From positions 8,098-72,097 of the forward strand of contig JAGCYJ010000010.1 of assembly GCA_017960855.1 (NCBI GenBank): 64,000 bases of DNA, read 5' to 3'. The translations under genes were made by a program, and so were the position numbers. Within the stretch, counting starts at the first letter, position 1, and the number at the start of each line of letters is the position of its first letter. The notes under the pieces were generated by a model. That model saw nothing but the letters and a program-made list of their open reading frames with translations. It did no database searches and was not told the DNA's origin. This document shows, piece after piece, positions 1 through 64,000 of the stretch. This DNA is from Alphaproteobacteria bacterium. Its GTDB lineage: Bacteria > Pseudomonadota > Alphaproteobacteria > Rs-D84.

Positions 1-317
1 GTTTCGTTGCGCTTGTCTTGGCTGTGCGCTGGTTGTTGCAAAATGGGCGCATAACCGAAAACCCAATTCGTGATTATGTTGCGGCGGTCAGTGCGGGTCT
101 GTGGAACAAAGATTTGATTTTAGATTTGGAATACGAAGAAGATTGCGTTGCCGAAATGGACGCAAATTTTGTTGTGTCGGGTGCCGGGAACTTTGTTGAA
201 ATCCAAGCAACCGGCGAAGCACACCCGTTTGATAGGGAACAGTTGGCGCAGTTGATGGATATGGCCGCATCTGGTTGTAAAAAACTGATTGATTTACAAC
301 ATCAAGTGTTGGAATAA
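1..317 (+). CDS. rph: Ribonuclease PH, C-terminal part (5' end lies outside the window)
   Basis: The translation ...PIRDYVAAVSAGL..DLEYEEDCVAEMDANFVV..FVEIQATGE..PF matches the conserved RNase PH C-terminal half. Stop codon TAA at 315-317. Confidence 0.85.
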   Translation, partial: FVALVLAVRWLLQNGRITENPIRDYVAAVSAGLWNKDLILDLEYEEDCVAEMDANFVVSGAGNFVEIQATGEAHPFDREQLAQLMDMAASGCKKLIDLQHQVLE

Positions 318-346
318 AAAACACCGCCCAATCGGGCGGTTCTTTA
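316..346. terminator. Bidirectional intrinsic terminator hairpin (ACCGCCC-AATC-GGGCGGT)
   Basis: 7-bp GC stem at 323-329/334-340, flanked by an A-run and a T-rich tail. Lies between the convergent rph and 347..1300 genes. Confidence 0.6.
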
Positions 347-1300
347 TTAGTCGGTGCCGAAAGATGTTTGTCCCGTTCCGCCCGGTAAAAGCACCCGTTT
401 GGTAACCGTATCCCACAACGCGTTTGTTGGTGCGGTATAGTTACAGAATGATGTTCCAGATTGGACGGGTTGATATTGGTGTATCAGCGTACCATCTTTG
501 TTCCAAACCTTGATTGAATACAATCTTATACCACCGTTGTTGTTCAAATTCACGGTTTTCCAATCATTTTTAAATATCAATATCGTGTCATCTGCAGAAC
601 ATGTATATGAATTCATTTGTCCCAGACGACCGTTGGAATCAACGGTATCTAAATATATGTATTTCTTCTTGGCGGATGGGTTATAGTTCTTGATTGTCCA
701 CACGTGTTTATTAGACATTGAACCCGGATTCCAAAATGCGCCATATGTGGATGTCCCAATTCTAAAGAATATTTCGCCATAATCGTCAACTGTGACATCA
801 TAGAAACATTTTGCCCCAGAAGTTCCATATAATTGGGCAGAGGTACCATTGACAATCTTGGCGGTTATTTCCACTTCTTGGTCATTAGCAACGGTGGCGC
901 GTGTATCAAAATACTGATTACCATCGGATTCCAAGTACGCATTTAAATTGTTTTGGGTCCATGTACAAGAAGAATCTAATTGCACTGGATCCGGTGGTGT
1001 TGTGGGCATTATGTATTCTTGTCCCCCGCCGCCACATTCGCCGTCGCAAATTGAATATATGGTTCCGTTATATAAAACATGTAACGTGTCAGGTAACGAA
1101 TCGGTGGTCGCATTGGCACACAGGGTTTCGTTGCCATATTTAACATTTAATTTGTGTTCAGAAGTGCAAGTGCTTTGTAAATTGACGGTTGCGCCACCGA
1201 TATGCAATACATATCCACCCGCCATGGTGGTCCATGTCGTGAAAAACAGCGACGTGAAAAACAACGTCCGGATGTTCAAAACCCCTTCCTTTCTGGGCAT
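347..1300 (-). CDS. Secreted protein, smallest member of the mosaic family (N-terminal 'LHIG..LNV..LHV..GTIY' module plus C-terminal LamG/jelly-roll-like module)
   Basis: Hydrophobic N-terminus. aa 28-88 resemble the terminal module of the four giant paralogs. aa 118-317 (YLESDGNQYFDT...IRLYSIKVWNKDGTLIHQYQPV...LWDTVTKRVL) resemble modules in 34615..36666 and 36762..40814. Confidence 0.7.
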   Translation of the reverse strand: MPRKEGVLNIRTLFFTSLFFTTWTTMAGGYVLHIGGATVNLQSTCTSEHKLNVKYGNETLCANATTDSLPDTLHVLYNGTIYSICDGECGGGGQEYIMPTTPPDPVQLDSSCTWTQNNLNAYLESDGNQYFDTRATVANDQEVEITAKIVNGTSAQLYGTSGAKCFYDVTVDDYGEIFFRIGTSTYGAFWNPGSMSNKHVWTIKNYNPSAKKKYIYLDTVDSNGRLGQMNSYTCSADDTILIFKNDWKTVNLNNNGGIRLYSIKVWNKDGTLIHQYQPVQSGTSFCNYTAPTNALWDTVTKRVLLPGGTGQTSFGTD

Positions 1301-1366
1301 TACAGCAGTTAAGGCATAATGCCCCTAATTAAATGATAGAAAAAATGATTTGATCAAGGCAAGACA

Positions 1367-1400
1367 TAAAAAAACACCGCCCGATTGGGCGGTTTTTTTT
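1367..1400 (-). terminator. Intrinsic terminator downstream of the 1475..4798 gene
   Basis: ACCGCCC-GATT-GGGCGGT stem (1376-1393) flanked by A8 and T8 runs, so it is usable on either strand. Confidence 0.6.
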
Positions 1401-1474
1401 ATCTTGGTGCCACGTGTATCTTGTGTGGATAGTTTGGAGAAAGGGACACGCGTGGCATAATGAAACTTTTTTGC

Positions 1475-4400
1475 TTACCCTGGTTGTGCCAATGATACCG
1501 GCGAATATGTGTGATTATCATATTTGATATGTAATCCAGGTGTATTCAAATTATCGTCCTGTTCCATATAGAGATAACAGACAACATCATTTTTCTTTAA
1601 TGCCAAAACCGGTGACGGAACCCCCGTCCGATCCGCCAACAAGTGGTATTGATAATTCCCAACATGCAATACCGACATTGCCGAACAATACGCATGGCAT
1701 TTATCGGCATATTCTGGCATACCCGCTTCGGCACAGGTTTGACACGAAACGCGTGTGCTGCCATCATTTGTGGGAACATTGCTATTACTGTATCCCCAAC
1801 TGGATTCAAAGCCGGTGATATATTGTGTCATTCCCGGGAAAGAATCACAACTGGTGGCAAGTTGGGTGCCGGAAAATGCGCTAGACCACATAGCAGAACC
1901 GGATGATGAACCGGGGTGTATTGTGTCTGGGAATGTTGTTGGCGGTATATAGCCGGTCAGGTTGCTGCAACTGTTAAATAAGTACATAAACATACCACTT
2001 GTATTTGTTGCATGCGATGTGTCAATCGTGCTGAACAAATCAGCCGGAATACTGGTAATGCCAGTATTACTAAATGTGCTACTAAACATATAACTTGTAT
2101 TTGTTGCGGACGATGTGTCAACACCGCTAAATAACCCAGCCGGAATACTGGTAATGCCGGTATTATTAAATGTGTTACTAAACATATAACGTGTATTAGT
2201 TGCGGACGATGTGTCAATATCGCTGAATAAATCCGCCGGAATACTGGTGATACCAGTACCTTGAAATGTGTAGTAAAACATAGAACTTGTATTTGTTGCG
2301 GATGATGTGTCAATATCGCTGAATAATCCCGCCGGTATGCTGGTAATGCCGGCATTGTTAAATGTCATATTAAACATACTACTTGTATCGGTTGCGGACG
2401 ATGTGTCAATACCCCTGAACAATTCCGCCGGAATACTGCTCAGGTTGCTGCAATTATAAAATGCATAATAAAACCGTGGTGTATTTCCATTTACGACCGG
2501 TAACATTGCACCCAATGAACCGGAAATTGACGCAACCTTAGCCTGCGTTCCACCGGATGATATATAAAACGATATTGCGGCCACGTTTCCATCAAGGTAT
2601 CCCGTGGCGGTGCCACCAAAGCGAACCGTGTGCGCCCCCGCCGAACCCCATGTACATGTATAGGTGGTGGTGTTCGTTCCGGTACGGGTGATGGTATTAC
2701 CGGAAATGGTGCTGCCCGTGGTGGTGCCACTTTGTGTCAATGTTCCACCATCACCACAATCGGCATAGAATTCACCAGTCGCTGTCATGGTCCAACTTAG
2801 CGTTGTTGCGTCGTTTGTTGTTGTCACAGAAAATTTTGCAGTTTCGCACGATGTGCCGGTGTTCAGATAACCCGAATCACATGTCCAATTACAGGTTCCC
2901 GCAACATACGATGCGTGTTCCGGTAATGTCCCCGCGCATGGCTCACATGAAACCTTGCCATCCCAATCGGATTCAAAGCCGGTGATATATTGTCCAGTTC
3001 CCACCGGGCATACCGTTAAAAGTTGCGTGTTATAAAATGTTCCGGACCACATACTTGTACTGGATGAAGAACCGGGTTGTATTGTGCTGGGGAATGTTGT
3101 TGGCGGTATATAGCCCCCCAGGTTGCTGCAACCGTAAAATGTATACCGAAACATATAAGTTGTATTTGTTGCGGACGATGTGTCAATCGTGCTGAATAAA
3201 TCCGCCGGAATACTGGTCAGACTGCTGCAACCGGTAAATGTTTCGTTAAACATACTAGTTGTATCGGTTGCGGACGATGTGTCAATGCCACTGAACAACC
3301 CAGCTGGGATACTGGTAATGCCGGTACGGGCAAATGTGCTACTAAACATACCACTTGTATTTGTTGCGGACGATGTGTCAATAGTGCTGAACAAATCAGC
3401 CGGGATACTGGTCAAACCGGTACACCCGTCAAATGTGCCCACAAATATATAACTTGTATTTGTTGCGGACGATGTGTCAATCGCGCTGAATAAATCCGCC
3501 GGGATACTGCCCAGGCTGGTGCAATTACGAAATGTATGCCGAAACATATAAGTTGTATTTGTTGCGGACGATATGTCAATCGTGCTGAATAAATCCGCCG
3601 GAATACTGGTCAGACTGCTGCAATTATAAAATGTGTTACTAAACATATCACTTGTATCTGTTGCGGACGATGTGTCAATCGTGCTGAATAAATCCGCCGG
3701 AATACTGGTGATACCAGTACCTTGAAATGTGCTACTAAATATAGAAGTTGTATTTGTTGCGGATGATGTGTCAATCGCGCTGAATAAACCCGCCGGAATA
3801 CTGGTCAGACTGCTGCAATTATAAAATGTGTCACTAAACATAGAACTTATATTTGTTGCGGACGATGTGTCAATCGTGCTGAATAAACCCGCCGGGATAC
3901 TGCCCAGGCTGGTGCAATTACGAAATGTGCCGTTAAACATAGAACTTATATTTGTTGCGGACGATGTGTCAATCGTGCTGAATAATCCCGCCGGGATACT
4001 GGTCAAACTGCTGCAATTATAAAATGTACCCACAAACATAGAACTTATATTTGTTGCGGACGATGTGTCAATCGCGCTGAATAAATCCGCCGGAATACTG
4101 GTCAAACTGCTGCAACCGTAAAATGTATACCGAAACATATAACTTGTATTGGATACGGACGATGTGTTAAGTCCGCTGAACAAATTCGCCGGAATACTGG
4201 TCAGATTGGTGCAATTGTAAAATGTTTGATAAAACCGTGGAATATTTCCATTTACGACCGGGAACATTGCACCCAATGAACCGGAAATTGACGCAACCTT
4301 GCTTTGTGTTCCACCGGATGATTTATAAAATGCTATGGCAGCGGCTGTTGTTGATGTACTGTATCCCGTGGCGGTGCCACCAAAGCGCACAGTATGCACC

Positions 4401-4798
4401 CCCGCCGACCCCCATGTACATGTATAGGTGGTGTTGGATGTCCCGGTGCGGGTGATGGTATTACCGGAAATGGTGCTGCCCGTGGTGGTTCCACTTTGTG
4501 TCAATGTTCCCCCATCGCCACAATCGGCATAAAACGGACCTTTTGCCGTCATGGTCCAACTTAGCGTTGTCGCATCGCTTGTCGTGGTCACACTGAATTT
4601 CGTGGTTTTGCACTGGGTTCCATCGCCCAGGGCGTCTATTTCGTTTGTTGCACATGCCGCCACCGCCGCGCCCGTCGCCCCAGCGACAAACGCGCATGTC
4701 ACAACAACCACACAAATTGCGTGCAAGAATTTTCCAAAAACACCGTTGACGTTCACAATTTGTTCCCCCCGTTTCCTTTTCAAAAAAGAAACCGTCAA
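1475..4798 (-). CDS. Giant secreted/surface repeat protein: 2 x (DCGDG beta-sandwich + DUF285/BspA-type LRR array) + Cys-rich linkers + terminal module
   Basis: Uninterrupted 1107-codon ORF. The ORF start at 4798 is TTG; a GTG at 4756 preceded by GGGGGGAA is an alternative start. Signal peptide ...FVAGATGAAVAA|C. 11 + 5 repeats of about 33 aa of the form IDTSSATN.S.MF..TF..C.SLTSIPA.LFS. Confidence 0.85.
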   Translation of the reverse strand: MTVSFLKRKRGEQIVNVNGVFGKFLHAICVVVVTCAFVAGATGAAVAACATNEIDALGDGTQCKTTKFSVTTTSDATTLSWTMTAKGPFYADCGDGGTLTQSGTTTGSTISGNTITRTGTSNTTYTCTWGSAGVHTVRFGGTATGYSTSTTAAAIAFYKSSGGTQSKVASISGSLGAMFPVVNGNIPRFYQTFYNCTNLTSIPANLFSGLNTSSVSNTSYMFRYTFYGCSSLTSIPADLFSAIDTSSATNISSMFVGTFYNCSSLTSIPAGLFSTIDTSSATNISSMFNGTFRNCTSLGSIPAGLFSTIDTSSATNISSMFSDTFYNCSSLTSIPAGLFSAIDTSSATNTTSIFSSTFQGTGITSIPADLFSTIDTSSATDTSDMFSNTFYNCSSLTSIPADLFSTIDISSATNTTYMFRHTFRNCTSLGSIPADLFSAIDTSSATNTSYIFVGTFDGCTGLTSIPADLFSTIDTSSATNTSGMFSSTFARTGITSIPAGLFSGIDTSSATDTTSMFNETFTGCSSLTSIPADLFSTIDTSSATNTTYMFRYTFYGCSNLGGYIPPTTFPSTIQPGSSSSTSMWSGTFYNTQLLTVCPVGTGQYITGFESDWDGKVSCEPCAGTLPEHASYVAGTCNWTCDSGYLNTGTSCETAKFSVTTTNDATTLSWTMTATGEFYADCGDGGTLTQSGTTTGSTISGNTITRTGTNTTTYTCTWGSAGAHTVRFGGTATGYLDGNVAAISFYISSGGTQAKVASISGSLGAMLPVVNGNTPRFYYAFYNCSNLSSIPAELFRGIDTSSATDTSSMFNMTFNNAGITSIPAGLFSDIDTSSATNTSSMFYYTFQGTGITSIPADLFSDIDTSSATNTRYMFSNTFNNTGITSIPAGLFSGVDTSSATNTSYMFSSTFSNTGITSIPADLFSTIDTSHATNTSGMFMYLFNSCSNLTGYIPPTTFPDTIHPGSSSGSAMWSSAFSGTQLATSCDSFPGMTQYITGFESSWGYSNSNVPTNDGSTRVSCQTCAEAGMPEYADKCHAYCSAMSVLHVGNYQYHLLADRTGVPSPVLALKKNDVVCYLYMEQDDNLNTPGLHIKYDNHTYSPVSLAQPG
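1950..2470 (-). repeat. Tandem 99-nt (33-aa) coding repeats, C-terminal LRR array (5 units)
   Basis: Recurring strings such as ttgttgcggacgatgtgtcaa...gctgaataa.cc.gccgg.atactggt at a 99-nt period. Confidence 0.85.
3100..4230 (-). repeat. Tandem 99-nt (33-aa) coding repeats, N-terminal LRR array (11 units)
   Basis: gatgtgtcaatcg.gctgaataaatccgccgg starts at 3471, 3570 and 3669 (exact 99-nt spacing). Many units are near-identical at the DNA level. Confidence 0.9.
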
Positions 4799-5080
4799 GC
4801 ATTGACGGTCAGGAGGTTAACGACAATCCAACGAATTGTGCCACTTATTCAATATATTCGTGCGCCCTCCTGACCATATGTGTCAGGAGATTTTCATCGG
4901 AATAAAAACGGTGCATTCGTGCCACGGAATCGTATTCCGACGCGTTGGATTCGGGTCGTTACACCCCATAGCATGAACTCCATGCTACGACACTACAATA
5001 GCAAAGTGTGTCGTCTTATGCAAATGAAAAATTGTCGTTTTTTGATTTTTTTTTCTGGGGGTGTAACAACACGAATGCAA
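4799..5080 (-). promoter_or_regulatory. Long, highly structured upstream/leader region of the 1475..4798 gene (candidate cis-regulatory RNA or small ncRNA; strand not proven)
   Basis: Nested inverted repeats at 4807-4816/4866-4875/4882-4889 (three-way), 4825-4833/4943-4951, 4925-4939, 4958-4967/5058-5067, 4969-4975/4981-4987 and 4988-4993/5008-5013. T9 tract at 5046-5054. Possible TTGCAT-N17-TATTGT promoter on the minus strand (5023..4995). Confidence 0.35.
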
Positions 5081-5081
5081 A

Positions 5082-5103
5082 CCACCGCCCAATTTGGGCG
5101 GTG
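5082..5103 (-). terminator. Hairpin downstream of groEL (CCACCGCCC-AATTT-GGGCGGTG)
   Basis: GC-rich stem 20 nt after the groEL stop. The U-tail on the minus strand is weak. Confidence 0.45.
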
Positions 5104-5122
5104 TCTTTATATATCTATAAAA

Positions 5123-6739
5123 TTACATCATTCCCGGCATTCCAGATGGCATTTGTGCCGCTGGTTTTTCTTCGGGAATTTCCGCCATGACCGCACCCGT
5201 GGTCAGCATAACGCCGGCCGTTGATGCCGCCGCCAAAATAGCGGTTTTAACAACTTTGGCTGGGTCAATAATACCCGCCGTCATCATATCAACATATTCG
5301 CCGTTTTGTGCATCGTATCCAAAGTTATAATCTTTGTTTTCCATAACTTTGCCCACAACGATTTCGCCAGAAACACCGGCGTTGTCGGCAATTTGTGCAA
5401 TTGGTGCGGTAAGTGCACGACGGACAATATCAATACCAACATTTTGGTCGGTATTTGCACCCTTTAATTTTTCAAGTACAGATGTCGCGCGCAACAGGGC
5501 AATTCCACCACCAGCAACAATACCATCGGCAACCGCAGCGCGTGTTGCAGCCAATGCGTCATCAACACGATCTTTCTTTTCTTTAACTTCAACTTCGGTC
5601 ATGCCACCAACTTTGATAACCGCGACACCGCCGACTAATTTAGCCAGACGTTCAGACAGTTTTTCGCGTTCATAATCGCTGGTTGTGTTTGACAAAGCAA
5701 CACGGATTTCATCGGCACGTGCCGCAATCGCGTTTTTGTCACCACCGCCATGCGCCAACAAAGTGTTATCTTTGCTGACAACGATTTTCTTGGCTGAACC
5801 CAAAACATCCATAGTGATATTTTCAAATGTCATGCCCATATCGTCGGAAATAACTGTTGCACCGGTGACAACCGCAATATCTTTTAACATTTCTTTGCGA
5901 CGATCGCCAAATCCCGGGGCTTTGACTGCGCAAACTTTTAACCCACCACGCAGACGGTTCAAAACCAATGTTGCCAACGCTTCGGATTCAACATCTTCGG
6001 CAATAATCAACAATGGGCGACCTGATTGTGCGATTGGTTCCAAAATCGGCAATAATGCTTGCAACCCTGTGATTTTCTTTTCAGAAACCAAGATTTGTGC
6101 GTTGTCTAATTCCGCCAACATTTTTTCGCTGTTGGTGACGAAATAGGGCGACATGAAACCTTGGTCAAATTGCATACCTTCAACCACATCAATTTCAGTT
6201 TCTAAGCCCTTGGCTTCTTCAACGGTAATAACGCCTTCGCGACCAACTTTTTCCATGGCATCGGCAATCTTTTTACCAATGTCGGCATCCGAATTCGCAG
6301 AAATTGTCGCAACTTGCGCGATTTCAGATGAATCTTTGACCGGGCGCGCGTGTTTATCTATATCTGCAACAACCGCATCCACCGCCATATCAATACCGCG
6401 CTTTACATCCATCGGATTCATGCCCGCGGCGATAACGCGACGACCTTCGTGAATAATCTTTTGTGCCAAGACGGTTGCGGTTGTTGTACCGTCACCGGCA
6501 TCATCACCGGCTTTTTTCGCAACTTCTTGAACCATACGTGCGCCAATGTTTTCCATTGGATCTTTTAAAGCGACTGCCTTTGCCACCGTCACACCGTCCT
6601 TGGTTGCAACTGGTGCGCCATAAGATTTTTCAATGATAACTGTACGTCCCTTTGGTCCCATGGTGATTTTCACCGCGTTCGCCAATTTATCAACGCCAGT
6701 GGATAATTTGTCTGTATCAAATACAATATCTTTTGCCAT
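5123..6739 (-). CDS. groEL: Chaperonin GroEL (Cpn60)
   Basis: MAKDIVFD...GPKGRTVII...[10 protein letters not shown]...VAVIKVGG...C-terminal GMPGMM tail. The start is set at the MAKD ATG (6739), with GGGGGAAT upstream, not at the ORF-track start 6754. Confidence 0.97.
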
Positions 6740-6754
6740 AACAGATTCCCCCAA

Positions 6755-7042
6755 TTATTTCAAAATGCCCAAAATGTCAGATTCTTTGATTAAAACATAG
6801 TCGGTACCATCAATTTTAACTTCGTTTGCAGAAGATGCCCATTTTGCGAATAAAACAGTATCGCCAACGGCAACCGTCATCGGTACGCGTGCACCGTTTT
6901 CAACCACGCCGTCGCCAACCGCAATAACGGTTCCGCGTGATGGCTTTTCACGGGCAGTATCTGGAATAATGATTCCGCCGGCTGTTTTTGTTTCTTCTTC
7001 TATTCTTTGCAATAAAACATAGTTATTTAATGGTTTAAACAT
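6755..7042 (-). CDS. groES: Co-chaperonin GroES (Cpn10)
   Basis: MFKPLNNYVLLQRIEEETKTAGGIIIPDTAREKP..G.VIAVG is a typical Cpn10. Lies immediately upstream of groEL. Confidence 0.97.
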   Translation of the reverse strand: MFKPLNNYVLLQRIEEETKTAGGIIIPDTAREKPSRGTVIAVGDGVVENGARVPMTVAVGDTVLFAKWASSANEVKIDGTDYVLIKESDILGILK

Positions 7043-7073
7043 AATATTTATGCCCCCTTGTGCTAACTTTACC

Positions 7074-7103
7074 CGAAATATAGTGCATTATCGCACGATT
7101 TCA
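7074..7103 (-). promoter_or_regulatory. Putative sigma32 (RpoH)-type promoter of groES-groEL
   Basis: The minus strand reads CTTGAA-N16-CTATATTT, about 30 nt upstream of the groES start. This fits the alphaproteobacterial RpoH consensus CTTG-N16-17-CYTATNT. Confidence 0.4.
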
Positions 7104-7213
7104 AGGGACAAATATGGGGATAAATACCATAAAATAACATTATTCTGATAATATCGTTTGACAAAACAAAAAAATGTATTATATTTTCGTCAAAATAGCA
7201 AAAGGGTATAAAT

Positions 7214-7573
7214 ATGGAAACCAAAGAATTGATTTTGAACGGCAAAACAATGTCGGTTCATGATATAAACACATTGGTCGGGTATTTGTCACACAAAGAC
7301 GACCAAGGCATGAATAATGGCGACAGCACTAATCCACACCGTGGTGTATGTTTGTTTCCAAAACGTGGTTATAACAGCATTGCAACCGCTAAGATGATAA
7401 CAGAATTTTTGGATGAATACGGTATTAAATCGGATATTGTGAAATCATCGCTTTTTGGTTCTTGTATTGTTCGTATTAATATTGAAAGTCCGGAACAGAG
7501 CACACAATATTATTCACTGGTCAACAGAATTAAAAGTACCATCACTCATTTGCGTGACACCAAGAAAAAATAA
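7214..7573 (+). CDS. Hypothetical protein, paralog 1 of a tandem pair
   Basis: 119-aa ORF. Shares ILNGK...V.LF...A.M....L..YG(I/V)KSD...S......V.R..IE..EQ with the next ORF. Confidence 0.6.
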   Translation: METKELILNGKTMSVHDINTLVGYLSHKDDQGMNNGDSTNPHRGVCLFPKRGYNSIATAKMITEFLDEYGIKSDIVKSSLFGSCIVRINIESPEQSTQYYSLVNRIKSTITHLRDTKKK

Positions 7574-7594
7574 ATAAAAAACAGGGGGTTTGAT

Positions 7595-8047
7595 ATGAAG
7601 ATTGGGAATTTGCCGATTTTGAATGGTAAAATCGTTGCAGAAAAAGATGTCCGCGACATCATAGAAGTTTTAGCTAATTGTTATGAACAAGGCGACGTTT
7701 TTCAATCTAGCGATCGTCGCAGTGTCAATGTGGAATACTGTGTTTATCTTTTTATAAAACCCAATAAGATAGTTGATGAAAATGCAGAAATGGTAAAAGG
7801 TTTGTTGGAAAAATATGGTGTAAAATCTGACGTCCATGTTTCTCGTTATCATGGCACTCGTAAAGTTGTTCGTTTGTTTATTGAAAATACTGAACAAGAA
7901 AACGAATACGAACAGTTTGGAACAGATATTAGCAACCTTGTACGCGATTTGGCCGAAGAACGAGAAATCGCTGCAAAAAGGGCGATGCGCCAAGAGAAAC
8001 TTTTTAAAGTTTTTCCATTTCTTAAAAAACTTCAAAAAAGCAAATAA
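7595..8047 (+). CDS. Hypothetical protein, paralog 2 of a tandem pair (with a basic C-terminal tail)
   Basis: 150-aa ORF with GGGGG RBS-like sequence upstream. Colinear similarity to 7214..7573. Confidence 0.6.
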   Translation: MKIGNLPILNGKIVAEKDVRDIIEVLANCYEQGDVFQSSDRRSVNVEYCVYLFIKPNKIVDENAEMVKGLLEKYGVKSDVHVSRYHGTRKVVRLFIENTEQENEYEQFGTDISNLVRDLAEEREIAAKRAMRQEKLFKVFPFLKKLQKSK

Positions 8048-8068
8048 ATATCTTGGTATCTTAATGTA

Positions 8069-8103
8069 AAATCAGGCACCATCGGGTGCTTGATTTTTTT
8101 TGT
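8069..8103 (+). terminator. Intrinsic terminator
   Basis: aatcaggcacc-atcg-ggtgcttgatt hairpin followed by T8. Confidence 0.55.
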
Positions 8104-8139
8104 GTTTTATAATACCTTTTTCACAAAGCACAAGGAGAT

Positions 8140-8502
8140 TTGTTTATGTACGATAAAAATAATGTTTTTGCAAAAATCGTTCGTGGCGAAATACCATCAA
8201 AACGTATTTATGAAAATGCCTACGCTTTGTCTTTCTATGATATTGATCCGGCGGCAACGGTGCATGCGCTGATTATTCCGCGCGGCGAATATGAAAATAT
8301 CTTGGATTTTGCGGCTAATGCGTCTGATGACGAAAAGTTAGGGTTTTTTGATTGCTTGAATAAAACGGCTGAAAAACTTGGGGTGACTGATTGCAATATA
8401 TTTGCCAATACCGGCAAGGCCGTTTATATTCACCAAAGTGTGCCACATTTCCATATGCACATCGTTGCTGGCGAAAAAATCAAAGAAATAACGACACTGT
8501 AA
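8140..8502 (+). CDS. HIT-family (HinT-like) nucleotide hydrolase
   Basis: Histidine triad HFHMHIV and the N-terminal motif FAKIVRGEIPS. Confidence 0.9.
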   Translation: MFMYDKNNVFAKIVRGEIPSKRIYENAYALSFYDIDPAATVHALIIPRGEYENILDFAANASDDEKLGFFDCLNKTAEKLGVTDCNIFANTGKAVYIHQSVPHFHMHIVAGEKIKEITTL

Positions 8503-8717
8503 TGATAGTAAATGTCCGTGTTATTCCGCGTGCGCGCGTCCAGAAAATTGTTGCCGATGGCGACACCTTGCGTGTTTATACCAATGCGACACCAACTGAT
8601 GGCGAAGCAAATACGGCGGTAATAAAAATGTTGGCGAAACACTATGATGTGCCAAAATCACGGATTGCAATCGTTCGGGGCGCGACATCGCATGACAAGG
8701 TGATTGAGATAAACTAA
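8502..8717 (+). CDS. DUF167/YggU-family protein
   Basis: MIVNVRVIPRARV....DG..LRVY..A.P.DGEAN.A.IK.LAK......S.I.IV.G..S..K. Start overlaps the HIT stop (TAATG), so the longer ORF-track start 8391 is rejected. Confidence 0.8.
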   Translation: MIVNVRVIPRARVQKIVADGDTLRVYTNATPTDGEANTAVIKMLAKHYDVPKSRIAIVRGATSHDKVIEIN

Positions 8718-9271
8718 CCCTTGTAATTTAAAATCCCATCTATAAGTTCCTGGGGATCGCTGGCAATGGCGACATTATAGTCATCCAATGTATCAATAAA
8801 TCTATTATTCATCATGTCAACAATCAGTTGGTGAAAAGCCCACCAAAAGTGGCGTGTGTTCAAAAAGAATACGGGTTTATTTGTCTCGCCAATCTGTTGC
8901 ATTGTTAAAATGTCCGTCACTTCGTTCAATGTGCCAATACCCCCGGGTAATATGATGAAAGCATCGGATAATTCAAACATTTTCTGTTTACGTTCATTTA
9001 CCCCAGGTACAATTTGGACATCTATGCCCTTGTGTACAGGTTCCTGTTTCGCGACAACATGTTCTGTTGAAATGCCGATTACATGTGCACCGCTTTCAAG
9101 TGCAGCCCCAGCCACAGCACCCATTAGTCCAACATCGCCACCACCAAAGACCATGGACAGCCCATTTTTTCCAATCAATTTGCCCATCAATTCTGCATCA
9201 GTAACAAAAGCAGGGTTCAATCCAAACTGATGCCCACAATAAACTGCAACTGTTTTAATTTTATGTTTCAT
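8714..9271 (-). CDS. LOG-family (TIGR00730) nucleotide phosphoribohydrolase
   Basis: GGGDVGLMG and PGGIGTLNE motifs. Confidence 0.85.
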   Translation of the reverse strand: MKHKIKTVAVYCGHQFGLNPAFVTDAELMGKLIGKNGLSMVFGGGDVGLMGAVAGAALESGAHVIGISTEHVVAKQEPVHKGIDVQIVPGVNERKQKMFELSDAFIILPGGIGTLNEVTDILTMQQIGETNKPVFFLNTRHFWWAFHQLIVDMMNNRFIDTLDDYNVAIASDPQELIDGILNYKG

Positions 9272-9319
9272 TCCTTTTTCCCTTTATTTTTCGTAATTAT
9301 ATCATAAAATGGCGGTACT

Positions 9320-10300
9320 ATGAATCAAAAGTTTATGGATTTTATGCGTACCTTTTACGGTAAAAAATTGGCTGTCGCGGTAAGTGGCGGCGTTGATTCC
9401 GTTGCGCTGTTGCATTGGTTGGTTGAAATTGGCATGGATATTGTATGCCTGCATGTGAATCATGGTTTGCGTGCCGCAGCGGATACGGAATCGAAATATG
9501 TGGCTGATATTTGTAAAAAATTAAAAGTTCCTTGTCATATATTTCGTTGGACAGAAAAGAAGCCAGAATCTGGGATTGAGGCCGCTGCCCGCACAGCGCG
9601 TTATAAAATGATGACGGATTTCTGTCGCGAAAATGAAATTGAATATTTACTTACCGCGCACCAAGCCGATGATCAAATTGAAACTTTTTTGATGAATCTG
9701 GGGCGGGGCAGTGGTGTGTTCGGTTTGGCTGCCATGCAACCTGTTTCTGAACGCGATGGGATTAAGATAGTTCGTCCACTGTTAAATATTTCGCGCGAAG
9801 AATTGAAAAATTATTGCGATACGCGTGGCATTAAATATTTTGTTGATGAAATGAATAATGATGCGCGTTATACACGTGTGCGCATTCGTAAAAATCGTCA
9901 TGTGTTGCACGATATGCTGGGAATTAGCGATGAACGCATTTTGTTGGCAATTGAAAATTTGAATCGTGCGCGTGATGCAATTGCGACTGATGTAGATAAA
10001 TTAGTTGCTGATGTCATGGGAAATGGATTTGCGATGTTTCGTGATTCTTTTCTGTTTGACCTGATGCCCGATATTAGATTAAAGTTTATTGGAACTTTGA
10101 TTCAAAAAATAGGGGGGGATGATTATCAACCGCGCTTGAATTCGCTGTGCCTGGCATTAAATAAGTTGCATGGGAATTGCAAATTTACGCTGGGGCATTG
10201 TACAGTAAGACGTTTGGGTGAGCGCATTTTGATTGTTCCCGAAGGAGCAAAAACAACATTCAGGAAAAGAAATGGCAAAAATGGGAAATTTAAAAAATAA
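9320..10300 (+). CDS. tilS: tRNA(Ile)-lysidine synthase
   Basis: PP-loop motif AVSGGVDS. Conserved tilS-ftsH order. Confidence 0.9.
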   Translation: MNQKFMDFMRTFYGKKLAVAVSGGVDSVALLHWLVEIGMDIVCLHVNHGLRAAADTESKYVADICKKLKVPCHIFRWTEKKPESGIEAAARTARYKMMTDFCRENEIEYLLTAHQADDQIETFLMNLGRGSGVFGLAAMQPVSERDGIKIVRPLLNISREELKNYCDTRGIKYFVDEMNNDARYTRVRIRKNRHVLHDMLGISDERILLAIENLNRARDAIATDVDKLVADVMGNGFAMFRDSFLFDLMPDIRLKFIGTLIQKIGGDDYQPRLNSLCLALNKLHGNCKFTLGHCTVRRLGERILIVPEGAKTTFRKRNGKNGKFKK

Positions 10301-12158
10301 AATTAAACGTGATAAATCAGCATGGTTTTTAGCGATACCATTACTTATCATTGTTGGATTGGGTTTGGTTGCATTTGGTGTGCGTGATAATGTGAATTTA
10401 CCAACTGGTGAAAATACAGTTGCTGCGGCGCGCCCTGTGGAATTGTCGTTTTCGGATGTTCTGCGCCGTGCAGATGAAATCAATACAATGAACATTCGTG
10501 GTTCTGATGCAACCGGTACACTGGAAGACGGAACTAAATACACCGCGACAATCGCATATGATCCAGAATTGTTAACCAAAATCGCGGCAAGCGGTGCAAC
10601 TATTTCCATTGATTCAACAAAATCATTTATGGAACGGATGGGATTTTGGTTGCCAATTTTGTTATGGCTGGGATTCTTTTGGTTCTTATTTCGTGGCACG
10701 CGTGGCGGAATCAGCCGCAGTATCGCAAGTCAAAACCCAACAAAAATTATGACCGGCAATGTAAAGAAAACAACATTCAAAGATGTTGCTGGTATTGAAT
10801 CTGAAAAACAAGAACTTATGGAAATAGTTGATTTCCTTAAAAACAAGGAAAAGTTCCGTGCACTTGGTGCGCGTGTTCCACGTGGTGTTTTGTTGTCGGG
10901 CGAACCAGGAACCGGTAAAACATTGTTGGCACGTGCAATCGCCGGCGAAGCAAACGTTCCTTTCTTTGCTGCATCCGGCAGTGATTTTTCAGGAATCATT
11001 GTTGGTTTGGGTGTTGCAAAAATCAAAGAAATGTTTGAAATGGCAAAGCGCAATGCACCATGCATTTTATTCATAGATGAAATTGATGCAATCGGGCAAA
11101 AGCGCAGCACACAAATTCATAATGATCAAGATCGCGAACAAACATTAAATCAGTTGTTGATTGAAATGGATGGTTTTGCAAATGATACGGGCATAATTGT
11201 TTTGGGTGCGACAAATCGTGTTGATATGTTGGATCCTGCGTTGTTACGTCCGGGACGTTTTGATAGACAAGTATATATTGAATTGCCTGATATGGCCGGT
11301 CGTGACGAGATTTTGAAATTATATGCAGATCGTGTTAAATTGGCGCCCGATGTTGATTTAAAAAACATTGCACGTGGTACAACTGGTTTTTCAGGTGCAG
11401 ATTTGGAAAACTTGCTGAACGAAGCGGCATTGCATGCGGTGCGTGCGGGTCATAAAGAAGTCACCAATGAAGATGTGGACGAAGCGCGTGATAAAATTAT
11501 GATGGGACCGCGCAAGATTCGCAAGATTCGTGATGATGATAAAAAACTTACCGCATATCACGAAGCAGGGCATGCCTTTGTTAGCCAGCATTATTCAGAT
11601 GTGACTGATCCTATACACAAGGCGACGATTATTCCACGTGGGCGTGCGTTGGGTATGGTTCAACACTTGCCAATAGATGACAAGGTTTCAATGACCGTTG
11701 CCGAAGTCCGCGCACAATTGTCTGTATCGCTTGCGGGACGTGCCGCCGAAGAAGTATTCTTTGGTGCCGATAAAATAACAACTGGTGCAGAAAGCGATAT
11801 CGCCGCGGCAACGCGTTTGGCACGTTATTCAATAACAACTGCGGGTTTATCAGATAAGATTGGTATGGTTGCAATAAATCAGTCAAACACATGGGGCGGA
11901 CGCAGTGCGCTTGAAAATGCATCTGAAAAAACAGCCGAAGCAGTTGATGCTGAAATTCGTAACTGGATGGATGCCGCACACAACGATGCGAAAAAGATAT
12001 TGTTGCACAATCGTGCAATTGTTGAAAAATTAGCGAACGAATTGTTGAACCGCGAAACATTGACTGGTGATGAAATCCGTGAAATTATTGCGGGTAAAAA
12101 ATCGAAGAAGAAAACCGCGACAACGAAAAAGAAAAGTACAACGGTTAAAAAGAAGTAA
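10272..12158 (+). CDS. ftsH: ATP-dependent zinc metalloprotease FtsH
   Basis: Walker A GEPGTGKT, SRH region, HEAGHA zinc site and two N-terminal TM segments. Start chosen at MAKMGN (AGGAAAAG RBS); it overlaps the tilS 3' end. Confidence 0.95.
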   Translation: MAKMGNLKNKIKRDKSAWFLAIPLLIIVGLGLVAFGVRDNVNLPTGENTVAAARPVELSFSDVLRRADEINTMNIRGSDATGTLEDGTKYTATIAYDPELLTKIAASGATISIDSTKSFMERMGFWLPILLWLGFFWFLFRGTRGGISRSIASQNPTKIMTGNVKKTTFKDVAGIESEKQELMEIVDFLKNKEKFRALGARVPRGVLLSGEPGTGKTLLARAIAGEANVPFFAASGSDFSGIIVGLGVAKIKEMFEMAKRNAPCILFIDEIDAIGQKRSTQIHNDQDREQTLNQLLIEMDGFANDTGIIVLGATNRVDMLDPALLRPGRFDRQVYIELPDMAGRDEILKLYADRVKLAPDVDLKNIARGTTGFSGADLENLLNEAALHAVRAGHKEVTNEDVDEARDKIMMGPRKIRKIRDDDKKLTAYHEAGHAFVSQHYSDVTDPIHKATIIPRGRALGMVQHLPIDDKVSMTVAEVRAQLSVSLAGRAAEEVFFGADKITTGAESDIAAATRLARYSITTAGLSDKIGMVAINQSNTWGGRSALENASEKTAEAVDAEIRNWMDAAHNDAKKILLHNRAIVEKLANELLNRETLTGDEIREIIAGKKSKKKTATTKKKSTTVKKK

Positions 12159-12162
12159 AATG

Positions 12163-12184
12163 AACGGCATCAAACGATGCCGTT
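12163..12184. terminator. Bidirectional terminator hairpin between ftsH and the convergent methyltransferase gene
   Basis: aacggcatc-aaac-gatgccgtt, a perfect 9-bp stem. Confidence 0.55.
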
Positions 12185-12185
12185 T

Positions 12186-12764
12186 CTATTTACGAAAATC
12201 ATAAACGAATAATTTGTGTGGATATTTCTTATGACCATACGGTGTGGCACCGTGTCCGACATCTATGATGCGTGTTGGTTTTAATTTTTCAATTGGAACA
12301 TCAAATGTAATAATTGTATCAAACTGATTTTTATATTCTGCCAACCGCGGATTTACATTTGGTCCCAGATATGCAACACCAATGTCAAAACGTGGTGATG
12401 ATTTAAGATATTTAAACGCATCGCATTTAATTATTTTAACACGTGAACGTGTAATGAAGTTCATCATACGCGCAACAGTTATTGTGAACGGCATATTTTC
12501 CAATGCAACCACCATCATATCACTATGTTTAGCGACATATCGCGCAAGGCCGCCATAGCCCGCGCCAATATCACATAACGATGTTGCCGTTGGAAAATGT
12601 TTTTCTATTTCTTTTACTAATGCGTGTCGCAAATATTTAGAACTGGAAACACACGGAATCTGACCATGATGAACGCACCACAAATATTCGCCACGACTTA
12701 AAAACAAATGCAATTCAAGCAGTATGATACAAACAATCGCAAAGATAAAAATGTAATACAACAT
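12186..12764 (-). CDS. Membrane-anchored class I SAM-dependent methyltransferase
   Basis: N-terminal TM helix and the SAM motif I-like sequence LCDIGAGYGGLARYV. Confidence 0.65.
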   Translation of the reverse strand: MLYYIFIFAIVCIILLELHLFLSRGEYLWCVHHGQIPCVSSSKYLRHALVKEIEKHFPTATSLCDIGAGYGGLARYVAKHSDMMVVALENMPFTITVARMMNFITRSRVKIIKCDAFKYLKSSPRFDIGVAYLGPNVNPRLAEYKNQFDTIITFDVPIEKLKPTRIIDVGHGATPYGHKKYPHKLFVYDFRK

Positions 12765-12771
12765 TGTTTAT

Positions 12772-14031
12772 TTACATCTGTATGAACCAGTTCGGATTCT
12801 TTGCCAAATGTTCAATACCGTTATCCAGTGTTTTACGATATTCCAAAAACTTTTTCTTGTTCGCGTCATCAAGATTGCTTATCGCCGGTAATTTCACAGT
12901 CAATGGATTTACATGCACACCATCTTTGATAACTTCATAGTGTAAATGTGGACCCGTTGATAATCCAGTGGAACCAACATAACCAATCGTTTGTCCTTGC
13001 TTAACCGCAGTGCCAACACCAACGCCCTTGGCAAATCTGGACATGTGTGCATACAAAGTTTCAAATGTTCCATTATGGCGAATCTTTACATAGTTTCCAT
13101 GGCCACGATTGAATCCGCGTGCGACAACGCGACCCGCGCCAGCCGCCGGAATAGGTGTGCCGGTTGATGCGCGGAAATCAACACCTTTGTGTGCGCGGGT
13201 AAATCCCAACACGGGGTGTTTGCGGCTTGTTGAAAAATTACTGGTCACTTTGGCATTATTTATCGGCGTGCGCTTCAGCGATTTAATTGCGCCATTTCCG
13301 TTTTCATCATAGTATCCGGTTGTGCCATCACTCTTCTTGAACCGGTACATTTTGACATTACCACGCAACGCTTCAAATTGGACGGCCAAAACGTGTCCGT
13401 TATCAACCTTTTGTCCTTCGGAAAAGTTTTCTTCGTATAAAACCGAGAAATGCTGACCCGCACGAACATCACGTTCAAAGTCCATTTCAAACGCCAACAA
13501 ATCATACACGTCAATCAAGATGCCCGCCGGAATTCCCGCACGAATTCCCGCCAGATAGAAACTGTCGCCATTTTTGATTTCGCCCGTTTTATATACGGCG
13601 CGTGTGTCGCGTTCAATTTCAATCGTGTTGCAATTCCAGCCACCATTTTCAGAGCAGGTCAATTCCACCTGTTTCCATGGGGACGGAATAAGAACGATTT
13701 TTGATACCGGTGAATCTGTATCTGGACGCACAAATTCAAACTTGTCATTATCTGCACGCAATGTGGAAATGCCGGCATTCTTTTTTAACGCGTCGGCGAT
13801 TGCATTTACATCGCTGTTGTTCAGACCTTGGTCAATAAGCAACTTGCCCAACGTGTCGCCCGACGCAACGACAACCATCGTCTTGCACTCAGACGGTTCA
13901 TTAACACTAACTTTCGCGCCACCACGATACAATACAACTGTAAAAATAGCGACCAACGACAACACAATTGCCAATGCCATCACCAATCGGGACAGCATGG
14001 ACGGATTCATTATTTCTTTTACTTTTTTCAT
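12772..14031 (-). CDS. M23-family peptidoglycan endopeptidase (membrane-anchored)
   Basis: C-terminal HKGVDF...GHGNYVKIRH...YAHMS...GSTGLSTGPHLHYEV and an N-terminal TM after MKKVKEIMNPS. The ORF-track start 14565 is rejected because that extension overlaps prmC and lacks a signal. Confidence 0.85.
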   Translation of the reverse strand: MKKVKEIMNPSMLSRLVMALAIVLSLVAIFTVVLYRGGAKVSVNEPSECKTMVVVASGDTLGKLLIDQGLNNSDVNAIADALKKNAGISTLRADNDKFEFVRPDTDSPVSKIVLIPSPWKQVELTCSENGGWNCNTIEIERDTRAVYKTGEIKNGDSFYLAGIRAGIPAGILIDVYDLLAFEMDFERDVRAGQHFSVLYEENFSEGQKVDNGHVLAVQFEALRGNVKMYRFKKSDGTTGYYDENGNGAIKSLKRTPINNAKVTSNFSTSRKHPVLGFTRAHKGVDFRASTGTPIPAAGAGRVVARGFNRGHGNYVKIRHNGTFETLYAHMSRFAKGVGVGTAVKQGQTIGYVGSTGLSTGPHLHYEVIKDGVHVNPLTVKLPAISNLDDANKKKFLEYRKTLDNGIEHLAKNPNWFIQM

Positions 14032-14052
14032 GGGATGGATTATAATATTTTT

Positions 14053-14823
14053 ATGGAAATAAATCAAGCGTTCGCAATCTTGAGCAAAGCCGGTGGTCCG
14101 CATGCGGCACGAATAATCACTGAAAAGTTTGGGACTATGTCGCGGTTCGCGGTTTGGCGTGCGGCGCGCGCCTTGCGACGCGGTGTTCCGGTGGCGAAAA
14201 TCGTCCACGAGAAATGGTTTTACGGTATTCCGTTCTATACCAATAAACATACAATGGATCCGCGACCGGATACAGAAACCTTGGTGGAATCTGTGTTGCG
14301 CGATTGGGGCAAAACGCCCAATTTGCGTGTGTTGGATTTGGGAACGGGAACGGGATGCGTTGCAATTTCGCTTATTATGAATTTGCCACGGGCAGCCGCC
14401 ATTGGTGTTGATGTTTCGCGCAGTGCGCTGCGCGTGGCGAACAAAAATGCCTGTAATATGAGTTTGTGTGATAGTTTCAAGGCGGTTCATGGGACATTTA
14501 CGCATACTAACCTTGGGGGAGAGCAGTTTGATATCATCGTTTCCAACCCACCTTATATTGCACATGGGGATTCGCGCGTGAATGCGGGGGCACAGTTTGA
14601 CCCAGATGTCGCGTTATACGCGGACGATAATGGTTTAGCTGCGTATGAAGAAATTGCGACGCGGGCACTTTCGTGGATTAAACGATCTGGACGAATTTAT
14701 TTGGAAATAGGGGCGGGCATGTCGCGTTCTGTGAAATCTATTTTTACAAATGCGGGGTGGAAATTCGTGCGCGCCGATAAAGATTTGGGTGGCAAAATTC
14801 GCGTTTTAGTGTTCAGTTTGTAA
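14053..14823 (+). CDS. prmC: Release-factor glutamine N5-methyltransferase (HemK/PrmC)
   Basis: LDLGTGTGCVAISL SAM motif and the NPPY catalytic motif. Alternative start at ATG 14035. Confidence 0.85.
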   Translation: MEINQAFAILSKAGGPHAARIITEKFGTMSRFAVWRAARALRRGVPVAKIVHEKWFYGIPFYTNKHTMDPRPDTETLVESVLRDWGKTPNLRVLDLGTGTGCVAISLIMNLPRAAAIGVDVSRSALRVANKNACNMSLCDSFKAVHGTFTHTNLGGEQFDIIVSNPPYIAHGDSRVNAGAQFDPDVALYADDNGLAAYEEIATRALSWIKRSGRIYLEIGAGMSRSVKSIFTNAGWKFVRADKDLGGKIRVLVFSL

Positions 14824-15544
14824 AATTAAGTGCCTTTACCGGAATAGTGTTGTGTTTAGCCCCTGATATTACTATCATTTTTTTGTCTTTAATCCACTTT
14901 TGTGAAAGAATATTTGGCACAACTTCGTCGTGTTCGGCGACATAATGCACTTGTGCAATTCGCGGCAATGTGTAAAGGTTAAGCGAGTGTGTAAGCGGTG
15001 TGTCGTTAAAATATTGTGTCCAGTCAGCGTGATTCAATACCCCCGCCACCGTTATCCACTTTTTGACATCAATTTCGGCATGATTTTGTATAACCAGACC
15101 CGAAATCATGGCACCACCCGAATAGCCAATCAAGATAACCGGACGCGTTCCCGCAATCGTTTTTATTGCGGAGGCAACTGAATCAACCATGGACTTTGAA
15201 AAACGTCCCGTTGTCCAATCGCGCGTTTTGCACTTTTCATCCATCACAAATTGGCATGGTCGTGCGATATAGGCAACATTTGGCGCATTGTCCGCCGCCG
15301 CCAAGTCGCGCACAAAGTGCGAACGCGGTGTCGGATCGTCTGTGGCGCGCCCATAATTGTTAAACGAATGACCATCGCCCTCTATATAAACATGCACAGG
15401 GGCGGTTTTGTCGGTGATTTTCTGAATTGTTGCGACGGAATAAAGGTCCGCACGCGTTGGCGACACAATCGTCATATCGTCTTGTGCGCCAATACCGGCA
15501 CAGCCCGCCAACAACAATAAAGATACTAAACCAACCCGCCACAT
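14813..15544 (-). CDS. Lipoprotein, alpha/beta-hydrolase fold
   Basis: Lipobox LLLAGC and a GYSGG nucleophile elbow (GxSxG). Confidence 0.6.
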   Translation of the reverse strand: MWRVGLVSLLLLAGCAGIGAQDDMTIVSPTRADLYSVATIQKITDKTAPVHVYIEGDGHSFNNYGRATDDPTPRSHFVRDLAAADNAPNVAYIARPCQFVMDEKCKTRDWTTGRFSKSMVDSVASAIKTIAGTRPVILIGYSGGAMISGLVIQNHAEIDVKKWITVAGVLNHADWTQYFNDTPLTHSLNLYTLPRIAQVHYVAEHDEVVPNILSQKWIKDKKMIVISGAKHNTIPVKALNFTN

Positions 15545-15595
15545 GTTTTGATTCTATAATGTGGCACCGAAAAAGGGAAGTGGTTTTATTTTTGT

Positions 15596-15615
15596 CATTC
15601 CTGCGCAGGCAGGAA
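15596..15615. repeat. Isolated REP-like palindrome ATTCCTGC-GCAG-GCAGGAAT
   Basis: Perfect 8-bp inverted repeat in an intergenic region. Translates as VIPAQAGI, a reading typical of small palindromic repeats in intracellular proteobacteria. Confidence 0.4.
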
Positions 15616-15702
15616 TAGGGCCTTTGTTGTTATTGCTAGTGTAGCGTGGCAATCCGGTGTTGATTATATTCTCTTTTTAGGGTAGAATAATACTTAGGAT
15701 TT

Positions 15703-16107
15703 ATGGAGAGGGTAATGACGCTAGATACTATAAATAAGTGGTTTAAAAATCATCGTGGTTGGTGCTTGATGATAACTGTGTGTATTGTGGCATTGTTTCT
15801 TATTCGTCCCATATTGGATGGAAATATGCAAGAACGTATTTTGGCAATATCGGGAATCGCTGTGTTATTTTATTTGTTTTGTACAGGTTTTATTGCGGAT
15901 GCTGTTGAACGACAAACTGAACGAATAGATAAAATTGCTGATTTGATTGAACAACAAAGTGAATACATGCGTAAGGTTGCAGATATGTTAGAGTCACAAT
16001 ACAAGGAGATGAAAACGTTTGCGGATCAATCTCAAAATACCATGATTGAAAAACAAGTACCCAAAACGCCGAGTTTGCAAGAATATTTTAACAAAGGAAA
16101 CGGATAA
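15703..16107 (+). CDS. Hypothetical membrane protein with a coiled-coil tail
   Basis: 134-aa ORF with two hydrophobic segments. GGAGAGGG lies upstream of an in-frame M at codon 5. Confidence 0.5.
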   Translation: MERVMTLDTINKWFKNHRGWCLMITVCIVALFLIRPILDGNMQERILAISGIAVLFYLFCTGFIADAVERQTERIDKIADLIEQQSEYMRKVADMLESQYKEMKTFADQSQNTMIEKQVPKTPSLQEYFNKGNG

Positions 16108-16118
16108 ACGAGAAAAAA

Positions 16119-16307
16119 ATGAAAATTCGAAAAGTTGCGGTTTGTCCTTATTGCCATAAAGAAACAACAATGTATAAAAATTCCACATCACATATTTTTC
16201 ATTTAATAATGACACTTATCACGGGATTTTGGCTGATAATTTGGTTGTTGTGTGCGCTTTCCAATAGATATTGGCGTTGCGAAAAATGTCGCCGGGTTGT
16301 TGGTTGA
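16119..16307 (+). CDS. Small zinc-ribbon membrane protein
   Basis: CPYC...HIFHLIMTLITGFWLIIWLL...CEKC: two CxxC pairs flanking a TM helix. Confidence 0.55.
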   Translation: MKIRKVAVCPYCHKETTMYKNSTSHIFHLIMTLITGFWLIIWLLCALSNRYWRCEKCRRVVG

Positions 16308-16332
16308 TAATAAATTATAAAAAGGGATAAAA

Positions 16333-17124
16333 ATGTTGTTCGGTAACTTCTTGTTTAGACATAGTAATGTGCGTGTGTTAGTCATTGTTATTTGTGTACC
16401 ATTATCTGGATGCGTTAACACGACATCTAATTATTATTGTGTCCCCGCAGATAATGGTTCTAGAGCCATATGCATATCAAATATAGATATGGATTTTATA
16501 CAACAACATAGGTATTCAGATAGTAAGTTTGATAATTTTATAAATTTTGTTTTATCCGATTCTGCCGGTCAAAAACGGTGTATGTGGAAAAATAACTCTC
16601 TTTTAGGTCTAGAAGACAATGTGATGTTTAGATATTACGAATATTATGACGGTACTAAAATATCAACATCAACACCTGCATATGTCTGTAGAGAAAGGAC
16701 TGTCAATGCGTATGAACAAAAATTGCAAGACAAGGAAAAAGAGAAAAAAGCCGAAATAAGAAAAAAGGAAGATGCGGAACAAAGACGACGCGAACATATG
16801 GTTGCAGAACAACACCCGGAAGTTAGAAAAAAAATATATAACCAGTTCTATGATCGCTGTGCGAATAATCTAAAGAATAATCGTGTTCAATTTAATCCGA
16901 ATTATATACAGCAAATGTGCGATTGTTTTGCATGTGTATTCGATGGTATACATGGCGATGAAGCAGTGTATGAATATGTACAATCAAATGGTAGGAAACA
17001 GACTGTTTCAGATTCTTGGTACCCAAATATAATATACGGGATGTGGGAACAATGTGATGTTTCTGGTCGTGTGCCAGGAAGTTTTCAACCATGTAAATGG
17101 GCACAAGGAAAGAATCCTTTTTAA
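16333..17124 (+). CDS. Hypothetical lipoprotein, Cys-rich with a central KE-rich helix
   Basis: Lipobox-like VPLSGC. 263-aa ORF followed by a terminator at 17185-17210. Confidence 0.5.
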   Translation: MLFGNFLFRHSNVRVLVIVICVPLSGCVNTTSNYYCVPADNGSRAICISNIDMDFIQQHRYSDSKFDNFINFVLSDSAGQKRCMWKNNSLLGLEDNVMFRYYEYYDGTKISTSTPAYVCRERTVNAYEQKLQDKEKEKKAEIRKKEDAEQRRREHMVAEQHPEVRKKIYNQFYDRCANNLKNNRVQFNPNYIQQMCDCFACVFDGIHGDEAVYEYVQSNGRKQTVSDSWYPNIIYGMWEQCDVSGRVPGSFQPCKWAQGKNPF

Positions 17125-17184
17125 CAATTTTTATGTATCATTGCTCTGACCGATCCTTCTGGGTGCACTGTATCACAAATTAAA

Positions 17185-17210
17185 AACCACCTATTCGGGT
17201 GGTTTTGAAT
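17185..17210 (+). terminator. Intrinsic terminator
   Basis: aaccacc-tattcg-ggtggtt followed by a T-rich tail. Confidence 0.55.
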
Positions 17211-17377
17211 TTCTGGCGCGCCATTATCCCCCTCGATACGCAATAACAAAAATCTATAAAAACTCGTCATACCAGACCCCGTTTTTATGATTTTTCTAAT
17301 TGTGTATTCTCGTATTCGCCATGCGCTTCGCTCTGGCGTATCCTTCTGGGCGACATACAACAAAGTTCAACAAAAAA

Positions 17378-17400
17378 GCGCCACGTTGTGTGGCGTTTTT
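17378..17400. terminator. Hairpin GCGCCAC-GTTGT-GTGGCG(T) with flanking A6/T5 runs, just 3' of tRNA-Arg
   Basis: Stem-loop 10 nt downstream of the tRNA-Arg 3' end on the minus strand. A/T runs sit on both sides. Confidence 0.5.
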
Positions 17401-17409
17401 ATTAAATCG

Positions 17410-17486
17410 TGGCGCGCCCAGAAGGATTCGAACCCTCAACCTTTTGATCCGTAGTCAAATGCTCTATCCAATTGAGCCATGGGCGC
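17410..17486 (-). tRNA. tRNA-Arg (anticodon ACG)
   Basis: The reverse complement GCGCCCATGGCTCAATTGGATAGAGCATTTGACTACGGATCAAAAGGTTGAGGGTTCGAATCCTTCTGGGCGCGCCA folds as a cloverleaf (7/4/5/5-bp stems, GTTCGAATC T-loop, encoded CCA). Confidence 0.9.
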
Positions 17487-17534
17487 AACGGTGTTGTATT
17501 TTATACCAAAATATCACGATTGCAAGGAAAATTA

Positions 17535-18095
17535 TTAAAATCCCATGTGCAGATTGGCGGTGGTAATAAGGTTCCCGTCGCCACCGGCATCTGTATTCGT
17601 TAAATAACGCACGCCAAAATCAGCAAACAGGTTGCCAAGAAGATTCAAACTGATACCCGCCATTGCGCCGTATGTGAATGCGTTGCGTTCATCGGATGGT
17701 TCGGCATAAGGGCGTTTCAATTCTGTTTCATAATTGGTGATACCCGCACTGATACCGGCATATATGCTGGAACGATAGCCGGTTGGATGAACGTCCATAA
17801 CGACGTCCGCCATATACATTTTAACCTTGGTATCATATTCATAATCTATGCCGCCCGCGCTGTTCTTGAACGTATAATCGGACATTGCGTATTCAAGTCC
17901 ATTACGCATAGAAATATTGTTCGTCAATGCGTATTGAATACCGCCGGTAATTGTCCACAAACTGCTGAAGCCCGTTGATGCGTGTTTTCCAGTATTCTGG
18001 AAACCCGATGTGACCCCCGCGGACAAGTATGGCGTTAACGCGTGCGCCGGCACGACTAATAACGATAATAATGCAAATGCTATATATTTTTTCAT
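17535..18095 (-). CDS. Small outer-membrane beta-barrel protein (OmpA-like barrel/opacity-type family)
   Basis: Signal peptide MKKYIAFALLSLLVVPAHA, alternating amphipathic strands and a C-terminal ...HMGF. Confidence 0.75.
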   Translation of the reverse strand: MKKYIAFALLSLLVVPAHALTPYLSAGVTSGFQNTGKHASTGFSSLWTITGGIQYALTNNISMRNGLEYAMSDYTFKNSAGGIDYEYDTKVKMYMADVVMDVHPTGYRSSIYAGISAGITNYETELKRPYAEPSDERNAFTYGAMAGISLNLLGNLFADFGVRYLTNTDAGGDGNLITTANLHMGF

Positions 18096-18098
18096 TTT

Positions 18099-19034
18099 TT
18101 ACACCATAGATTCTAAACGCGAAATGCGTTTTTCGGTTGATGGATGGGTGGAAAACACGTCGCCCATAAACCCGCGTGCGCGTGGTTCGGCAATGCAAGC
18201 GATTGCAAGTGAACGCATGTTGTCCAGTTTTTTACTGCGGCTGTTGCCACTTATTTTACGCAACGCATTGGCAAGTCCCATTGGGTTGCGCGTAATTTTT
18301 GCGCCGGTCGCATCTGCGGCATATTCGCGACTGCGCGACACCGCCAGTTGCAACAGTGGGGTAATAATCGTATTAAATACTGTAAATGCCAGCCACACCA
18401 TCAGCATGACCATACCAGATTTATTATCGTCATTGTCGCGGTTGCCCCCGCCATAAATCGCAACACGATAAATCAAATCAGCGGCAAAAACAGTCACGCC
18501 AATACCAGTGATAATCAGCATATCAAGACGAATGTCGCGGTTGCCAATATGTGCGCATTCGTGGGCAATTACCCCCTCCAGCTCCAGTCTGTCCAACTTC
18601 TTGATAATACCGCGGGTCAGGGCGACCGAAGCGTCGCGTGGTGTGCGCCCCGTCGCGAACGCATTTAATGAATCATCATCAATAATATAAATGCGTGGAC
18701 ACGGTAATCCCGCCGCCAGCGCAACATTTTCCACCGCGTGAAAAACTTCGCGATATTGCGGGTCTGTGTCATGAATTTCATGCGCGCCAGTTGCGGACAG
18801 CATCATTGCATCGCCAAATGCCCATGAAATGCCCATCCATATCAAGCACCCGATAAATGTCGGAATTGCCACGCTTATTGTAGTATTTATTGCGTCATTA
18901 ATTGGCACCACGCACCAAGTGAATAAAAACACCAGCGCGATAAAAATCAACGGAAACAGCAGAACCAACACAGCGGTCTTTACATTGTTTTGATGAATAT
19001 GGTCATAAACTGTTTTCTTTTTCGGCATATCCAA
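18099..19034 (-). CDS. htpX: M48-family zinc metalloprotease (HtpX-like)
   Basis: HECAHI (HExxH) motif, four TM segments and a C-terminal STHPS..RI. Confidence 0.85.
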   Translation of the reverse strand: MDMPKKKTVYDHIHQNNVKTAVLVLLFPLIFIALVFLFTWCVVPINDAINTTISVAIPTFIGCLIWMGISWAFGDAMMLSATGAHEIHDTDPQYREVFHAVENVALAAGLPCPRIYIIDDDSLNAFATGRTPRDASVALTRGIIKKLDRLELEGVIAHECAHIGNRDIRLDMLIITGIGVTVFAADLIYRVAIYGGGNRDNDDNKSGMVMLMVWLAFTVFNTIITPLLQLAVSRSREYAADATGAKITRNPMGLANALRKISGNSRSKKLDNMRSLAIACIAEPRARGFMGDVFSTHPSTEKRISRLESMV

Positions 19035-19114
19035 CCCTTTACAGTGCCATTATTAAACAATTTGAAAACAATGTCATGAAAAATATTTAGAAATATGATA
19101 TAATATTATCCAAG

Positions 19115-19993
19115 ATGAAAAAAACGATATTCGGTTTTATCGGCATTGCGTGCGTCGGCGGTTTTGCGGCTGCCAACGGGGGGGACAGTTTGCTGAAACC
19201 CGTATCTTTTCCAACAACCTCTACAGATGCTTCGTTTATTGAACGGCTTAGTATATCGTATGACGGTTATTTGCCTTATGAATCAGAGTATGATTCAAGT
19301 GGCGCATGTATTTCAAATTGTGCGTACATGGGTATAACATTAGATGATGCAATAAAAGATATCAATATCGCAGAACAGCAAGCACAAAGCGCATTACAGG
19401 AATATAGTAATTCTGACGAAGAAGTGGCAGAATATGGTGGCGTTTTGGACGAGTATTTTGATGAACAAGTGCAAGATATTCAGCTTGAAAATATGGCCAC
19501 CCATGGTACATCTGCATCAGGCGCAATCCGAACATGTACTGATTTTATAGACACTGTTCCAAGTGATCAAATTGTACCGCTTGGCGATCCATTCCCTGTA
19601 TTATACAGGATATCATCAAGTTTTAGCCCAAGACGTTTGAATCCAGTCACACACACATATTTGCCACATAATGGTACAGACCTTGCTGCGCCACAGGGAA
19701 CAAAAGTATATACGGTTGCCAGTGGAAAAGTTGTCGCATCTTGGTTTGATAGAACCTGTGGTAATGGCGTAAAAATAGTGCATGATGATAAAAGATATCA
19801 AACAGCATATTGTCATTTATCCGAACGTTTGGTCAGAACGGGTGACACTGTTTCTGCGGGTTGTGTAATCGGTCGTGTTGGATCCACAGGGCGTTCAACC
19901 GGACCACACCTGCATTATATCGTTTATTTTTGGTCTAATGGAAAATACGTGCCAATCAACGCAGAAAAAGGGTATTTAACCCCCTGGCGTTAG
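19115..19993 (+). CDS. Secreted M23-family peptidase
   Basis: Signal peptide. HNGTDLAAPQGT.V......GNGVKIVH...YCHLS...GSTGRSTGPHLHY. Confidence 0.85.
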   Translation: MKKTIFGFIGIACVGGFAAANGGDSLLKPVSFPTTSTDASFIERLSISYDGYLPYESEYDSSGACISNCAYMGITLDDAIKDINIAEQQAQSALQEYSNSDEEVAEYGGVLDEYFDEQVQDIQLENMATHGTSASGAIRTCTDFIDTVPSDQIVPLGDPFPVLYRISSSFSPRRLNPVTHTYLPHNGTDLAAPQGTKVYTVASGKVVASWFDRTCGNGVKIVHDDKRYQTAYCHLSERLVRTGDTVSAGCVIGRVGSTGRSTGPHLHYIVYFWSNGKYVPINAEKGYLTPWR

Positions 19994-20364
19994 TTCTTTT
20001 TCTTGTGATGAAATCTTACAAAAAAACTGCCGTTATTTATAGGGCGAAAATCAATTATATATGGTGTTAAAACGCCTTCGTGCGCCCATTTTGGAAACAA
20101 TTGATGCAAAACACCACTGGCACCGGTAATTATATTCGCACTGCGTGCGCCCGACGTGGCAACTGACATTATGTCGGCCCACGCTTCTTCTACTGTTTTA
20201 TTGTGTAAATCAAGTACGATGTGTTCGGGGGTTGGTTCTGCGGGTTGTGGTATGCGTTTTGACAATTTAAGTTCGCCACGCACCGCGCGTTTTGTAGCAT
20301 TGTCGTCGGGTGTGTATTCCGCGCCAACCATATTCAAAATATCTTCGTCTGATAATTGTTTCAT
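19990..20364 (-). CDS. Smr-domain protein
   Basis: LDLHNKTVEEAW......ANIITGASG matches the Smr LDLHG...A / GxG pattern. Confidence 0.65.
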   Translation of the reverse strand: MKQLSDEDILNMVGAEYTPDDNATKRAVRGELKLSKRIPQPAEPTPEHIVLDLHNKTVEEAWADIMSVATSGARSANIITGASGVLHQLFPKWAHEGVLTPYIIDFRPINNGSFFVRFHHKKKN

Positions 20365-20403
20365 AATTTAATAATACAACATATATTTATCGGGGCAATA
20401 AAA

Positions 20404-20425
20404 AACGCCCCGCGGGGCGTTTTAT
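20404..20425 (-). terminator. Intrinsic terminator after rlpA
   Basis: aacgcccc-gc-ggggcgtt with flanking A/T runs. Confidence 0.55.
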
Positions 20426-20444
20426 TTGAATGTAAGAATTGAGA

Positions 20445-21305
20445 TTAAATGCTGTCTGCATTTATCCAGCGACCGTTCTTTAACAAGCCCGGTGCCATAC
20501 CTTCGCTGCTACGCAGGGCATCAATTACACCACGTGCCTTTGGCGCATCCAGGTTTTCAATACGAACTTTGTACATGTCGCCTTCGTGGATGACTTGGGC
20601 ATCACCATATGCACGCATACGTGCCGCCAACGCATTCGCGCTGTCTTGTGCATAGAATGCAGCGACTTGGACACTGTAATCGCCAGATGTTGCAACTGGT
20701 GCCGGTTGTACAGGTTCCGCCGCAACTGGTTCCGCAGCCGGTGCACCCGTTGTACCGATTGTTGCATTTTTTACAGCAATAGATTCATCAGCCAAAACTT
20801 GTACTTGAACCTTGGCTGTGCCGTTCATGCCAATACGTGCCGCCGCCGCTGGAGACAAGTCCATAATACGTGTATTTACAAATGGACCACGATTATTCAC
20901 ACGAACAACAACGGATTGACCGTTATCCATATTTGTGACGCGTGCGATTGTCGGCAAAGGCAATGTTTTGCTGGTCGCTGCCATTTGTGTAATATCAAAT
21001 GTTTCGCCGTTGCTTGTTTTTGTGCCGTTCAATTCTGCTGGAACGATACCCGCAACACCGGTTTGATTGTATGTTAAATCTTCTGCTGGGATGTATTGAA
21101 CATCTTCGACTTTATATGCATTACCAATGTAATATCTTGGTGCAGCCGATAACAAATACGCATTATTCAATGTTTGTTCGGCGGATTCTGTCGTCAGTGT
21201 TTCTTCGCCGAAACCATCAGAACCATAACCAGCACCATTCTGCTGTGATGTGGCGCATCCGGCCAATATAGCGGCCAAAGCCGCCAATGAAACTAGTTTT
21301 TTCAT
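20445..21305 (-). CDS. rlpA: Septal-ring lytic transglycosylase RlpA-family lipoprotein with a C-terminal SPOR domain
   Basis: Lipobox ILAGC after MKKLVS (start 21305 rather than 21356). DPBB region ...TSNGE.FD....AATSKTLPLPT.ARVTN..NG.SVVVRVNNRGPF. SPOR-like YSVQVAAF....A..LA. Confidence 0.85.
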   Translation of the reverse strand: MKKLVSLAALAAILAGCATSQQNGAGYGSDGFGEETLTTESAEQTLNNAYLLSAAPRYYIGNAYKVEDVQYIPAEDLTYNQTGVAGIVPAELNGTKTSNGETFDITQMAATSKTLPLPTIARVTNMDNGQSVVVRVNNRGPFVNTRIMDLSPAAAARIGMNGTAKVQVQVLADESIAVKNATIGTTGAPAAEPVAAEPVQPAPVATSGDYSVQVAAFYAQDSANALAARMRAYGDAQVIHEGDMYKVRIENLDAPKARGVIDALRSSEGMAPGLLKNGRWINADSI

Positions 21306-21373
21306 GTGTGGACTCCTTACATTCTTATAAATTGATTTTATCATATAAGAATCCAAGTTTCAACTTTATTTTG

Positions 21374-22840
21374 CTATTTTATTTTTCGGTCAATGATATA
21401 TGCCAATGGCAGATAGATAATTCCATAACCGGCAATCGCCACACCCAACATCCAGATAGATGTAATTGGAACGAACCATAACCCAACGCCCAATGCCACC
21501 GACAGCACGACAAATGCCGCAATCGCGCGCAAAGTGCGACCATCTGTTTTCCATAAACCGCGGGTGCGACATGCGCGTCCCAAAAGGTAGTTTTTCAAAT
21601 AGCCACTTATGACAACACCAATCGGAATTGCCAAATAGCCGACAAACGGGAACAAAACCAAATACATTATGGATGCGGCACCCAATGAAATCATACTGGT
21701 ACGCACAGGCGTCTTCACATCTTGGGTGGCGTATAGTGTTTTACTGTAAATCTGGCTGACCAACATGGCGGGCAACACAAAGATTTGAATCATAATCGCG
21801 ATTGCAACGGCGTGTGTTGATTCTGCGGTCCATGCGCCATATTGAAACAGATACTTGATAATCGGTTCCGCCAACACAAACAGCCCAACCAAGCAGGGCA
21901 TAATCAGCATTAAACCGCGCCGCATAGAAGAGTTTTGTTGAATATGGACACTGCGCATATTATTTTCAGCCAACGCATTTGATATTGACGACATCAGAAC
22001 GGTTCCCACCGCCAAGCCAATCATGGCAAATGGCAACTGGACAATACGGTCGGAATAATACAACCATGAAACAGCACCGCTTTCAAAACTAGCGACCAGT
22101 GTTCCCAATATAATTGTGATTTGATAGAATCCACTGCCGACAATACTGATGCCGAAACGTCCAAACATACTTTTAATCTGGGGTGTCCATTTCGGTATAA
22201 TAAGGCGCAATCCAAAATGGCGACGACGCACACGTAACCACAGCACACCGAACTGTATAACACCGGATAATAAAACCGTTCCTGCCATAATAAACAATGC
22301 GGTTGTTCCTGCGCCCATATACATTGCCAACAACAAAGCGCAAATCAGCATAATGTTCAGCAACACCGGCATAAATGCGGCAAGTAAGAATCTTGAAAAC
22401 GCATTCAAAACCGCCGACAAAAATGCCGCACCACAAATGAATATGACATAGAAGAACATGATGCGCGATATTGTGACGGTCAACTGCATTTTACCCGGAT
22501 CCGCATCAAAGCCAGGCGCCAAAATCCAAATTACCAACGGCATAAATATTTCAAATAATATTGTTATCCCCAGCAATACGACCATAAGCCATGAAAACAC
22601 GTTCTTGGCAAAACTTTCGTCCTTTTTAGAATCAGCATACATAGGAATAAATATTGCAGACAGCGCGCCTTCGCCCAACAAATCGCGAAAAAGGTTCGGT
22701 AATTTAAATGCGGCCAAGAATATGTCCGACAATCGCCCCGCACCCAAAACACGCGCAATCAACATGTCGCGCACGAACCCAAAAATACGACTGATGCCAG
22801 TCATGGCACCAACCCCGAAAATATGTTTGCCTAATCTCAT
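21374..22840 (-). CDS. murJ: Lipid II flippase MurJ (MviN)
   Basis: N-terminus ...GISRIFGFVRDMLIARVLGAG..SD.F..AFKLPNLFR.L..EGALS..FIP and a polytopic membrane profile. Confidence 0.9.
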   Translation of the reverse strand: MRLGKHIFGVGAMTGISRIFGFVRDMLIARVLGAGRLSDIFLAAFKLPNLFRDLLGEGALSAIFIPMYADSKKDESFAKNVFSWLMVVLLGITILFEIFMPLVIWILAPGFDADPGKMQLTVTISRIMFFYVIFICGAAFLSAVLNAFSRFLLAAFMPVLLNIMLICALLLAMYMGAGTTALFIMAGTVLLSGVIQFGVLWLRVRRRHFGLRLIIPKWTPQIKSMFGRFGISIVGSGFYQITIILGTLVASFESGAVSWLYYSDRIVQLPFAMIGLAVGTVLMSSISNALAENNMRSVHIQQNSSMRRGLMLIMPCLVGLFVLAEPIIKYLFQYGAWTAESTHAVAIAIMIQIFVLPAMLVSQIYSKTLYATQDVKTPVRTSMISLGAASIMYLVLFPFVGYLAIPIGVVISGYLKNYLLGRACRTRGLWKTDGRTLRAIAAFVVLSVALGVGLWFVPITSIWMLGVAIAGYGIIYLPLAYIIDRKIK

Positions 22841-22894
22841 AAGTTTTATTATACTCCCCTTTGAAAGATAAAATCAAGACAGGAATAAAACGAA

Positions 22895-23617
22895 ATGAAA
22901 AGATTGGTTTTTGCGTTGTGTGCGCTGGTGGTGTTGGCGGGCTGTAATGGTTCAAGTGTCAAGGTTGTACCGGAACAGGCGTTGCCGGACATTTACGAAG
23001 AAGCGTACAAGGAATTCAAGAAAGAACATTACGAAGTTGCTGCGGAAAAGTTCGCATTGGCTGAAACGCAATATCCGGCAAGTCCATGGGCGGCGGATGC
23101 GCTGATTATGTCGGCATATTCACACTATATGGACGAAGATTTTGCTGGCGCGATTATGGTTGCCGATCGGTTTATGCGTTTCCATCCGGGACACACCGAT
23201 GTGCCGTACGTCTTGTACCTGCGTGGTATGTGCTATTATCGCCAGGTAAGTGATGTCCGTCGTGAACCTGGTATGTCGGTCTATGCGTTGAACCAGTTTC
23301 AACAACTGGTTGACCGTTTCCCCAACAGCGAATATGCCAAGAACGCGAAAAACAAAATCGTCATCTTGAAAAACTATATCGCGGGCAAGATTATGTATGC
23401 GGCACGCAACGATATGGCGGCGCAGAATTGGCCAAGTGCGATTACACGTTTCCAATCGGTCATTACCGATGCCCAAGAAACAGTGATGACTGCCGAAGCG
23501 TTGTACAGATTGACCGAATGCTATACTGCGATTGGTTTGCCAGAACAGGCGGCCGGCTATGCCGAAATGTTGCGCAAGAATTTCCCAGATAATGAATGGA
23601 CAAAGAAATTGAAATAA
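22895..23617 (+). CDS. bamD: Outer-membrane protein assembly factor BamD (YfiO)
   Basis: Lipobox VLAGC. TPR-like ...Y..A...F......YP.S.WA.DA......Y.......A......F...HP.H. Confidence 0.85.
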   Translation: MKRLVFALCALVVLAGCNGSSVKVVPEQALPDIYEEAYKEFKKEHYEVAAEKFALAETQYPASPWAADALIMSAYSHYMDEDFAGAIMVADRFMRFHPGHTDVPYVLYLRGMCYYRQVSDVRREPGMSVYALNQFQQLVDRFPNSEYAKNAKNKIVILKNYIAGKIMYAARNDMAAQNWPSAITRFQSVITDAQETVMTAEALYRLTECYTAIGLPEQAAGYAEMLRKNFPDNEWTKKLK

Positions 23618-23620
23618 AAA

Positions 23621-23645
23621 ACCGCCCAATCGGGCGGTTCTTTAA
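23621..23645. terminator. Bidirectional terminator (ACCGCCC-AATC-GGGCGGT)
   Basis: Same stem-loop sequence as at 323-340. Lies between the convergent bamD and deaminase genes. Confidence 0.6.
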
Positions 23646-24172
23646 TGCTGTTTTCCCATTAGAGTTTTTGTTTTTGCCAAAATATTTGCGTTCACAATGT
23701 CGCGGTTTAATTCCATTGTTTTTACACCGGCTTCGCGAAACATTTCAAACGAATTGACCACTGTTTCACGCCAGTTACCGACAGATTGAACGTTTGTTGC
23801 ATCAACGGGGGGTGCCATGAAATAAACCTGTTTTATACCCGATTGAATGATTGCGCGGGCACAGTCGGCACATGGTGGCATTGTCACATACATGGTGCAA
23901 CCCTTTAAAGTTGTGCCACACAGGCACGCGTTATAAACTGCGTTTCGTTCGGCATGTTCATAGAAAGCATATTTAGTTGGGCGTGTTTGGCGGTATGCAA
24001 CATTATCATCAACACCGCGCGGAAAACCGTTATATCCTTGGGCGCGAATTTCTTTATCGGGACCAACAACGATACAGCCAACTTTTGTACTTGGATCCTT
24101 GGACCAGGTGGATATATGCAATGCCAATTCCATAAATTGATAATTCCATTTATCAGTAAAAACATTATCCAT
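23642..24172 (-). CDS. dCMP/cytidine deaminase-family zinc enzyme (ComEB-like)
   Basis: HAERNAV ... PCADCARAI zinc-binding motifs. Confidence 0.85.
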   Translation of the reverse strand: MDNVFTDKWNYQFMELALHISTWSKDPSTKVGCIVVGPDKEIRAQGYNGFPRGVDDNVAYRQTRPTKYAFYEHAERNAVYNACLCGTTLKGCTMYVTMPPCADCARAIIQSGIKQVYFMAPPVDATNVQSVGNWRETVVNSFEMFREAGVKTMELNRDIVNANILAKTKTLMGKQH

Positions 24173-24273
24173 AATTTCTGCCTTTTTACTTTGTGTATGA
24201 CCAGCATAGAATATTTGCGTGGGTTTTCAAGGTTTTTTGTTGCCTTTCGTAAATGGTGTGCTATGTTTTAAGT

Positions 24274-25164
24274 ATGACTAAAACATACAGTGGTTTTATT
24301 GCGATAATTGGCCCAACAAACGCGGGCAAAAGCACCCTGATTAACCAAATCATGGGGCGCAAGGTGTCAATCGTGTCGCACAAGGTGCAAACAACGCGAA
24401 CACGTCTGCGTGCCGTAAAGATGGTGGGCGCGCGCCAGTTGATATTTGTGGACACCCCTGGTGTGTTCAAGCCAAAGCGCAGATTAGACAGGGCAATGGT
24501 TGGTGCCGCAATGGATGCGACCGCGGATGCGGATGCGATTTTATTGCTGGTTGATGCAACGCATGGCATAACCGACACAATTCGCGATTTGGTTGCGCGG
24601 GTGCGTGAACATAAAAATCTGTTTGTGGCATTGAACAAGGTTGATGCGGTTAAAAAGCCGGATTTGTTGCCGATTGTTGATGAATTATCTCGCATGGCAG
24701 ATTTTCGTGAAATCTTTATGATTTCTGCGTTGAAAAATGACGGCATAAAGCAAATGTTGGATGCATTGGCATCTGTTATGCCGGAATCTCCATATCTGTT
24801 TGATGCCGCGGATGCGACCGATGTGCCGGACTTGTTATATTTGGCGGAATTGACACGCGAAAAGATTTACAAATATGTTCATGCCGAATTGCCTTATCAC
24901 ATTAATGTTGTGACTGAACGGGTTGAAACGGCGGACGATGGTGTATTGGAAATCTATCAAAAAATCGCGGTGCAAAACGAAGCACACAAAAAGATTGTTA
25001 TTGGTCGGGGCGGGGCACAGTTAAAACAGATTGGCACCGCCGCCCGTCATGATATCCAAGACCAGTGGGGTGTAAATGCGCGTTTGCACCTGTTTGTGCG
25101 GGTTGAACCAAATTGGGAAGAAACTGCCGAAAATTACACTGACCAAGGGTTAGAGTTCAAGTAA
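24274..25164 (+). CDS. era: GTPase Era
   Basis: G1 motif GPTNAGKST, DTPG, NKVD and a C-terminal KH domain. Start chosen at MTKTYSGF. Confidence 0.93.
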   Translation: MTKTYSGFIAIIGPTNAGKSTLINQIMGRKVSIVSHKVQTTRTRLRAVKMVGARQLIFVDTPGVFKPKRRLDRAMVGAAMDATADADAILLLVDATHGITDTIRDLVARVREHKNLFVALNKVDAVKKPDLLPIVDELSRMADFREIFMISALKNDGIKQMLDALASVMPESPYLFDAADATDVPDLLYLAELTREKIYKYVHAELPYHINVVTERVETADDGVLEIYQKIAVQNEAHKKIVIGRGGAQLKQIGTAARHDIQDQWGVNARLHLFVRVEPNWEETAENYTDQGLEFK

Positions 25165-25177
25165 GGATATTTTTAAG

Positions 25178-25615
25178 ATGGTAGATAAAAAGAAATCAGG
25201 TAATGACACTTATATTATCGCGGCCTTGGTTATGGGTATTGTGCTTACTGTGGTGTTGTGTAATATGATAACGACCGCCATAGATAAAAAATCTACTAAA
25301 AGGGCACAAGTGGAAAATCCCGCAGATTACGATACTGGTGTTATTCGTGTAAAGAAAGACAGCACAATTTATCTTAGTCCGATTGATGGGACATTAGTAT
25401 TTCGTAAAATAGATTTTCGTCAGTTGCCACCGGAAAAAAGGCAAATGTATGGGTATATGGACGTTGGCGACACTTTAACTTACTATAATCCGAAACACGA
25501 TATTGAATTAAGCGATAACGGAATATTTGTACTTAGAAAGTTGGTGCTGAAAGATCCCCAGATTCCAAGGGATTTACAAATCTTAGCAATACAACGCGAA
25601 GCAGGACAAAGGTAA
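25178..25615 (+). CDS. Small membrane-anchored protein, tandem paralog 1 of 3
   Basis: N-terminal TM. G(V/I)(I/V)R.KKDS.(I/L)Y(L/V)SP..(D/G)TLV.RKI ... GDT(L/I).(Y/F)YNP ... (I/L)Q(R)EA.Q(R/K) is shared with the next ORF. Confidence 0.6.
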   Translation: MVDKKKSGNDTYIIAALVMGIVLTVVLCNMITTAIDKKSTKRAQVENPADYDTGVIRVKKDSTIYLSPIDGTLVFRKIDFRQLPPEKRQMYGYMDVGDTLTYYNPKHDIELSDNGIFVLRKLVLKDPQIPRDLQILAIQREAGQR

Positions 25616-25619
25616 AACA

Positions 25620-26018
25620 ATGAAAAAAGAAACTTTTCAATTAGTTGGATACAGTGCGCTGATTGCGCTTATGATTGCTGGTTTTGCTTTTTCTGGTGCT
25701 GTCGAAGATGCTAAATATGAAGAAGGTATAGTTCGCGCCAAAAAAGATAGTGCGCTTTATGTTTCTCCGTTGAATGATACATTGGTTGGACGCAAGATAG
25801 TACTTAATGATGAACGCACACAAAGTTATAAAGCATATGAAACTATCCAGATTGGCGATACAATAAAATTTTATAATCCAAGTGATAATCTTGTTGTAAA
25901 TGGAAAATATTCATATAGTGATATGAAGGTGAATAATAAGAATATAGAAGAAGCGATGGAGCAGTTTAATAAAACAAAACAGTTACAACAGATTCAACGC
26001 GAAGCACGTCAAAAATAA
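25620..26018 (+). CDS. Small membrane-anchored protein, tandem paralog 2 of 3
   Basis: Colinear similarity to 25178..25615, with a 4-nt gap from the previous stop. Confidence 0.6.
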   Translation: MKKETFQLVGYSALIALMIAGFAFSGAVEDAKYEEGIVRAKKDSALYVSPLNDTLVGRKIVLNDERTQSYKAYETIQIGDTIKFYNPSDNLVVNGKYSYSDMKVNNKNIEEAMEQFNKTKQLQQIQREARQK

Positions 26019-26029
26019 ACGGAAAAGAA

Positions 26030-26425
26030 ATGAAAAAAGAAACCTTATTAAAAATTATAATTGCATCAATGATAATTGGGCCGGCGTGTGCAGTTGAACG
26101 CGGTGTTGTTATTGACCGCCAGGGGTTGCCCGAAGAAAATGCATTGTATGTAAACTTGATAAGAAAAAATAAAAAGAAACAAAAACCGTTGCGTATTCCA
26201 GAAAATGGAATATATGACGCAGACAGAAAATTATTCTTTAACGATTCCACATATATTGAACCATTTATATTTGCTTTGCCGGGCGATACAATTTCGTTTT
26301 ATAACCAGTTGCACCAACAATTCATAGAAATGGATTCCAGACGCCGTGTGCGCGATATAAACGGTATTCACGAAGAAACAATTATAGATTATGTCCGTCA
26401 AAACGTGCTGAACCGCGAAAAATAA
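26030..26425 (+). CDS. Small membrane-anchored protein, tandem paralog 3 of 3 (more divergent)
   Basis: Same layout (TM, GDTISFYN motif, basic C-terminus). Its stop overlaps the queA start (TAATG). Confidence 0.55.
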   Translation: MKKETLLKIIIASMIIGPACAVERGVVIDRQGLPEENALYVNLIRKNKKKQKPLRIPENGIYDADRKLFFNDSTYIEPFIFALPGDTISFYNQLHQQFIEMDSRRRVRDINGIHEETIIDYVRQNVLNREK

Positions 26426-27476
26426 TGTTGCACACATCTGATTTCGATTTTGAATTACCCACCGATTTAATCGCATCACACCCATTGGCGCGACGTGATG
26501 CGTCGCGTATGTTGGTGGTTGATGGAACGACGGTGTATGACAAACATATTCGCGACTTCTTGGATTATCTGCAGCCCGGTGATGTCGTGGTGTTTAACAA
26601 TTCGCGCGTTATACCGGCGCGATTCAATGCAACCGACAAAAACAGCACAGTTCACGAAATAACATTACACACCGCAACCGACGAACAACACACTTGGTGG
26701 GGACTTTGCAAAAAGTTTAATAAAATCGCAATCGGTGATGTTTTGAAAATGGACGACGGCACCGAATTGGAAATCGTTGGCATGGACGATGAAAGCGGAC
26801 TAAAAATTACCTTTCATTGCGACAATATTTTTGATGTCTTGAACGCGGTTGGCAAAATGCCGTTGCCACCATATATGAAACGCGAAGAAGAATTAAGCGA
26901 CCGCGAACGTTATCAAACGGTTTATGCCGATCCGATTGGTTCAATGGCGGCACCAACGGCGGGTTTGCACTTTACAAACGAATTGATGAGTGAGATAGAA
27001 CAACGCGGTGCTAAAATTGTCAAGGTGACATTGCATGTTGGGGCGGGGACTTGGATGCCAGTTAAAACCGAAGATTTGAGTCAGCATAAAATGCACAGTG
27101 AATGGTGCCAAATTACACCCGAACAAGCCGACATAATCAACAATGCAAAACGCGTAATTTCGGTTGGAACGACATCCATGCGGACATTGGAAACTGCGGC
27201 AATGGACAACCGTAAATTGCCGACGGACAAGCGCAACAGCAGAATTGTGCCAATTTGTCGCACAACGGACATATTTATTACGCCTGGATATGAATTTGGT
27301 GCGGTGGATGTGTTGCTTACTAACTTTCATTTACCGAAAAGCACATTGTTTATGTTGGTATCTGCGTTTGCTGGACTTGATGAAATGAAGTCCGCTTATG
27401 CCCATGCGGTTGCCGAAAAATATCGTTTCTTTTCATACGGCGATTGCTGTTTGCTGTTCAAAAAGGGTTGCGCGGA

Positions 27477-27480
<4 letters not shown>
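26425..27480 (+). CDS. queA: S-adenosylmethionine:tRNA ribosyltransferase-isomerase
   Basis: N-terminus SDFDFELP.DLIA..P...RD.SR(M)LVV and internal ...APTAGLHFT..L. Confidence 0.93.
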
Positions 27481-28987
<1,507 letters not shown>

Positions 28988-29053
28988 AAATACTGGACAA
29001 AACACCTTGTTGTGCTATTACTGGATTCTGGACACTATGACAAGGATGTAATC

Positions 29054-31288
29054 ATGACAAGGAAAAAACACGAAAATGCTTTTGTAGTTGATTGGAATCA
29101 ACGTAAAGTAGCATTTTGGACCACGAATGTAATTAATGCATATTTTAGTACGTATGGAAATGGGGACAAACCCCAAAAACGAAAAGAAAATAATGGCCAA
29201 AGGGGTGGTGGTACAAACACCTGTTATTTCTTGTTGAACGAGAAGGGCGGGCACATAGAACATGCGAAGGGATACCGTTATAACACGAAAACAGCATACC
29301 AAGCGAAAGTTTTAAACCGTTTAATGCGTATCGTTCTGGAATATCAACGTTATTACCAAATTCAGTATAACCTTCGTGATGAAATGGGGGATGATAAAAA
29401 AGAATCTTGGTGTTATAGCCAACTTCCATACCAACACGCCAAGAAAATTGTGGAATCAGCACGGGACTGGTGGATAAAAGCGGAATCGGATAAGAAAAGA
29501 TTTTATACACGAGACTGGGATGACACCGAAGAAAAACGCAACGAAATTGGTTTTGGTGTGTCTGAATTAGATGTCAGTAAAAAACAGGATATTAAACCAT
29601 GCTTTTTCTGCAAAGAATACAAAATAGTTGATGAAAATGGGCATCCGTTCTATGTGGTGGTGATGTTGGAAAAGGGTGATGAAAAAGACAAAGATGGCAA
29701 TGACCTGTGGTTTAATTATCGTGTAAAGTTTGTGGGGTCGGGTCAACCGTTAACAAAATTCGTTGCCCAGGTACCATTGTGCTATGACGCGGAAAAGGAA
29801 CGTTATCAACAAAAAAGCGAAGAATACAGAACAGCAAATAAAGATTATTACAATCGGTGGCGGGACGAGATTTGTGAACGATTTGTTGAAGACCGAGAAA
29901 CGTTTATAGATAAGTTTAAAACGCAGGATGTGGAAGTAGCCAGACACTGGATACCATGCAGCCATGTTAGAGACACTGATTGGTGTGATGATTACTACTA
30001 TATGAAATATAGATATTGTTATGAAAACAAATGTCATTTCTATAGGGGTTGGGATGTTAAAAAGGAGAAACATGATGGCCCAACGGCAATGAAGTTTTTT
30101 GCAAATGCCTTTGGTGACGCGGTGACGAAACTGGTGTCGGCGGGTCGTTTTACCTATGCAAACAAGGGTTTATTGCCGGATATTAGTGATGTAAATTTCA
30201 TCAAAGCATTCAATCATTTTTGTTGGTACGCATTTGATCGGTATCGTAGAAGATGGGGAATGGGTTTTTCAAAAGATAACAAAGTTGAATTTTGGAATTA
30301 TTATATCAATTATTTTGACCATACTGATGAATTTAAAAAAGCAGAAGAAAACATACAGGGTGCGATAAAAACGATAGAAGATTGGATAAACAATCCAAAT
30401 GTGTTTTCGTATGTGTATAGCGGTATACAGTATACCACTGAAATTGATAAAAAGGTGGTTGTTCCTGCGAAAGAAGATGAAGAAGAACCAGTTGAAGAAT
30501 CAGAAGACCTTAAAACTCGTATGGCGCATTTAAAAGAATGTCTTTTGAACAAACGCTTGCATATGGTTGAAAATCCGGCAATCTTGGTTGAATCTCCAAA
30601 AGAAACAACCAAGATTGTCAATGTGTGGGATGATCGTTGGGGTGATTGTGACAAAGAAGATAACTGGTGGACAACATATTCTTTTGTTGGTGCAGAGTAT
30701 ATAAAATCAGATAAACCAGGGAAACAAAGTATCGTCTATAAGTTCAAATGTGACGATGAAACGCACAGATATCCAGGAACAGAAGATTTGGCATATTCGG
30801 TACAATATGCAATGGAAATTTTATGGGAATTGCAATCTAAAACGAAGATCAAATGGGCCCCGGGTAGATTGTTTGATGAAGTCCCCAAGGAAGATGATTC
30901 TGAACAAGATAAAAAGCAAGGACAGAATAAGCGCAACATAAATGTTCTGCGTGTTAATGAAAATTATAACGGTGTGACAATATTGGATCCGAATAATATC
31001 AAGGAACCAATTACATGCGATCACTATGAAGTGCGCAAGGTTGACATGGATAATTATGTTTCATGGCAACCAACTGCGATTTTGTTATACACCGGAAGGA
31101 ACAAAGTGACCGGCATTATACATTGCGGTAACCCAGAACAAATAATACCACATATTGTCAGCCACAGCAAAATAAGACAAATGTTGGCGGACAGAAAAGC
31201 ATATACAGCGCTAAAACAATATAACACAGAAAGAAAACAAATTCAAAAATGGGTGGCGCAATCTGCCGAAGATGAATTCCCATTCTAG
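29054..31288 (+). CDS. Large orphan protein (744 aa), W/Y/D/K-rich, no signal peptide
   Basis: Long intact ORF. ATG at 29054 is preceded by AAGGA (the ORF-track GTG at 29012 is less likely). No recognisable catalytic motif. Confidence 0.6.
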   Translation: MTRKKHENAFVVDWNQRKVAFWTTNVINAYFSTYGNGDKPQKRKENNGQRGGGTNTCYFLLNEKGGHIEHAKGYRYNTKTAYQAKVLNRLMRIVLEYQRYYQIQYNLRDEMGDDKKESWCYSQLPYQHAKKIVESARDWWIKAESDKKRFYTRDWDDTEEKRNEIGFGVSELDVSKKQDIKPCFFCKEYKIVDENGHPFYVVVMLEKGDEKDKDGNDLWFNYRVKFVGSGQPLTKFVAQVPLCYDAEKERYQQKSEEYRTANKDYYNRWRDEICERFVEDRETFIDKFKTQDVEVARHWIPCSHVRDTDWCDDYYYMKYRYCYENKCHFYRGWDVKKEKHDGPTAMKFFANAFGDAVTKLVSAGRFTYANKGLLPDISDVNFIKAFNHFCWYAFDRYRRRWGMGFSKDNKVEFWNYYINYFDHTDEFKKAEENIQGAIKTIEDWINNPNVFSYVYSGIQYTTEIDKKVVVPAKEDEEEPVEESEDLKTRMAHLKECLLNKRLHMVENPAILVESPKETTKIVNVWDDRWGDCDKEDNWWTTYSFVGAEYIKSDKPGKQSIVYKFKCDDETHRYPGTEDLAYSVQYAMEILWELQSKTKIKWAPGRLFDEVPKEDDSEQDKKQGQNKRNINVLRVNENYNGVTILDPNNIKEPITCDHYEVRKVDMDNYVSWQPTAILLYTGRNKVTGIIHCGNPEQIIPHIVSHSKIRQMLADRKAYTALKQYNTERKQIQKWVAQSAEDEFPF

Positions 31289-31309
31289 AATAAACAAAGA
31301 GTATAAATA

Positions 31310-31612
31310 ATGATTAAACCCGATTTAACATTAAGTATGGATGACAAGATATATTTGGCGGTGTCAAAGACCGAAACAGACAAGTTAGTGTTTGTTTATA
31401 CGTTGGCATGCCTTAGAGATGGTGAAAAATCATCTACTTACAGCATGTTTCCAACGCGTGAAATTCATGTGTTTCGTAACAAAGATGCTGCAGATTTGTA
31501 TCATAAAACGATTGAACAAATTGTTGACTTTAATATGAATGACCAAGGACGCAGTGTATTCATTGAAACAAACAACGATTTAATAGAACGTTTCCTGGAA
31601 AACGGCAGATAA
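31310..31612 (+). CDS. Small orphan protein (100 aa)
   Basis: ORF 21 nt downstream of the previous stop, co-oriented, with AGAG upstream. Confidence 0.5.
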   Translation: MIKPDLTLSMDDKIYLAVSKTETDKLVFVYTLACLRDGEKSSTYSMFPTREIHVFRNKDAADLYHKTIEQIVDFNMNDQGRSVFIETNNDLIERFLENGR

Positions 31613-31633
31613 AAAAAGAAAAGGAAGGAAAAA

Positions 31634-31942
31634 ATGAAAAGAGAACGCGTTGAAAAAAAACCTGTAAAGAAAGTCATTTCTTACTATGTGTTGCCACATG
31701 GTGAATCACAATATCAGGTTTGTACTACATACATATGGTACCAAGGAAACGCAATCAATGATATAAAACGCAAGTTCTTTGAAAGCATAATATGTGATGA
31801 TGAAAAATTGGAAAAACTGAGGAAACGTTTTGATAGGTCAGCCGCATTTGTTGAAAAAAGATTGGCTGTTGAATTTCGTCAAATTGGTGCAGGTGAAATC
31901 GCGACCGAAACAACAATAGCTCATCTTATGCATCAACGTTAA
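31634..31942 (+). CDS. Small orphan protein (102 aa)
   Basis: ORF with a strong AAGGAAGGA RBS upstream. Confidence 0.5.
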   Translation: MKRERVEKKPVKKVISYYVLPHGESQYQVCTTYIWYQGNAINDIKRKFFESIICDDEKLEKLRKRFDRSAAFVEKRLAVEFRQIGAGEIATETTIAHLMHQR

Positions 31943-32002
31943 GTTTAGTTGTTGAAATAATTTTTTAAAATCGCTACGCTTGAAAATATAAAGGGGGACA
32001 AG

Positions 32003-32980
32003 ATGGCGAAAAAGAAACAAGAAGTAGAAGTCATTGATATGGGCGGTGCTAAAACCGTTGCTAAAAAGAAATCCTTTGTGACGCGGGTCAAAATTATATT
32101 CGCAATATTCTCGGTCTTGTGGCTTGCTTTTGCGGCGTGGTATCCGTTGTACATACGTGATAAATATGCCACTTCGCTTAAACAATCAACGGTTGTTGCG
32201 ATATTCTATGACATGCAACAGAATATTGCCAAGCAATATGAAAAGATGTTGCAGGGGATTAAGAAACAAATAAACCTTGAAAAACCAATTGGCCAAGTTA
32301 TTGACAAGGTGAAAATGGCCGAAGGTGCGGTGAATAAAGTGACCGACACAACGGCCAAGGCAACCGAAGCCACCAATAAAGCCAAAGACACAACATCAGG
32401 TGTCAAGGCATTAAGTGGTATTGCTGGCAAATTTGGAATCAATACATCCGGCGTTGATAAAGCGGTGGACAGTGTTGATAACACAATCGGCAAAGCAGAC
32501 AAAGCAATTGCCAAGGTTGATGATACAGCCGCATTGGTAAATCAAAAATTGACCAGTGTTGAAAACGAATTGACCAAGGTTGCCAAGACCGAAGTTGATA
32601 AAGTTATCGACGAAGCAATTAAAAACAATGTTGATCCAGCTGTAGCGATGTTGCTGACAAAATACGATGTAAAACATGTTTATCCATGGGAACCATCAAC
32701 ATGGCCAACCGCACGCAAGATTTATGCCGACCTGGTTGCATCGGATATCGGTTTTGTACAAACCATTATCAAAACAGTGAACAAATATTTCAGTTATGTT
32801 ATGTGGGTATATTTGATTGCCATGTGGGGAATCGGATTATATATCTGGCTGACTGTGCGGAAATATGTGATGGGTGTTATTGCGCCGTTTATCGTGTGCC
32901 CACGCTGTGGTCATACCTTTGCGGACAAACGTACAGCAATAAGTTTCTTGAAACTGTTGCAGCCATGGAAATGGATATAA
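32003..32980 (+). CDS. Membrane protein with a K/T/A-rich helical repeat region and a C-terminal CPRCGH zinc-ribbon-like motif
   Basis: AAGGGGGA RBS. TM near aa 40-60 and 260-300. Low-complexity segment KVTDTTAKATEATNKAKDTT. Confidence 0.55.
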   Translation: MAKKKQEVEVIDMGGAKTVAKKKSFVTRVKIIFAIFSVLWLAFAAWYPLYIRDKYATSLKQSTVVAIFYDMQQNIAKQYEKMLQGIKKQINLEKPIGQVIDKVKMAEGAVNKVTDTTAKATEATNKAKDTTSGVKALSGIAGKFGINTSGVDKAVDSVDNTIGKADKAIAKVDDTAALVNQKLTSVENELTKVAKTEVDKVIDEAIKNNVDPAVAMLLTKYDVKHVYPWEPSTWPTARKIYADLVASDIGFVQTIIKTVNKYFSYVMWVYLIAMWGIGLYIWLTVRKYVMGVIAPFIVCPRCGHTFADKRTAISFLKLLQPWKWI

Positions 32981-33072
32981 TGTCCAAGTTATACGAACCG
33001 CCGGCTTGGCGGTTCTTTTTTGTAAAAAATACTTGCAAAGTCAAAAAACTTATGTCAGAATAGCCCCACAGT

Positions 33073-33149
33073 GCGAGCGTAGCTCAGTTGGCTAGAGCGC
33101 AACCTTGCCAAGGTTGAGGTCGAGGGTTCGAGCCCCTTTGCTCGCACCA
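33073..33149 (+). tRNA. tRNA-Gly (anticodon GCC)
   Basis: GCGAGCGTAGCTCAGTTGGCTAGAGCGCAACCTTGCCAAGGTTGAGGTCGAGGGTTCGAGCCCCTTTGCTCGCACCA folds as a cloverleaf with a CCTTGCCAAGG anticodon arm, as in bacterial tRNA-Gly(GCC). Confidence 0.92.
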
Positions 33150-33160
33150 AAAATTTTAAA

Positions 33161-33187
33161 AACCATCCGAGAGGGTGGTTTTTTGAT
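33161..33187 (+). terminator. Intrinsic terminator after tRNA-Gly
   Basis: aaccatcc-gaga-gggtggtt followed by T6. Confidence 0.55.
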
Positions 33188-33239
33188 TTTTACGGCAAAG
33201 GGGCGAGTTGCGAGGCGAGGCGGTTTAATCGCCGAAGTA

Positions 33240-33268
33240 CTTTGCTCGCACCAAGAATTTAAAAACAC
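33240..33268 (+). repeat. Direct duplicate of the tRNA-Gly 3' end plus flank (att-like scar)
   Basis: CTTTGCTCGCACCAA at 33240-33254 repeats 33136-33150 exactly. The following gaatttaaaaaca resembles aaattttaaaaacca after the tRNA. Confidence 0.6.
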
Positions 33269-33287
33269 CCGTTTGGGTGTTTTTTAT
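33265..33287 (+). terminator. Intrinsic terminator
   Basis: acaccc-gttt-gggtgt followed by T6. Confidence 0.5.
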
Positions 33288-33341
33288 TTGTAAAATGTCG
33301 TTTTTTATGTCTATAATCTATCTCGTGAAAAGGAGTGTGTC

Positions 33342-34451
33342 GTGACGCAAATATTGTCGGAAACCTACCTGGATTATTCGGATATTCTGATAAGACCTAA
33401 AATGGGAACCAATTTGAATTCTCGTAAAGAAGTCATTTTGGAACGCACTTTTAAATTCAAGCATGGTCAAATCAGAAATGGTTTGGGCGTTTTTAATGCC
33501 AATATGGCGACGGTTGGAAACTTCGTTATTGCCAAGAAATTGCTGGCACGCGGTATGTTTGCGACAATTCATAAACACTATACGATGGATGAAATAGGGC
33601 AGTTTATGCTGGATGCCCGCGGGGAAAATGTGCCACTGGATAATTTGTTCATTACAATCGGACTGAAAAACATAGATGATGAAATAAAAAAACTGAAAGA
33701 TTTGGAATCAAAATACCAATGGACATCGCCACGTAATATCTGCATAGATGCGCCGAATTTTTATATACCAAAGGCACTTGATATTTTGGCGCGTGTGCGG
33801 CATGAATTTCCCGATGCGGTAATTATGGCTGGAAATATCGCCAGTGGTGACGTGTGCCTTAAATTGCTGGATTACGCAGATATTATCAAGTGCGGTATCG
33901 GCAGTGGTTCCGCATGTTTAACACGCAAACAGACGGGGTGTGGAACACCAATGGTTTCACTGATTGTGGAATGTGCCGATATTGCACATTCGGTTGGTGG
34001 TCATATCTGTGCAGATGGCGGAATTGTTGATGTTGGCGATATATGCAAAGCACTGTGTTTGAATTCAGATATGGTTATGATTGGGGGAATGTTTGCTGGC
34101 ACCGATGAAGCCGCCGGTGAAGTGATAGAAAAGCATTACGAAACGAATGAAATTGTCGACGGCAAACATGTGATTCTGACAAAGTATTTCAAGCAATACT
34201 ATGGCATGTCGTCTGAATACGCGAACAATAAATTTGCGGGCGGTATGGGAAATTATAAAACGTCCGAAGGGCGCGAATTACTGATACCTTACACCGGTTC
34301 ACTGGACAAGATTTTGCAGGATATTTCCGGTGGAATCGCGTCTTGCTGCACATATATCGGTGCGACCACGATAAAGCATTTGTCCAAATGCGCGACGATT
34401 ATTCGTGTGAATAATCAACTGAATAAAGTGTTTGAAAAATATTCTGTATAA
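33342..34451 (+). CDS. guaC: GMP reductase (IMPDH/GMPR family)
   Basis: GTG start after AAGGAG. LDYSDILIRPK...S.R.EV.LER.F.FKH and the catalytic loop GIGSGSACLTR resemble GuaC. Confidence 0.8.
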   Translation: MTQILSETYLDYSDILIRPKMGTNLNSRKEVILERTFKFKHGQIRNGLGVFNANMATVGNFVIAKKLLARGMFATIHKHYTMDEIGQFMLDARGENVPLDNLFITIGLKNIDDEIKKLKDLESKYQWTSPRNICIDAPNFYIPKALDILARVRHEFPDAVIMAGNIASGDVCLKLLDYADIIKCGIGSGSACLTRKQTGCGTPMVSLIVECADIAHSVGGHICADGGIVDVGDICKALCLNSDMVMIGGMFAGTDEAAGEVIEKHYETNEIVDGKHVILTKYFKQYYGMSSEYANNKFAGGMGNYKTSEGRELLIPYTGSLDKILQDISGGIASCCTYIGATTIKHLSKCATIIRVNNQLNKVFEKYSV

Positions 34452-34614
34452 CAACACCTATTTGAGTGTTTTTTTATCCTTTTTTATCAAAAGGGCTTGT
34501 GTTGTTCCCCTGTTTTTTTGTATAATTATCATCATAACAAGGGAGGAAAATGCTAAAACGCACATCCGGTTTATATTATGGATGCGGCGGTTTTTGGCGT
34601 ATTACACGGAAATA

Positions 34615-36666
34615 ATGCGGCGATTTTTTAGTGCGATTTTAGTGCTGGTGTTAAGCGCGCGCTTTGGCGTGGCGTGGGCTGTTGACACTTGCACTGGCAC
34701 TGACTTTTATGATGATGAATTAGAGGCGTGTACCCCATGCCCAAATGGATATGATTATAATGATGATGATGGTAAAACCGATGTTTCCCAGTGCCAAATA
34801 CAATGTGCCGCCGGAACTTACATTCGCGATGCGGGGGTTTATGGATATATACGATTGGAATATTTGGAAAGCAATGGGGATGCATACATAAATACTGGAT
34901 TCAAACATAACCCCGCGGCTGGTACAATTCGTGGTGAAATTCGTGTCGGTGCGTCACATGATATGCCATCAAATAAAAATATAAATATTTTGGGGAACCA
35001 GACGGGCTCTGCCGGATATTCAGTTGGGTGGGCAGAAAACCAGTTTAAAGTATGGGTTGAAACAACTCATGCTCGTCTGCGGGGGCCTGATCACCCGCTT
35101 GTCCAAGATGGGGTATATGATATTTCATACGAATTTAAGAATGGTGAACAATATTTGACTGACGGAGAAGAAACAGTTCACATGCCGCATGGTGGGGGAC
35201 TCGCGCCAGACAAGCCAATATACTTGTTTGATAATGGTATTCAAGAAATGGATTATAATTTCGTTGGGCGTATATATTGGGTGCGAATATACGAAGATGA
35301 TGTGTTGGTAGCGAATTTCTTGCCGGTGCGTAAAATTGGTACTGATGATGTTGGAATATATGATACAGTGTCTGGAAAATTCTTTGTTGATAGTGGTAAT
35401 GGGAATGGTTTTATATCTGGTAATGATTTAAGTGCTGTTTGCGTTGATGTGGGGGCCGGTTACTATGTCGGCAGTTCGGTTACCAATTTCGGCAGTGAAG
35501 GCGAACGCGAAGCATGCGGCCCCGGAACATATTCTAACAATCCGCGCGCCACCAGTATCGCCACATGTCAACCATGCCCAGGGGCAACATACAACGATGT
35601 GGAAGGTGCGGCGGCGTGTACCCCATGTCCCGAAGGATATACACAGGATACAACAACGACTGGAAACACACAAAAAAGCGATTGCAAAACCGTTTGTCCG
35701 GCGGGAACTTACATGGCGGCCAATATGATTGATGGGCACACCAAATTGGAATATATTGAAACAACCGGAAAACAGTGGGTAAATACGGGGATTATAGCGG
35801 CAAATCTGGTGAATCCAATTATGGAATTTACGGTGCAATATACCAAGGTGGAAAATGGTAAGCAGACCGGTGCCAAGAAAAATAATCTGGATTTTAAGGT
35901 TGGTATTTCCAATGGTGGAATATTCTTGTGTCAGGCCGGTGGTGCCAACACAGAAACAAGATTTGGTACCGCTGATACCGCGAAACATACGTTTATACTG
36001 GATACAGTGGCGGGTACATGTTCCCTGGACGATGATACCAGAACATTGGCTGTTGGCGATTTAACGAATGGTCCTATTTCAATTGGAACGGTGAATAGTC
36101 AATCTGGTAATGCCGGAAAACAAAGAATATATTCTTATCGTTTGATTAGCAATGGGCAAACACTGTTGGACATGGTTCCCGTACGCAACAGCAGCAATGT
36201 CGCCGGTTTGTATGACAAGATCGGACACAGATTTTACCCCAGCAATGGCACAGAACCATTTGTTGAAGGTTCGCTGTTCACTAGTTCTTCTGGGTGTATA
36301 GATGTTGAACCTGGGTATTGGTCGCCCGAAACATATCTGGGGTATGGGCAAACAAATGAACGTAATCAGTGTCCGATTGGAACAACGACGGTTGGTTATG
36401 GTCATGGCGCAGACGAGGCCACCGATTGCGGACAAAAATTAAACATTGCCGGCACATACATATATTCTAAATCAAGTAAACCAACGACACCGTCACTTAA
36501 CATTATGATGGATAGTGGTACAACTTTCTATATCGGTGCCAGTTCTACAAATCATACATTGTCAAAATTGCATTTATCAGATGGTACAACACAATACACG
36601 GCTTATGACGATAGCTTGCTGTTCGGTGAACGCGATTTTACGACTGGCGCACGTATAACGCAGTAA
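34615..36666 (+). CDS. Secreted Cys-rich protein with two LamG/jelly-roll-like modules and the family terminal module
   Basis: Signal peptide MRRFFSAILVLVLSARFGVAWA begins at 34615; the ORF-track start 34432 adds 61 residues with no signal. Modules lie at about 34843-35421 and 35740-36270. The C-terminus ...TVGYGHGADEATDCG..LNI...LHLSDGTTQYTAYDD is shared with 36762..40814. Confidence 0.8.
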   Translation: MRRFFSAILVLVLSARFGVAWAVDTCTGTDFYDDELEACTPCPNGYDYNDDDGKTDVSQCQIQCAAGTYIRDAGVYGYIRLEYLESNGDAYINTGFKHNPAAGTIRGEIRVGASHDMPSNKNINILGNQTGSAGYSVGWAENQFKVWVETTHARLRGPDHPLVQDGVYDISYEFKNGEQYLTDGEETVHMPHGGGLAPDKPIYLFDNGIQEMDYNFVGRIYWVRIYEDDVLVANFLPVRKIGTDDVGIYDTVSGKFFVDSGNGNGFISGNDLSAVCVDVGAGYYVGSSVTNFGSEGEREACGPGTYSNNPRATSIATCQPCPGATYNDVEGAAACTPCPEGYTQDTTTTGNTQKSDCKTVCPAGTYMAANMIDGHTKLEYIETTGKQWVNTGIIAANLVNPIMEFTVQYTKVENGKQTGAKKNNLDFKVGISNGGIFLCQAGGANTETRFGTADTAKHTFILDTVAGTCSLDDDTRTLAVGDLTNGPISIGTVNSQSGNAGKQRIYSYRLISNGQTLLDMVPVRNSSNVAGLYDKIGHRFYPSNGTEPFVEGSLFTSSSGCIDVEPGYWSPETYLGYGQTNERNQCPIGTTTVGYGHGADEATDCGQKLNIAGTYIYSKSSKPTTPSLNIMMDSGTTFYIGASSTNHTLSKLHLSDGTTQYTAYDDSLLFGERDFTTGARITQ

Positions 36667-36761
36667 TTTTTTCATAATTTAAACAAAAATACCCTTGCAC
36701 GCACGCGCGTATTTTTAGTACGATTTTACTGAGAATATATGGAAAGGGGGTTGGTCCACAC

Positions 36762-39700
36762 TTGAAACGCACGTTTCTTGCGGTTTTTACGTGTTTGTTT
36801 TGCGCGCTTAATGCGGGCGTGTCTTTTGCGGCAAATAATTGTACGGGCGCAACGTATTATGATGCGGTGAATGATACCTGTATTAACTGTCCCACCGGAT
36901 ATACCGACAATCCAACCGCTGGCAAAACCAGCGCAAGCGAGTGTCAAAGAAGTTGTGCCGCTGGAACATTTATTGCGACCCCCGCATCCGTGGGTTCAAC
37001 CGCCTATACCCGATTAGAATACATTGAAAACCCAAACGGCAAGTATATCAACACCGGATTTTCGCATAGCAAAACCGCGACCACTATTCGTGGTGTATTA
37101 CGTGTCGGCGTATCAACTAATTTGTCAAACAGTTCAAATGTCAATTTCATCGGGAACCAGGCATCCAGTGGCGGTTATTCTGTTGGTTGGAATGCGTATT
37201 TCAAACTTTGGACCCAGTCATCAAACAGCCGACTAGAGGGGCCCGCATATCCAATGACGGCTGGAACTGTTCATGAAATCGAATACACACTGACAAACAC
37301 CACTCGTTCGTTAGTGTATGATGACGGGCGAAGCAAATCTGACACTTTTAGTGGCGGTAAGATCGTGGACCCCGCCACCACCATACACCTTTTTGATGCT
37401 GGTAATATTCAAGCTGCGCGTTCGTTCAAGGGGCGTATTTACGATTTAAAAGTGTATGAAGACGACGTGTTGGTCCATAATTTTGTCGCTGCGCGTCGCA
37501 ACAGCGATGGCAAAATCGGTATGTATGATACAGTAGCCGATGCGTTTTTGACTGGAAACGGCACATTTACCGCTGGACCCGATGCGGGCGCATGTTCGGA
37601 CGTGGGTATCGGGTACTATTCCAATGCGTCTATGACCGATTATGGTTCTACCAGTACCCGCATTATGTGTACAAATGGTCCGATACACACACACTATACC
37701 GCATCCGCCACATCTAATTCGTGTGCGTATGAGTGTGATGATAATTACGTTATGGAAAATGGTGTATGCGAATTTCAGGATAAATTTACCATAACCACAA
37801 CATCCAATGCGACGGAATTGCGGTTTGACATATCCGCGATTGGCACGTACTATGTTGATTGTGGCACCGATGGTGTGTTGACCCAGACCACGTATAGTGG
37901 TGACAATAACGCGGCCGGAACCGTCATCACCCGTACCAATACCACGAAACTGACCTATTCATGTGCTTGGCCGACTGCGGGTGTGCATACGGTAAAGTTT
38001 GCGGGGACAACAACATCGTATAATACAACCGCCACCATACCCGCGATAAGTTTTGCACCTACGGCCAATAAAATTGCGTCAATGACCGGTTCGTTGTCTG
38101 CGATTTTTCCGCAAAAGAGTGCATCAAACGGGCAATACCCGCGTTTTTATCAGACATTCAAGGGGGCAACCAACCTGACCAGTGTTCCGGCGGGATTGTT
38201 TACTGGAATAACCGGCAATGCAAACGCATCAAACATGTTTCGTGAAACATTTTATGGGTGTACCGCGCTTAATGCGATTCCGGCGGGATTGTTTGCCGGT
38301 GTAACAACGGGTGCGACGGATATGTTCCGATCAACATTTCAGGGTTGTACATCATTAACGTCTATTCCAGATGATTTATTCAGTGGCATGACCACCGCGG
38401 CATCGGGCCTGTTTCAGGCTACATTCAAGAATGCGACGCACTTGGCGGGGTATATACCGCCAACGACATTTGCGGGGCTTATTGCGAACACTTCGCCGAC
38501 AGACACTAATATGTGGACCGAAACGTTTAGTGGTACCGCTGTTGCCACAACCTGTCCGACGGGATTGGATGATTACCCGACCGGCTATGAATCCGAATGG
38601 GCGAATCATGTATCGTGTTATGTTGCATGTCCTGATACTCCACCCACGAACAGTGCTTGGCAAGTCATCAATAATACATGCGTATGGTTGTGCAACGCGG
38701 GGTATTACAGCGCGGACAACACATCGTGCACCGCGGTCGACACCGGTTATTATTCTGGTGACGGCGACAACACGCAAACGGCATGTACCAACAAACCGGC
38801 GAACAGCCATTATACCGGTTCGGCGATAACCGACAATTGTCCGTGGCAATGTGACACGGGCTATGGCAGCGATGCCGGCACCTGTCGCGCGTGTACGGCG
38901 AGTGAATTTTTGACCAACGGTGGTATTTGTGTGAACACAAAGTTTACCGTCACAACCACAAATAGTACAAGCGAATTTAAGTTCTTTATGTGGGAACCAA
39001 CTGGAACATTCTATGTCGATTGGGGCGACGGCAACGTTGATACAATTACGCGTACCAATTCGACCGGAAACACATATTCCCATGACTATGCCGCGACCGG
39101 TTCATATACAATTCGATTTGGTGGTGTTGCGACGGGGTATGATGGAAACTCGGCACATACCGCAATAAGTTTTTATGGGCAAACCGGCGGAACCCAGGAT
39201 AAAATCGCATCCGTTACGGGATCGCTGGCTGCGTTGTTTCCAACCCCCAATGATAGTGCGTTGCCGTTTTTCCGTGAAACATTCCGGGGGGCAACAAACC
39301 TGACATCGGTTCCCAATACACTGTTCGATGGCATAACCCAGACCCATGGTCACATGTTTTATCATACATTCGATGGCGCGGGCTTGACCGCGATTCCATC
39401 TGATTTATTCAGTGATGTCCACTCGTTGGGGGTTGGTATGTTTGAATATACATTTGCTAACTGCGCTTCGTTGACCGCGATTCCAAGTGGATTATTTGAT
39501 GATATGACCGCCAGTGGTGCGGTGGACAATATGTTTGAGGGAACATTTACGGGATGTACATCATTGACCACGATACCAGCCGGTTTGTTTGATGATGTTA
39601 TTGCCAGTTCGTCAAATTGGACACGGCTTTCCAGTACCAGTACCGGCGGTGTATTCCGTGATACGTTTAGTGGCTGCACATCATTAACCTCTGTTCCGGC

Positions 39701-40814
39701 GGAACTGTTTAGCGGAATGACAATCAATGGAATACCATATATGTTCGCCAACACATTTAAAAATTGTTCATCATTGGCGACGATACCGACCGGATTATTT
39801 GATGATATTACGACATCAGGGACGGCGTTCAATATGTTTGAATACACATTTGAGGGTTGTACATCATTGAACGCGATACCGTCGGACTTGTTTGATGATG
39901 TTATTAGTGGTGCAGCCAGCGGAACTGACAAAACCGGCTGGTTCAAGGATACATTTAATGGCTGTACGGGATTGACCGCGATACCGGCCGAATTGTTTAG
40001 TGGTATGACCACCGCTGCAGAGAATTTGTTCTATGGCACATTTAATGGTTGCACGAATTTGGCGGGATATATTCCACCAACCACATTTGCGGGGTTAATT
40101 ACGAATGACAGCACGAAAAACACAAATATGTGGGGTAATGCGTTCGTTGGAACAAATTTGGTGACGGTGTGTCCAGCGGGAACGACACAGTATATCACGG
40201 GCTATGAAGGTTCAACAAACGGAACGACCTGGAATGGCAAGGTTTCATGTGAACCATGTGCCGCCGGAACATATAAAGCAACAGCAGGCAACGGTGCGTG
40301 TACCGCGTGCGAAATTGGAACCTATGCCGCTGCTGGTGCGGTGTCTTGTACGGCATGCACAAATACCAAACCTGCAAACAGTTCGTATAGTTCTAACGCT
40401 ACGACAAATGCGTGTTTGTGGTTATGTGATGGGGGGTATTACAGCACGGATAGCGCGTCCTGTACAGAGGTTGGTGCGGGTTGGTATTCCGCTGATGGCG
40501 ACAATACGCGCAGTGCTTGTGCCGCTGGACTTACCACTGTGGGTTATGGGCATGGTGCGGATGAAGTGGCCGATTGTGGTCATGAATTACACCTTGGAGA
40601 TTTTGTCTTTTATACTAAACAAACAAAATCAACAACACCGGCATTGAACATTACTGATGGCACATCTGTTTCATACCTAGGGGCCAGTACAACCAACCAG
40701 AGTTTATCGAAATTGCATATTTCAGATGGAACAACACAATATACTGCGTATGATGACGGATTATTGTATGGGGAACGGAATGCAACAACGGGGCAACGTA
40801 TTACGCAACAATAA
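36762..40814 (+). CDS. Giant secreted mosaic protein (1350 aa): LamG-like module + 2 x (beta-sandwich + DUF285/BspA-type LRRs) + Cys-rich repeats + terminal module
   Basis: TTG start after GGAAAGGGGG. Signal peptide MKRTFLAVFTCLFCALNAGVSFA. KFTITTT..YYVDCGTDG and KFTVTTT..FYVDWGDGN units. CEPCAAGTYKATAGNGACTACEIGTY. Confidence 0.88.
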   Translation: MKRTFLAVFTCLFCALNAGVSFAANNCTGATYYDAVNDTCINCPTGYTDNPTAGKTSASECQRSCAAGTFIATPASVGSTAYTRLEYIENPNGKYINTGFSHSKTATTIRGVLRVGVSTNLSNSSNVNFIGNQASSGGYSVGWNAYFKLWTQSSNSRLEGPAYPMTAGTVHEIEYTLTNTTRSLVYDDGRSKSDTFSGGKIVDPATTIHLFDAGNIQAARSFKGRIYDLKVYEDDVLVHNFVAARRNSDGKIGMYDTVADAFLTGNGTFTAGPDAGACSDVGIGYYSNASMTDYGSTSTRIMCTNGPIHTHYTASATSNSCAYECDDNYVMENGVCEFQDKFTITTTSNATELRFDISAIGTYYVDCGTDGVLTQTTYSGDNNAAGTVITRTNTTKLTYSCAWPTAGVHTVKFAGTTTSYNTTATIPAISFAPTANKIASMTGSLSAIFPQKSASNGQYPRFYQTFKGATNLTSVPAGLFTGITGNANASNMFRETFYGCTALNAIPAGLFAGVTTGATDMFRSTFQGCTSLTSIPDDLFSGMTTAASGLFQATFKNATHLAGYIPPTTFAGLIANTSPTDTNMWTETFSGTAVATTCPTGLDDYPTGYESEWANHVSCYVACPDTPPTNSAWQVINNTCVWLCNAGYYSADNTSCTAVDTGYYSGDGDNTQTACTNKPANSHYTGSAITDNCPWQCDTGYGSDAGTCRACTASEFLTNGGICVNTKFTVTTTNSTSEFKFFMWEPTGTFYVDWGDGNVDTITRTNSTGNTYSHDYAATGSYTIRFGGVATGYDGNSAHTAISFYGQTGGTQDKIASVTGSLAALFPTPNDSALPFFRETFRGATNLTSVPNTLFDGITQTHGHMFYHTFDGAGLTAIPSDLFSDVHSLGVGMFEYTFANCASLTAIPSGLFDDMTASGAVDNMFEGTFTGCTSLTTIPAGLFDDVIASSSNWTRLSSTSTGGVFRDTFSGCTSLTSVPAELFSGMTINGIPYMFANTFKNCSSLATIPTGLFDDITTSGTAFNMFEYTFEGCTSLNAIPSDLFDDVISGAASGTDKTGWFKDTFNGCTGLTAIPAELFSGMTTAAENLFYGTFNGCTNLAGYIPPTTFAGLITNDSTKNTNMWGNAFVGTNLVTVCPAGTTQYITGYEGSTNGTTWNGKVSCEPCAAGTYKATAGNGACTACEIGTYAAAGAVSCTACTNTKPANSSYSSNATTNACLWLCDGGYYSTDSASCTEVGAGWYSADGDNTRSACAAGLTTVGYGHGADEVADCGHELHLGDFVFYTKQTKSTTPALNITDGTSVSYLGASTTNQSLSKLHISDGTTQYTAYDDGLLYGERNATTGQRITQQ

Positions 40815-40953
40815 AAAGCGGATGGTGTTAATTATTCCTTTACTTTCAGATTATTTTTGTTAATAATCACGATTGTCAAACCAGTGGGAATCAGATAATT
40901 ATGAAATTGTGTAAAAAATCTTTATAACGCATGGTGCGACCGATATTTATGGC

Positions 40954-40982
40954 GGACGCACTATCGGGTGCGTCCGTTTTTA
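40954..40982 (+). terminator. Intrinsic terminator downstream of the 36762..40814 gene
   Basis: ggacgcac-tatcg-gtgcgtcc followed by gttttt. Confidence 0.55.
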
Positions 40983-41011
40983 ATAAATCACCAGAAAACA
41001 AGGAAAAACAA

Positions 41012-42478
41012 ATGTCAGAAAACACGAACATTTCTACCAACGAATTAGAAGCCAGATTGCAAAAGGCGGACAATATTCGCGCACGCGATGGTGTCGTTTG
41101 GAAAGATACCTTTGACCGCAGTCACAAAATCGCCGAAGCGCGTGAATTGCCGGACGGTTCAGCGGTTAAATTATGTGGTCGTGTGACAGCGTTGCGCTGG
41201 TTGGGTAAACTGATGTTTGGTCGTATTTATGATATAGAAGGTGAAATCCAGTTTTCCATGTCGCGTGAGGAAATTGGTGAAGAAGATTACAAGTTTATGA
41301 AGGCAAATGTTGATATGGGCGACTTTATCGGCATTGTTGGTGAATTGTATCACACAACAGCGGGCGAATTGACTGTTAAAGTTTCGCATTATGATATTTT
41401 GTCCAAGGCATTGCGTCCTTTGCCGGAAAAGTTCCACGGGTTAACGGATACCGAAGCACGCTATCGCCAACGTTATTTAGATGTGATTGCAAATCCTGAA
41501 TCACGTGCGGTGTTGTTGGGGCGTTTCAAAATGACGCAAGAATGGCGTAAGTTTATGATTGATAACGGTTTCTTGGAAATTGAAACACCAATTTTGCAAA
41601 ATGTGGCATCTGGGGCGGCGGCAAAACCGTTCACAACGCACCATAACGCGTTGGATGCGGATTTCCAGTTGCGTATTTCCCCTGAATTATTCTTAAAAAT
41701 GGCAATCGGTGCGGGCTTTGACCGCGTGTTTGAAGTGGCGAAAGATTTCCGTAACGAAGGTATGGATGCCATGCACTTGCAAGAATTCACAATGGTTGAA
41801 TGGTATGCTGCATACTGGAATTACAAAAAGAACATAGAATTCACATGGAAATTAATCCAGCATTTGATTAAATCTATGCGTGGCACATTAAAGATTTCAT
41901 ACCAAGGCACTGAATTGGATTTCAGCAAGTATGAAATGATGGATTATACCGCGAAAATGAACGAATTGTTTGGTTGCAACATTTTGGACTTTGACGATGT
42001 TGACGCGTTAAAGAAAATGTTGGTGAAATCAAAAATGTTCCCAGCCGAAGATTTAGAAGAACTGAAGTCAATTCCGACTTTGGTTGACTGGGTGTACAAG
42101 CGTAAGATTCGCGACAGTATTGTTAAGCCAACATTCCTGTACAACTATCCAACATATATGGTACCATTGGCGCGTCACAGTGATGCTGACGACAGATGTT
42201 TGGATATGTTCCAATTGCTTGTCTGTGGTGCCGAATTGTGCAAGGGGTATTCTGAATTGGTGAACCCAATACAGCAATTGGCTGCTTTTGAGGAACAAGC
42301 AAAGAACATTGCCAATGGTGATGAAGAAGCATTTAACCCGGACAACGATTTTGTTCGCGCGATGGAACACGGTTTCCCACCGATTTCCGGTGTTGGTTTG
42401 GGTGTTGATAGATTGGCAAATATCATCTTTGATCAGCCAACATTACGTGATGTAATATTGTTCCCAATGATGAAATAG
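41012..42478 (+). CDS. lysS: Lysine--tRNA ligase, class II
   Basis: OB-fold N-terminal domain plus class II motifs (...FRNEG......EFT..E.Y.AY......GVGLGVDRL). Start chosen at MSENTN (AAGGAAAAA upstream). Confidence 0.93.
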   Translation: MSENTNISTNELEARLQKADNIRARDGVVWKDTFDRSHKIAEARELPDGSAVKLCGRVTALRWLGKLMFGRIYDIEGEIQFSMSREEIGEEDYKFMKANVDMGDFIGIVGELYHTTAGELTVKVSHYDILSKALRPLPEKFHGLTDTEARYRQRYLDVIANPESRAVLLGRFKMTQEWRKFMIDNGFLEIETPILQNVASGAAAKPFTTHHNALDADFQLRISPELFLKMAIGAGFDRVFEVAKDFRNEGMDAMHLQEFTMVEWYAAYWNYKKNIEFTWKLIQHLIKSMRGTLKISYQGTELDFSKYEMMDYTAKMNELFGCNILDFDDVDALKKMLVKSKMFPAEDLEELKSIPTLVDWVYKRKIRDSIVKPTFLYNYPTYMVPLARHSDADDRCLDMFQLLVCGAELCKGYSELVNPIQQLAAFEEQAKNIANGDEEAFNPDNDFVRAMEHGFPPISGVGLGVDRLANIIFDQPTLRDVILFPMMK

Positions 42479-42488
42479 GGCAACCAAA

Positions 42489-43886
42489 ATGATTGCGCAT
42501 TCGGATACTTTTGCGGCGGATATAACCGCCGATCACGATCGGAAAAATCTTGCCGATATAGACAAGGCGTTGGCCGATCGGGAAATCAATGAAGAAGCGG
42601 CGGAATATCTGCGGGTATTGTATTCCGACGGTATGGATTGGTTCCGCGAAGTGTTTCACGTTTTGGGTAAATGTCTTGGCGCGCCCAAGGCGCCAGTTGT
42701 ACGCTATGATTACGATAATGATAGTGGCATAGATGAAAAGATAAAGATTTCAGACATTAACCCACTGTCGCCATATTTGGTCCAGCACCGTTTGGATATG
42801 GATCCAATGCGTAATCAGTTTTTTACCATTACCGGCGGGCATAAAATTGATTTGTCTGTGTCGTCCATCGTTACGGTTATTGTTGCAGCACAAAAAAGTT
42901 TGTCGCGGTCATTGGAAAAAATTACCGGCAAATATTATCACGATTATATTGAAGATGTTGCAACGACGGCTGAACGTGTTATTTCGGCACACGAAAGAGA
43001 AGCATCCGGACGCGCAATTGCCGACAAAATTCGTGAAGAATTTTCAAACAAGTTTATAACCGCTGCATCTGAAACGGTATTGAAGATAATCGGGCGTGGC
43101 CATGAACATATTGCCGTAGATTTAGTGCGTGAATTAGACAAGGTTGAAAAGCCGCATTTGCGTTTGCAAGATGTTTGGCGCGTTAAATGTTTGTTTGATT
43201 TGGTGCCCCAGGCACGCACCTTTATGGAACGTATTCGCGAAGCCATACCAGAACGCATTATATCTATGCGGGACAAGTTTTATGATATGGACAATCCGCG
43301 TAATTATCGTGATGCCAAGGTGATTTTGAACATTGGACCGGATTCTGAACATATCGTTCCAATGGAAATTATATGCCAAGTGCGAACATTCTTTGAATTT
43401 GAACGTCTTACGCACAACCAATATGAACGCGCGCGTCGTCGTAAAAATGCAGCCAGTGATGAAATAGAACGCAAAATGGCTGATTATTACGAAGAGGGTG
43501 TTAAGCAATACAACCTTATGATATGTGATTGCGTGGAAGATTTGTTTGATCGTGTGGGTTGGAATATTTTGTACAGTCGTGGTATGGGAATGTCGCTGTT
43601 CGAAGGGTTCCCAAAGAATTGCACTTTGTATTACCCACAAAAAATGTTGGATATAATCACAGATAAATTGGACAACGCCATTGAAAACGAGGTGTTTCGT
43701 CTGACCACGTTGCCGGCGAATTTGACCAAGACGCAAAAAAGTGAAATCTTTCATTTTATGGCGCGGTTTATTTTGGTTGCGGCAATGCCTTACCGTAAAG
43801 CCACATGGTCTGCGCCAACGAATACCACCGCGGGCAAATTATTCAATTTTGTGATGAAGGAAGTTCAACGATATTATAAACAGTAA
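42489..43886 (+). CDS. Hypothetical protein; central region may be a divergent RelA/SpoT-type nucleotidyltransferase fold
   Basis: Intact 465-aa ORF 10 nt after lysS. aa ~225-316: LQDVWRVKCLF ... NYRDAKVIL ... PMEIICQVRTFFEFERLTHNQYE has the same order as the D.xG.R / YRS.H / EIQIRT...H..Y motifs. Confidence 0.55.
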   Translation: MIAHSDTFAADITADHDRKNLADIDKALADREINEEAAEYLRVLYSDGMDWFREVFHVLGKCLGAPKAPVVRYDYDNDSGIDEKIKISDINPLSPYLVQHRLDMDPMRNQFFTITGGHKIDLSVSSIVTVIVAAQKSLSRSLEKITGKYYHDYIEDVATTAERVISAHEREASGRAIADKIREEFSNKFITAASETVLKIIGRGHEHIAVDLVRELDKVEKPHLRLQDVWRVKCLFDLVPQARTFMERIREAIPERIISMRDKFYDMDNPRNYRDAKVILNIGPDSEHIVPMEIICQVRTFFEFERLTHNQYERARRRKNAASDEIERKMADYYEEGVKQYNLMICDCVEDLFDRVGWNILYSRGMGMSLFEGFPKNCTLYYPQKMLDIITDKLDNAIENEVFRLTTLPANLTKTQKSEIFHFMARFILVAAMPYRKATWSAPTNTTAGKLFNFVMKEVQRYYKQ

Positions 43887-43901
43887 GCATAAAAAATACA
43901 C

Positions 43902-43943
43902 ATGCCCCATGGGAAATAAAACACCATGGGGCATTTGTTTTTT
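43902..43943 (+). terminator. Intrinsic terminator
   Basis: atgccccatgg ... ccatggggcat 11-bp stem followed by ttgtttttt. Confidence 0.6.
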
Positions 43944-44033
43944 GCTTGTAATGATTTTCAGATTGCGCAACAATGAAATCAGGTTCATGGATAGTTACCA
44001 AGAACCATAACAAGCATAGCAAAGGACTACGAT

Positions 44034-44375
44034 ATGCGGAAAGGAAAAGTAAAATGGTATAACGGCAAAAAATGTTTTGGGTTTATTACTCCGGACGCGC
44101 CAAATGAAAACGGAAACACTGATGATGTATTTGTTCATTCTAGTGCATTAAAAGCAGCGGGTATCCGATTCTTGAACGAAAATGATATCGTTGAGTTTGA
44201 AGAAGAAGTTCGCAACGACAAATTGTCGGTAACAACATTGAAATTGATTCAGCGGGACGAAGAATCTGCACGTTTGTTCCACGAACGTCGCGCAGAACGT
44301 CGCCGTGCTGCCGAAGATCGCAAACAACGCGAAGAAAAATCTACGCGACATGGATTTGCGTTCTGGAAAAAATAA
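44034..44375 (+). CDS. Cold-shock-domain protein with a basic/acidic C-terminal extension
   Basis: GKVKWYNGKKCFGFITPD......DVFVHSSAL matches the CSD RNP motifs. Confidence 0.85.
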   Translation: MRKGKVKWYNGKKCFGFITPDAPNENGNTDDVFVHSSALKAAGIRFLNENDIVEFEEEVRNDKLSVTTLKLIQRDEESARLFHERRAERRRAAEDRKQREEKSTRHGFAFWKK

Positions 44376-44377
44376 TC

Positions 44378-44399
44378 AAACGCCCCACGGGGCGTTTTT
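44378..44399 (+). terminator. Intrinsic terminator
   Basis: aaacgcccc-ac-ggggcgttt followed by a T-run. Confidence 0.55.
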
Positions 44400-44469
44400 A
44401 ATTGAAAAAGTTTTATGTACGCACTATAATAAAATCACAACGAATAATTATTAAACAAAAGGATTTAAT

Positions 44470-45012
44470 ATGTGGATTGCAATTGCGGTTGTCGCGGTAA
44501 TTTTATTGTATTTTGTCACGGTTTATAATGGTTTGGTTTCGCGTCGGAATCAGGTGCGCGAAGCATGGGCAACAATAGACAGTCAATTGAAACGCCGTTA
44601 TGATTTAATTCCTAATTTGATGGAAACGGTGTCCGGTGCGGCAAAGCATGAAAAAGAAACATTGAACGCGGTTATTACTGCGCGTAATGCGGCAATGTCG
44701 GCCAATGGTGCCGATGCACGCGGTGTGGCGGAAAATCATTTGACGGGCGCATTGAAAAGCATATTTGCATTGGCGGAAAGTTATCCGAACCTGAAAGCGA
44801 ACGAGAATTTCTTGGAATTGCAACGCGAATTGACCGATACAGAAACCAAGATTCAAGCGGCACGCCAGTTCTATAATACCGTCGTAATGGGCTTGAACAA
44901 CATGGTTGAACAATTCCCATCAAACATTGTTGCGCGTATGTTCGGAATCGGCACTGAAAAGTTGTTTGAAATAGACGAAACAGAGCGCAAGGCACCACGC
45001 GTAAAGTTTTAA
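44470..45012 (+). CDS. lemA: LemA-family membrane protein
   Basis: N-terminal TM plus YN.LV..RN.V.EAW..ID.QLKRR.DLIPNL. Confidence 0.88.
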   Translation: MWIAIAVVAVILLYFVTVYNGLVSRRNQVREAWATIDSQLKRRYDLIPNLMETVSGAAKHEKETLNAVITARNAAMSANGADARGVAENHLTGALKSIFALAESYPNLKANENFLELQRELTDTETKIQAARQFYNTVVMGLNNMVEQFPSNIVARMFGIGTEKLFEIDETERKAPRVKF

Positions 45013-45174
45013 TGGGAAAATCGCACATTTTCCTTGCATTTCCAATAAAAACAGTATAAACTGCGTTCCGCTGGATAACCAGAACTGATTAAGTCATGGT
45101 GTCTTTTGGTCCCATGTATGATAAGGATTCTGTTAAATATCTGGCACCGAAAAACCAAAAAAAAGGATAAAATT

Positions 45175-45807
45175 ATGGCAAGAATGGGCGCAAAACGTAA
45201 TACGCGCAAATTGAAAATTGGTCGCGCACTCGGTGTGAACCTGTGGGGCCAAGCAAAATCACCGTTTAACAAACGTAAATACAAACCGGGTCAGCATGGT
45301 CCAACATCCCGCGGTGGAAATTCGTCTGATTATGCAAAGCAGATGCGCGCAAAGCAGACGTTGAAGGGCTACTATGGCAATATCGGTGAAAAGAAGTTCC
45401 ATGCATATTATGCCGAAGCGGACAATATGCGCGGTGACACACCGGATAATTTGATTGGTTTGCTGGAACGCCGTTTGGATGCGGTTGTATATCGTTCTAA
45501 ATTGGCACCAACCGTGTTTTCTGCACGTCAGTTGGTCAGCCACGGTCATATCATGGTCAATGGTAAACGCGTTAAAATCGCTTCTTATCAGGTTAAACCA
45601 GGCGATGTCATCACGGTCAGCGAAAAAGCAAAACAAATGCCACTGGTTGTTTTGGCATTAGAAGCGGGCGATCGCGAAACCCCAGATTACATCAACGTGG
45701 ACAGTGCGAATTTCACGGCGACATTCGTTCGTGTTCCATTATTCGCAGATGTTCCATACCCGGTTCAAATGTTTCCAGAACTGGTCGTCGAATTCTATTC
45801 TCGTTAA
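45175..45807 (+). CDS. rpsD: 30S ribosomal protein S4
   Basis: ...[19 protein letters not shown]..., S4 RNA-binding domain ...RLD.VVYR...A.T...ARQLV.HGHI.VNG. Start chosen at MARMGAK (AAGGATAAA upstream). Confidence 0.93.
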
Positions 45808-45830
45808 TAGACGGGGAAAAGAAGAAAAAG

Positions 45831-45854
45831 CACCGCGAAAGCGGTGTTTTTTTT
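45831..45854 (+). terminator. Intrinsic terminator after rpsD
   Basis: caccgc-gaaa-gcggtg followed by T8. Confidence 0.65.
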
Positions 45855-46023
45855 ATGCATTTTTTTTGGGGAAAAAATGCCATTTTTTACTTGCCCAAAT
45901 AATCTCAATTTAGTACGCTTTTCAGCATGAGGATTAAGGGGAAATCTTTTCAGAATTCGGGCGTTTTTTGTCAATCGCCCAAGTGTCAATTAAACAGCAG
46001 GTGAGGGAGTTCTACACGGTTTG

Positions 46024-49000
46024 ATGAAGCGCATTTTGTCAATCTTGTTTATGTGCCTTTTTGTGGTGCTGTCGCCGACACGCGCCAGTGCCGCATGCAC
46101 ATCAAGCCAAATTGACGTTTTGGGTGATGGTACCCAATGCGAAACATCCAAGTTTGAATTGACAACAACATCATTGGCAGCAAATACAACATTCACATTT
46201 ACATTGGGGGCATCCGGTACATTCTATGTTGATTGGGGTGATGGCGGTGCGGTTGAAACAATCGCGCGCGACAGTGTAACCGCCACAGATTATACGCATA
46301 CATATACGACCGCCGGGGTATATACTATACGATTCAGTGGTCTTGCAACGGAATATGATGTATCTAGTAATGGATCTACGACAATATCATTCTATAAAGC
46401 GTCTGGCGGATCCCAGGGAAAGATTGCATCAATTTCTGGTAATTTGGCATCAATATTCCCTTATTTGGGATCGGAAAATAATCAAGCACCAAGGTTTTAT
46501 GGAACTTTTCGTGGTGCAACAAATTTGACGTCAATACCTGCGACTTTGTTCAGTGGTATTACCACTGGAGAGGGTGGGATGTATATGTTTGGTATGACAT
46601 TTTATGGTTGTACTGGTTTGACCAGTATACCGGCGACATTGTTTAGTGGTATTACCACTGGTGCAAATAGCATGTTCTCCAATACATTTTCCGGTTGCAC
46701 GGGGTTAACCAGTTTACCTGAGGGATTGTTCAGCAGTATTACTACTGGGGGATATCAAATGTTCTCCAGTACATTTTCCGGTTGCACGGGATTGACTCGT
46801 ATCCCTGCAAGATTATTCAGCGGTCTTACCACCGTGGGTGGTTATATGTTTCAGTTTCTGTTTAATGGTTGTAAAAACTTGGCTGGTGTCATACCACCGG
46901 ATACTTTTGCTGGATTAACTGCTAATGGTGCTCCAACCAATACTTATATATGGACAAGTGCTTTTACGAATACTAAATTGGCGACATCGTGTCCTGCTGG
47001 CACCCATCAGCATTACACCGGATACGAAAGTAAAAGTACTGGGTTGTTTGAGGACAGGGTTTCATGCGCATGTGATGATGGAACGTGGGGTGATGGCAAC
47101 ACGTGTACAGCATGTGCCAATACACACCCGGCGCATTCATCTTATTATGGTCTTGCAACAACTGCCACATGTCCATGGGCGTGTGATGCTGGGTATTATT
47201 GGGATGGTACCGCATGTTCGGTGTGTTCCAACAGTGCCCCCGCCAACAGTACATTCACACCCGGATCGACAACCGCTACATGTCCGTGGACGTGTAACGC
47301 GGGCTATATTACCAATGGCAATTCGTGCGATGCCCCTGCATTCAGCGTGACAACAACATCATTACCATTTGGCGACAAATTTACATTCAGTTTATCTGCG
47401 GTTGGAACGTTTTATGTTAATTGGGGTGATGGCACCGAAGAAACAATCGTTCGCGATAATACAACCAGCACATGGTATACGCATACATATACAACGCCGG
47501 GGGTACATACAATTAATTTTGGTGGTACCGCAACGGCATATAACACATCTACAAGTGTTGCGACAATATTATTCTATAAATCGTCTGATGGGTCCCAGAA
47601 AAAAATTGCATCAATTTCCGGTAATCTGGCAACGATATTTCCATCTTATGGCACGGATTCTGGACAATCACCACGGTTTAATCGAACATTTCGTGAAGCG
47701 ACTAATTTGACATCAGTTCCTGCGACTTTATTCAGTGGTTTCACCCAAGGGACAAATTATATGTTTTCTGAAACATTTTATGGTTGTACTGGTCTGACCA
47801 GTTTGCCAGCGGGATTATTCAGCAGTTTTACCACAGGTGCAACTTATATGTTTAGTGGTACATTTTATGGTTGTAAGGGTCTGACCAGCTTACCAACGGG
47901 GCTGTTTGGCAATATTACTACTACCACAGGTGCAACTTATATGTTTAATAACACATTTTATGGTTGTACGGGTCTGACCAGTTTGCCGACGGGATTATTC
48001 AGCGGTATGACCAGCGGTACAGGTTATATGTTTTACAACACATTCAAGGGTTGTACTGGTCTGACCAGTTTGCCAGCGGGACTATTCAGCAGTTTTACCA
48101 CAGGTGCAAATTATATGTTTAGTAGTACATTTGAAGGTTGTACGGGTCTGACCAGTTTGCCAGCTGATTTGTTTAGTGGTATGACTACTGGGGCACAGAG
48201 TTTGTTCTCTAGTACGTTTAAAGGTTGTACTGGTCTGACCAGTTTGCCGGATGGATTGTTCAGCAGTATTACCACTGGTGCACAATATATGTTTCTTAGT
48301 ACATTTAATGGATGTACTGGTCTAACTAAATTACCGTCAAGATTATTCAGTGGTCTTACCACCACTGGAAGTTATATGTTTAGCAATACATTTAATGGTT
48401 GTACGAATTTAGGGGGGTATATACCACCGGACACTTTCGCGGGGTTAATTGAGAATGGTTCCCCAAGTGCGAGTATGTGGAATTCCACATTTACAAACAC
48501 ACAGTTGTTAACAGAATGTCCCACTGGTACCGAGCAATATATTACCAGATACGAAGGATCCACCGATGGTACCACTTGGAATGGCAAGGTTTCATGCGGT
48601 TGCGAAGCGGGATATTGGGTTGATGGTGCGACGTGCACGGCATGTTCCAACACAATTCCAGCGCATTCATCTTATACCACGGGCGCGACCAATGCCACAT
48701 GTCCGTGGGTGTGTGATTCGGATTATGTTTCCAACGGCACATCATGCGTCGCACCAGCGTTCAGTGTGACAACAACATCACTGAATGCCAATGATACATT
48801 TACATTCAGTTTAACTGCGGTTGGAACATTTTATGTGAATTGGGGTGACGGTACCCAACAAACGATTGTTCGTACTGATACAACCAGCACATGGTATACG
48901 CATACATATTCATCGGCGGGGACATATACGATTAATTTTGGTGGTATTGCAACGTCATACTATCACGCTGGATATCAGGCGGCAATATCGTTTTATAAAT

Positions 49001-52000
49001 CATCCGGCGGATCACAAGATAAAATCGCGTCTGTTTCTGGTAATTTGGCGACAATATTCCCATATTTGGGTTCGGACGCTAGCCAGAGACCAAAGTTTTA
49101 CCAAACATTTCGTGGGGCAACGAATTTAACGTCTATCTCGGCGGGATTGTTCAGCGGTTTTACCATCGGGGGCGGTCAGATGTTCCATGAAACATTTTAT
49201 GGATGTACTGGTCTGACCAGTATTCCGGCGGGATTATTCAGTTCTATTACCACCGCAGCGGGCACTTCGCAGATGTTTTCAAGTACATTTTACGGATGTA
49301 CGGGTTTGACCACTGTTCCGGCGGATTTGTTCGGTGGCATTACAACCGGTGCGGATCATTTGTTTTATGAAACATTCAGGGGATGTACTGGACTGACCAG
49401 CATACCGGCGGGGTTATTCAATAAAGTAACTTCCTCGGCAGATGCAACTTATATGTTTTATAACACATTTTATGGTTGCACGGGTCTGACCAGTTTGCCG
49501 ACGGGATTATTCAACAGTGTTACCACTGGGGCAGAATATTTGTTCCATGGAACATTTAGGGGGTGCACCGGATTGACCAGTATACCGGCGGGGCTATTCA
49601 GCAGTGTTACGACCGGTGCAAATTATATGTTTATGAACACATTTTATGGATGTACAGGCCTGACCAGTTTTCCTGCGGGCTTGTTCAGCGGACTTACCAC
49701 TGCGGGAAATTATATGTTTGCCTACGTATTTCAAGGTTGCACTAATTTGGCGGGCTTTATACCACCAGATGCTTTTGCGGGGCTGATTGCGAATAATTCG
49801 CCAAACACAACCTATATGTGGAGGGACGCGTTTTACAACACTCAATTGCTGACACAATGTCCAGTTGGTTATACGCAGTATATCACTGGGTACGAAGGAT
49901 CTAGTTATACATCCGCTTGGTACAACAGGGTTTCATGTCAACCATGTCCCGCTGGAACGTATAAGGATGTCGCGGGTAACGAAGCGTGCTCGGCATGTGG
50001 TGTTGGAACATATATGTCGGGTACGGGGGCAACGGAATGCGATGCGTGTACCAATGGACCGGCAAACAGCACTTATACCAGTGGTGGTGGATCAACAAAC
50101 ACTTGCGAATGGTCGTGCGATTCTGGAACGATTCCAACGGGTACATCTTGTGATATACCAAAGTTTGAAGTGACAACGACTGAACTGGATGCGGGTACGA
50201 CATTTACATTTACTTTGTCGGCACAAGGGACATTCTATGTTGACTGGGGCGACGGCAGTGCAGTTCAGACAATCACACGTTCCGATACAACCGCCACCGA
50301 TTACAGTCACACATACGAAACAGCTGGTTCATACACGATAAAGTTTAGCAGCAGTGGCATTACGGCTTATAACGAAGATACGACAACCGCAGCAATCAGT
50401 TTTTATAAATCATCTGGTGGATCACAGGGTAAAATAGCATCTCTTTCTGGCTCGTTGGGGGCGTTGTTCCCAACATTGGCAAGCAGCAGTGGTGGCAGAT
50501 ATGCGCGGTTTATCAATACATTCAGGGGTGCCACCAATCTTACTTCATTGCCGTCAACTTTGTTCAGTGGTGTTGCATCCTCAGGAACATATTTATTTTA
50601 TGGAACATTTTATGGTTGTACGGGACTGACCAGTAATGGAATACCGTCAACGCTGTTCAGCAGTGTCACCACTGGTGGTACCAGAACATTTTATGAGACA
50701 TTCCGTGGTTGTACGGGATTGACAACAATACCGTCGGGATTGTTTAGTACCGTCACAACAAATTCTAATTCTTCCTATTTGTATGTTGGAACATTCCGCG
50801 GTTGTACAGGGTTGACGGAAATACCGTCGGGGCTGTTTAGTCGTGTTACCACAACTTCTACTTATATGTTTCAGAATACATTCTATGGTTGTACGGGGTT
50901 GACCACAATACCATCGGGATTGTTTAGCAACATTAATGCTGGTGGGGCGACTTATCTGTTTAACGGAACATTCTATGGTTGTACGGGTCTAACCAGTATT
51001 CCAGAGGGGTTATTCAGCAGAATTACGGCTGGTAAAGATTACATGTTTTCTGAAACATTTCGTGGGTGTACCAATTTGACGGCATTGCCCAGTGGTTTGT
51101 TCAGTAACATTACGACGACCACCAGTGCTCAGTATTTATTCGATAACACGTTTTTGGGGTGCAGTAAATTGGCCACTGTTCCGGCGAATACATTTAGTGG
51201 AATTACATCAGCTTCTGCAGAAGGTGTCTTTCGTGGCACATTCCAAAGTTGTACCAGTTTGACTAGCATAGATGCTGGATTGTTCAGCGGTATTACCAGT
51301 GCGGTACTTAGGACGTTCAATGCTACTTTCCAAGGGGCTGGTCTGACCAGCATACCAGATGGATTATTCAGTGGTATTACTGCGGGGGCGCATAGTATGT
51401 TTTATTCTACATTCCAAGAATGCACATCGTTGACCGCATTGCCACCAAACTTGTTCGCGAATATTACCAGTGGTGTCGGAAATAGTACATTCCGAAGCAC
51501 GTTTTATGGTTGTTCAAATTTGCGCGGATATGTCCCCCCAACGTTCTTTGCGGGGCTTATTGCGAATAATTCGCCGTACACGGGACCAAATGGCATGGCT
51601 ACTTTGTTCCAGGGTACTAGTTTGGCAACATCCTGTCCGGCGGGCACAACACAATATATTACCGGGTACGAAAGTTATTGGACTTCCAAGGTTTCATGTC
51701 AACCATGTCCCGCGGGAACTTATAAGTCGGGTTCAGGCAATGGTGCGTGCTCGGCATGTGGTGTTGGAACATATATGGCGGACACTGGTGCGACCGCATG
51801 TACCGCGTGTACCAACACAATACCAGAAAATGCGGTCTATTCAACCAATGGTGGTGACGGCGGAACAACCAACACATGCGAATGGTCGTGCGATTCGGGA
51901 ACAATTCCCACCGGCACATCGTGTGAAATGCCAAAGTTCAGTGTCACGACAACGTCAATGGCGGCAAATACGGCGTTTTCGTTTAGTTTGTCGGCAACTG

Positions 52001-53721
52001 GAACATTTTATATTGATTGCGGTGATGGTGGAACGTTAAGACAATTTTCCCCATCCAGCACGATTTCCAACAAGACGATAACCCGTGATAGCGCTTTACC
52101 GTCCAAGTATTCATGTACATGGTCATCGGCGGGTGTACATACGGTTCGTTTCGGTGGTGTGGCAACGGGATACGCTGGTGGGGCCACCAGCAACCCCTAT
52201 GCTCCAATATCGTTTTTTTATGATTCATCAACCGGGCGGAATTTTATTGTATCAGTTGACGGTTCGTTGGGTGCGTTATTTCCACAGTTGGGAACAGAAG
52301 ATGGAAAGTACCCAAAGTTTAATGGTACGTTCCAGAGTGCACCAAATTTAACAACAATTCCAGGTACATTGTTCAGTGGTTTAACCGGTGGCGATTATAT
52401 GTTTAGTCACATGTTTAGTGGTTGTTCATCATTGACCACAATTCCAGATAATCTGTTTAGTGGAATTACGACCAGTGGTAAATCTATGTTTAACGGCACG
52501 TTTTCCCACACTGGTATTACCAGTATCCCATCTGGATTATTTGATGGCGATGACCTTACCACCGGGGCATATGGTATGTTTTGGAGTGTGTTTAGTGGTT
52601 GCTCGTCATTGACTACAATACTGGCGGGGTTGTTTAGCAATTTTACCACCGGTGGATATGGTATGTTTCAAGGAGCGTTTTCTGATTGTACGTCGTTAAC
52701 AACAATTCCAGGGGACTTGTTCAGTGGTATTACCACTGGGGAACCCGCTATGTTTTATGTTACATTTAGTGGTTGTACTGGATTAACGGAAATTCCAGAA
52801 AACTTATTTGCCAATATTACCACAATTTCTGCGATAAATGCGCCTGTGTTTTGGGAAACATTTAGCGATTGTACCAATTTGACTGGTTTTATTCCGCCGA
52901 CTTTGTTCGCGGGATTGATTGCCAATGGTTCGCCGAATCCGTATCCGGGTACTATGCGTGATCCATTTTTTAACACAGGGACGTTAACCGAATGTCCGGC
53001 GGGGTATACGCAGTATATAACTGGTTATGAAGATGATTGGGGTGGCAAGGTTTCGTGCGAACTGTGTCCGGCGGGAACATATAAGGATACCGTGGGAAAT
53101 CAGGCATGTTCAGCGTGCCCAGCTGGGACCTATATTGGAACCACGGGGGCGACCGCGTGTACGGCATGTCCTGCGCTGGATACCGGATATGCTTATGCAG
53201 ATGGAACGGGTTGGACCGGGTGGAATCAGTGTTCGGAACAGATGCGCCCAACAAACTGTTACAGCGGATATTTAACCAAAACCGCAAGCAGCGCATCTGC
53301 ATGGGGAACCGCGGTATCTACGCTCTCTGCCGAGCCGGGATACGAAGTGACAGGCAGTGGCGATAATACGGTATGTTCGGAATGTGGTGTTGGTCGCTAT
53401 GGACCGGGTGGAACAACAGCATGTTCATCCTGCCCAACTGGTTTAACCACGGTTGGATATGGTTCGGGCGCGGACGAAGCGGGCGATTGTGGGCGTATAT
53501 TACATGTGAGTAATGGTGTTCTGTACCTGCGTAGTGTAAAAAAGACAACGCCTTCACTGAATGTCAGAATAGGTAATGATGTTTTCTATGGTAATATGAG
53601 TACAGAACAGATGAATATGAGTGGTAGTTGTGAAGATAACCCCGAACTGAAAGTCAATAATGGAGGAACAATATATTGGATACATGACGACAGCAGTCAT
53701 TTTTGTGGGGTGCCGATGTAG
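46024..53721 (+). CDS. Giant secreted/surface mosaic protein (about 2565 aa): 5 x (beta-sandwich + DUF285/BspA-type LRR array + IPPxTFAGL cap) separated by Cys-rich repeats, plus terminal module
   Basis: 7.7-kb uninterrupted ORF (ATG 46024, with TTG at 46021). Signal peptide MKRILSILFMCLFVVLSPTRASA. Mature N-terminus ACTSSQIDVLGDGTQCETSKF parallels the 1475..4798 protein. Confidence 0.9.
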   Translation: MKRILSILFMCLFVVLSPTRASAACTSSQIDVLGDGTQCETSKFELTTTSLAANTTFTFTLGASGTFYVDWGDGGAVETIARDSVTATDYTHTYTTAGVYTIRFSGLATEYDVSSNGSTTISFYKASGGSQGKIASISGNLASIFPYLGSENNQAPRFYGTFRGATNLTSIPATLFSGITTGEGGMYMFGMTFYGCTGLTSIPATLFSGITTGANSMFSNTFSGCTGLTSLPEGLFSSITTGGYQMFSSTFSGCTGLTRIPARLFSGLTTVGGYMFQFLFNGCKNLAGVIPPDTFAGLTANGAPTNTYIWTSAFTNTKLATSCPAGTHQHYTGYESKSTGLFEDRVSCACDDGTWGDGNTCTACANTHPAHSSYYGLATTATCPWACDAGYYWDGTACSVCSNSAPANSTFTPGSTTATCPWTCNAGYITNGNSCDAPAFSVTTTSLPFGDKFTFSLSAVGTFYVNWGDGTEETIVRDNTTSTWYTHTYTTPGVHTINFGGTATAYNTSTSVATILFYKSSDGSQKKIASISGNLATIFPSYGTDSGQSPRFNRTFREATNLTSVPATLFSGFTQGTNYMFSETFYGCTGLTSLPAGLFSSFTTGATYMFSGTFYGCKGLTSLPTGLFGNITTTTGATYMFNNTFYGCTGLTSLPTGLFSGMTSGTGYMFYNTFKGCTGLTSLPAGLFSSFTTGANYMFSSTFEGCTGLTSLPADLFSGMTTGAQSLFSSTFKGCTGLTSLPDGLFSSITTGAQYMFLSTFNGCTGLTKLPSRLFSGLTTTGSYMFSNTFNGCTNLGGYIPPDTFAGLIENGSPSASMWNSTFTNTQLLTECPTGTEQYITRYEGSTDGTTWNGKVSCGCEAGYWVDGATCTACSNTIPAHSSYTTGATNATCPWVCDSDYVSNGTSCVAPAFSVTTTSLNANDTFTFSLTAVGTFYVNWGDGTQQTIVRTDTTSTWYTHTYSSAGTYTINFGGIATSYYHAGYQAAISFYKSSGGSQDKIASVSGNLATIFPYLGSDASQRPKFYQTFRGATNLTSISAGLFSGFTIGGGQMFHETFYGCTGLTSIPAGLFSSITTAAGTSQMFSSTFYGCTGLTTVPADLFGGITTGADHLFYETFRGCTGLTSIPAGLFNKVTSSADATYMFYNTFYGCTGLTSLPTGLFNSVTTGAEYLFHGTFRGCTGLTSIPAGLFSSVTTGANYMFMNTFYGCTGLTSFPAGLFSGLTTAGNYMFAYVFQGCTNLAGFIPPDAFAGLIANNSPNTTYMWRDAFYNTQLLTQCPVGYTQYITGYEGSSYTSAWYNRVSCQPCPAGTYKDVAGNEACSACGVGTYMSGTGATECDACTNGPANSTYTSGGGSTNTCEWSCDSGTIPTGTSCDIPKFEVTTTELDAGTTFTFTLSAQGTFYVDWGDGSAVQTITRSDTTATDYSHTYETAGSYTIKFSSSGITAYNEDTTTAAISFYKSSGGSQGKIASLSGSLGALFPTLASSSGGRYARFINTFRGATNLTSLPSTLFSGVASSGTYLFYGTFYGCTGLTSNGIPSTLFSSVTTGGTRTFYETFRGCTGLTTIPSGLFSTVTTNSNSSYLYVGTFRGCTGLTEIPSGLFSRVTTTSTYMFQNTFYGCTGLTTIPSGLFSNINAGGATYLFNGTFYGCTGLTSIPEGLFSRITAGKDYMFSETFRGCTNLTALPSGLFSNITTTTSAQYLFDNTFLGCSKLATVPANTFSGITSASAEGVFRGTFQSCTSLTSIDAGLFSGITSAVLRTFNATFQGAGLTSIPDGLFSGITAGAHSMFYSTFQECTSLTALPPNLFANITSGVGNSTFRSTFYGCSNLRGYVPPTFFAGLIANNSPYTGPNGMATLFQGTSLATSCPAGTTQYITGYESYWTSKVSCQPCPAGTYKSGSGNGACSACGVGTYMADTGATACTACTNTIPENAVYSTNGGDGGTTNTCEWSCDSGTIPTGTSCEMPKFSVTTTSMAANTAFSFSLSATGTFYIDCGDGGTLRQFSPSSTISNKTITRDSALPSKYSCTWSSAGVHTVRFGGVATGYAGGATSNPYAPISFFYDSSTGRNFIVSVDGSLGALFPQLGTEDGKYPKFNGTFQSAPNLTTIPGTLFSGLTGGDYMFSHMFSGCSSLTTIPDNLFSGITTSGKSMFNGTFSHTGITSIPSGLFDGDDLTTGAYGMFWSVFSGCSSLTTILAGLFSNFTTGGYGMFQGAFSDCTSLTTIPGDLFSGITTGEPAMFYVTFSGCTGLTEIPENLFANITTISAINAPVFWETFSDCTNLTGFIPPTLFAGLIANGSPNPYPGTMRDPFFNTGTLTECPAGYTQYITGYEDDWGGKVSCELCPAGTYKDTVGNQACSACPAGTYIGTTGATACTACPALDTGYAYADGTGWTGWNQCSEQMRPTNCYSGYLTKTASSASAWGTAVSTLSAEPGYEVTGSGDNTVCSECGVGRYGPGGTTACSSCPTGLTTVGYGSGADEAGDCGRILHVSNGVLYLRSVKKTTPSLNVRIGNDVFYGNMSTEQMNMSGSCEDNPELKVNNGGTIYWIHDDSSHFCGVPM
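46150..53054 (+). repeat. Five coding super-repeats (units start at about 46150, 47338, 48757, 50161 and 51934), each containing 4-11 LRRs of about 28-31 aa
   Basis: Each unit opens with (K/A)F(E/S)(L/V)TTT...GTFY(V/I)(D/N)(W/C)GDG. DNA-level near-identity also occurs inside arrays, e.g. about 80 nt at 47782 versus 48049. Confidence 0.9.
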
Positions 53722-53740
53722 TAGTACGTGTTAGTAAAAA

Positions 53741-53765
53741 ACACCGCCCAAACGGACGGTGTTTT
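53741..53765. terminator. Bidirectional terminator between the giant gene and the convergent smpB
   Basis: acaccgcc-caaac-ggacggtgt imperfect stem, with an A-run before and a T-run after. Confidence 0.55.
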
Positions 53766-54236
53766 TTATTTCCCCTTCATAATACGCGATTTGCTGCGTT
53801 CCCATTCGCGCGTTTTAATTGTTTCGCGTTTATCCACGCGGTGCTTACCATGACCAATGCCCAAAAGAACCTTTAATTTGCCCCTGTTGTTAAAGTAAAG
53901 TTTAAGTGGGAATATGGTGGCACCTTTGTCCTGAAGTTGCCCTATCATGCGATTTATTTGTGATCTGTGCAGTAATAATTGACGCGGGCGACGTTCATCA
54001 AAGTTCACAACTCGCGCGGCGGTCGGTAATTTTTGGATTTCAATGCCCGCCAAGAATAAATTATCGCCACGTTTCTGCACAAAACCATCAACAATCGTCA
54101 CCAGCCCATAACGCACAGATTTGATTTCTGCGCCGGTCATAGACAAACCCGCCTCTATTGTGTCTTCAATAGAGTAATTGAACCGCGCTTTGCGGTTTTC
54201 AGAAACTTGTCCAAATTTTATCAAACTGCGTGTCAT
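53766..54236 (-). CDS. smpB: SsrA-binding protein SmpB
   Basis: NRKARFNY.I....EAG....G.EIKS.R, ....LLLH..(E/Q)I, with a basic C-terminal tail. Confidence 0.93.
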   Translation of the reverse strand: MTRSLIKFGQVSENRKARFNYSIEDTIEAGLSMTGAEIKSVRYGLVTIVDGFVQKRGDNLFLAGIEIQKLPTAARVVNFDERRPRQLLLHRSQINRMIGQLQDKGATIFPLKLYFNNRGKLKVLLGIGHGKHRVDKRETIKTREWERSKSRIMKGK

Positions 54237-54237
54237 T

Positions 54238-54993
54238 TTACTGTGCTATCTTTGGGTACAGGTTTAATGTGTTCTGTTCCAGTATAGTTTCCAATTCGTC
54301 CATTTGCAAATTTTTAATTTCCGACAACACACGCGCAGTTTCACGCACCATAAAAGGTTCACATGTTTTTCCGCGATATGGCACCGGCGCGCAAAATGGT
54401 GAATCTGTTTCAACAACAATGCGGTCGGTCGGTATTTTAGCAAATGTTTCGCGAATCTCGCCCGCGTTTTTAAATGTCAGAATACCCGACGCTGAAAAAT
54501 AAAATCCGCGATCCAACATTATTTTTGCAAGTTCCCAACCAGATGTAAAACAATGCATAACACCGCGAACACCGGTCAATATTGCCGCGGTATCATTATC
54601 TGCATCACGCGTATGAATCGCAACGGGCAGGTTTGCACCCCGCGCAATTTCCAACTGTTCTTCGAATAATTTTATTTGTGCGGTGCGGTTGTCGTCGCGT
54701 TCGTGATAATCCAACCCGATTTCGCCAATGCCAACCACACGCGGATGATTTAATACCGTGTCCGTCAAATATTCGTGTGGATTCATACCGGCGTATTCAG
54801 GATGAATACCAGTTGTCACAAATATATTGTCGTATTTTTCGGCGATTTTAATTGCCGGTATCATATCGTTTGCATCCGACGTGGCACAGATTAAACGCGC
54901 AACCCCATTGTCGCGTGCGCGCGCAATAACTTCGTCCAGTTTGTCGCCGGAACAATAATCGTCGGTTAAATGGCAGTGTGTGTCTGTAAGCAT
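54238..54993 (-). CDS. tatD: TatD-family metal-dependent hydrolase/DNase
   Basis: N-terminal DTHCHL; internal GEIGLDY and HTRDA. Confidence 0.88.
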   Translation of the reverse strand: MLTDTHCHLTDDYCSGDKLDEVIARARDNGVARLICATSDANDMIPAIKIAEKYDNIFVTTGIHPEYAGMNPHEYLTDTVLNHPRVVGIGEIGLDYHERDDNRTAQIKLFEEQLEIARGANLPVAIHTRDADNDTAAILTGVRGVMHCFTSGWELAKIMLDRGFYFSASGILTFKNAGEIRETFAKIPTDRIVVETDSPFCAPVPYRGKTCEPFMVRETARVLSEIKNLQMDELETILEQNTLNLYPKIAQ

Positions 54994-55889
54994 TTTTTTA
55001 TATCGTTTATAATAGAAAATATCGCGGTTTCCGGTTCCAAATTTATACGCGTAATATTTGCGATTTGTGTCGTCGCACTGGGGTATAATTCCGCCAAACC
55101 AAAGTGTGCGACCGCATCCAGTAAAATACCATACATGGCGTTGTCGGGTGCAATCTTGCGCGCAATGGTCAATAAATCAGACGAAGTGGCGCGCGGGTTT
55201 TCCAGTGTCGCAATCAGTTCTTCGTATATTTCGTCGCCCCCCAATGTTTTAAGGTTGGCAACGCGACCGAAACTGCCGTTTGCTAACTTTAATGTTTCAT
55301 TGCTGATTTCTGTGTCGGGTATAAAGCGTGCGCACAGTTCGCGTAATTGCGGGATGGTCAGTGGGCGCATCTTTTCCACGCGGGCGCGTGAACGCACAGT
55401 GGGCAAAACACTGGTAAGTTGATGAACGACCAACAAGAATAATGTTTGTGCCGGTGGTTCTTCAAGCAACTTTAACAACGCATTTGACGCGGCGGTTGAT
55501 AATTCATCCACAGAATCTATCACAATCACACGCCAACGCCCCGACATAGACGACAACTGCATCCGCTCAATTACACCGCGCACAGTATGCACAGAAATGT
55601 TTTTACCATCGGTTTTGGCTTTACCTTTGTCGTCAATATTATGCGCCATATCAATGATAAAGAAATCGCCGACATTACCATAAACATGCTTTGCGATTTT
55701 ATATGCCAATGTTGCTTTGCCAATGCCACGCGGACCGGTCAGCATCCACACAGGGTGTATCGGGTGAATATCACGCGCGTTCCACGCGTCCAAAAACGCA
55801 TTCCACACGTCCGCATGCCCGACCAATTCGTCGTTATCAATGGGGTTTGGAAAAGAATAGGTGGCCTTGGCCGATTTACGTGGCGCCAT
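54966..55889 (-). CDS. holB: DNA polymerase III delta' subunit
   Basis: GPRGIGKATLA P-loop-like motif and NALLKLLEEPP. Confidence 0.8.
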   Translation of the reverse strand: MAPRKSAKATYSFPNPIDNDELVGHADVWNAFLDAWNARDIHPIHPVWMLTGPRGIGKATLAYKIAKHVYGNVGDFFIIDMAHNIDDKGKAKTDGKNISVHTVRGVIERMQLSSMSGRWRVIVIDSVDELSTAASNALLKLLEEPPAQTLFLLVVHQLTSVLPTVRSRARVEKMRPLTIPQLRELCARFIPDTEISNETLKLANGSFGRVANLKTLGGDEIYEELIATLENPRATSSDLLTIARKIAPDNAMYGILLDAVAHFGLAELYPSATTQIANITRINLEPETAIFSIINDIKKCLQTHTAI

Positions 55890-55890
55890 G

Positions 55891-57087
55891 TTATTTGCCC
55901 CTGATCATCACAGATATATTTCTTACCAGCCGTTTAAAGAAGCGAACTTTCTGGACACGCTCGGCGGCAACCAGCGGTGCATGCGCAATCACACGACCAT
56001 CGTATTCGGCGATAATTTCACCCAATTTGTCGCCAACCGCAATCGGTGCAGGTGCCGGTTCGTTAAAGCGTGCCAAAACACGAATAGACGACATTGGCAC
56101 TGGTTTTGGTAATGTGACCGCAAAAGGTTTTTCAACGGTTGCGCTTACTGTATCAACGCGACCATACCACACCGGAACCGCAACAACGGTGTCGCCCGGT
56201 TGATAATAAATCTTGTGCGAAGTGGTTGTGTATCCATAGTTTAACAATTTCTTCATTTCCGCCGCCAACGCGTCATGTCCGCGTCCGTTGAATCCGTTGA
56301 TTACGCCAACCAAGCGACGACCGCCAACCTTTGCACTTGCGACCATGCCGTATCCACCGCTGTCGGTATGTCCGGTTTTTAAACCGTCCGCCCCCGGCAT
56401 TGTGAACAGCAACTTGTTATAATTTACCGTATGTGTGCGTCCCCAGTCGCGACACCAATCAGATTTATAATCGCCAAATTCAAAACGTTTTGTAGCGAAC
56501 ATCGGGTATATGTCTGGATAGTCGCCAATAATGTGTGTTGCCAAAATTGCCAATTCACGCGAAGTCATCAAATTGTTGGGATCCGGCAGGCCGCTTGCGT
56601 TTCCAAAAGTTGATTGTTCCATGCCAATTGAGCGCGCCTTGGCCGTCATTTTCGCGGTAAAGGCGTTTTCAGATCCCGCCAATTTTTCCGCAACAACAAC
56701 AGATGCATCACCACCCGATAACACAATCAGACCCAAAATAGCATCACGAACGGTTATTTCCTGACCTGCGACCAGGCATATCTTGCTTGCTGGATACCAC
56801 AATGGATTTTTGTAATCAGCGTTTTCAGATACCGGCAATTTGCTGTCCATCGTAAGATTTCCCGACTTGATTTCATCAAACAAAACCGCCAGAGTCATCA
56901 GTTTAATCATTGATGATGGTGGCATTAAAACATCTGCGTCCTTGGCAACAATTTCCGTTCCCGAATCGTAGTCCATCAAAAACACAGATTTTGCCTTGGT
57001 TGTGAATTCGGTGTCGGTTGCCGGTGCCGCATTCGCCAAGCCCGAAACAAGCAATAATAATACGGAAAATAATGTGTTCGCTTTCAT
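55891..57087 (-). CDS. D-alanyl-D-alanine carboxypeptidase (PBP5/6-type, S11 family)
   Basis: Signal peptide, SMIK (SxxK) and KTGHT (KTG), plus a C-terminal PBP5-type domain. Confidence 0.88.
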   Translation of the reverse strand: MKANTLFSVLLLLVSGLANAAPATDTEFTTKAKSVFLMDYDSGTEIVAKDADVLMPPSSMIKLMTLAVLFDEIKSGNLTMDSKLPVSENADYKNPLWYPASKICLVAGQEITVRDAILGLIVLSGGDASVVVAEKLAGSENAFTAKMTAKARSIGMEQSTFGNASGLPDPNNLMTSRELAILATHIIGDYPDIYPMFATKRFEFGDYKSDWCRDWGRTHTVNYNKLLFTMPGADGLKTGHTDSGGYGMVASAKVGGRRLVGVINGFNGRGHDALAAEMKKLLNYGYTTTSHKIYYQPGDTVVAVPVWYGRVDTVSATVEKPFAVTLPKPVPMSSIRVLARFNEPAPAPIAVGDKLGEIIAEYDGRVIAHAPLVAAERVQKVRFFKRLVRNISVMIRGK

Positions 57088-57141
57088 GCCAGAAATGTTA
57101 GCAACAATAGTTTGATAATGCCACCGATTTTTTGTAAATTT

Positions 57142-58383
57142 TTATTCCAATGAAACTACCAATTTTTCTCCGTCAATACCGACGATTTTGTAATCGCAAA
57201 TGGTGCGATTTGGAATCGGATTACCCAAAATAATAACCGGAATATCATGCGGAGTGCGGCCTGTGTTATTTTCTTCGACTAAAACAGATGTTTTTTGTCC
57301 AAGTTGCAGTGTCATAAACTCTTTACAGTTGTGTGTTGCCGCGTCTGTAATGGCTTTTACTCGTTGTTTCGCAACCGTTTTTGCCACTTGATTTGGCATA
57401 GTGGCGGCCGGTGTGTCGGGGCGGGGCGAAAACGGAAAGGCATGAATCTTAATCGGCTTGGTATCGACGATCAGTTGCATGGTGTCGTCAAACAGTTCAT
57501 CTGTTTCGCCGGGGAAACCACAAATGATATCCCAACTGAATGAAATGCCGTCTGCGTATGCAACAATGTCGCGCACCATTGCATTTGTGTGGCGACGGTG
57601 CATGGCGCGCAGAATTGTGTCTGAACCCGATTGCATAGAAAGGTGCAAATGTGGCATCATACGCGGGTTTTCATGCATTAAATCAATCAGTTTATATATT
57701 TCGGGCGATGCCGGATCCATTGACGACAGGCGCAATCGGCGAATTTCGGGTTCGTCATTCAACAATTTGCGGCACAGGTCGCTTATCAAGAACGGTTTGC
57801 CGTCATACAATTTATGATACGATGCGCTGTCCACACCCGTCAGGACGATTTCGCCATATCCGTTTTTAATCGCGGTGCGCACATCTGCCAAAATCGCGTC
57901 ATATTCAAACGAAACCGACGGTCCGCGCAACAGGCGCGTTATGCAATATGTGCAATCGTGATTGCAACCGTTCTGAATCTGGATAAATTGTTTTGACATA
58001 GGTGTGTCGGGGTTAGAGACACGAATTTCGGGGTTAGACGCAGAAAAATCAAAGTCGGCGATCGCGCGAACATACGCATCACGAACCATTTTTTCACTGT
58101 TGTGAATTACGCGTGCGTTTGGGATTTTTGCGTATGGGGTCGTATCGTGCGTGGCGGCGCAACCCGTTATAAATATTGGGATTGTGGGGTTTTCGCGTGC
58201 AACGCGACGGACATATTGCGCGGATTGACGTTCGGCTTCGCCAGTGACCGCACAGGTGTTAACAACAATGGCGCGTGCGCAAACATCCGCCAACATTTCG
58301 GCAATCTTTTCAGATTCCACCGCGTTCAGTCGGCACCCAAAAGTTATTGTTTGAATATTATTTTTATTATTTTCTGCTTGCAT
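57142..58383 (-). CDS. mtaB: Radical-SAM methylthiotransferase, MtaB-like
   Basis: N-terminal UPF0004 domain (TFGCRLN), radical SAM CNHDCTYC (CxxxCxxC) and a C-terminal TRAM-like domain. Confidence 0.85.
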   Translation of the reverse strand: MQAENNKNNIQTITFGCRLNAVESEKIAEMLADVCARAIVVNTCAVTGEAERQSAQYVRRVARENPTIPIFITGCAATHDTTPYAKIPNARVIHNSEKMVRDAYVRAIADFDFSASNPEIRVSNPDTPMSKQFIQIQNGCNHDCTYCITRLLRGPSVSFEYDAILADVRTAIKNGYGEIVLTGVDSASYHKLYDGKPFLISDLCRKLLNDEPEIRRLRLSSMDPASPEIYKLIDLMHENPRMMPHLHLSMQSGSDTILRAMHRRHTNAMVRDIVAYADGISFSWDIICGFPGETDELFDDTMQLIVDTKPIKIHAFPFSPRPDTPAATMPNQVAKTVAKQRVKAITDAATHNCKEFMTLQLGQKTSVLVEENNTGRTPHDIPVIILGNPIPNRTICDYKIVGIDGEKLVVSLE

Positions 58384-58443
58384 TTTGGCTAACCTTGGGG
58401 CATTATAGCGTAGCTAAAAACGATTTCAACAAAGGATTTAATT

Positions 58444-58830
58444 ATGGCCCGAACAACAAACTCTGACACTTTGCCATATGTAGAAAGTCGCTATGAACTG
58501 GGAATGCTGGCATCACAGCGCGTTCGCGATTTGAACGGTGGCGCAGAACCAGTCGTTGAAAAAGGAAACGATAAACCAACGGTTGTCGCACTGCGCGAAA
58601 TCGCCAGTGGCAAACTGGATGTCCAGAATGTTCGTCATGAATTTATTCAATCATACAAGGAAGCACCGATTTCTGAAACAGCCGAAGAAACATTGGAAGT
58701 TGGCACCGAAGACCCGATGTTGCGCGAAATTGATGCGGAATTGGAAAACACATTGGTTGATACCGTAGCGGACGCAGGTGAAGATGTCGTGGATGATGTC
58801 GCGATTGACACACCTGAGGATGCCGAATAA
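58444..58830 (+). CDS. rpoZ: DNA-directed RNA polymerase omega subunit
   Basis: MARTT......V.SRYEL..LASQR.R.L..G........DKPTVVALREIA.GKL, with an acidic tail. Confidence 0.9.
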   Translation: MARTTNSDTLPYVESRYELGMLASQRVRDLNGGAEPVVEKGNDKPTVVALREIASGKLDVQNVRHEFIQSYKEAPISETAEETLEVGTEDPMLREIDAELENTLVDTVADAGEDVVDDVAIDTPEDAE

Positions 58831-58847
58831 TTGAAACCCATATATCC

Positions 58848-58938
58848 GGAGACGTCGCATAGTTGGTCTAGTGCGCCACATTGGAAATGTGGTATACTCG
58901 CAAGGGTATCAAGGGTTCGAATCCCTTCGTCTCCGCCA
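58848..58938 (+). tRNA. tRNA-Ser (anticodon GGA), class II with a long variable arm
   Basis: GGAGACG...CCACATTGGAAATGTGG...variable arm TATACTCGCAAGGGTAT...AAGGGTTCGAATCCCTTCGTCTCCGCCA, 91 nt with encoded CCA. Confidence 0.92.
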
Positions 58939-58945
58939 GAAATTC

Positions 58946-58972
58946 ACCCCGCGTTTGCGGGGTAAATTTTTG
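58946..58972 (+). terminator. Intrinsic terminator after tRNA-Ser
   Basis: accccgc-gttt-gcggggt followed by aaattttt. Confidence 0.5.
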
Positions 58973-59093
58973 GCGGATTCGGGGGCAGATTTGAAGCGTT
59001 TGCAACGAATGTTGCCGGGTTCGAAAACAAGTAGATTTTGCAAGCGAAGCGTGGCGAAATCGTTACGGTTTGCCCGCAGGCACAATGTGCCGA

Positions 59094-59146
59094 GGGAATC
59101 CCTTCGTCTATTATTGTTCATCAAGGACAGGGTTTCGTCTCCGCCA
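59094..59146 (+). repeat. Two partial direct copies of the tRNA-Ser 3' region (att-like scars / pseudo-tRNA debris)
   Basis: GAATCCCTTCGTCT (59096-59109) and ATCAAGG..TTCGTCTCCGCCA (59120-59146) repeat segments of GTATCAAGGGTTCGAATCCCTTCGTCTCCGCCA from the tRNA (58906-58938). Confidence 0.6.
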
Positions 59147-59309
59147 CAAATATTGAACATCCCGTGGTAATTCCGCGGGATGTTCTTTTTCGCCCCGTTT
59201 CCGGCAGTTTTTAGTGATGATATTACCAGTGTATATCGCTACGCGTTTCCAATCCGCCCAAGTTCAGCACAATTATATACTTTGCCCCAAATCCCGATGC
59301 CAGTTTTTA

Positions 59310-59338
59310 TTGATTTTTTGTGCTATTTGTGATATAAT
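59310..59338 (+). promoter_or_regulatory. Near-consensus sigma70 promoter (TTGATT-N17-TATAAT, with TGn extended -10)
   Basis: TTGATT at 59310-59315, a 17-nt spacer ending in TGA, and TATAAT at 59333-59338, about 85 nt upstream of the toxin start. Confidence 0.5.
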
Positions 59339-59352
59339 GAACGCGATTTAGT

Positions 59353-59378
59353 AGACGACATTTTGTCGTCTTTTTTTT
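59353..59378 (+). terminator. Terminator-like hairpin inside the toxin-gene leader (possible attenuator)
   Basis: agacgaca-tttt-gtcgtct followed by T8, lying between the predicted promoter and the ATG at 59423. Confidence 0.4.
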
Positions 59379-59422
59379 ACCCCGCCACGTGCGGACTTTT
59401 TTATTTAACTAAAGGAGTTATA

Positions 59423-60547
59423 ATGCAAACACCAAAATTTTTACGCGATTTATTACAATCTAATAACTATTGGAACAAAAACAGCGCTGAATTTGCAAAA
59501 GCAAATGAATATCTAGAAAAACTGTTTCCTGGCAAATTGCAGCAAGATGCAACTGGTCAATATATTGAACCCAAATACGATATGACCTACGAACAGTTTC
59601 TGGGTGCACAAAAAAAATTTGACGATGACATACAAAATGCAATTCAAGAAGCCGAGGCAGAAGCGGAAGCAGAAAACGAGATTTTGGTCGATTATTCACA
59701 ATTTGTGGAAATCGACGAAGAAATAGATGTTCGTGTTTTAATGCCTTTGGGTGATATACAAAATGAAAAATTGATTGTTTATACACTAAACATTCCAGAT
59801 GACGATGATGAAGAGCCCACCGAGGCAAAAAAGATTTGGATTTGGCACAGTGAAGACGATGAACGTATTTGCGATGATTGTGCATCACATAATGGTGAAG
59901 TATTTGAAGACAAAGATGATATTCCAGATGTTCCTGTTCATCCTAATTGTCGTTGTTGGGTTGAAGAAGTAAAGCTGGACGATAACGGCAAACCAATTTC
60001 CAGCAAGGCTTATAAAGGCCAAAAGCCAGAAGTACCGAAAAATGACAAAGAACCTCAGTCAGAAAAAACACCAACTTTTGACAAACCTGTTGATATAAAA
60101 GAAGGTCAATATGCTAAATTTGATGGCAAAACATTAACAATATATCAAAATGGCAAAGTTGTTGCATCATGGAATGCAGTATCTGGAAAACCTGGTTACC
60201 AAAGTCCAGGATATCAAAATTTAAAAGATAAAGGAACTATTCCAGCAGGAATATATGTAGCAAGACAAAGTGAATTGCAATTCTATAAAGATATCAGTTG
60301 GGGAGATAGACAACGTTCTGCTATCGGATTTGGAACTTGGCGCGGTGGCACCGATTCTTGGGGCAATTCGCGCGTATGGTTGGATGCATCAAAAGACACA
60401 AACACATATGGGCGTAGTGGATTTTCTATTCATGGTGGATCTGTACCGGGTTCTGCAGGATGTATAGATTTAACATCTTCTATGGACAATTTTACAAAAT
60501 GGTTTGAAAATAATGGACATGATTTAATTATCAATGTAAAATATTAG
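59423..60547 (+). CDS. Polymorphic toxin: N-terminal region with a MuF/SPP1-gp7-type CxxC...HPNCRC motif plus a C-terminal Tlde1/DUF2778-like L,D-transpeptidase-fold domain
   Basis: AAGGAG RBS. WIWHSEDDERICDDCASHNGEVFEDKDDIPDVPVHPNCRCW (aa 138-180). C-terminus ...FDGKTLTIY.NGKVVASWNAVSGKPGY...KGTIPAGIYVA...GRSGFSIHGGSVPGSAGCIDL... shows the H...S.GC catalytic pattern. Confidence 0.75.
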   Translation: MQTPKFLRDLLQSNNYWNKNSAEFAKANEYLEKLFPGKLQQDATGQYIEPKYDMTYEQFLGAQKKFDDDIQNAIQEAEAEAEAENEILVDYSQFVEIDEEIDVRVLMPLGDIQNEKLIVYTLNIPDDDDEEPTEAKKIWIWHSEDDERICDDCASHNGEVFEDKDDIPDVPVHPNCRCWVEEVKLDDNGKPISSKAYKGQKPEVPKNDKEPQSEKTPTFDKPVDIKEGQYAKFDGKTLTIYQNGKVVASWNAVSGKPGYQSPGYQNLKDKGTIPAGIYVARQSELQFYKDISWGDRQRSAIGFGTWRGGTDSWGNSRVWLDASKDTNTYGRSGFSIHGGSVPGSAGCIDLTSSMDNFTKWFENNGHDLIINVKY

Positions 60548-60549
60548 GC

Positions 60550-60891
60550 ATGAAACAAAAAATATACCCATTATTGTATACTGTGGCAATATTCTTGTCT
60601 GGGCTTTTTTACATATTTTTATGTGATTTAGCATATTTTGATAGAATAGCAAAAAATGGTGGGATATGGTTGAGTTCATGTTCTTATTTAACAGGACACT
60701 CACAACAGGTATGCATGGCACATTATGATGTGTTGTGTATACTTGGAGTGCTTGGATGGTTAGTGTGGTTAGGATATGTTCTTGTCCCGATCTATAAAAA
60801 CAAAACGTTTTTTATTCCTTTGCTTGGAATACCTGTTTTTTTTATGTTTCAATTGATATTATGTTCAATACTAAAAATAGTATGCTTATAA
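60550..60891 (+). CDS. Candidate cognate immunity protein (113 aa, about 3-4 TM, conserved Cys residues)
   Basis: Starts 2 nt after the toxin stop. Paralogous to 61360..61686, which follows the orphan toxin tip. Confidence 0.6.
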   Translation: MKQKIYPLLYTVAIFLSGLFYIFLCDLAYFDRIAKNGGIWLSSCSYLTGHSQQVCMAHYDVLCILGVLGWLVWLGYVLVPIYKNKTFFIPLLGIPVFFMFQLILCSILKIVCL

Positions 60892-61242
60892 TATTGTAAC
60901 CTGATTCTCCCGCGCAATCTGAAACAAATCATTAACATTTATTTTTAGTTTTCCAGACAAGATTTGATTTATCTTGTCTGGATTCATGTATGCAATGTCC
61001 AGATATCGATAAAATTGACGTGGCGAAGTGTGCAGATTGCGGATGATATTATCAACCCCGCCATCACGTTCATATAATTCGCGATACTTCCATGCGGTGG
61101 CAAAGGCTTTCAAAATTAAATGATTATTGTCGGTGACATTTAATACACCGTTTTTACCACGGTCGTATACCGTATTAACGTATTTCCGTAGGAACACTTT
61201 TTCTGTGATTGTTACACTGTTGTCGTCAATGATGTATTCCAT
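60886..61242 (-). pseudogene. Remnant of a serine-recombinase/resolvase-family gene (C-terminal about 118 aa only)
   Basis: LILKAFATAWKYRELYERDGG.DNIIRNLHTSPRQFYRYLDIAYMNPDKINQILSGKL resembles the L.KA.A.A.RW...L..G.....IA......YV.R.L.L..L.PDIV..IL.G tail of alphaproteobacterial recombinases. No catalytic N-terminal domain is present. Confidence 0.4.
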
Positions 61243-61243
61243 G

Positions 61244-61342
61244 GGTTCTGCGGGTTGCATCGATTTGACAAACGAAATGCCGGGGTTTGCCGATTGGTTT
61301 AAAAACAATGGAAAAGATTTAATTATTAAAGTAGAATACTGA
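61244..61342 (+). pseudogene. Orphan toxin C-terminal tip (33 codons, no start context)
   Basis: GSAGCIDLTNEMPGFADWFKNNGKDLIIKVEY versus GSAGCIDLTSSMDNFTKWFENNGHDLIINVKY at the end of 59423..60547. Similarity begins 1 nt from the recombinase-remnant start codon. Confidence 0.6.
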
Positions 61343-61359
61343 AAAGATAAAGGCACAAA

Positions 61360-61686
61360 ATGAAAAAAATATTAAACAGAATAAGTTATTTTTTAACAGT
61401 ATGTTTGTTTTTTGCCTTGAATATTTTTTTATTTGATTTAGTTTGTATCGGTAAAATCTCAAAATTTAATCATATTTGGGTAAATGTGTGTCCGTTTGAT
61501 GTTGACGGTGAATATTTGGTATGTATGATAAATTATGATATTGCGTTTATTGTGTTTATATTGCCAATAGCGTTTTTTATGTTGTTTTGGTTAATGCGAA
61601 TATACGGCAAACAGGTGTTGCTGGTTCCGTTTTTTGGTTTTTTACTGTTTGTATTATCAATAATAACATATTGGGGATTTGTCTGA
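61360..61686 (+). CDS. Orphan immunity-protein paralog (108 aa, multi-TM)
   Basis: FLFDLVCIGKISKFNHIWVNVCPF..GEYLVCMINYD aligns with FLCDLAYFDRIAKNGGIWLSSCSY..SQQVCMAHYD in 60550..60891. Confidence 0.6.
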   Translation: MKKILNRISYFLTVCLFFALNIFLFDLVCIGKISKFNHIWVNVCPFDVDGEYLVCMINYDIAFIVFILPIAFFMLFWLMRIYGKQVLLVPFFGFLLFVLSIITYWGFV

Positions 61687-61764
61687 AATATTTAAGGTTT
61701 CCTTGTAAAACCCTGTATTTTTCATATATAATACCGTTAAATATTACAACACCGCCACAAAAAT

Positions 61765-61795
61765 CAAACGCCCCAATGGGCGTTTTATTTTTTTT
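61765..61795 (+). terminator. Intrinsic terminator
   Basis: aaacgcccc-aat-gggcgttt followed by tattttttt. Confidence 0.55.
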
Positions 61796-61812
61796 ATATC
61801 GGGCGCAAAAAA

Positions 61813-61840
61813 TTGACAAACAATATATATTGGGTATAAT
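61813..61840 (+). promoter_or_regulatory. Consensus sigma70 promoter TTGACA-N16-TATAAT
   Basis: TTGACA at 61813-61818 and TATAAT at 61835-61840, 22 nt upstream of the ATG at 61863. Confidence 0.55.
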
Positions 61841-61862
61841 CGGTTGTAAATAGGGGTTAAAA

Positions 61863-62507
61863 ATGGATATTACTACACGTGTCTACTTTAGTATAGAGGG
61901 GTCGGGAAACAATGCTTATGGTATGAAGGATATAACTTGTGCAAAAAATACCGATGATATTAATGATCGGAATTTGGAATCTGATTTGGGACTGAAAACT
62001 ACAGAAAGATTATTGCGCGAAATACAATCTTTCTGTAAAGATTTACCTGAAAATCCCATATGTGGCAATCAATTATATAAAATAACAATAAAAAGAAATG
62101 TACGGTTTTTCACACCGGGTATGCGTAATGATTGCTACGGACAGGACGAAACAGATCACTTTAGTTTTATTTTCAGCAAATCAAACAATCTGTTATATTC
62201 ATCAGATTTATTTCAAAACTTTGAACATGTCCTGGTAGAAAATATTTTCAGCAAACGCGATGGGCAACAGTGGAAAGAAGTTAAGGTTAAGGACTTGAAC
62301 TCATATTCACCATTATGGGCCGAGCAAGCAGATTCAAAAGACACTGTCCATGTTTCTTTCATACCTTCAAAGCAGATTGTTGTTAACAGTAAATTACAAG
62401 AAATTTTTCCGAGGGTGACCGGGCGCATACCAGAGGCGTTGATAAATCTGTTGAAACGCAAGACAGAAATTGTTACGCAAGTAAATATGCATGGCATCCA
62501 GCGTTAG
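61863..62507 (+). CDS. Hypothetical protein (214 aa), first gene of a two-gene operon
   Basis: AGGGG RBS. Intact ORF with no recognisable motif. Confidence 0.55.
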   Translation: MDITTRVYFSIEGSGNNAYGMKDITCAKNTDDINDRNLESDLGLKTTERLLREIQSFCKDLPENPICGNQLYKITIKRNVRFFTPGMRNDCYGQDETDHFSFIFSKSNNLLYSSDLFQNFEHVLVENIFSKRDGQQWKEVKVKDLNSYSPLWAEQADSKDTVHVSFIPSKQIVVNSKLQEIFPRVTGRIPEALINLLKRKTEIVTQVNMHGIQR

Positions 62508-62524
62508 TTCAAGGGGACTTTTCT

Positions 62525-63781
62525 GTGTTAAGTATATATGACAAAAATATTATATCATTGGACGAAGCTACGAACATGCCATATATGATTGCAGGTGGTA
62601 AGTTTGCCGGATTGTTTGTCTTGGATAATTTAATGAAGAGTTATAACACGAGATTCAACACCGAATTTGTTGTTCCGCCAACATTTGGGATCCCGTTGTT
62701 AAAGTTTGATGAATATCAGGAAACCAATAAGATACCGGATACATTGATTGATGATGCCATGGATTGCGCCAAAAAACTTGGCGGAAATGTCGCTGTGCGT
62801 TCTTCGGCAGATATAGAAGACCAAAAGGGGAAAACATATTCCGGTCAGTTTGAAAGTGTTTTAAATGTAAAAACGCGCGACCAAATGGTAAACGCCATAG
62901 AGAAGGTGTATAAATCCGCGGCTAATGTACCAAATGCCAGAATGGGAATCGTCCTGCAACAAATGGTTGATAACCCAAAAATGGCTGGGGTGGTGTATTC
63001 TGAAACTTGGTATGGTGGTCCATTCGTGGTAATGAATTATGTAGAAAACGCGTTGGCAGATAAATTGTTGGCAGATGGCGGTCGTGGCGAATATTTTGCA
63101 ATCAGCAAGCCCTTGTTTGATGAAAACCATCAAATGATACGGTTGGATTTAAAAACCTTTAATGATTTAAGGTACAATACTTTCTTTTGCAGAGATTGGC
63201 GTACAATATCCCCAGAAAAACTTGAATCCCAAGACAGAGAAAAATATAAAACACATATTTTGCTTTCTGCGCTGGCTATGCAACTGGAACAGAGTTTGGG
63301 TTATCCCATAGATATGGAATTTGCGGTATCGGCGGATGGAAAAATGAACATATTGCAACAGCGACCATATTGTCTTCCTGAATTTTATAGAAGAGAGATA
63401 GACGACCGCACAACATCCGTCTTTTCATCAGAAACGATAGTGCTGGAAGGCACAGTTGGCTTTATAAAGCGCCTGCATCCATTTTCTGCAAAACCAGAAT
63501 ACGATATAAACATATGGAAATCAGAAGAGAGTATTCGTATTTTCACCAATAAATCGGTTGGCGTAGGATTTAAATTTATGACTTCTTGGTCAAATTCACC
63601 GTTTGAAGCCCAGTATAATCACCATGGTAATATGTCGCGCGAGAATCTTGATTTCACAGAACTGGAATTGTGGGGTCGCAACGCTGAATTTGAAAATATA
63701 GAAGAGGGTGATCGTATTCTGGTTGATATGTATAATGGCAAAGTTAAATTAATTGCCAAGGCCAACGAGCGTCAGAAATAA
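62525..63781 (+). CDS. PEP-utilizing/PPDK N-terminal (ATP-grasp-like nucleotide-binding) domain protein with a possible degenerate swivel-His domain
   Basis: GTG start after GGGGA. GGKFAGL..., VAVRSSADIEDQKGKTYSGQFESVLNV, MGIVLQQMV...AGVVYSE match PPDK_N hallmarks. The C-terminus ...HHGNMSRE...EEGDRILVDMYNGKV resembles a mobile His domain. Confidence 0.7.
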   Translation: MLSIYDKNIISLDEATNMPYMIAGGKFAGLFVLDNLMKSYNTRFNTEFVVPPTFGIPLLKFDEYQETNKIPDTLIDDAMDCAKKLGGNVAVRSSADIEDQKGKTYSGQFESVLNVKTRDQMVNAIEKVYKSAANVPNARMGIVLQQMVDNPKMAGVVYSETWYGGPFVVMNYVENALADKLLADGGRGEYFAISKPLFDENHQMIRLDLKTFNDLRYNTFFCRDWRTISPEKLESQDREKYKTHILLSALAMQLEQSLGYPIDMEFAVSADGKMNILQQRPYCLPEFYRREIDDRTTSVFSSETIVLEGTVGFIKRLHPFSAKPEYDINIWKSEESIRIFTNKSVGVGFKFMTSWSNSPFEAQYNHHGNMSRENLDFTELELWGRNAEFENIEEGDRILVDMYNGKVKLIAKANERQK

Positions 63782-63783
63782 GC

Positions 63784-63807
63784 AAACACCCGCAACCGCG
63801 GGTGTTT
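63784..63807. terminator. Bidirectional terminator
   Basis: aaacacccgc-aacc-gcgggtgttt, a perfect 10-bp stem between convergent genes. Confidence 0.6.
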
Positions 63808-63808
63808 G

Positions 63809-64000
63809 TTATAAAAGATATTTTCCAAGATTTGTTATGTTGCCGGCGCCCATACAGATGACAATATCGCCGTCCTGTATTTGTGGCAAAAGTTCGCGTG
63901 CCACATTTTCCATATCGCCCGCCAGATATTTGCCACCAATTGCGCGCGCAAAGTTTTCACCTGTGATTTCTGGTATGGGGCTTTCGGACGCTGCAAAAAC
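63809..64000 (-). CDS. murC: UDP-N-acetylmuramate--L-alanine ligase, C-terminal end (rest outside the window)
   Basis: The reverse translation ends ...GDIVICMGAGNITNLGKYLL*, the Mur-ligase (MurC-type) GD.V...GAG.I C-terminus. Stop at 63809-63811. Not in the ORF track because it is truncated. Confidence 0.6.
   Translation of the reverse strand, partial: VFAASESPIPEITGENFARAIGGKYLAGDMENVARELLPQIQDGDIVICMGAGNITNLGKYLL

Follow-up and report, generated by a model that had tools for sequence, protein, structure and literature searches.

Ephrin_rec_like cysteine modules as probable spacers in giant LRR proteins of a reduced-genome alphaproteobacterial order

The cysteine modules of the Ephrin_rec_like family (PF07699, formerly GCC2_GCC3) are described as having originated in early eukaryotes, and their bacterial occurrences are regarded as horizontal gene transfer (PMC6993872). 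The best solved relative of the modules considered here is Mst1 of the Chlamydomonas mastigoneme, in which a domain of 678 residues forms a 26-nm rod with 26 disulfides (PMC11015965). The alphaproteobacterial order Rs-D84 is anaerobic, reportedly without respiratory chains, and it is thought to live off partner cells, with no known attachment or uptake machinery (PMC12306168). The window described below, a stretch of 64,000 nucleotides from the chromosome of a rumen bacterium of this gut- and rumen-dwelling order, encodes several giant LRR proteins in which Ephrin_rec_like modules occur within cysteine-rich linkers.

The original prediction placed a cysteine repeat at one site of the window, with three close copies and one looser copy elsewhere. 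The translation of the first stretch is exactly CQPCPAGTYKDVAGNEACSACGVGTYMSGTGATECDACT, as had been claimed, and the four further copies are all present, with the correction that the starts assigned to two of them, 51696 and 53055, are off-frame by 1 nt (Table 1). The five copies are spread over three apparently secreted paralogs, P0002, P0003 and P0004, whose frames are long, open and begin with a Sec-type signal peptide. The strict motif C..C..G[TYSA][YFW] occurs six times in P0002, against a mean of 0.02 and a maximum of 2 in 2000 residue shuffles. In a 101-aa linker it occurs twice, where 5000 shuffles that preserved the cysteine-rich composition gave 0.006 on average. These shuffles, together with the HMM E-values, rule out chance or low complexity as the source of the repeats. 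The copies are just 62-79% identical at the nucleotide level and therefore represent old, selected duplicates, which rules out a recent duplication or an assembly artefact. A eukaryotic contaminant contig is likewise ruled out, as groEL, lysS, rpsD, smpB, tatD, holB-like and tRNA genes flank the region on one contig.

Table 1. Carrier genes, cysteine linkers and Ephrin-like copies in the window.
Feature	Coordinates	Strand	Description
1107-aa paralog gene	1475..4798	-	two PKD-LRR units; linkers 2846-3010 and 1577-1849
P0004 gene	34432..36666	+	744-aa open frame, likely start Met62 (about 34615); cysteine modules 34690-34806 and 35440-35697
Looser copy, P0004	35515-35640	+	CGPGTYSNNPRATSIATCQPCPGATYNDVEGAAACTPCPEGY
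P0003 gene	36762..40814	+	1350-aa paralog; linkers 38553-38930 and 40170-40577
Ephrin-like pair, P0003	40248-40361	+	CEPCAAGTYKATAGNGACTACEIGTYAAAGAVSCTACT
P0002 gene	46024..53721	+	2565 aa, predicted secreted; ATG 46024, in-frame after TTG 46021
Unit 1 linker, P0002	46990..47328	+	Cys324-Cys436, 12 cysteines; short-loop type CACDDGTWGDGNTCTAC, two C.W.C..GY end hairpins
Unit 2 linker, P0002	48517..48747	+	Cys833-Cys909, 8 cysteines; short-loop type
Unit 3 linker, whole, P0002	49858..50151	+	cap Cys1280 to Cys1377, 10 cysteines
Unit 3 Ephrin_rec_like hairpin pair (flagged), P0002	49936..50052	+	residues 1306-1344; PF07699 36.9 bits, E 2.5e-9
Unit 4 linker, P0002	51634..51924	+	Cys1872-Cys1968, 10 cysteines; Ephrin-like pair 51697-51813, PF07699 36.2 bits
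Copy 51696-51813, P0002	true frame from 51697	+	CQPCPAGTYKSGSGNGACSACGVGTYMADTGATACTACT
Post-unit-5 cysteine region, P0002	52993..53490	+	Cys2325-Cys2490, 14 cysteines; Ephrin-like pair 53056-53172, 'C.SGYL.K.ASS..AWG' module, one more Ephrin-like unit, then the C-terminal end domain
Copy 53055-53173, P0002	true frame from 53056	+	CELCPAGTYKDTVGNQACSACPAGTYIGTTGATACTACP

The largest of the three carriers, P0002, consists of five super-repeats followed by a C-terminal end domain. In each super-repeat, a PKD-like beta-sandwich is followed by LRRs of the BspA/PARCEL type, then by an LRR cap and finally by a cysteine linker. The Pfam scores of the protein are 68.4 bits for LRR_5 (cut-off 27.7) and 34 bits for PKD, and the PARCEL repeat model TIGR02167 (cut-off 30) matches P0002 with 179 bits and P0003 with 57 bits. 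The carriers thus belong to the BspA-type LRR / PARCEL proteins, with PF13306 and TIGR02167 above their curated cut-offs. P0003 contains an N-terminal Cys module, a jelly-roll-like domain and two PKD-LRR units with cysteine linkers, and its orthologs are present in rumen MAGs (L007-L010), while P0004 is devoid of LRRs and carries two cysteine modules and the looser Ephrin-like copy. In P0003 and P0004, jelly-roll domains may be nested within hairpin loops. Signal peptides are recognised by sequence inspection on all paralogs (MKRILSILFMCLFVVLSPTRASA in P0002), and by these Sec-type N-termini the carriers are predicted to be extracellular.

The linkers differ in their content of Ephrin-like units. 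The unit 3 linker of P0002 includes two such units, a long hairpin and a C.W.C..G end hairpin, and in the alignment the unit 2 linker has the two Ephrin-like units absent as a single block. The units are gained or lost as whole blocks within otherwise alignable linkers. The two linkers of the 1107-aa paralog, with 6 cysteines each, have no complete Ephrin-like pair, and so the units are optional inserts. The initial view of the units as spacers agrees with their location in P0002 and P0003, where they always lie between the LRR cap or LRR blocks and the next domain. Between orthologs, the linkers, at 73-92% identity, are conserved no more and no less than the LRR or PKD parts, so that conservation gives no mark of a pure scaffold.

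The stretches in question do belong to the Ephrin_rec_like (PF07699) / TNFR-like cysteine modules. In the profile search proposed with the original prediction, P0002 matches PF07699 (Pfam gathering cut-off of 23.1 bits) with 59 bits in four stretches, and P0004 with 30.1 bits over model positions 1-48. P0003 scores 29.5 bits in the genome scan and 21.5 bits, slightly below the cut-off, in a whole-protein hmmscan. The genome holds 13 matches to the family (best E 8.5e-11), and the best single places in the genome scan reach 41.5, 36.9, 36.2, 29.5 and 28.5 bits. The first of these lies in the post-unit-5 region of P0002, where a second place scores 21.5 bits (19.8 bits for the last unit in a separate scan), and the 75-aa unit 3 linker alone gives 43.8 bits. 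The translations have the spacing of the family, C-x2-C-x13-14-C-x2-C with G-[TS]-[YF] following the second cysteine, and the invariant columns of alignment A4 are C, G, T, Y and C.

A purely bacterial cysteine-repeat family with a better match, which had been named as the finding that would speak against this assignment, does not appear: DUF4215 (Myxococcus-type) gives just E = 6.4. A profile of the units led to 18,338 representative proteins; where the top hits that were checked bear a name, they are PCSK5-like, SCUBE-like and Ephrin_rec_like proteins of metazoans. These metazoan names, together with the literature (PMC6993872), uphold the description of the repeat as mostly eukaryotic. In a profile search of the PDB, the linkers matched Mst1 (8tx1) with E 1.2e-14 and EphB2 (7s7k) with 8.2e-5, followed by DR6 and 4-1BB, whose alignments of 77 residues reach about 4e-3 to 9e-3. 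The identity to EphB2 and 4-1BB is about 30% over 41-77 residues. The model TNFR_c6 (PF00020) scores 15.4 bits (E 0.026) against its cut-off of 29.4, which leaves the linkers outside that family, and their kinship to TNFR is visible solely at clan or fold level.

The predicted structure agrees weakly with an Ephrin/TNFR-type fold. An AlphaFold model including the LRRs has a mean pLDDT of 86, and about 90 over the unit 3 linker. In a Foldseek search with this model, the linker is predicted to superpose on EphB2 (2.8 Å over 64 columns), EphB6 (2.1 Å over 68) and the CaSR CRD (2.4 Å over 64), and further matches are OX40, TNFR1, 4-1BB and Mst1. TNFRs dominate this search. The probabilities are 0.9-1.0 overall and 1.0 for EphB2 and EphB6, and the E-values are weak, 8e-3 at best and 8e-3 to 4e-2 for EphB2 and EphB6. 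The low TM-scores of this search result from the query, which included the LRRs too. The linker modelled alone (alignment A3, 7 sequences) reached a pLDDT of 45 and was for this reason left out of the fold search.

The second type of linker contains shorter loops. The additional linker strings of the original prediction are found at residues 349-436 of P0002; the likeness to protist surface antigens that had been read into them has no counterpart in the profiles, as the CACDDGTW and C.W.C..GY linkers match neither VSP (PF03302) nor any protist surface-antigen model at E up to 10. Their best Pfam matches, all sub-threshold, are EGF_3 with 20.8 bits (cut-off 28.5) and cEGF with 14.5 bits (cut-off 26.6). 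The short-loop hairpins (CDDGTWGDGNTCTAC and similar) have the grammar C-x2-G-[TY]-[YW]-x5-12-C-x2-C in common with the Ephrin-like units, with shorter loops, and these linkers also end in an EGF-like hairpin.

Taken together, the linkers are probably rigid spacers, stapled by disulfides and variable in copy number, within modular LRR adhesins. Disulfide pairing and rigidity are proposed here by analogy with the TNFR A1 modules and Mst1, and the carriers are putative adhesins. A unit of the form C-x2-3-G-T-Y-x8-9-C, then x2-C, would constitute one beta-hairpin with one closing disulfide, similar to the TNFR A1 module, and the CxxC would serve as the joint linking consecutive hairpins. The linker would begin with a disulfide from the cysteine of the LRR C-terminal cap, continue through 0, 1 or 2 Ephrin-like units and end with the C.W.C..G[YT]...C hairpin, after which the next PKD-like domain or the C-terminal end domain follows. 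For the unit 3 linker of P0002 this predicts the consecutive pairs 1280-1306, 1309-1323, 1326-1340, 1343-1362 and 1366-1377. Such a linker could form a thin, stiff and protease-resistant rod of roughly 3 nm, as scaled from Mst1. The rod would space and orient the consecutive binding modules, each a beta-sandwich with LRRs, in these giant, secreted proteins of adhesin-like type. The spacing would be determined by the number of units, at a predicted 0.5-0.6 nm or so per hairpin.

Disulfides in the linkers are plausible. The number of cysteines is even in all nine linkers between an LRR block and the next domain (6, 6, 8, 10, 10, 12, 12, 12 and 14), for which the chance under random parity is about 0.002. 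Of 21 related genomes of about 0.9 Mb, 20 retain a DsbA-like protein that is membrane-anchored and has a CPYC motif, and neither DsbB nor VKOR was found in the 21. These results also bear on a different reading, in which, under the reducing and anaerobic conditions of the habitat, the CxxC...CxxC pairs would be metal-binding knuckles for Zn2+, comparable to zinc-ribbon motifs or to the DnaJ-type CxxCxGxG. CxxC pairs 13-14 residues apart superficially resemble zinc knuckles, and the absence of DsbB and VKOR from the genomes examined and the anaerobic habitat (PMC12306168) fit such a role. However, the significant profile matches are to a disulfide-bonded extracellular family, with no zinc-finger family at its cut-off in the Pfam scans of carriers and linkers, and the model superposes on disulfide ladders. 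Moreover, five of the nine cysteine counts (6, 6, 10, 10 and 14) are no multiple of four, the DsbA-like protein is conserved, and in Staphylococcus aureus DsbA is functional without DsbB. Zinc binding is thus considered very improbable. The disulfide spacer in turn raises a biochemical question, namely how proteins with more than 90 cysteines are oxidised in an anaerobe that has a DsbA-like protein but lacks a respiratory chain and any DsbB or VKOR that can be recognised.

The similarity to Mst1 leads to another possible function of the proposed rods, which is self-association. In this scenario, the rods of neighbouring molecules would pair, side by side or antiparallel, and the proteins would assemble into fibrils or into a lattice on the surface. 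Mst1 in mastigonemes and the Eph cysteine-rich regions in receptor clusters associate in such a way. Mst1 polymerises via this same kind of domain, as an antiparallel homodimer with an interface of 7,400 Å2 (PMC11015965), and the window encodes, close to one another, several paralogs that share these linkers. On the other hand, the linkers comprise 0-2 units and about 75 residues here, against 678 residues in Mst1, and their loop residues vary between units and between paralogs. An interface of this kind is therefore rather unlikely.

Ephrin-like modules are common in this reduced-genome order and very rare in the wider class and phylum. Carriers of PF07699 are present in 49 of 61 genomes of the order, in 5 of about 298 other genomes of the class, in 0 of 399 genomes of a phylum sample and in 0 of 14 controls. 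Exact matches to the S12 proteins of the five carriers elsewhere in the class lead only to 'Alphaproteobacteria bacterium' and to one cluster that includes 'Acetobacter sp. CAG:977'. The collections of phages and plasmids gave no tblastn match. A degenerate-pattern scan of genome contigs recovered only close relatives in rumen MAGs and one odd contig (L011), and homolog searches restricted to the linkers recovered few proteins, mostly close relatives or metagenomic giants. One of these metagenomic homologs lies on a clearly bacterial contig, and two lie on gene-dense contigs with intronless ORFs of at least 4,000 aa.

A further reading is ligand binding or host mimicry, the latter suggested at the outset. 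According to this explanation, the units would copy a TNFR- or Eph-like receptor surface and bind, or act as decoys for, a ligand that belongs to the animal host or to a protist partner in the gut. TNFR-type cysteine-rich domains bind ligands in eukaryotes. The mainly eukaryotic family (PMC6993872) and the strong enrichment in an order of presumably partner-dependent bacteria (PMC12306168) would also be in keeping with mimicry. However, the similarity is to the family consensus and to no single host protein, and the best match is an algal structural protein and no ruminant one. In Eph receptors, the cysteine-rich region is distinct from the ephrin-binding domain. The adjoining LRR and PKD-like domains are the likelier binding parts, and the units are dispensable in some linkers. 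Ankyrin repeats, considered as a sign of eukaryote-directed biology, proved uninformative, as they occur in 11 of the 21 relatives and in 5 of the 14 controls; none was detected in this genome. Host mimicry therefore finds no support in these data and is judged unlikely.

A related proposal concerns the origin of the module. An ancestor of the Rs-D84-like order could have taken it over from a eukaryotic donor, namely a protist of the gut or rumen or the animal host itself, and expanded it for attachment to eukaryotic cell surfaces. In a tree of 173 units and 39 columns, the linker units of the LRR adhesins form one tight group. The remaining units of the genome and its relatives are scattered among units of unrelated metagenomic giants, and the node that unites all units of the genome itself covers 155 of the 173 leaves; with this scatter, the 39-column tree carries no reliable signal on transfer to or from eukaryotes. 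Such an acquisition is regarded as quite improbable. If true, it would make the partner of these gut bacteria a eukaryote and would represent a lineage-wide domestication of a eukaryotic extracellular module in bacterial adhesins.

As the order presumably depends on partner cells and has no known machinery for attachment or uptake (PMC12306168), the giant LRR proteins with their putative disulfide rods are prime candidates for the contact apparatus. The literature sees the module as invented by eukaryotes, with isolated cases in bacteria (PMC6993872); in this order, about 80% of the genomes surveyed use it as a regular component. The rods, being short, optional and copy-number-variable, would also offer a simple handle on the effects of reach and spacing on binding.

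Several known systems resemble the linkers in part. The PF07699 proteins, such as Eph receptors, SCUBE, ELAPOR and PCSK5-like proteins, share their spacing and residues, C-x2-C-P-x-G-T-[YF]-x5-9-G-x3-C-x2-C. They differ in that the carrier here is bacterial and the units lie between LRR solenoids of the BspA/PARCEL type and PKD-like domains, an arrangement undescribed for the family, and only 1-2 optional units are found per linker where present. In Mst1 (PDB 8tx1, 8wa2) an extracellular, disulfide-stapled hairpin rod is combined with Ig-like domains (PMC11015965). That rod is a single, long and polymerising one accompanied by a glycosylated polyproline helix, whereas in the bacterial proteins the rods would be short and lie between LRR modules, with no comparable helix.

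To the TNFR CRDs (4-1BB/TNFRSF9, DR6, OX40, TNFR1) the resemblance extends over the whole 77-residue linker, which aligns to 4-1BB and DR6, although PF00020 stays below its cut-off and there is no sign of ligand binding here. The linker unit also fits the start of the TNFR pattern, PROSITE PS00652 (C-x4-6-[FYH]-x5-10-C-x0-2-C). The Giardia VSP and high-cysteine membrane proteins and the ciliate immobilisation antigens are similarly extracellular, CxxC-rich and disulfide-dependent, and some of these CxxC surface proteins carry GCC2_GCC3 units. They form a dense cysteine coat, in contrast to the modular LRR adhesins proposed here, and no linker matches PF03302 at E up to 10. The carriers themselves belong with the BspA, TpLRR and PARCEL proteins of gut and oral bacteria, mycoplasmas and Trichomonas, being predicted secreted, giant and variable in repeat number. 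The described BspA-type proteins are not known to have Ephrin_rec_like ladders as inter-module linkers. The Ephrin-like units of the bacterial LRR proteins are members of the known PF07699 family.

The repeats are carried by three secreted paralogs encoded on one strand; these and a fourth paralog on the minus strand all begin with a Sec-type signal peptide. The original prediction of a CxPCPAGTYK-type repeat at 49936-50052 is confirmed by translation, which reads CQPCPAGTYKDVAGNEACSACGVGTYMSGTGATECDACT. The four further copies that it listed are present as well, with the start coordinates of two shifted by one base (the frames begin at 51697 and 53056). P0002 has six instances of the strict motif C..C..G[TYSA][YFW], where shuffling of its residues gives 0.02 on average; one 101-residue linker has two, where shuffles of this linker that preserve its richness in cysteine give 0.006. 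The nucleotide identity among the copies is 62-79%. Therefore, the copies are old duplicates under selection, and recent repeats or an assembly artefact are ruled out.

Positions of the genes, modules and open frames described in the text (coordinates refer to the window unless a contig or locus is named)
Feature	Location	Strand	Extent
P0002 gene	46021/46024-53721	same as P0003, P0004	2566-aa open frame
P0003 gene	36762-40814	same as P0002, P0004	1350-aa open frame
P0004 gene	34432-36666	same as P0002, P0003	744-aa frame, likely start Met62
Fourth paralog	1475-4798	minus	
PKD-like head of P0002	46150-46800		
Jelly-roll-like domain	36957-37592		P0003 residues 66-277
Jelly-roll-like domain	34807-35439		P0004 residues 126-336
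Jelly-roll-like domain	35698-36295		P0004 residues 423-621
'C-x-SG' module	53260-53400		P0002 residues about 2413-2455
Contig-start frame	G000:C8:2-4420, upstream of window		1473 aa
Cysteine-rich frame	G000:C6:100542-110159, outside window	minus	3206 aa, 221 cysteines
Antisense frames	G000:C8:2-5113; window 38376-39083, 39362-40012	minus	up to 1704 aa
DsbA-like protein gene	G000:C13:1867-2691, outside window		
Small secreted protein, sister family (G060/G043)	L001 1300-1992		
Small secreted protein, sister family (G060/G043)	L002 1294-1890	minus	
'C-x2-C-x-AGKYS' frame	L011 1-6183 (RFOM01000090.1)		>2061 aa

P0002 is built of five super-repeats of uniform order: a PKD-like beta-sandwich (Pfam PKD, 34 bits), BspA/PARCEL-type LRRs (LRR_5, 68 bits; TIGR02167, 179 bits), an LRR C-terminal cap and a cysteine linker. 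The cap ends in '...C-P-x-G-x-x-Q-Y-I-T-G-Y-E...KVSC', and every linker is closed by the module 'P-x-[NH]-[SA]-x-Y ... C-x-W-x-C-x2-G-[YT]-x4-8-C'. In an alignment of nine cap-plus-linker segments, taken from the window and the orthologous rumen MAG loci, two Ephrin-like units are either there or missing as one block. P0002 has this block in units 3 to 5 and P0003 in its last linker; the minus-strand paralog is devoid of it, and unit 2 of P0002 has one short-loop unit instead. The PKD-like heads of P0002 also match NCBIfam NF058578 (CPR pilus RbmA-like PamR) in four stretches at 69 bits, far below the 300-bit cut-off, and the match indicates a shared beta-sandwich motif only. P0003 and P0004 contain a jelly-roll-like domain of ~200 aa (LEYIE..G.YI.TG ... 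GRIYD.KVYEDDVLVHNFV) with no match in Pfam. On either side of it stands a cysteine; the same pair closes a 'C-AAGT[FY]...C' hairpin at other sites, and this cysteine bookkeeping, the basis of the proposal, suggests that the domain is nested inside a hairpin loop of the ladder. Another module of ~45 aa, 'C-x-SG-x-L-x-K-x-A-S-S-A-x-A-W-G-T...G-Y-x-V-x-G-S-G...C-x2-C', found no match in the family search; it occurs once in P0002 and at least four times in the contig-start frame, which runs off the contig.

The membership of the repeats in the TNFR-like family PF07699 (Ephrin_rec_like) is borne out by the profile test, with 59 bits in four stretches of P0002 against a cut-off of 23.1, 30.1 bits for P0004 and 21.5 for P0003; a single 75-residue linker scores 43.8 bits. 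In the profile test, TNFR_ELAPOR1_6th, TNFR_c6 and NCD3G rank after PF07699, all below their own cut-offs. PF07699 is also listed for P0002 in the precomputed Pfam annotation. The whole genome yields 13 matches (best E 8.5e-11), nine of them over the cut-off, one of these only together with in-frame neighbours. Among solved structures compared by sequence, a single linker finds Mst1, a Chlamydomonas mastigoneme protein (8tx1, E 3.5e-7), and EphB2 (7s7k, E 1e-3). A seven-sequence linker profile reaches 1.2e-14 and 8.2e-5 for the same two, while DR6, EphB6 and 4-1BB score between 4e-3 and 9e-3; for the first and last of these three, the aligned region takes in nearly the whole linker. The AlphaFold2 model of P0002 residues 1200-1395, made from a nine-sequence alignment, has a mean pLDDT of 86 (linker about 90). 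Its top Foldseek matches in the PDB are all eukaryotic cysteine ladders, but at E values of only 8e-3 to 8e-2: EphB2 (2.8 A, 64 columns, 30% identity), EphB6 (2.1 A, 68 columns), the cysteine-rich domain of the calcium-sensing receptor (2.4 A, 64 columns) and further OX40, DR6, TNFR1, HVEM, 4-1BB and Mst1. Because of these weak E values, and a pLDDT of 45 for the linker modelled alone, the fold evidence is supportive, and the family assignment is carried by the sequence evidence.

The linkers of the second type ('CACDDGTWGDGNTCTAC...TCPWACDAGYY') had been likened to protist surface antigens. This likeness is not supported: searched at E up to 10, they matched no Giardia-type VSP or other protist antigen family, and their top matches, EGF_3 (20.8 bits against a cut-off of 28.5) and cEGF, are sub-threshold. 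These hairpins share the grammar of the Ephrin-like units, with loops of five residues instead of eight or nine, and both fall in identical alignment columns. We read the second type as short-loop variants of one ladder with an EGF-like terminal hairpin, in preference to a protist-like family of its own.

The number of cysteines between LRR and next domain, counting that of the cap, is even in all nine linkers (6, 6, 8, 10, 10, 12, 12, 12 and 14), and we infer that they are disulfide-bonded. Metal binding by pure four-cysteine zinc sites is argued against by the five of nine counts that are not multiples of four. TNFR A1 modules are a model for consecutive cysteine pairing. By analogy with them, the cap cysteine would pair with the first cysteine of the first CxxC, and the second cysteine of each CxxC with the first of the next. 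Also in favour of disulfides, 20 of the 21 genomes of the order that were searched retain a Thioredoxin_4/DsbA-like protein, which has a CPYC motif and, at its N-terminus, two membrane segments. On the other side, neither DsbB nor VKOR, as partners for its re-oxidation, was found in any of the 21, while identical searches were positive in six and three control genomes; this weighs against disulfide bonding in the very cysteine-rich secretome.

The contig is bacterial. The adhesin genes are flanked by groEL, lysS, rpsD, smpB, tatD, genes of the GMP-reductase/IMPDH and LemA families, a DNA polymerase III delta'-like gene and three tRNAs. The assembly (646 kb, 14 contigs, 60% complete) has the rumen MAGs RUG14636, RUG12956, RGIG8177 and RGIG8116 as close relatives. 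All sampled members of the genus and order have genomes of 0.5-1.1 Mb, in line with the literature, where Rs-D84 are described as reduced-genome, non-respiring and probably partner-dependent gut bacteria (PMC12306168). In the window (33342-40814), the GMP-reductase/IMPDH-family gene lies upstream, ahead of P0004, whereas in the loci L007 and L010 of related rumen MAGs it directly follows the P0003 ortholog; thus, the locus has been rearranged around the adhesin genes. The second unit of the P0003 orthologs in L008 and L010 has about 100 fewer LRR residues. In the cysteine-rich frame on contig C6, repeats of the 'YNLNGG...GYTFDGW' type occur among cysteine modules of many kinds; counting the window paralogs and the contig-start frame as well, such proteins occupy ~31 kb (roughly 5%) of the assembly. 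Opposite the Thr/Ser/Gly/Cys-rich genes there are long antisense frames, which probably arise as a side effect of codon composition and recall the 'palindromic' property behind the name of PARCEL repeats.

PF07699 matches were found in 49 of 61 genomes (7 of 12 genera) of the own genus and order at E 1e-3, and at E 1e-5 in 5 of about 298 genomes of an even class sample outside the genus and in 0 of 399 of an even phylum sample, a contrast somewhat overstated by the looser order threshold; 14 control genomes gave none at the thresholds of each search. Pfam's own cut-off is exceeded in 46 of the 61. In a sister family, up to 28 matches occur per genome (28 in one of ~0.8 Mb), many in small secreted proteins of three or four near-consensus units. 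Two such proteins (L001, L002) have ~200-230 aa, a signal peptide, 3-4 units (up to 52 bits) and a short unique tail. In the literature, the domain is described as an early eukaryotic development, and a single actinobacterial case is reported as probable HGT (PMC6993872). A profile of ten units from the genome and its orthologs matched 18,338 representatives among 1.84 billion proteins. The best matches that were looked up comprise named proteins, all from metazoans (PCSK5-like and SCUBE-like in Mya arenaria; an 'ephrin type A/B receptor-like domain-containing protein' in Macrostomum), and unnamed metagenomic giants. Other metagenomic carriers are intronless frames of 3,800-4,400 residues, one on a plainly bacterial contig, and therefore the module is not confined to eukaryotes and the Rs-D84 order. 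The L011 frame ('Proteobacteria bacterium WB4_1_1462') fills a 6.2-kb stretch of a 12-kb contig with dozens of 'C-x2-C-x-AGKYS' units and, by eye, putative CUB-type domains; a mis-binned contig from a eukaryote or virus is one possibility, a further bacterial giant the other. The linker had no tblastn match among 50,697 records of phages and 72,556 of plasmids. Since GC content across the adhesin genes is unremarkable and the copies are old, any transfer was not recent. In a tree of 173 units the LRR-adhesin linker units group tightly and all others are unresolved among metagenomic sequences; its 39 columns are too few to show the direction of any transfer.

The best-supported reading is that the linker would act as a stiff, disulfide-stapled spacer in giant secreted adhesin-like proteins, separating putative binding modules (PKD-like head and LRR solenoid) and changing in length by whole hairpins. 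Metal binding is one rival, and ligand binding or mimicry another; for mimicry there is no positive evidence, and against it the repeats resemble the consensus of the family, the best solved relative is algal, the Ephrin-like units are dispensable in some linkers and ankyrin repeats are no commoner than in control genomes. Linker conservation between orthologs is similar to that of the remaining domains (73-92%). Self-association through rods is a further rival with a parallel in Mst1 filaments; the stalk reading is favoured. The PF07699 domain itself is already known; the novelty lies in how BspA/PARCEL-type adhesins systematically employ it to link their modules, and in its enrichment across a whole lineage, a gut/rumen order with reduced genomes. 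In Mst1, the rod made by 678 residues of such units measures 26 nm and has 26 disulfides (PMC11015965), and a 75-residue linker scaled from it would be about 3 nm long. The Mst1 rod is a precedent for the spacer reading of the bacterial linkers.

Follow-up and report, generated by a model that had tools for sequence, protein, structure and literature searches.

The window, by which we mean the whole 64-kb stretch of DNA that was analyzed, carries a putative toxin gene in a small islet beside a tRNA-Ser gene, and its features are collected in Table 1. In BLAST comparisons with an islet-free sister strain (L003/L004), homology reaches 58938 on the left and restarts at 61808 on the right, the DNA inserted relative to that strain starting at ~59157, just past the hairpin at 59155..59185. 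The intervening segment 59058-59156 is also present in the sister strain, at 93% identity, and the partial tRNA-Ser copies within it look like remnants of old attachment sites. The islet is present or absent depending on the strain, and its location at a tRNA-Ser gene agrees with what the first-pass annotation of this DNA had described. To the right of the toxin gene and the small gene that follows it lie an orphan toxin tip, which is 69% identical to toxin aa 343-374 (E 9e-15), and a paralogue of that small gene (28% identity to the product of 60550-60891, E 1e-10). The opposite-strand ORF at 60886..61356 had no Pfam or PHROG match. No phage or type VI secretion family was present in the precomputed Pfam annotation of near-identical contigs for the 34-64 kb part of the window, or among 20 further ORFs scanned in the 0-34 kb part; the remaining ORFs, which were recognized by eye alone, are presumably GroEL/ES, Era, Tgt, QueA and similar proteins.

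Table 1. Features of the tRNA-Ser islet and of the toxin gene within it (positions in the window).
Feature	Position	Strand	Basis and remarks
tRNA-Ser(GGA)	58848..58938	+	ARAGORN; Rfam tRNA, 59 bits; anchors the variable islet on its left
Partial copies of the tRNA-Ser 3' end, GAATCCCTTCGTCT and TTCGTCTCCGCCA	59092..59148	+	Read from the sequence
Strong terminator hairpin, 13 pairs	59155..59185	+	Terminator scan; acts as an insulator between the cassette and rpoZ/tRNA
Whole promoter-leader unit	59301..59425	+	Covariance model R1, 114.8 bits, E 4.5e-16
Promoter TTGATT-17-TATAAT, extended -10 (TGA)	59310..59338	+	Promoter scan, 10/12 matches plus TG
Leader hairpin 1 (AGACGAC/GTCGTCT), then 8 T	59353..59378	+	Terminator-like
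Leader hairpin 2 (CCGC/GCGG), then 6 T	59382..59402	+	RNA fold; 4 pairs in the window
Toxin gene (putative), 374 aa	59423..60547	+	ORF call, Pfam, homologue alignment, AlphaFold model
N-terminal carrier domain, aa 1-200	59423..60022	+	Lineage-specific; ends at junction YKGQKPE; kept across all C-terminal classes
MuF-type zinc knuckle, aa 138-180	59834..59962	+	C150, C153, H173, C176, C178; PF04233, PHROG, BFVD, tblastn
Tlde1-type L,D-transpeptidase-fold domain, aa 229-374	60107..60544	+	His337, Cys347; PF10908, PF03734, Foldseek 7uma, profile alignment
Candidate cognate immunity gene, 113 aa	60550..60891	+	Three predicted membrane helices; starts 2 nt past the toxin gene
Opposite-strand ORF, 156 aa	60886..61356	-	Overlaps the toxin stub; relatives in 3 other loci
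Orphan toxin tip: the 32 codons at the end of another Tlde1 allele (GSAGCIDLT...KVEY)	61244..61342	+	
Orphan immunity paralogue, 108 aa	61360..61686	+	Same cluster as 60550-60891
Bidirectional terminator, right islet edge	61766..61785	both	Terminator scan

The ATG of the toxin ORF is preceded by AAAGGAG at 59411-59417, and a longer form starting from a TTG at 59363 is evidently not used, because every homologue starts with M-x-T/I-P-K/N-F-L. Exact-sequence look-ups of three window proteins returned no match, probably owing to a differing start codon or a single residue. The product scored above the Pfam gathering cut-offs for three families (Phage_Mu_F, Tlde1_dom and YkuD), among them both of the profiles that had been put forward as a check, PF04233 and PF10908, and its AlphaFold model had a pLDDT of 80.8. 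The residues quoted in the first-pass annotation are present, and among 99 homologues W141, C150, C153, H173, N175, C176 and C178 of the N-terminal part were invariant, as were H337, G338, G339, G346 and C347 of the C-terminal part. Purifying selection acts on both halves of the protein (dN/dS 0.09-0.36), which is without a signal peptide.

The match to Phage_Mu_F (32.2 bits, E 1.9e-7; cut-off 29.6) covered aa 130-180 and spanned only positions 58-111 of the 112 in the profile, and the NCBIfam model for SPP1 gp7, TIGR01641, reached 30.9 bits, under its cut-off of 39.65. The same region matched PHROG minor head and head-morphogenesis families and, in BFVD, the structures of phage head-morphogenesis proteins over 51-65 residues at a probability of 0.99. 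It also matched phage head-morphogenesis genes by tblastn, the phage proteins aligning to aa 140-191 only. The MuF-type motif that had been proposed for this protein is therein both supported and narrowed: the MuF part consists of the zinc-knuckle half (~50 aa) rather than the whole domain. The 135 N-terminal residues outside the knuckle are lineage-specific and without a known fold, and only ~20 clusters at 50% identity, among 1.84 billion representatives, cover the N-terminal domain. A fold search of the PDB with this domain alone gave no significant match (best E 0.41) and no colicin or pesticin domain, so the fold is uninformative on function. No relative of the N-terminal family was found in the viral contigs of IMG/VR when these were scanned with the N-terminal alignment.

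The C-terminal domain matched Tlde1_dom (PF10908) at 30.7 bits over aa 252-363 (cut-off 30.1) and YkuD (PF03734) at 27.5 bits (cut-off 23.4). The best PDB match of the toxin model by Foldseek was Tlde1a (7uma/7uo3, E 3.8e-6, TM 0.60 on the target), followed by YkuD and then LdtMt2. At the sequence level, too, the family profile matched Salmonella Tlde1a (E 3.5e-5), and the catalytic residues of the two, His and Cys, were aligned, the 10-residue spacing of H337 and C347 matching that of the Tlde1a catalytic residues H121 and C131, which have the short spacing of DUF2778 proteins (bioRxiv 2020.02.18.954545). In addition, a conserved W-G-x-x-R segment of the family aligned with the Tlde1a segment ANWGYNRIRLE, which probably holds the capping-subdomain Trp of that enzyme. 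These results uphold the earlier assignment of a Tlde1/DUF2778-like domain with an H...GC motif. An enzyme of this type would act in the periplasm of cells without the matching immunity protein, where it would cleave off or exchange the D-Ala at the end of the tetrapeptide stems in the peptidoglycan. The likeness to the Tlde1/Tae5-7 effectors extends to the L,D-transpeptidase fold and the expected site of action (bioRxiv 2020.02.18.954545; PMC9638812), but identity is only 21-27% and the domain in the window is fused behind a 228-aa N-terminal region.

The family comprises 465 proteins. In species-representative genomes it accounts for 391 loci, of which the best 80 all belong to Alphaproteobacteria or Ca. 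Enterousia MAGs, with several loci per genome. It is confined to Ca. Enterousia-like gut Alphaproteobacteria of the order Rs-D84, the genomes of which are smaller than 1 Mb (PMC12306168). The same N-terminus (67-89% identity) is joined to a Tlde1, Phage_lysozyme or GH108 domain, with the junction after YKGQKPE, and three or four classes of peptidoglycan hydrolase occur on one N-terminus. Between the window gene and that of locus L014, synonymous divergence rises 16-fold, from 0.046 in the N-terminal part to 0.742 in the C-terminal part: the C-terminus of the toxin has been swapped through recombination.

The gene next to the toxin, 60550..60891, putatively encodes its antidote. Its product had no Pfam match and has a Cys-containing loop that is predicted to be periplasmic, based on a topology read by eye. 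The family to which it belongs, IMM_A (this name and the c numbers below are cluster labels coined in this analysis), has 65 members in 48 loci. When toxin class was tabulated against the next gene, 28 of 30 Tlde1-type toxins were followed by IMM_A or another small membrane-protein family, 7 of 11 GH108-type toxins by c9, 12 of 14 lysozyme-type toxins by c16 or c10, and five of six toxins with a T4-type lysozyme by c51. The partners of the lysozyme and GH108 classes are secreted proteins or lipoproteins, judging by signal peptides and lipoboxes identified by eye, and are often encoded on the opposite strand. Several paralogous membrane-protein genes can follow one toxin, and most of the related loci have orphan toxin tips together with surplus immunity genes, arranged in arrays. 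One point against the toxin-immunity reading is that immunity to a peptidoglycan enzyme is not usually conferred by a polytopic membrane protein. The features by which polymorphic toxins were defined by Zhang et al. (2012) were all found: a shared N-terminus with varied toxin domains, a type-specific neighbouring gene, and orphan cassettes with recombination. The designation as a polymorphic toxin made in the first-pass annotation accordingly holds, given the one N-terminus on Tlde1, lysozyme and GH108 domains, the class-specific partners, and the orphan stub and immunity paralogue in the window itself.

Polymorphic toxins are classed by delivery route. Given that Tlde1a is both the nearest solved structure and the nearest sequence family, and that the Tlde1/Tae5-7 proteins described so far, from Salmonella and other Proteobacteria, act as effectors of type VI systems, the toxin could be type VI cargo like Salmonella Tlde1, exported by a system that is encoded elsewhere in the genome. 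We regard this as very improbable. The precomputed Pfam annotation of six related toxin loci contained no phage or type VI family, as was the case for the window ORFs scanned, and no conserved phage or secretion-type neighbour stood out among the clustered ORFs of the 80 related loci; the earlier statement that no phage or type VI genes are in view agrees with these results. A Pfam scan of the whole 374-aa toxin detected no PAAR, VgrG, Rhs or MIX module; the immunity candidate is polytopic and unrelated to the periplasmic DUF2195 protein Tldi1; and the genomes are below 1 Mb, their description (PMC12306168) being silent on secretion. Moreover, the authors of the DUF2778 study note members that adjoin other secretion systems (bioRxiv 2020.02.18.954545).

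The near-consensus promoter that had been noted upstream of the gene was confirmed at 59310-59338, with the addition of two terminator-like hairpins between it and the gene. The first hairpin has compensatory changes in three of six pairs, and its 27 distinct stems are all paired; the second, for which 17 distinct stems were seen among relatives, is weaker in the window than in most of them. The covariance model R1 of the whole unit had its sole match in the 64 kb here. The same layout recurs in 52 distinct loci with promoter, leader and ribosome-binding site conserved, and at least two terminator-like hairpins are present in 42 of these 52 leaders versus 7 of 840 control genes. Transcription of the toxin gene has to cross both hairpins; it may normally end within the leader and proceed only upon antitermination, in the manner of phage late genes. 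Rfam detected nothing in the leader in a search of 58400-64000. A scan of IMG/VR with the leader pattern returned 36 matches, of which only one looks genuine (L108, 68 bits; upstream of a DNA methyltransferase gene), and another, L124, was dismissed as a chance match in an unrelated phage. The leader is shared by Mtd_N fibre genes, by stand-alone lysozyme genes without the N-terminal domain, and by at least two other N-terminal types that lack the HPNCRC knuckle and bear the same payloads.

The stand-alone lysozyme genes, the resemblance of the leader to a phage late-gene control region, the missing signal peptide of the toxin and the three-helix membrane protein of 113 aa encoded 2 nt downstream are all features that would be expected of an endolysin-holin lysis cassette, serving particle release or a type 10-like secretion, in which the small membrane protein lets the cytoplasmic hydrolase through the membrane. 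This is an explanation to which we give hardly any weight, in view of the fact that the partner tracks the enzyme class, the partners of the lysozyme and GH108 toxins being secreted or lipoproteins, often on the opposite strand, and not holins. In addition, several paralogous membrane-protein genes stand behind single toxins, the orphan tip and spare partner gene in the window are a signature of toxin-immunity displacement, and a conserved 200-aa N-terminal domain would be superfluous for an endolysin. That the islet is a decaying prophage remnant without present function might be supposed from its phage-derived architecture and its position at a tRNA with att-like repeats, but this reading is scarcely credible, being contradicted by hundreds of full-length homologues, by the dN/dS values given above, by the upkeep of promoter, leader and ribosome-binding site in 52 loci, and by the invariance of the catalytic and zinc-binding residues.

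A more serious competitor, if still an unlikely one, is a diffusible bacteriocin. Pesticin and colicin M are modular toxins without a signal peptide that attack the wall from the periplasm, and their immunity proteins are periplasmic or membrane-anchored. By analogy, the toxin would be released through lysis of a few producers and its N-terminal domain would take it by way of a receptor across the outer membrane of the target and so into the periplasm, with periplasmic or membrane immunity proteins guarding the kin. All payloads of the family are periplasm-acting, the toxin is without a signal peptide, signal peptides or lipoboxes were recognized by eye in the partners of lysozyme and GH108 toxins, tight transcriptional gating suits a costly or lethal release, one relative matches the Pesticin family of Pfam, and no secretion machine was found near any of the 80 loci. 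On the other hand, no receptor-binding domain, TonB box or lysis gene was recognized, the N-terminal fold has no colicin or pesticin match in the PDB, and a bacteriocin would leave the conserved knuckle of a phage head protein unaccounted for.

Other observations point to a phage ancestry of the architecture. There were 53 representatives with the knuckle and at least 100 aa downstream of it, and their C-termini include lysozyme (13), M23 (6), GH108 (6), Tlde1 (3) and M15 (1) domains. The protein P0215 joins the knuckle to an M23 lysin and is encoded among the virion genes of a T7-like phage locus (L130), the portal and capsid proteins of which are 46% and 60% identical, respectively, to those of a chromosomal cluster in genomes related to the window. 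Near several toxin arrays there is also a 201-aa protein, c50, in which a virion-lysin domain (phrog_873, 7182) is combined with the same knuckle. A 401-aa gene upstream of c50 in locus L007 was considered as a portal gene and dropped, as a membrane helix is present at the N-terminus of its product, which matched neither Pfam nor PHROG. Ejection lysins of podoviruses, which reside inside the virion, include T7 gp16 with its transglycosylase domain. The window protein resembles such lysins, P0215 in particular, in joining a head-associated module to a wall hydrolase without a signal peptide, and differs from them in lying outside a phage, in having an immunity partner and orphan cassettes, and in its allelic C-termini. 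In the literature, MuF fusions are regarded as effectors delivered by the phage head, and peptidoglycan enzymes of the virion as helping with injection (PMC5512222; PMC3482391).

The chromosomal cluster was observed in related genomes, outside the window. Based on Pfam, it encodes scaffold, capsid, tail tube A, nozzle, a split terminase, portal and Bbp19, plus an Mtd_N fibre. Its portal protein has >4569 homologues, the best 120 of which are 74-79% identical, 403-415 aa long and located on chromosomal contigs. Of the metagenome portal loci, 34 were 12 kb or longer, and ~28 of these had one gene order, interrupted by DnaB; the structural proteins are conserved to the same degree as DnaB, with dN/dS of at most 0.14. 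The cluster is, in these respects, GTA-like: chromosomally fixed, co-diverging with host genes and under purifying selection. It also resembles the known GTAs (RcGTA, BaGTA; FpGTA, PMC12946183) in being inherited with the host, in its split loci and in having no replication and lysogeny genes; it differs in being of podovirus type, with the terminase split around dnaB, and in a toxin-carrying role that is hypothetical. The conservation of the terminase as two halves under purifying selection suggests that DNA packaging persists. No description of a podovirus-type particle cluster with a dnaB-split terminase was found in the searchable literature.

Some observations link this cluster to the toxins. 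In L131, the distance between a distant family member and the terminase and portal genes is 4 kb, and the terminase-portal operon has an R1-type leader. In L084, two genes of the cluster, g86 and the Mtd_N fibre gene, are 9 kb away from a main-family toxin. Mtd_N fibre genes have the leader of the toxins, and L035, from a Ca. Enterousia sp., shows colinearity with the region flanking the portal cluster. In a scan of all 80 portal loci (900 kb), none of the 34 that are at least 12 kb long had an ORF with the knuckle within 10 kb. Since the count is 0/34 and proximity was seen only in L131 and L084, a general linkage of toxins and portal cluster is rejected. Similarly, general co-regulation of the two is unsupported, because an R1 leader precedes structural genes of the cluster only in the one case, L131.

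It is conceivable, in light of the P0215 precedent among virion genes and of c50 near toxin arrays, that the family is not primarily a weapon and that the protein is the ejected, wall-opening lysin of a domesticated GTA-like particle. The enzymes would then be polymorphic because recipients evolve inhibitors, and the "immunity" proteins would limit self-damage or exclude particles of non-kin or phages that use such lysins. The conserved terminase halves and the published view of virion peptidoglycan enzymes (PMC5512222) are in accord with such a role. We judge it quite unlikely, given that the presence of several toxin loci in a genome of <1 Mb, accompanied by orphan tips and surplus immunity genes, is typical of inter-strain antagonism, that Tlde1-type enzymes are lethal effectors and not local hole-punchers (bioRxiv 2020.02.18.954545), and that general linkage to the podovirus-like cluster is lacking.

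We conclude that the locus is probably a polymorphic toxin-immunity module of an Rs-D84 gut alphaproteobacterium, derived from phage ejection lysins; the toxicity, the bond attacked and the neutralization by the partner are predicted from sequence. As to delivery, our best guess, to which we would give somewhat less than an even chance, is that the knuckle docks the toxin inside a phage-type head, from which it is ejected into the periplasm of the target. The vehicle would be the podovirus-like particle, the genes of which are kept by related genomes as a fixed chromosomal cluster, and this cluster is a concrete candidate for the question of delivery that the first-pass annotation had left open. 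Capsid-mediated delivery is plausible; against it stand the facts that the cluster was seen only in related genomes, that the N-terminal family is absent from IMG/VR, that none of the 34 portal loci of at least 12 kb has a knuckle-bearing ORF within 10 kb and that the R1 leader precedes structural genes in L131 alone. Furthermore, the knuckle is not the sole possible address tag, since the knuckle-less N-terminal types carry the same payloads behind the same leader, and stand-alone lysozyme genes with the promoter have no N-terminal domain at all.

Among the closest described systems are the MuF polymorphic toxins (Jamet et al. 2017, PMC5576092; Zhang et al. 2012, PMC3482391), which likewise combine a MuF/gp7 HPNCRC module, swappable toxins and a neighbouring immunity gene, and for which packaging in a phage head is the proposed logic. 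In contrast to them, the family described here has only the last half (~50 aa) of the MuF domain, is found in chromosomal islets and not in prophages beside portal and terminase genes (with the exception of the distant member in L131), occurs in Alphaproteobacteria with reduced genomes rather than mainly in Firmicutes, and has payloads that are all peptidoglycan hydrolases of the periplasm. The 2017 survey lists nucleases, metallopeptidases, ADP-ribosyltransferases and RelA-like domains, and the words "lysozyme" and "peptidoglycan" are absent from it (PMC5576092). With a phage head tag, no prophage, wall-only payloads and hosts with tiny genomes, the family therefore tests "MuF delivery" outside a live phage. 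It provides a checkable link between MuF-type toxins, Tlde1-type enzymes and a domesticated podovirus cluster, which were previously unconnected.

A further-reaching possibility, which we consider doubtful, is that Rs-D84 bacteria keep a vertically inherited, podovirus-derived particle as a protein-injecting weapon. Knuckle-tagged wall hydrolases would be loaded into the head via the portal and ejected into the periplasm of a rival or host cell, arrays of immunity genes would shield the kin, and an antitermination switch in the style of phage late genes, consisting of the strong promoter and tandem terminators, would turn on toxins and tail fibre at the same time. If true, this would be the first chromosomal, immunity-paired, capsid-delivered toxin system and a new kind of domesticated phage element.

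For practical purposes, the family supplies dozens of natural toxin-immunity pairs directed against peptidoglycan, and the consensus promoter with its tandem terminators is a compact regulatory unit of use for in vitro work. The hosts have some of the smallest genomes in the gut and belong to an uncultured order, Rs-D84, for which a dependence on partner cells is supposed. Should they live attached to such cells, they may use the enzymes as tools to open them.

The toxin ORF encodes 374 aa, its ATG is preceded by AAAGGAG, and the start M-x-T-P-K-F-L is common to it and all its homologues. The first-pass annotation had read the protein as a phage MuF-type motif joined to a Tlde1/DUF2778-like domain and proposed a profile search with both families, both of which scored above their Pfam cut-offs. 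For the enzymatic part, Tlde1_dom (30.7 bits, curated cut-off 30.1) and YkuD (27.5 bits, curated cut-off 23.4) were matched in Pfam, and the closest PDB structure to the AlphaFold model (pLDDT 80.8) was Salmonella Tlde1a (7uma, 7uo3), followed by YkuD and LdtMt2. Tlde1a was also recovered by sequence with the toxin-family profile, its His and Cys lining up with those of the toxin. The catalytic residues H337 and C347 are invariant in an alignment of 99 full-length homologues, and their ten-residue spacing is identical to that reported for DUF2778 (bioRxiv 2020.02.18.954545). By analogy with Tlde1, the toxin would attack the wall by the same mechanism.

The MuF-type assignment held for a part of the domain. 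The Phage_Mu_F match at aa 130-180 reached 32.2 bits against a curated cut-off of 29.6, but it spans only profile positions 58-111 of 112, and the NCBIfam SPP1 gp7 model scored under its cut-off. All PHROG matches of the toxin were to minor-head or head-morphogenesis families and fell on this stretch. Among predicted viral structures, the N-terminal half resembled proteins labelled "head morphogenesis" and "minor capsid", and the matches were confined to 51-65 residues. A tblastn search of 50,697 phage records matched only aa 140-191, and the N-terminal domain alone had no fold match in the PDB. The MuF part of the toxin is therefore not the full domain but just its zinc knuckle (the HPNCRC motif), whose putative ligands C150, C153, H173, C176 and C178 are invariant among the 99 homologues.

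The reading as a polymorphic toxin was borne out by one N-terminus with exchangeable C-termini, by class-specific partner genes, and by the orphan tip and spare partner paralogue in the window. The N-terminal 200 residues are 67-89% identical among proteins that carry Tlde1, Phage_lysozyme (two subtypes) or GH108 C-termini, with the switch point directly after YKGQKPE. When ORFs were called and clustered at 80 loci (cluster labels c) and the cluster of the next gene was tallied by toxin enzyme class, the gene 3' of the toxin tracked the class: one of three small membrane-protein families for Tlde1 (28/30), the secreted 144-aa protein c9 on the opposite strand for GH108 (7/11), the secreted protein c16 or the lipoprotein c10 for lysozyme (12/14), and the 330-aa lipoprotein c51 for T4-type lysozyme (5/6). 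The partner families of all toxin classes had no Pfam match. Truncated toxin tips and extra partner genes continue most of the 80 loci; the window has one of each, a tip formed by the 32 C-terminal residues of a different Tlde1 allele (69% identical) and a paralogue of the partner (28% identical). Both toxin halves are under purifying selection (dN/dS 0.09-0.36), and synonymous divergence between the window and the related locus L014 was 0.046 in the N-terminal part versus 0.742 in the C-terminal part, which is a footprint of recombination. Further toxin N-terminal types in the Rs-D84 lineage lack the HPNCRC knuckle and have another Cys/His motif (e.g., V-x-x-Y-x-R-x-x-G-x-x-V-x-A-Y-E-R-I-C), with the same Tlde1 or GH108 payloads and the same leader.

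Positions of the features discussed
Feature	Position	Strand	Located in
Promoter	59310-59338		window
Leader hairpin 1, T run after	59353-59371		window
Leader hairpin 2, T run after	59382-59394		window
Promoter-leader unit (R1 match)	59301-59425		window
Toxin ORF	59423..60547	+	window
Partner gene	60550-60891		window
Orphan Tlde1 tip	61244-61342		window
Partner paralogue	61360-61686		window
156-aa ORF	60886-61356	-	window
214-aa relative of 156-aa ORF	2621-3265		L074
Segment missing from sister strain	59157-61807		window
tRNA-end partial copies	59092-59148		window
Consensus sigma-70 promoter	61813-61840		window
214-aa ORF	61863-62507		window
125-bp segment	61759-61882		window
PPDK_N gene (418 aa)	62525-63781		window
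Second low-GC stretch	29012-32980		window
tRNA-Gly	33073-33149		window
Giant secreted protein, 2566 aa	46021-53721		window
Giant secreted protein, 1350 aa	36762-40814		window
Giant secreted protein, 1107 aa	1475-4798		window
Knuckle-less toxin type	15794-16792	-	L028
Knuckle-less toxin type	8716-9705	-	L075
Knuckle-less toxin type	9698-10510 and 14383-15696		L085
Knuckle-less toxin type	3398-4162		L079
Stand-alone Mtd_N gene	15879-16445	-	L026
Stand-alone Mtd_N gene	5105-5671	-	L064
Stand-alone Mtd_N gene	3666-4259	-	L086
Stand-alone Mtd_N gene	19718-20197	-	L084
Stand-alone Mtd_N gene	3843-4355	-	L044
P0168 islet	4000-12800		L092
Podovirus-like cluster	1-11711		L132
Podovirus-like cluster	8106-13395		L131
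Podovirus-like cluster			L135-L204 (e.g., L146, from a 935-kb contig)
Terminase ATPase half	5167-5799		L132
Terminase nuclease half	9137-9979		L132

The window is otherwise ordinary chromosome (rpoZ, MtaB-like, PBP5, SmpB, LysRS, S4, FtsH, M23 peptidases, BamD and giant surface proteins). As had been remarked at first pass, neither phage nor type VI families were found among the window ORFs scanned. Type VI secretion of the toxin is unlikely. In a sister strain (L003/L004, 94% nucleotide identity) rpoZ-tRNA-Ser is separated from the PPDK_N gene by a small GIY-YIG gene, and the segment with the toxin is missing. The tRNA-Ser islet noted at first pass thus varies between strains; partial copies of the tRNA end lie nearby.

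Several other features of the region were observed. A perfect sigma-70 consensus promoter (TTGACA-16-TATAAT, 12/12) precedes a 214-aa ORF that is missing in the sister strain and had no match in Pfam, NCBIfam or PHROG, and in L003/L004 a copy of a 125-bp segment of the window (81% identity) follows the PPDK_N gene. The PPDK_N protein consists solely of the ATP-grasp part of PEP-utilising enzymes or rifampicin phosphotransferases, without swivel and His domains, and its gene is kept in the sister strain at 86% nucleotide identity. The two putative immunity genes (the partner gene and its paralogue) flank an opposite-strand 156-aa ORF that overlaps the orphan toxin tip and has longer relatives (214 aa) elsewhere; it resembles the C-terminal part of some serine recombinases, a likeness backed by no profile match. 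A second low-GC stretch (0.36 vs about 0.44), beside tRNA-Gly, may be another tRNA-linked islet; its four ORFs (758, 100, 102 and 325 aa) had no Pfam match, and the 758-aa ORF also had none in PHROG. Genes for three very large secreted proteins with internal repeats (PKD, LRR_5 and Ephrin_rec_like domains in the largest, DUF285 in the 1107-aa protein) fill about a quarter of the window, within a genome of <1 Mb; these proteins may serve as adhesins in a partner-dependent way of life.

The near-consensus promoter reported at first pass proved to be part of a single layout of the 130 nt 5' of the toxin ATG, which recurs in 52 distinct loci, whatever the payload type and at differing places in the chromosome: in many cases a terminator directly adjoining the -35, TTGAyy-17 nt-extended -10 TGnTATAAT, 10-15 nt, a GC hairpin with 7-9 T, a second GC hairpin with 6-8 T, and the ribosome-binding site. 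Hairpin 1 has compensatory changes at 3/6 pairs, and 27 (hairpin 1) and 17 (hairpin 2) distinct stem sequences were all paired. At least two terminator-like hairpins within 135 nt 5' of the ATG were present in 42/52 toxin leaders versus 7/840 other genes of the same loci. The leader region matched no Rfam family, and our covariance model of the unit (R1) matched once in the window and 99 times across 1.29 Mb of related loci (L005-L091). The unit is common to all the toxin genes. Outside the main family, which shares the toxin's N-terminus, the unit precedes toxins with other N-termini, stand-alone lysozymes, c50 (a 201-aa protein with a virion-lysin domain and the same knuckle), an outer-membrane-protein-like gene and small Mtd_N tail-fibre-like proteins. 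Transcripts from the toxin promoter would stop after 30-60 nt unless read-through were induced, an arrangement that may follow the design of phage late operons. R1-type leaders were also seen 5' of a methyltransferase in L108 and L169. The stand-alone Mtd_N proteins (159-197 aa; phage tail-fibre N-terminal domain, 41-59 bits; weak Gp53-like C-terminus) are encoded amid housekeeping genes near toxin islets.

When aa 1-206 were compared with 1.84 billion representatives, about 20 clusters covered the whole domain and some 300 matched the knuckle only. In 53 proteins that extend at least 100 residues beyond the knuckle, wall hydrolases made up most of the C-termini (lysozyme 13, M23 6, GH108 6, Tlde1 3, M15 1). 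One of these architectures, P0168 (knuckle at aa 1-55, coiled coil, M23 peptidase), lies in a non-phage islet with an opposite-strand secreted partner, an orphan lysozyme and a GH108 gene, beside two-partner secretion genes. Because it encodes this ShlB/TPS pair, its low-GC bacterium has an outer membrane; the logic there is that of the toxin family, with a minimal tag. Another knuckle-M23 protein, P0215, is encoded amid virion genes of a T7-like phage. In the literature, MuF fusions are regarded as effectors that travel inside phage heads, and the wall enzymes of virions as injection aids (PMC5512222; PMC3482391). The MuF toxins surveyed previously are prophage-borne with cytoplasmic payloads (PMC5576092), whereas the family described here has wall-degrading payloads and resides in a chromosomal islet.

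In L131, the gene of a distant family member with the same N-terminal family and a lysozyme payload (P0151) lies 4 kb from an operon that encodes a terminase nuclease domain, a 407-aa portal and Bbp19. This operon has an R1-type promoter-hairpin leader, the only case of an R1 leader ahead of structural genes of the cluster. Portal homologues number >4569, the best 120 of which (74-79% identity, 403-415 aa) lie on chromosomal contigs of up to 352 kb. Of the 34 metagenome portal loci that are 12 kb or longer, about 28 share their gene arrangement with L132 (contigs up to 935 kb). A block of scaffold, capsid, tail tube A, nozzle and the terminase ATPase half is succeeded by two unknown genes and dnaB on the opposite strand, after which come the terminase nuclease half, portal, Bbp19 and g86, which is a small membrane protein. 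The terminase large subunit is thus two separate conserved ORFs in L132 and L135-L204, 3.3 kb apart, with the opposite-strand genes between them. The structural proteins equal DnaB in conservation, with a dN/dS of <=0.14 and saturation at synonymous sites, and the closest cultured phages are Pelagibacter podoviruses (37% identity). The cluster is strictly syntenic and fixed in Rs-D84-like gut alphaproteobacterial chromosomes, and it looks like a domesticated, vertically inherited podovirus module. Our literature search found no description of it, and it looks like an undescribed GTA-like element; a Faecalibacterium element was called the first podovirus-like GTA in a 2026 paper (PMC12946183).

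This cluster is known from related genomes and lies outside the window. Loading of the toxin into such a domesticated podovirus-like particle is the best-supported candidate for its delivery within the main explanation, a tentative one to which we give somewhat less than an even chance; release by lysis as a bacteriocin comes next. In L084, a main-family toxin lies 9 kb from the end of a g86 gene, followed by an Mtd_N fibre gene; in L204, an Mtd_N gene with an R1 leader lies 9 kb from the portal; and in L035 (Ca. Enterousia sp.) the PriA-MiaA-GAPDH flank of the cluster has a colinear counterpart just 5' of the toxin. A simple linkage of toxin and cluster was rejected, as none of the 34 long portal loci had a knuckle-bearing ORF less than 10 kb from its portal. 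The 80 toxin loci had no conserved secretion-type or phage neighbour.

The toxin has 465 relatives in a large protein collection and 391 loci across species-representative genomes. The best 80 of these loci all come from uncultured Alphaproteobacteria of the gut and rumen, many of which bear the name Candidatus Enterousia; more than one locus is present in several of the genomes. Ca. Enterousia belongs to the order Rs-D84, has genomes of <1 Mb and is suspected to depend on partner cells (PMC12306168). The finding of the first-pass annotation is real and its interpretation is supported: the protein is a polymorphic toxin in which the knuckle of a phage head protein has been put to new use as a carrier of wall-degrading enzymes, and its gene lies, with that of its putative cognate immunity protein, in a chromosomal islet of a gut alphaproteobacterium whose genome is reduced.

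Follow-up and report, generated by a model that had tools for sequence, protein, structure and literature searches.

In the orphan cdiA-CT/cdiI and rhs-CT/rhsI arrangements of CDI and Rhs loci, a toxin fragment truncated at its 5' end lies, with an intact immunity gene, downstream of a full toxin gene and its immunity gene. The fragment is the displaced 3' end of a former toxin gene, with mobile-element debris at the junction, and the unit concerned is an entire C-terminal toxin domain that follows a VENN or PxxxxDPxGL boundary. We analyzed a locus of this kind at the rpoZ/tRNA-Ser site of a Candidatus Enterousia-like gut alphaproteobacterium (the window, i.e., the whole stretch of 64,000 nt that was analyzed; Table 1). 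As the initial annotation had proposed, the layout is that of an orphan tip/immunity module: downstream of an active pair, there are a 5'-truncated toxin piece (i.e., the displaced 3' end), an intact immunity gene, and mobile-element debris. Unlike in CDI and Rhs loci, the delivery module is of the MuF type (not CdiA or Rhs), only the last 32 residues were displaced, a piece that begins at the Cys motif within the catalytic domain, and the block shared with the active gene is only approximately 27 nt. The locus is the cargo slot of a tRNA-Ser serine-integrase island.

The MuF polymorphic toxins of temperate phages combine an N-terminal MuF/SPP1-gp7 motif with variable C-terminal toxin domains and a small downstream immunity gene (PMC5576092; also PMC3482391). 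The window toxin likewise has the PF04233 motif, C-termini that vary among its relatives, and a small immunity gene on its 3' side. In contrast to the phage toxins, it lies in an ~3-kb island remnant reaching from the tRNA to the integrase tail; no prophage head or portal genes were found nearby and no phage structural genes inside the island, the neighbors being the tRNA, the immunity gene, the integrase tail, and housekeeping genes. The 2017 MuF toxin paper (PMC5576092) does not contain the words "orphan," "recombinase," or "peptidoglycan." Tlde1/Tldi1 is a type VI L,D-transpeptidase-fold effector and immunity pair (PMC9638812). The window toxin resembles Tlde1 in its Tlde1_dom and YkuD matches and its His...Gly-Ser-x-Gly-Cys catalytic motif, whereas it is fused to a MuF module and no T6SS context was seen near the locus. 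Unlike Tldi1, the immunity candidates of the window are predicted membrane proteins with three transmembrane (TM) segments, and they matched no known family in Pfam and NCBIfam scans.

Most described tRNA islands carry tyrosine integrases. The island family of the window is similar to tRNA-targeting islands with large serine recombinases in its Resolvase-plus-Recombinase integrases, its partial tRNA 3'-end direct repeats, its tandem accretion and decay, and its hot spot with Abi, TIR, SIR2, and DarTG-type genes. It differs from other tRNA islands in pairing the integrase with DUF2924.

Table 1. Features of the tRNA-Ser island remnant and its surroundings (positions are those of the window)
Feature	Position	Strand	Remarks
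tRNA-Ser(gga)	58848..58938	+	Chromosomal attachment target of the island family; ARAGORN; Rfam tRNA, 59 bits
Collapsed remnant of older island copy	58939..59109	.	Terminator hairpin and conserved "right-arm" segment ending in a partial tRNA 3' end
Degenerate tRNA-Ser 3'-half copy, attL-type repeat of the island	59110..59146	+	14-nt and 17-nt matches to the tRNA 3' end
Island left arm	59147..59338	+	Hairpin (59155-59185), conserved arm, promoter-like site (59310-59338); promoter/terminator scan
Toxin gene, 374 aa	59423..60547	+	MuF-type N-terminal module and Tlde1/YkuD L,D-transpeptidase-fold domain; end, tip1
imm1, presumed cognate immunity gene, 113 aa	60550..60891	+	Directly 3' of the toxin; three TM segments by hydropathy
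Large serine recombinase 3' remnant, ~121 codons	60886..61252	-	Without catalytic and recombinase domains
Junction GGTTCTGCG	61244..61252	.	Common to the toxin gene (codons G-S-A) and the reverse-complemented recombinase gene (codons A-E-P)
Orphan tip2, last 32 codons and stop of displaced Tlde1-type toxin gene	61244..61342	+	Catalytic Cys present, His absent
imm2, intact orphan immunity gene, 108 aa	61360..61686	+	Three TM segments
attR-type remnant, right boundary of inserted DNA	61747..61785	+	CCGCCA followed by the native tRNA-Ser(gga) terminator; terminator scan

Active pair and displaced tip

The toxin exceeded the Pfam cut-offs for Phage_Mu_F (PF04233; 32.2 bits; cut-off, 29.6), Tlde1_dom (PF10908; 30.7; cut-off, 30.1), and YkuD (PF03734; 27.5; cut-off, 23.4). 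The PF04233 match, on the N-terminal side, spans residues 130 to 180 only and covers only the last ~50 residues of the model, and the score for TIGR01641 was under the cut-off in the NCBIfam scan. The catalytic motif SIHGG...GSAGC is present, and a ribosome-binding site (AAAGGAG) lies 7 nt upstream of the ATG. The target is presumed to be periplasmic peptidoglycan. Toxin and immunity activities, and any expression, are inferred.

Among the relatives, the delivery part is constant and the C-terminus is variable. One N-terminal module occurs with a Tlde1 (L011) or a lysozyme domain (L002), and one Tlde1 body type ends in tip1 (L142 and P0263) or in tip2, the tip of the orphan (L011, L151, and P0266). 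The downstream gene covaries with the toxin end: imm1 always follows tip1 (in the window, L002, and L142) (the linkage is also kept in L004 to L009), and imm2-type genes follow tip2-like ends in L011, L151, and L146.

The initial annotation had reported a second copy of the last 33 toxin codons downstream of the pair. This copy is real and consists of the last 32 codons and the stop codon: positions 61244 to 61339 translate to GSAGCIDLTNEMPGFADWFKNNGKDLIIKVEY, which matches the toxin end at 22 of 32 residues (BLASTP E value, 9e-15). At the DNA level, 67 of 96 nt are identical between tip2 and the active toxin end, with a longest exact run of 11 nt, and no toxin similarity was found upstream of 61243/61244. 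Unsplit toxin genes with the orphan-type tip, which had been suggested as something to look for in related strains, were found (L011, L151, P0266, and P0267); tip2 is identical at 28 of 32 residues to the L011 toxin end and at 30 of 32 to those of P0266 and P0267. Tip2 lacks the catalytic His and all toxin sequence upstream of it and is a dead fragment.

The gene behind tip2 is a paralog of the active immunity gene, as had been thought. Imm2 and imm1 share 27 of 97 residues (28%; E value, 1e-10), and each contains three hydrophobic segments; two loop cysteines (positions 44 and 55) are conserved in both. Nearly all of the 22 imm2 homologs are 108 aa long, and the dN/dS ratio of imm2 is 0.23 to 0.38. 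The orphan is also kept in strains without an intact toxin (L131 and L142). Imm2 probably still protects against the tip2-type toxins of neighbors.

A further proposal, that the orphan serves as a reservoir for tip switching, was not demonstrated. Identity to the active gene is ~70% with exact runs of at most 11 nt, and the conserved GSAGCIDL patch covers only ~27 nt with four mismatches, a block too short for homologous recombination. Within the family, exchange has taken place at this patch (L142), apparently by short-homology or illegitimate events.

The recombinase remnant and its island family

Direct scans of the minus-strand ORF (118-aa and 156-aa versions) against Pfam, NCBIfam, and PADLOC gave no match, and a PDB sequence search with a longer homolog (P0007) gave chance matches only. 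We compared the remnant with a set of 80 species-representative related loci. Its translated part (60889-61242, minus strand) is 47 to 94% identical in amino acid sequence to the C-terminal ~115 aa of intact Resolvase/Recombinase proteins of 526 to 557 aa, aligns to residues 418 to 532 of P0146 (532 aa), and is 91 to 94% identical to the tails of five intact genes (L016, L018, L020, L022, and L024). The full-length relatives carry PF00239 (E values, 1e-38 to 1e-40) followed by PF07508, both of which are absent from the remnant. A profile search matched intact members of 501 to 551 aa at their C-termini, and the recombinase frame is uninterrupted over at least 520 codons in 59 of the 80 loci; the identity range of 47 to 94% refers to these 59 frames. 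Judged by these alignments, the 118-codon ORF is the last ~118 residues of an ~535-aa large serine recombinase, i.e., a gene fragment and not a recombinase. The resemblance to a serine recombinase tail seen in the initial annotation was thereby confirmed, despite the lack of a direct domain match. The longer frame (60886..61356; 156 codons) is not a separate intact gene; it is the tail read on through the reverse-complemented tip. A small-protein family or a recurrent truncation at Met, suggested by a first search that returned fragments of at most 206 aa, was refuted by the intact ~535-aa genes; many of the gene calls of 115 to 118 aa are the first ATG after assorted upstream lesions.

Members of this recombinase family are the integrases of small tRNA-Ser islands found in Candidatus Enterousia-like gut Alphaproteobacteria. 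A tRNA-Ser gene lies 170 to 2,900 nt past the recombinase stop codon, on the opposite strand, in 61 of the 80 loci, and a DUF2924 gene always precedes the recombinase. Between the tRNA and the integrase 3' end is a variable cargo slot (Abi_C, TIR/SEFIR, SIR2, kinase, DarT-NADAR, and others), which in the window is occupied by the gene for the predicted MuF-Tlde1 peptidoglycan toxin, together with the immunity gene. The true att sites lie at the tRNA 3' end. One intact element of 6.1 kb (L037) occupies the same rpoZ/tRNA-Ser(gga) locus; its left arm is the same and begins directly behind the CCGCCAG of the tRNA, and its far end carries a 19-nt tRNA repeat. In L077, an intact recombinase is convergent with a toxin-immunity set in the slot; there and in L146 to L149, imm2-type genes lie in the slot against the recombinase 3' end and not on the far side. 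Among the 80 loci, no other intact island was found to have a toxin on its far side.

The segments around the window toxin recur in these relatives. The left arm matches the post-tRNA sequence of L037 and is 95 to 99% identical in L131 and L142. The right-arm segment (58939..59109) reappears at the far end of the L041 element beside a partial tRNA 3' end and also in L018, and positions 58959 to 59109 are missing from strain L142. The 37 nt of the attL-type repeat are present twice in L131, as a direct repeat on either side of the island remnant, and the attR-type remnant aligns with the tRNA 3' end and downstream terminator of L018. The tRNA-like sequence after the tRNA was also considered as a two-piece tmRNA (smpB is nearby), and this received no Rfam support.

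The junction and its comparators

The breakpoint had been described as coinciding to the nucleotide with the start codon of the remnant. Instead, recombinase homology passes the ATG (61240-61242) and continues to 61252 (intact genes read ...AAAACGCAGAACCCATGGAATAC), overlapping the toxin homology by 8 to 9 nt (GGTTCTGCG; 61244-61252). The Met is an invariant internal residue of the recombinase family and does not mark a translation start, and no Shine-Dalgarno sequence was found upstream of its codon. At the junction site, the intact recombinase gene of L136 reads AACGCAGAACCCATGG and natively contains CGCAGAACCCATGG, and toxin genes have GGTTCTGC(A/T/G) there. L004 to L009, L131, and L142 share an identical junction. 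The comparators are all metagenome assemblies in which chimeric contigs are possible, yet the junction recurs in at least nine independent contigs; the window-type arrangement was found in six.

That this is a fossil recombination or insertion junction, as first suspected, is supported by comparators that carry the gene unsplit or with the resident toxin body still upstream of the insertion. At the same locus, L011, L012, and L151 (L011 and L151 represent sister species) have an unsplit toxin gene ending in tip2, followed by imm2. The toxin of the sister strain L142 consists of an L011-type body (84% amino acid identity) joined to tip1 (100%) and imm1 (99%), which are followed by the tail and the identical junction and orphan. 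The DNA identity to L011 is ~82.5% for the L142 body and 82.7% for orphan plus imm2; this equal divergence is the pattern expected of two halves of one gene. In addition, the toxin patch of L142 (GGTTCTGCGGGTTGCATCGATTT) is identical to the orphan start at 23 of 23 positions, from which the window's own toxin differs at four positions and L011 and L151 at three. The L011 toxin has an in-frame TAA, and that of L151 is 5'-truncated; none of the comparators showed an intact tip2 toxin of full length that included a MuF N-terminus. No contig was found for the presumed donor, i.e., toxin-tip1-imm1 beside an intact recombinase with the same tail allele.

Behind the identical junction, the contents of the slot vary. 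From imm2 to ~61094, the window and L131 are 100% identical, and they diverge from there on; with L002, the window shares 92 to 100% identity from ~61053 to 60506. In L131, a 163-aa cargo gene replaces the toxin, and P0029 has a third variant of the tail 3' part. The tail thus served as a crossover region (the window mosaic and L142, the tail of which has a patch of nine differences at 61174-61216). In L033 and L045, which carry different cargo, the recombinase genes share 93.5% identity in the first 1,200 nt and 51% in the last ~200.

Origin of the arrangement

We consider it likely that tip1, imm1, and an integrase tail were copied into a tip2 toxin gene in a decayed tRNA-Ser island and that the slot contents were swapped later. 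Positions 58939 to 61746 would be the decayed remnant of small integrative islands inserting at tRNA-Ser, and the ancestral slot would have contained a MuF-Tlde1 toxin gene with a tip2 end and, behind it, imm2. Approximately 0.8 kb from another island copy (tip1, imm1, and the 3'-terminal ~118 codons of the convergent integrase gene) would have entered this toxin gene just past the catalytic GSAGCID codons. The right-hand join would have used the 9-nt microhomology (toxin GGTTCTGCG is the reverse complement of integrase CGCAGAACC), and the left-hand join would lie in GATTT/AACA; with joins at these positions, a 23-nt patch of the target would be duplicated. Template switching or another illegitimate insertion would best fit the duplicated patch. 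The toxin would have gained a new tip and a new immunity gene in this way, and the old tip2-imm2 would have been pushed downstream as an orphan. Homologous recombination anchored in the left arm and the dead integrase tail may later have exchanged slot contents between strains, and in the window such a swap would have put the present full-length toxin upstream of tip1. The primary product would have resembled L142, the toxin of which itself lacks its 5' part, and only parsimony suggests that the L142 type came first and the window type later.

Because of the L142 chimera, we prefer an insertion over a plain internal deletion. A deletion could have followed accretion, or there could have been homology-facilitated illegitimate recombination: a complete island with toxin-tip1-imm1 in its slot would have lain beside an older toxin-tip2-imm2, and one microhomology deletion between integrase codon ~414 and the GSAGC codons of the older toxin would have given the window arrangement directly. 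This course is consistent with the island copies at the locus, which lie in tandem and have partly collapsed, and with the several partial tRNA 3' ends there, and also with the attR-type remnant directly after imm2 and the intact L037 island, which has far-side cargo beyond DUF2924 oriented like tip2-imm2; the 9-nt microhomology suits a deletion equally well. However, the L142 chimera would then be a separate, later product, and its body match to L011-type genes, the identity of its 23-nt patch with that of the orphan, and its crossover at the very motif where the orphan starts would all be coincidences. The position of imm2-type genes elsewhere, in the slot, also argues against it, and we regard this course as unlikely. 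The insertion model leaves a coincidence of its own unexplained: a second, different junction, in L002/L003, joins DUF2924 codon ~25 to the tail inside the same 9 nt. Two different junctions ending in the same 9 nt of the recombinase gene, with tails that differ at 35 codons (28 synonymously), unlike one recent event, could point to site-specific recombination, by the serine recombinase or another enzyme, at a hot spot within the integrase gene instead of to chance microhomology. Such a hot spot is very improbable given that other truncated recombinase copies break elsewhere (residues ~274 to ~404; ~40 codons upstream in L143), that the site has no dyad symmetry, that the att sites proper are at the tRNA 3' end, and that a metagenome scan for the junction 17-mer gave 47 matches, of which 45 were by chance and only one was an intact gene and one a window-type contig.

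The tail itself may have been retained, either as an expressed DNA-binding protein (e.g., one hindering incoming islands) or as a recombination anchor, which would be compatible with the insertion and later swap that we favor. Its ORF is open in every copy of the window-type junction, whereas other truncated copies carry stop codons (L078). Residues 40 to 112 are predicted to form a five-helix bundle (block-mean pLDDT, 77 to 92), although residues 1 to 38 are predicted to be disordered; Foldseek gave no significant match for the model, the best being HTH domains of ParB/Spo0J/Noc (E value of at least 0.7), and some tail variants match HTH_7. The dN/dS ratio of the tail (window versus L002) is 0.056, but a low value is expected if the alleles diverged within functional integrase genes and were refreshed by gene conversion, as the nine-difference patch in L142 suggests. 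With no Shine-Dalgarno sequence before the ATG, and even though the tail is a demonstrated crossover region, we give retention little credence.

The locus is a well-documented but fairly ordinary case of toxin-locus reshuffling. A broader reading, which we think doubtful, is that tRNA-Ser islands are a two-anchor cassette-exchange platform even with a dead integrase, with the left arm and the integrase 3' end as handles by which single defense or toxin cassettes are swapped between strains. The Tlde1 specificity unit would then comprise only the ~25 residues that follow the catalytic Cys, plus a membrane immunity protein, and the dead tail would be under selection as an anchor or a ParB-like DNA-binding protein and not be neutral debris. 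If a short tip does set immunity specificity, it would be a compact toxin-immunity recognition determinant in the Tlde1 fold. Related contigs preserve the two halves of the split gene, its unsplit form, and three subsequent cargo states and so provide a rare nucleotide-level record of the birth of an orphan immunity module. The tRNA-Ser island family with a serine integrase paired to a DUF2924 gene is previously undescribed, and in the literature searched DUF2924 is mentioned in only three papers. As far as seen, the family is confined to Enterousia/Rs-D84-like MAGs with genomes of <1 Mb, and these uncultured Candidatus Enterousia-like bacteria still invest in predicted peptidoglycan-targeting interbacterial toxins, orphan immunity genes, and a swappable defense slot.

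Orphan toxin end and the toxin-immunity genes

The initial annotation described a second copy of the toxin end followed by an immunity paralog, and both were confirmed. Nucleotides 61244-61339 encode GSAGCIDLTNEMPGFADWFKNNGKDLIIKVEY (tip2), which is identical at 22 of 32 positions (BLASTP E value, 9e-15) to the last 32 residues (tip1) of the 374-aa product of the toxin gene. At the DNA level, 67 of 96 nt are identical to the active toxin gene (longest exact run, 11 nt), and the onset of similarity is abrupt, at GGTTCTGC. The orphan immunity protein (imm2; 108 aa) shares 28% identity (E value, 1e-10) with the presumed cognate immunity protein of the toxin (imm1; 113 aa). Both proteins have three hydrophobic segments, and the first loop of each contains two conserved cysteines. 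The whole arrangement was found again in six independent metagenome contigs.

With neither the catalytic His nor a start codon, tip2 is a dead fragment. The reading frame of imm2 is intact, and the constant length of its family and a dN/dS of 0.23 to 0.38 are consistent with a retained orphan immunity gene. Since a scan of the plus strand found no terminator-like site separating imm2 from imm1, transcription of the toxin operon could read through into imm2; alternatively, imm2 transcripts could arise from a promoter-like site that the scan placed at 61049-61078. The overall interpretation of the initial annotation was upheld with two corrections. One concerns the junction type (see below), and the other concerns the orphan layout, of which tip2 and imm2 are real and the role as a reservoir for tip switching is unproven for this orphan.

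The toxin protein has three Pfam matches, each over the curated cut-off, and retains the catalytic His motif and the GSAGC Cys motif, which together identify it, by sequence, as a MuF-type polymorphic toxin with a predicted peptidoglycan-directed Tlde1 domain. The same N-terminal module precedes a Tlde1 C terminus in L011 (a sister-species contig) and a lysozyme/pesticin-like domain in L002 (a related contig). The small membrane proteins encoded downstream of the toxins had no match to any known family in Pfam and NCBIfam scans. We call their genes immunity genes because they covary with the toxin end (tip1 with imm1; tip2-like ends with imm2-type genes), and an immunity activity is presumed from this pattern.

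Toxin decay with the immunity gene kept is common in nearby relatives (L011; L151, also of a sister species; and L142, a same-junction strain). The toxin genes of L151 and L142 carry 5' deletions. In L011/L012, an in-frame TAA (L011 5560-5562; CAA to TAA at the KEGQYA position) divides the toxin into 198-aa and 132-aa ORFs, with the immunity gene intact. This species is widespread, and 128 indexed blocks of the contig collection contain its imm2 homolog. Between a promoter-like site (59310-59338) and the start codon of the window toxin there is a GC-rich hairpin with a T run after it (59353-59371), which could be a leader or attenuator; the L011 toxin is likewise preceded by a similar hairpin and T run.

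Features of the tRNA-Ser island in the window and domains of its toxin
Feature	Position	Order along plus strand	Source
tRNA-Ser(gga)	58848-58938	1	
Collapsed older island copy	58939-59109	2	
Degenerate tRNA 3'-half repeat	59110-59146	3	
Island left arm		4	
Slot with toxin and imm1	toxin, 59423-60547; imm1, 60550-60891	5	
Recombinase tail (minus strand)	60886-61252	6	
Orphan tip2 and imm2	tip2, 61244-61342; imm2, 61360-61686	7	
CCGCCA and native tRNA-Ser(gga) downstream terminator, attR-type boundary	61747-61785 (noted to 61795)	8	
Phage_Mu_F/SPP1-gp7 domain, C-terminal core	toxin residues 130-180		Pfam
Tlde1 domain	toxin		Pfam
YkuD L,D-transpeptidase-fold domain	toxin residues 236-363		Pfam

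Recombinase tail and its tRNA-Ser islands

The 118-codon minus-strand ORF had no direct family match. A profile built from its homologs retrieved proteins of 501 to 551 aa, matched at their C termini, in which Resolvase and Recombinase domains are present. When species-representative genomes were scanned, 80 loci were obtained, almost all of them in gut MAGs (ruminant, bird, rodent, and human) that bear the label Candidatus Enterousia or Alphaproteobacteria; genomes of the host lineage Enterousia (order Rs-D84) are <1 Mb. Frames were uninterrupted over at least 520 codons in 59 of the 80 loci, and the window tail was 47 to 94% identical to the last ~115 residues of these intact frames. The proposal that the remnant is the C-terminal tail of a serine recombinase was therefore borne out: it aligns to full-length relatives at residues 418-532 only and thus lacks the catalytic and recombinase domains. 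The Met previously read as its start lies inside the full-length family members and is invariant among them.

A DUF2924 gene (a family mentioned in only three papers of the literature searched) always precedes the recombinase gene. In 61 of the 80 loci, the recombinase stop is followed at 170 to 2900 nt by a tRNA-Ser (tga, gga, or cga) on the opposite strand. The interval is a variable slot, usually holding a single gene. Cargo includes Abi_C, TIR/SEFIR, SIR2-like, protein kinase, HATPase (HATPase_c_3), CoiA-like, Hypoth_Ymh, DUF2806, and DarT-NADAR genes; the slot is a defence and competition hot spot (L015-L094 slots; L143-L145). L037 is an intact 6.1-kb element that, like the island in the window, lies at rpoZ/tRNA-Ser(gga). 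Its left arm, which matches window positions 59147-59260, begins directly past the tRNA sequence CCGCCAG, and at its far end are a 19-nt tRNA 3' repeat and a terminator. In L077, an intact recombinase gene converges on a homologous toxin gene with a pair of immunity genes; toxin-immunity sets are therefore genuine slot cargo.

In L077 (6602-8537), the toxin is followed by tandem immunity-type genes (106 aa and imm2-type 108 aa) with almost no tip remnant between them, the second overlapping the 3' end of the recombinase gene. On the far side of L037 is an RT-like gene with a DD motif within a RFVDDYHIF region. In seven loci (L019, L023, L054, L060, L042, L027, and L057), all or part of the 5' half of tRNA-Ser(tga) (positions 1-36) is repeated at a distance of ~120 nt, upstream of the intact tRNA and on the side facing away from the island.

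In the window, the stretch that separates the tRNA from the island left arm (58939-59146) is a collapsed second island copy made up of a terminator, a conserved "right-arm" segment of ~130 nt in which tRNA-like T-arm motifs occur, and partial 3' ends of the tRNA; Rfam found nothing apart from the tRNA in this region. A right-arm stem shows a compensatory change (GCAAC/GTTGC in the window versus GCCAC/GTGGC in L018 and L041), and 58959-59109 is absent from L142. The attR-type terminator is displaced 2.8 kb from the tRNA and is the right edge of all inserted DNA. The same-junction strains L131 and L142 have extra sequence past this boundary that is absent from the window, including another 37-nt att-type repeat in L131. 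A perfect TTGACA-16-TATAAT promoter and the two genes after it (61813-63781) are situated between the island edge and murC. The genes, also present in L142, encode a 214-aa protein with no family match and a 418-aa protein whose sole match is a PPDK_N ATP-grasp-type domain; PADLOC matched neither.

Proposed origin of the orphan and later cargo exchange

Toxin ends at the same locus in the sister species are identical to the orphan at 28 of 32 (L011) and 30 of 32 (P0266, i.e., L151) positions, and the next gene is an imm2 homolog (74% identical); from GGTTCTGC through the end of imm2, the window and L011 share 82.7% DNA identity. In L142, the key comparator and a MAG contig of the same locus, the toxin body is of the L011 type (84% aa and about 82.5% nt identity), the tip is tip1 (100% identical to that of the window), and imm1 (99%), the tail, the identical junction, tip2, and imm2 follow. 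The switch from resident to tip1 sequence in L142 falls between GATTT and AACATC. Its patch GGTTCTGCGGGTTGCATCGATTT matches the orphan start at 23 of 23 positions, compared with four mismatches in the window's own toxin and three in L011 and L151, which makes the L142 body and the orphan look like two halves of one resident gene. An insert of ~0.8 kb (tip1, imm1, and the integrase tail) would have entered between these halves with a 23-nt target duplication. L142 and the sister species thus support the fossil insertion junction proposed initially. Its nucleotide-exact coincidence with a start codon did not hold: the right-hand join is a 9-nt microhomology overlap (61244-61252), where the intact recombinase natively reads CGCAGAACCCATGG (L136), the reverse complement of which overlaps toxin GGTTCTGCG.

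For the window taken alone, the arrangement would be accounted for equally well by simple accretion plus deletion or by homology-facilitated illegitimate recombination (HFIR), but neither accounts for the L142 coincidences. A site-specific hot spot that made the junction is suggested only by L002/L003. There, the recombinase tail is joined out of frame to the initial ~25 codons of DUF2924 (L002 5280-5340), and the join falls within CGCAGAACC, in the same 9 nt as in the window; the tail differs from the window's at 35 codons (28 synonymously). However, other truncated recombinase copies end elsewhere and the metagenome scan yielded no additional junction types. A hot spot is improbable, and the insertion reading does not account for the shared 9 nt. 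It is also possible that the tail is a functional protein, given a predicted five-helix bundle (residues 40-112) and nonsignificant ParB-like structural matches, but there is no ribosome-binding site and residues 1-38 are predicted to be disordered.

After such an insertion, the cargo appears to have been exchanged. Identity between the window and L131 is 100% across imm2, tip2, and the adjoining ~150 nt of the tail; farther on it falls, and at the tail stop it is gone. L131 has the tRNA side and junction of the window, with a 163-aa cargo gene replacing the toxin and imm1. Between about 61053 and 60506, the window instead matches L002, at 92 to 100% identity. A third tail 3' variant with an unchanged junction occurs in P0029, and the L142 tail contains a 9-difference conversion patch. 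L033 and L045, two intact elements with different cargo, have recombinase genes that share 93.5% identity over 1200 nt but 51% over the last ~200. These mosaic identities indicate that slot cargo and the integrase 3' end travel together by homologous recombination, and that the dead tail still acted as a recombination anchor. Most likely, a homologous cargo swap anchored in the tail placed the present full-length toxin upstream of tip1 in the window.

Orphan modules of CDI and Rhs loci are explained by a known displacement model, which the layout and origin in the window match. The components differ from those systems: the toxin is of the MuF-Tlde1 type and is not part of a prophage, the immunity proteins are membrane proteins, the break falls within the catalytic domain directly after the Cys motif, and the locus occupies the slot of a tRNA-Ser island with a serine integrase. 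Orphans and recombinases go unmentioned in a 2017 paper on MuF toxins (PMC5576092). Another orphan array, in L002 (6027-8671), consists of a MuF-lysozyme toxin, two unrelated genes, and then a 22-codon tip1 fragment, shorter than the orphan tip fragment in the window, with imm1 adjoining the tail.
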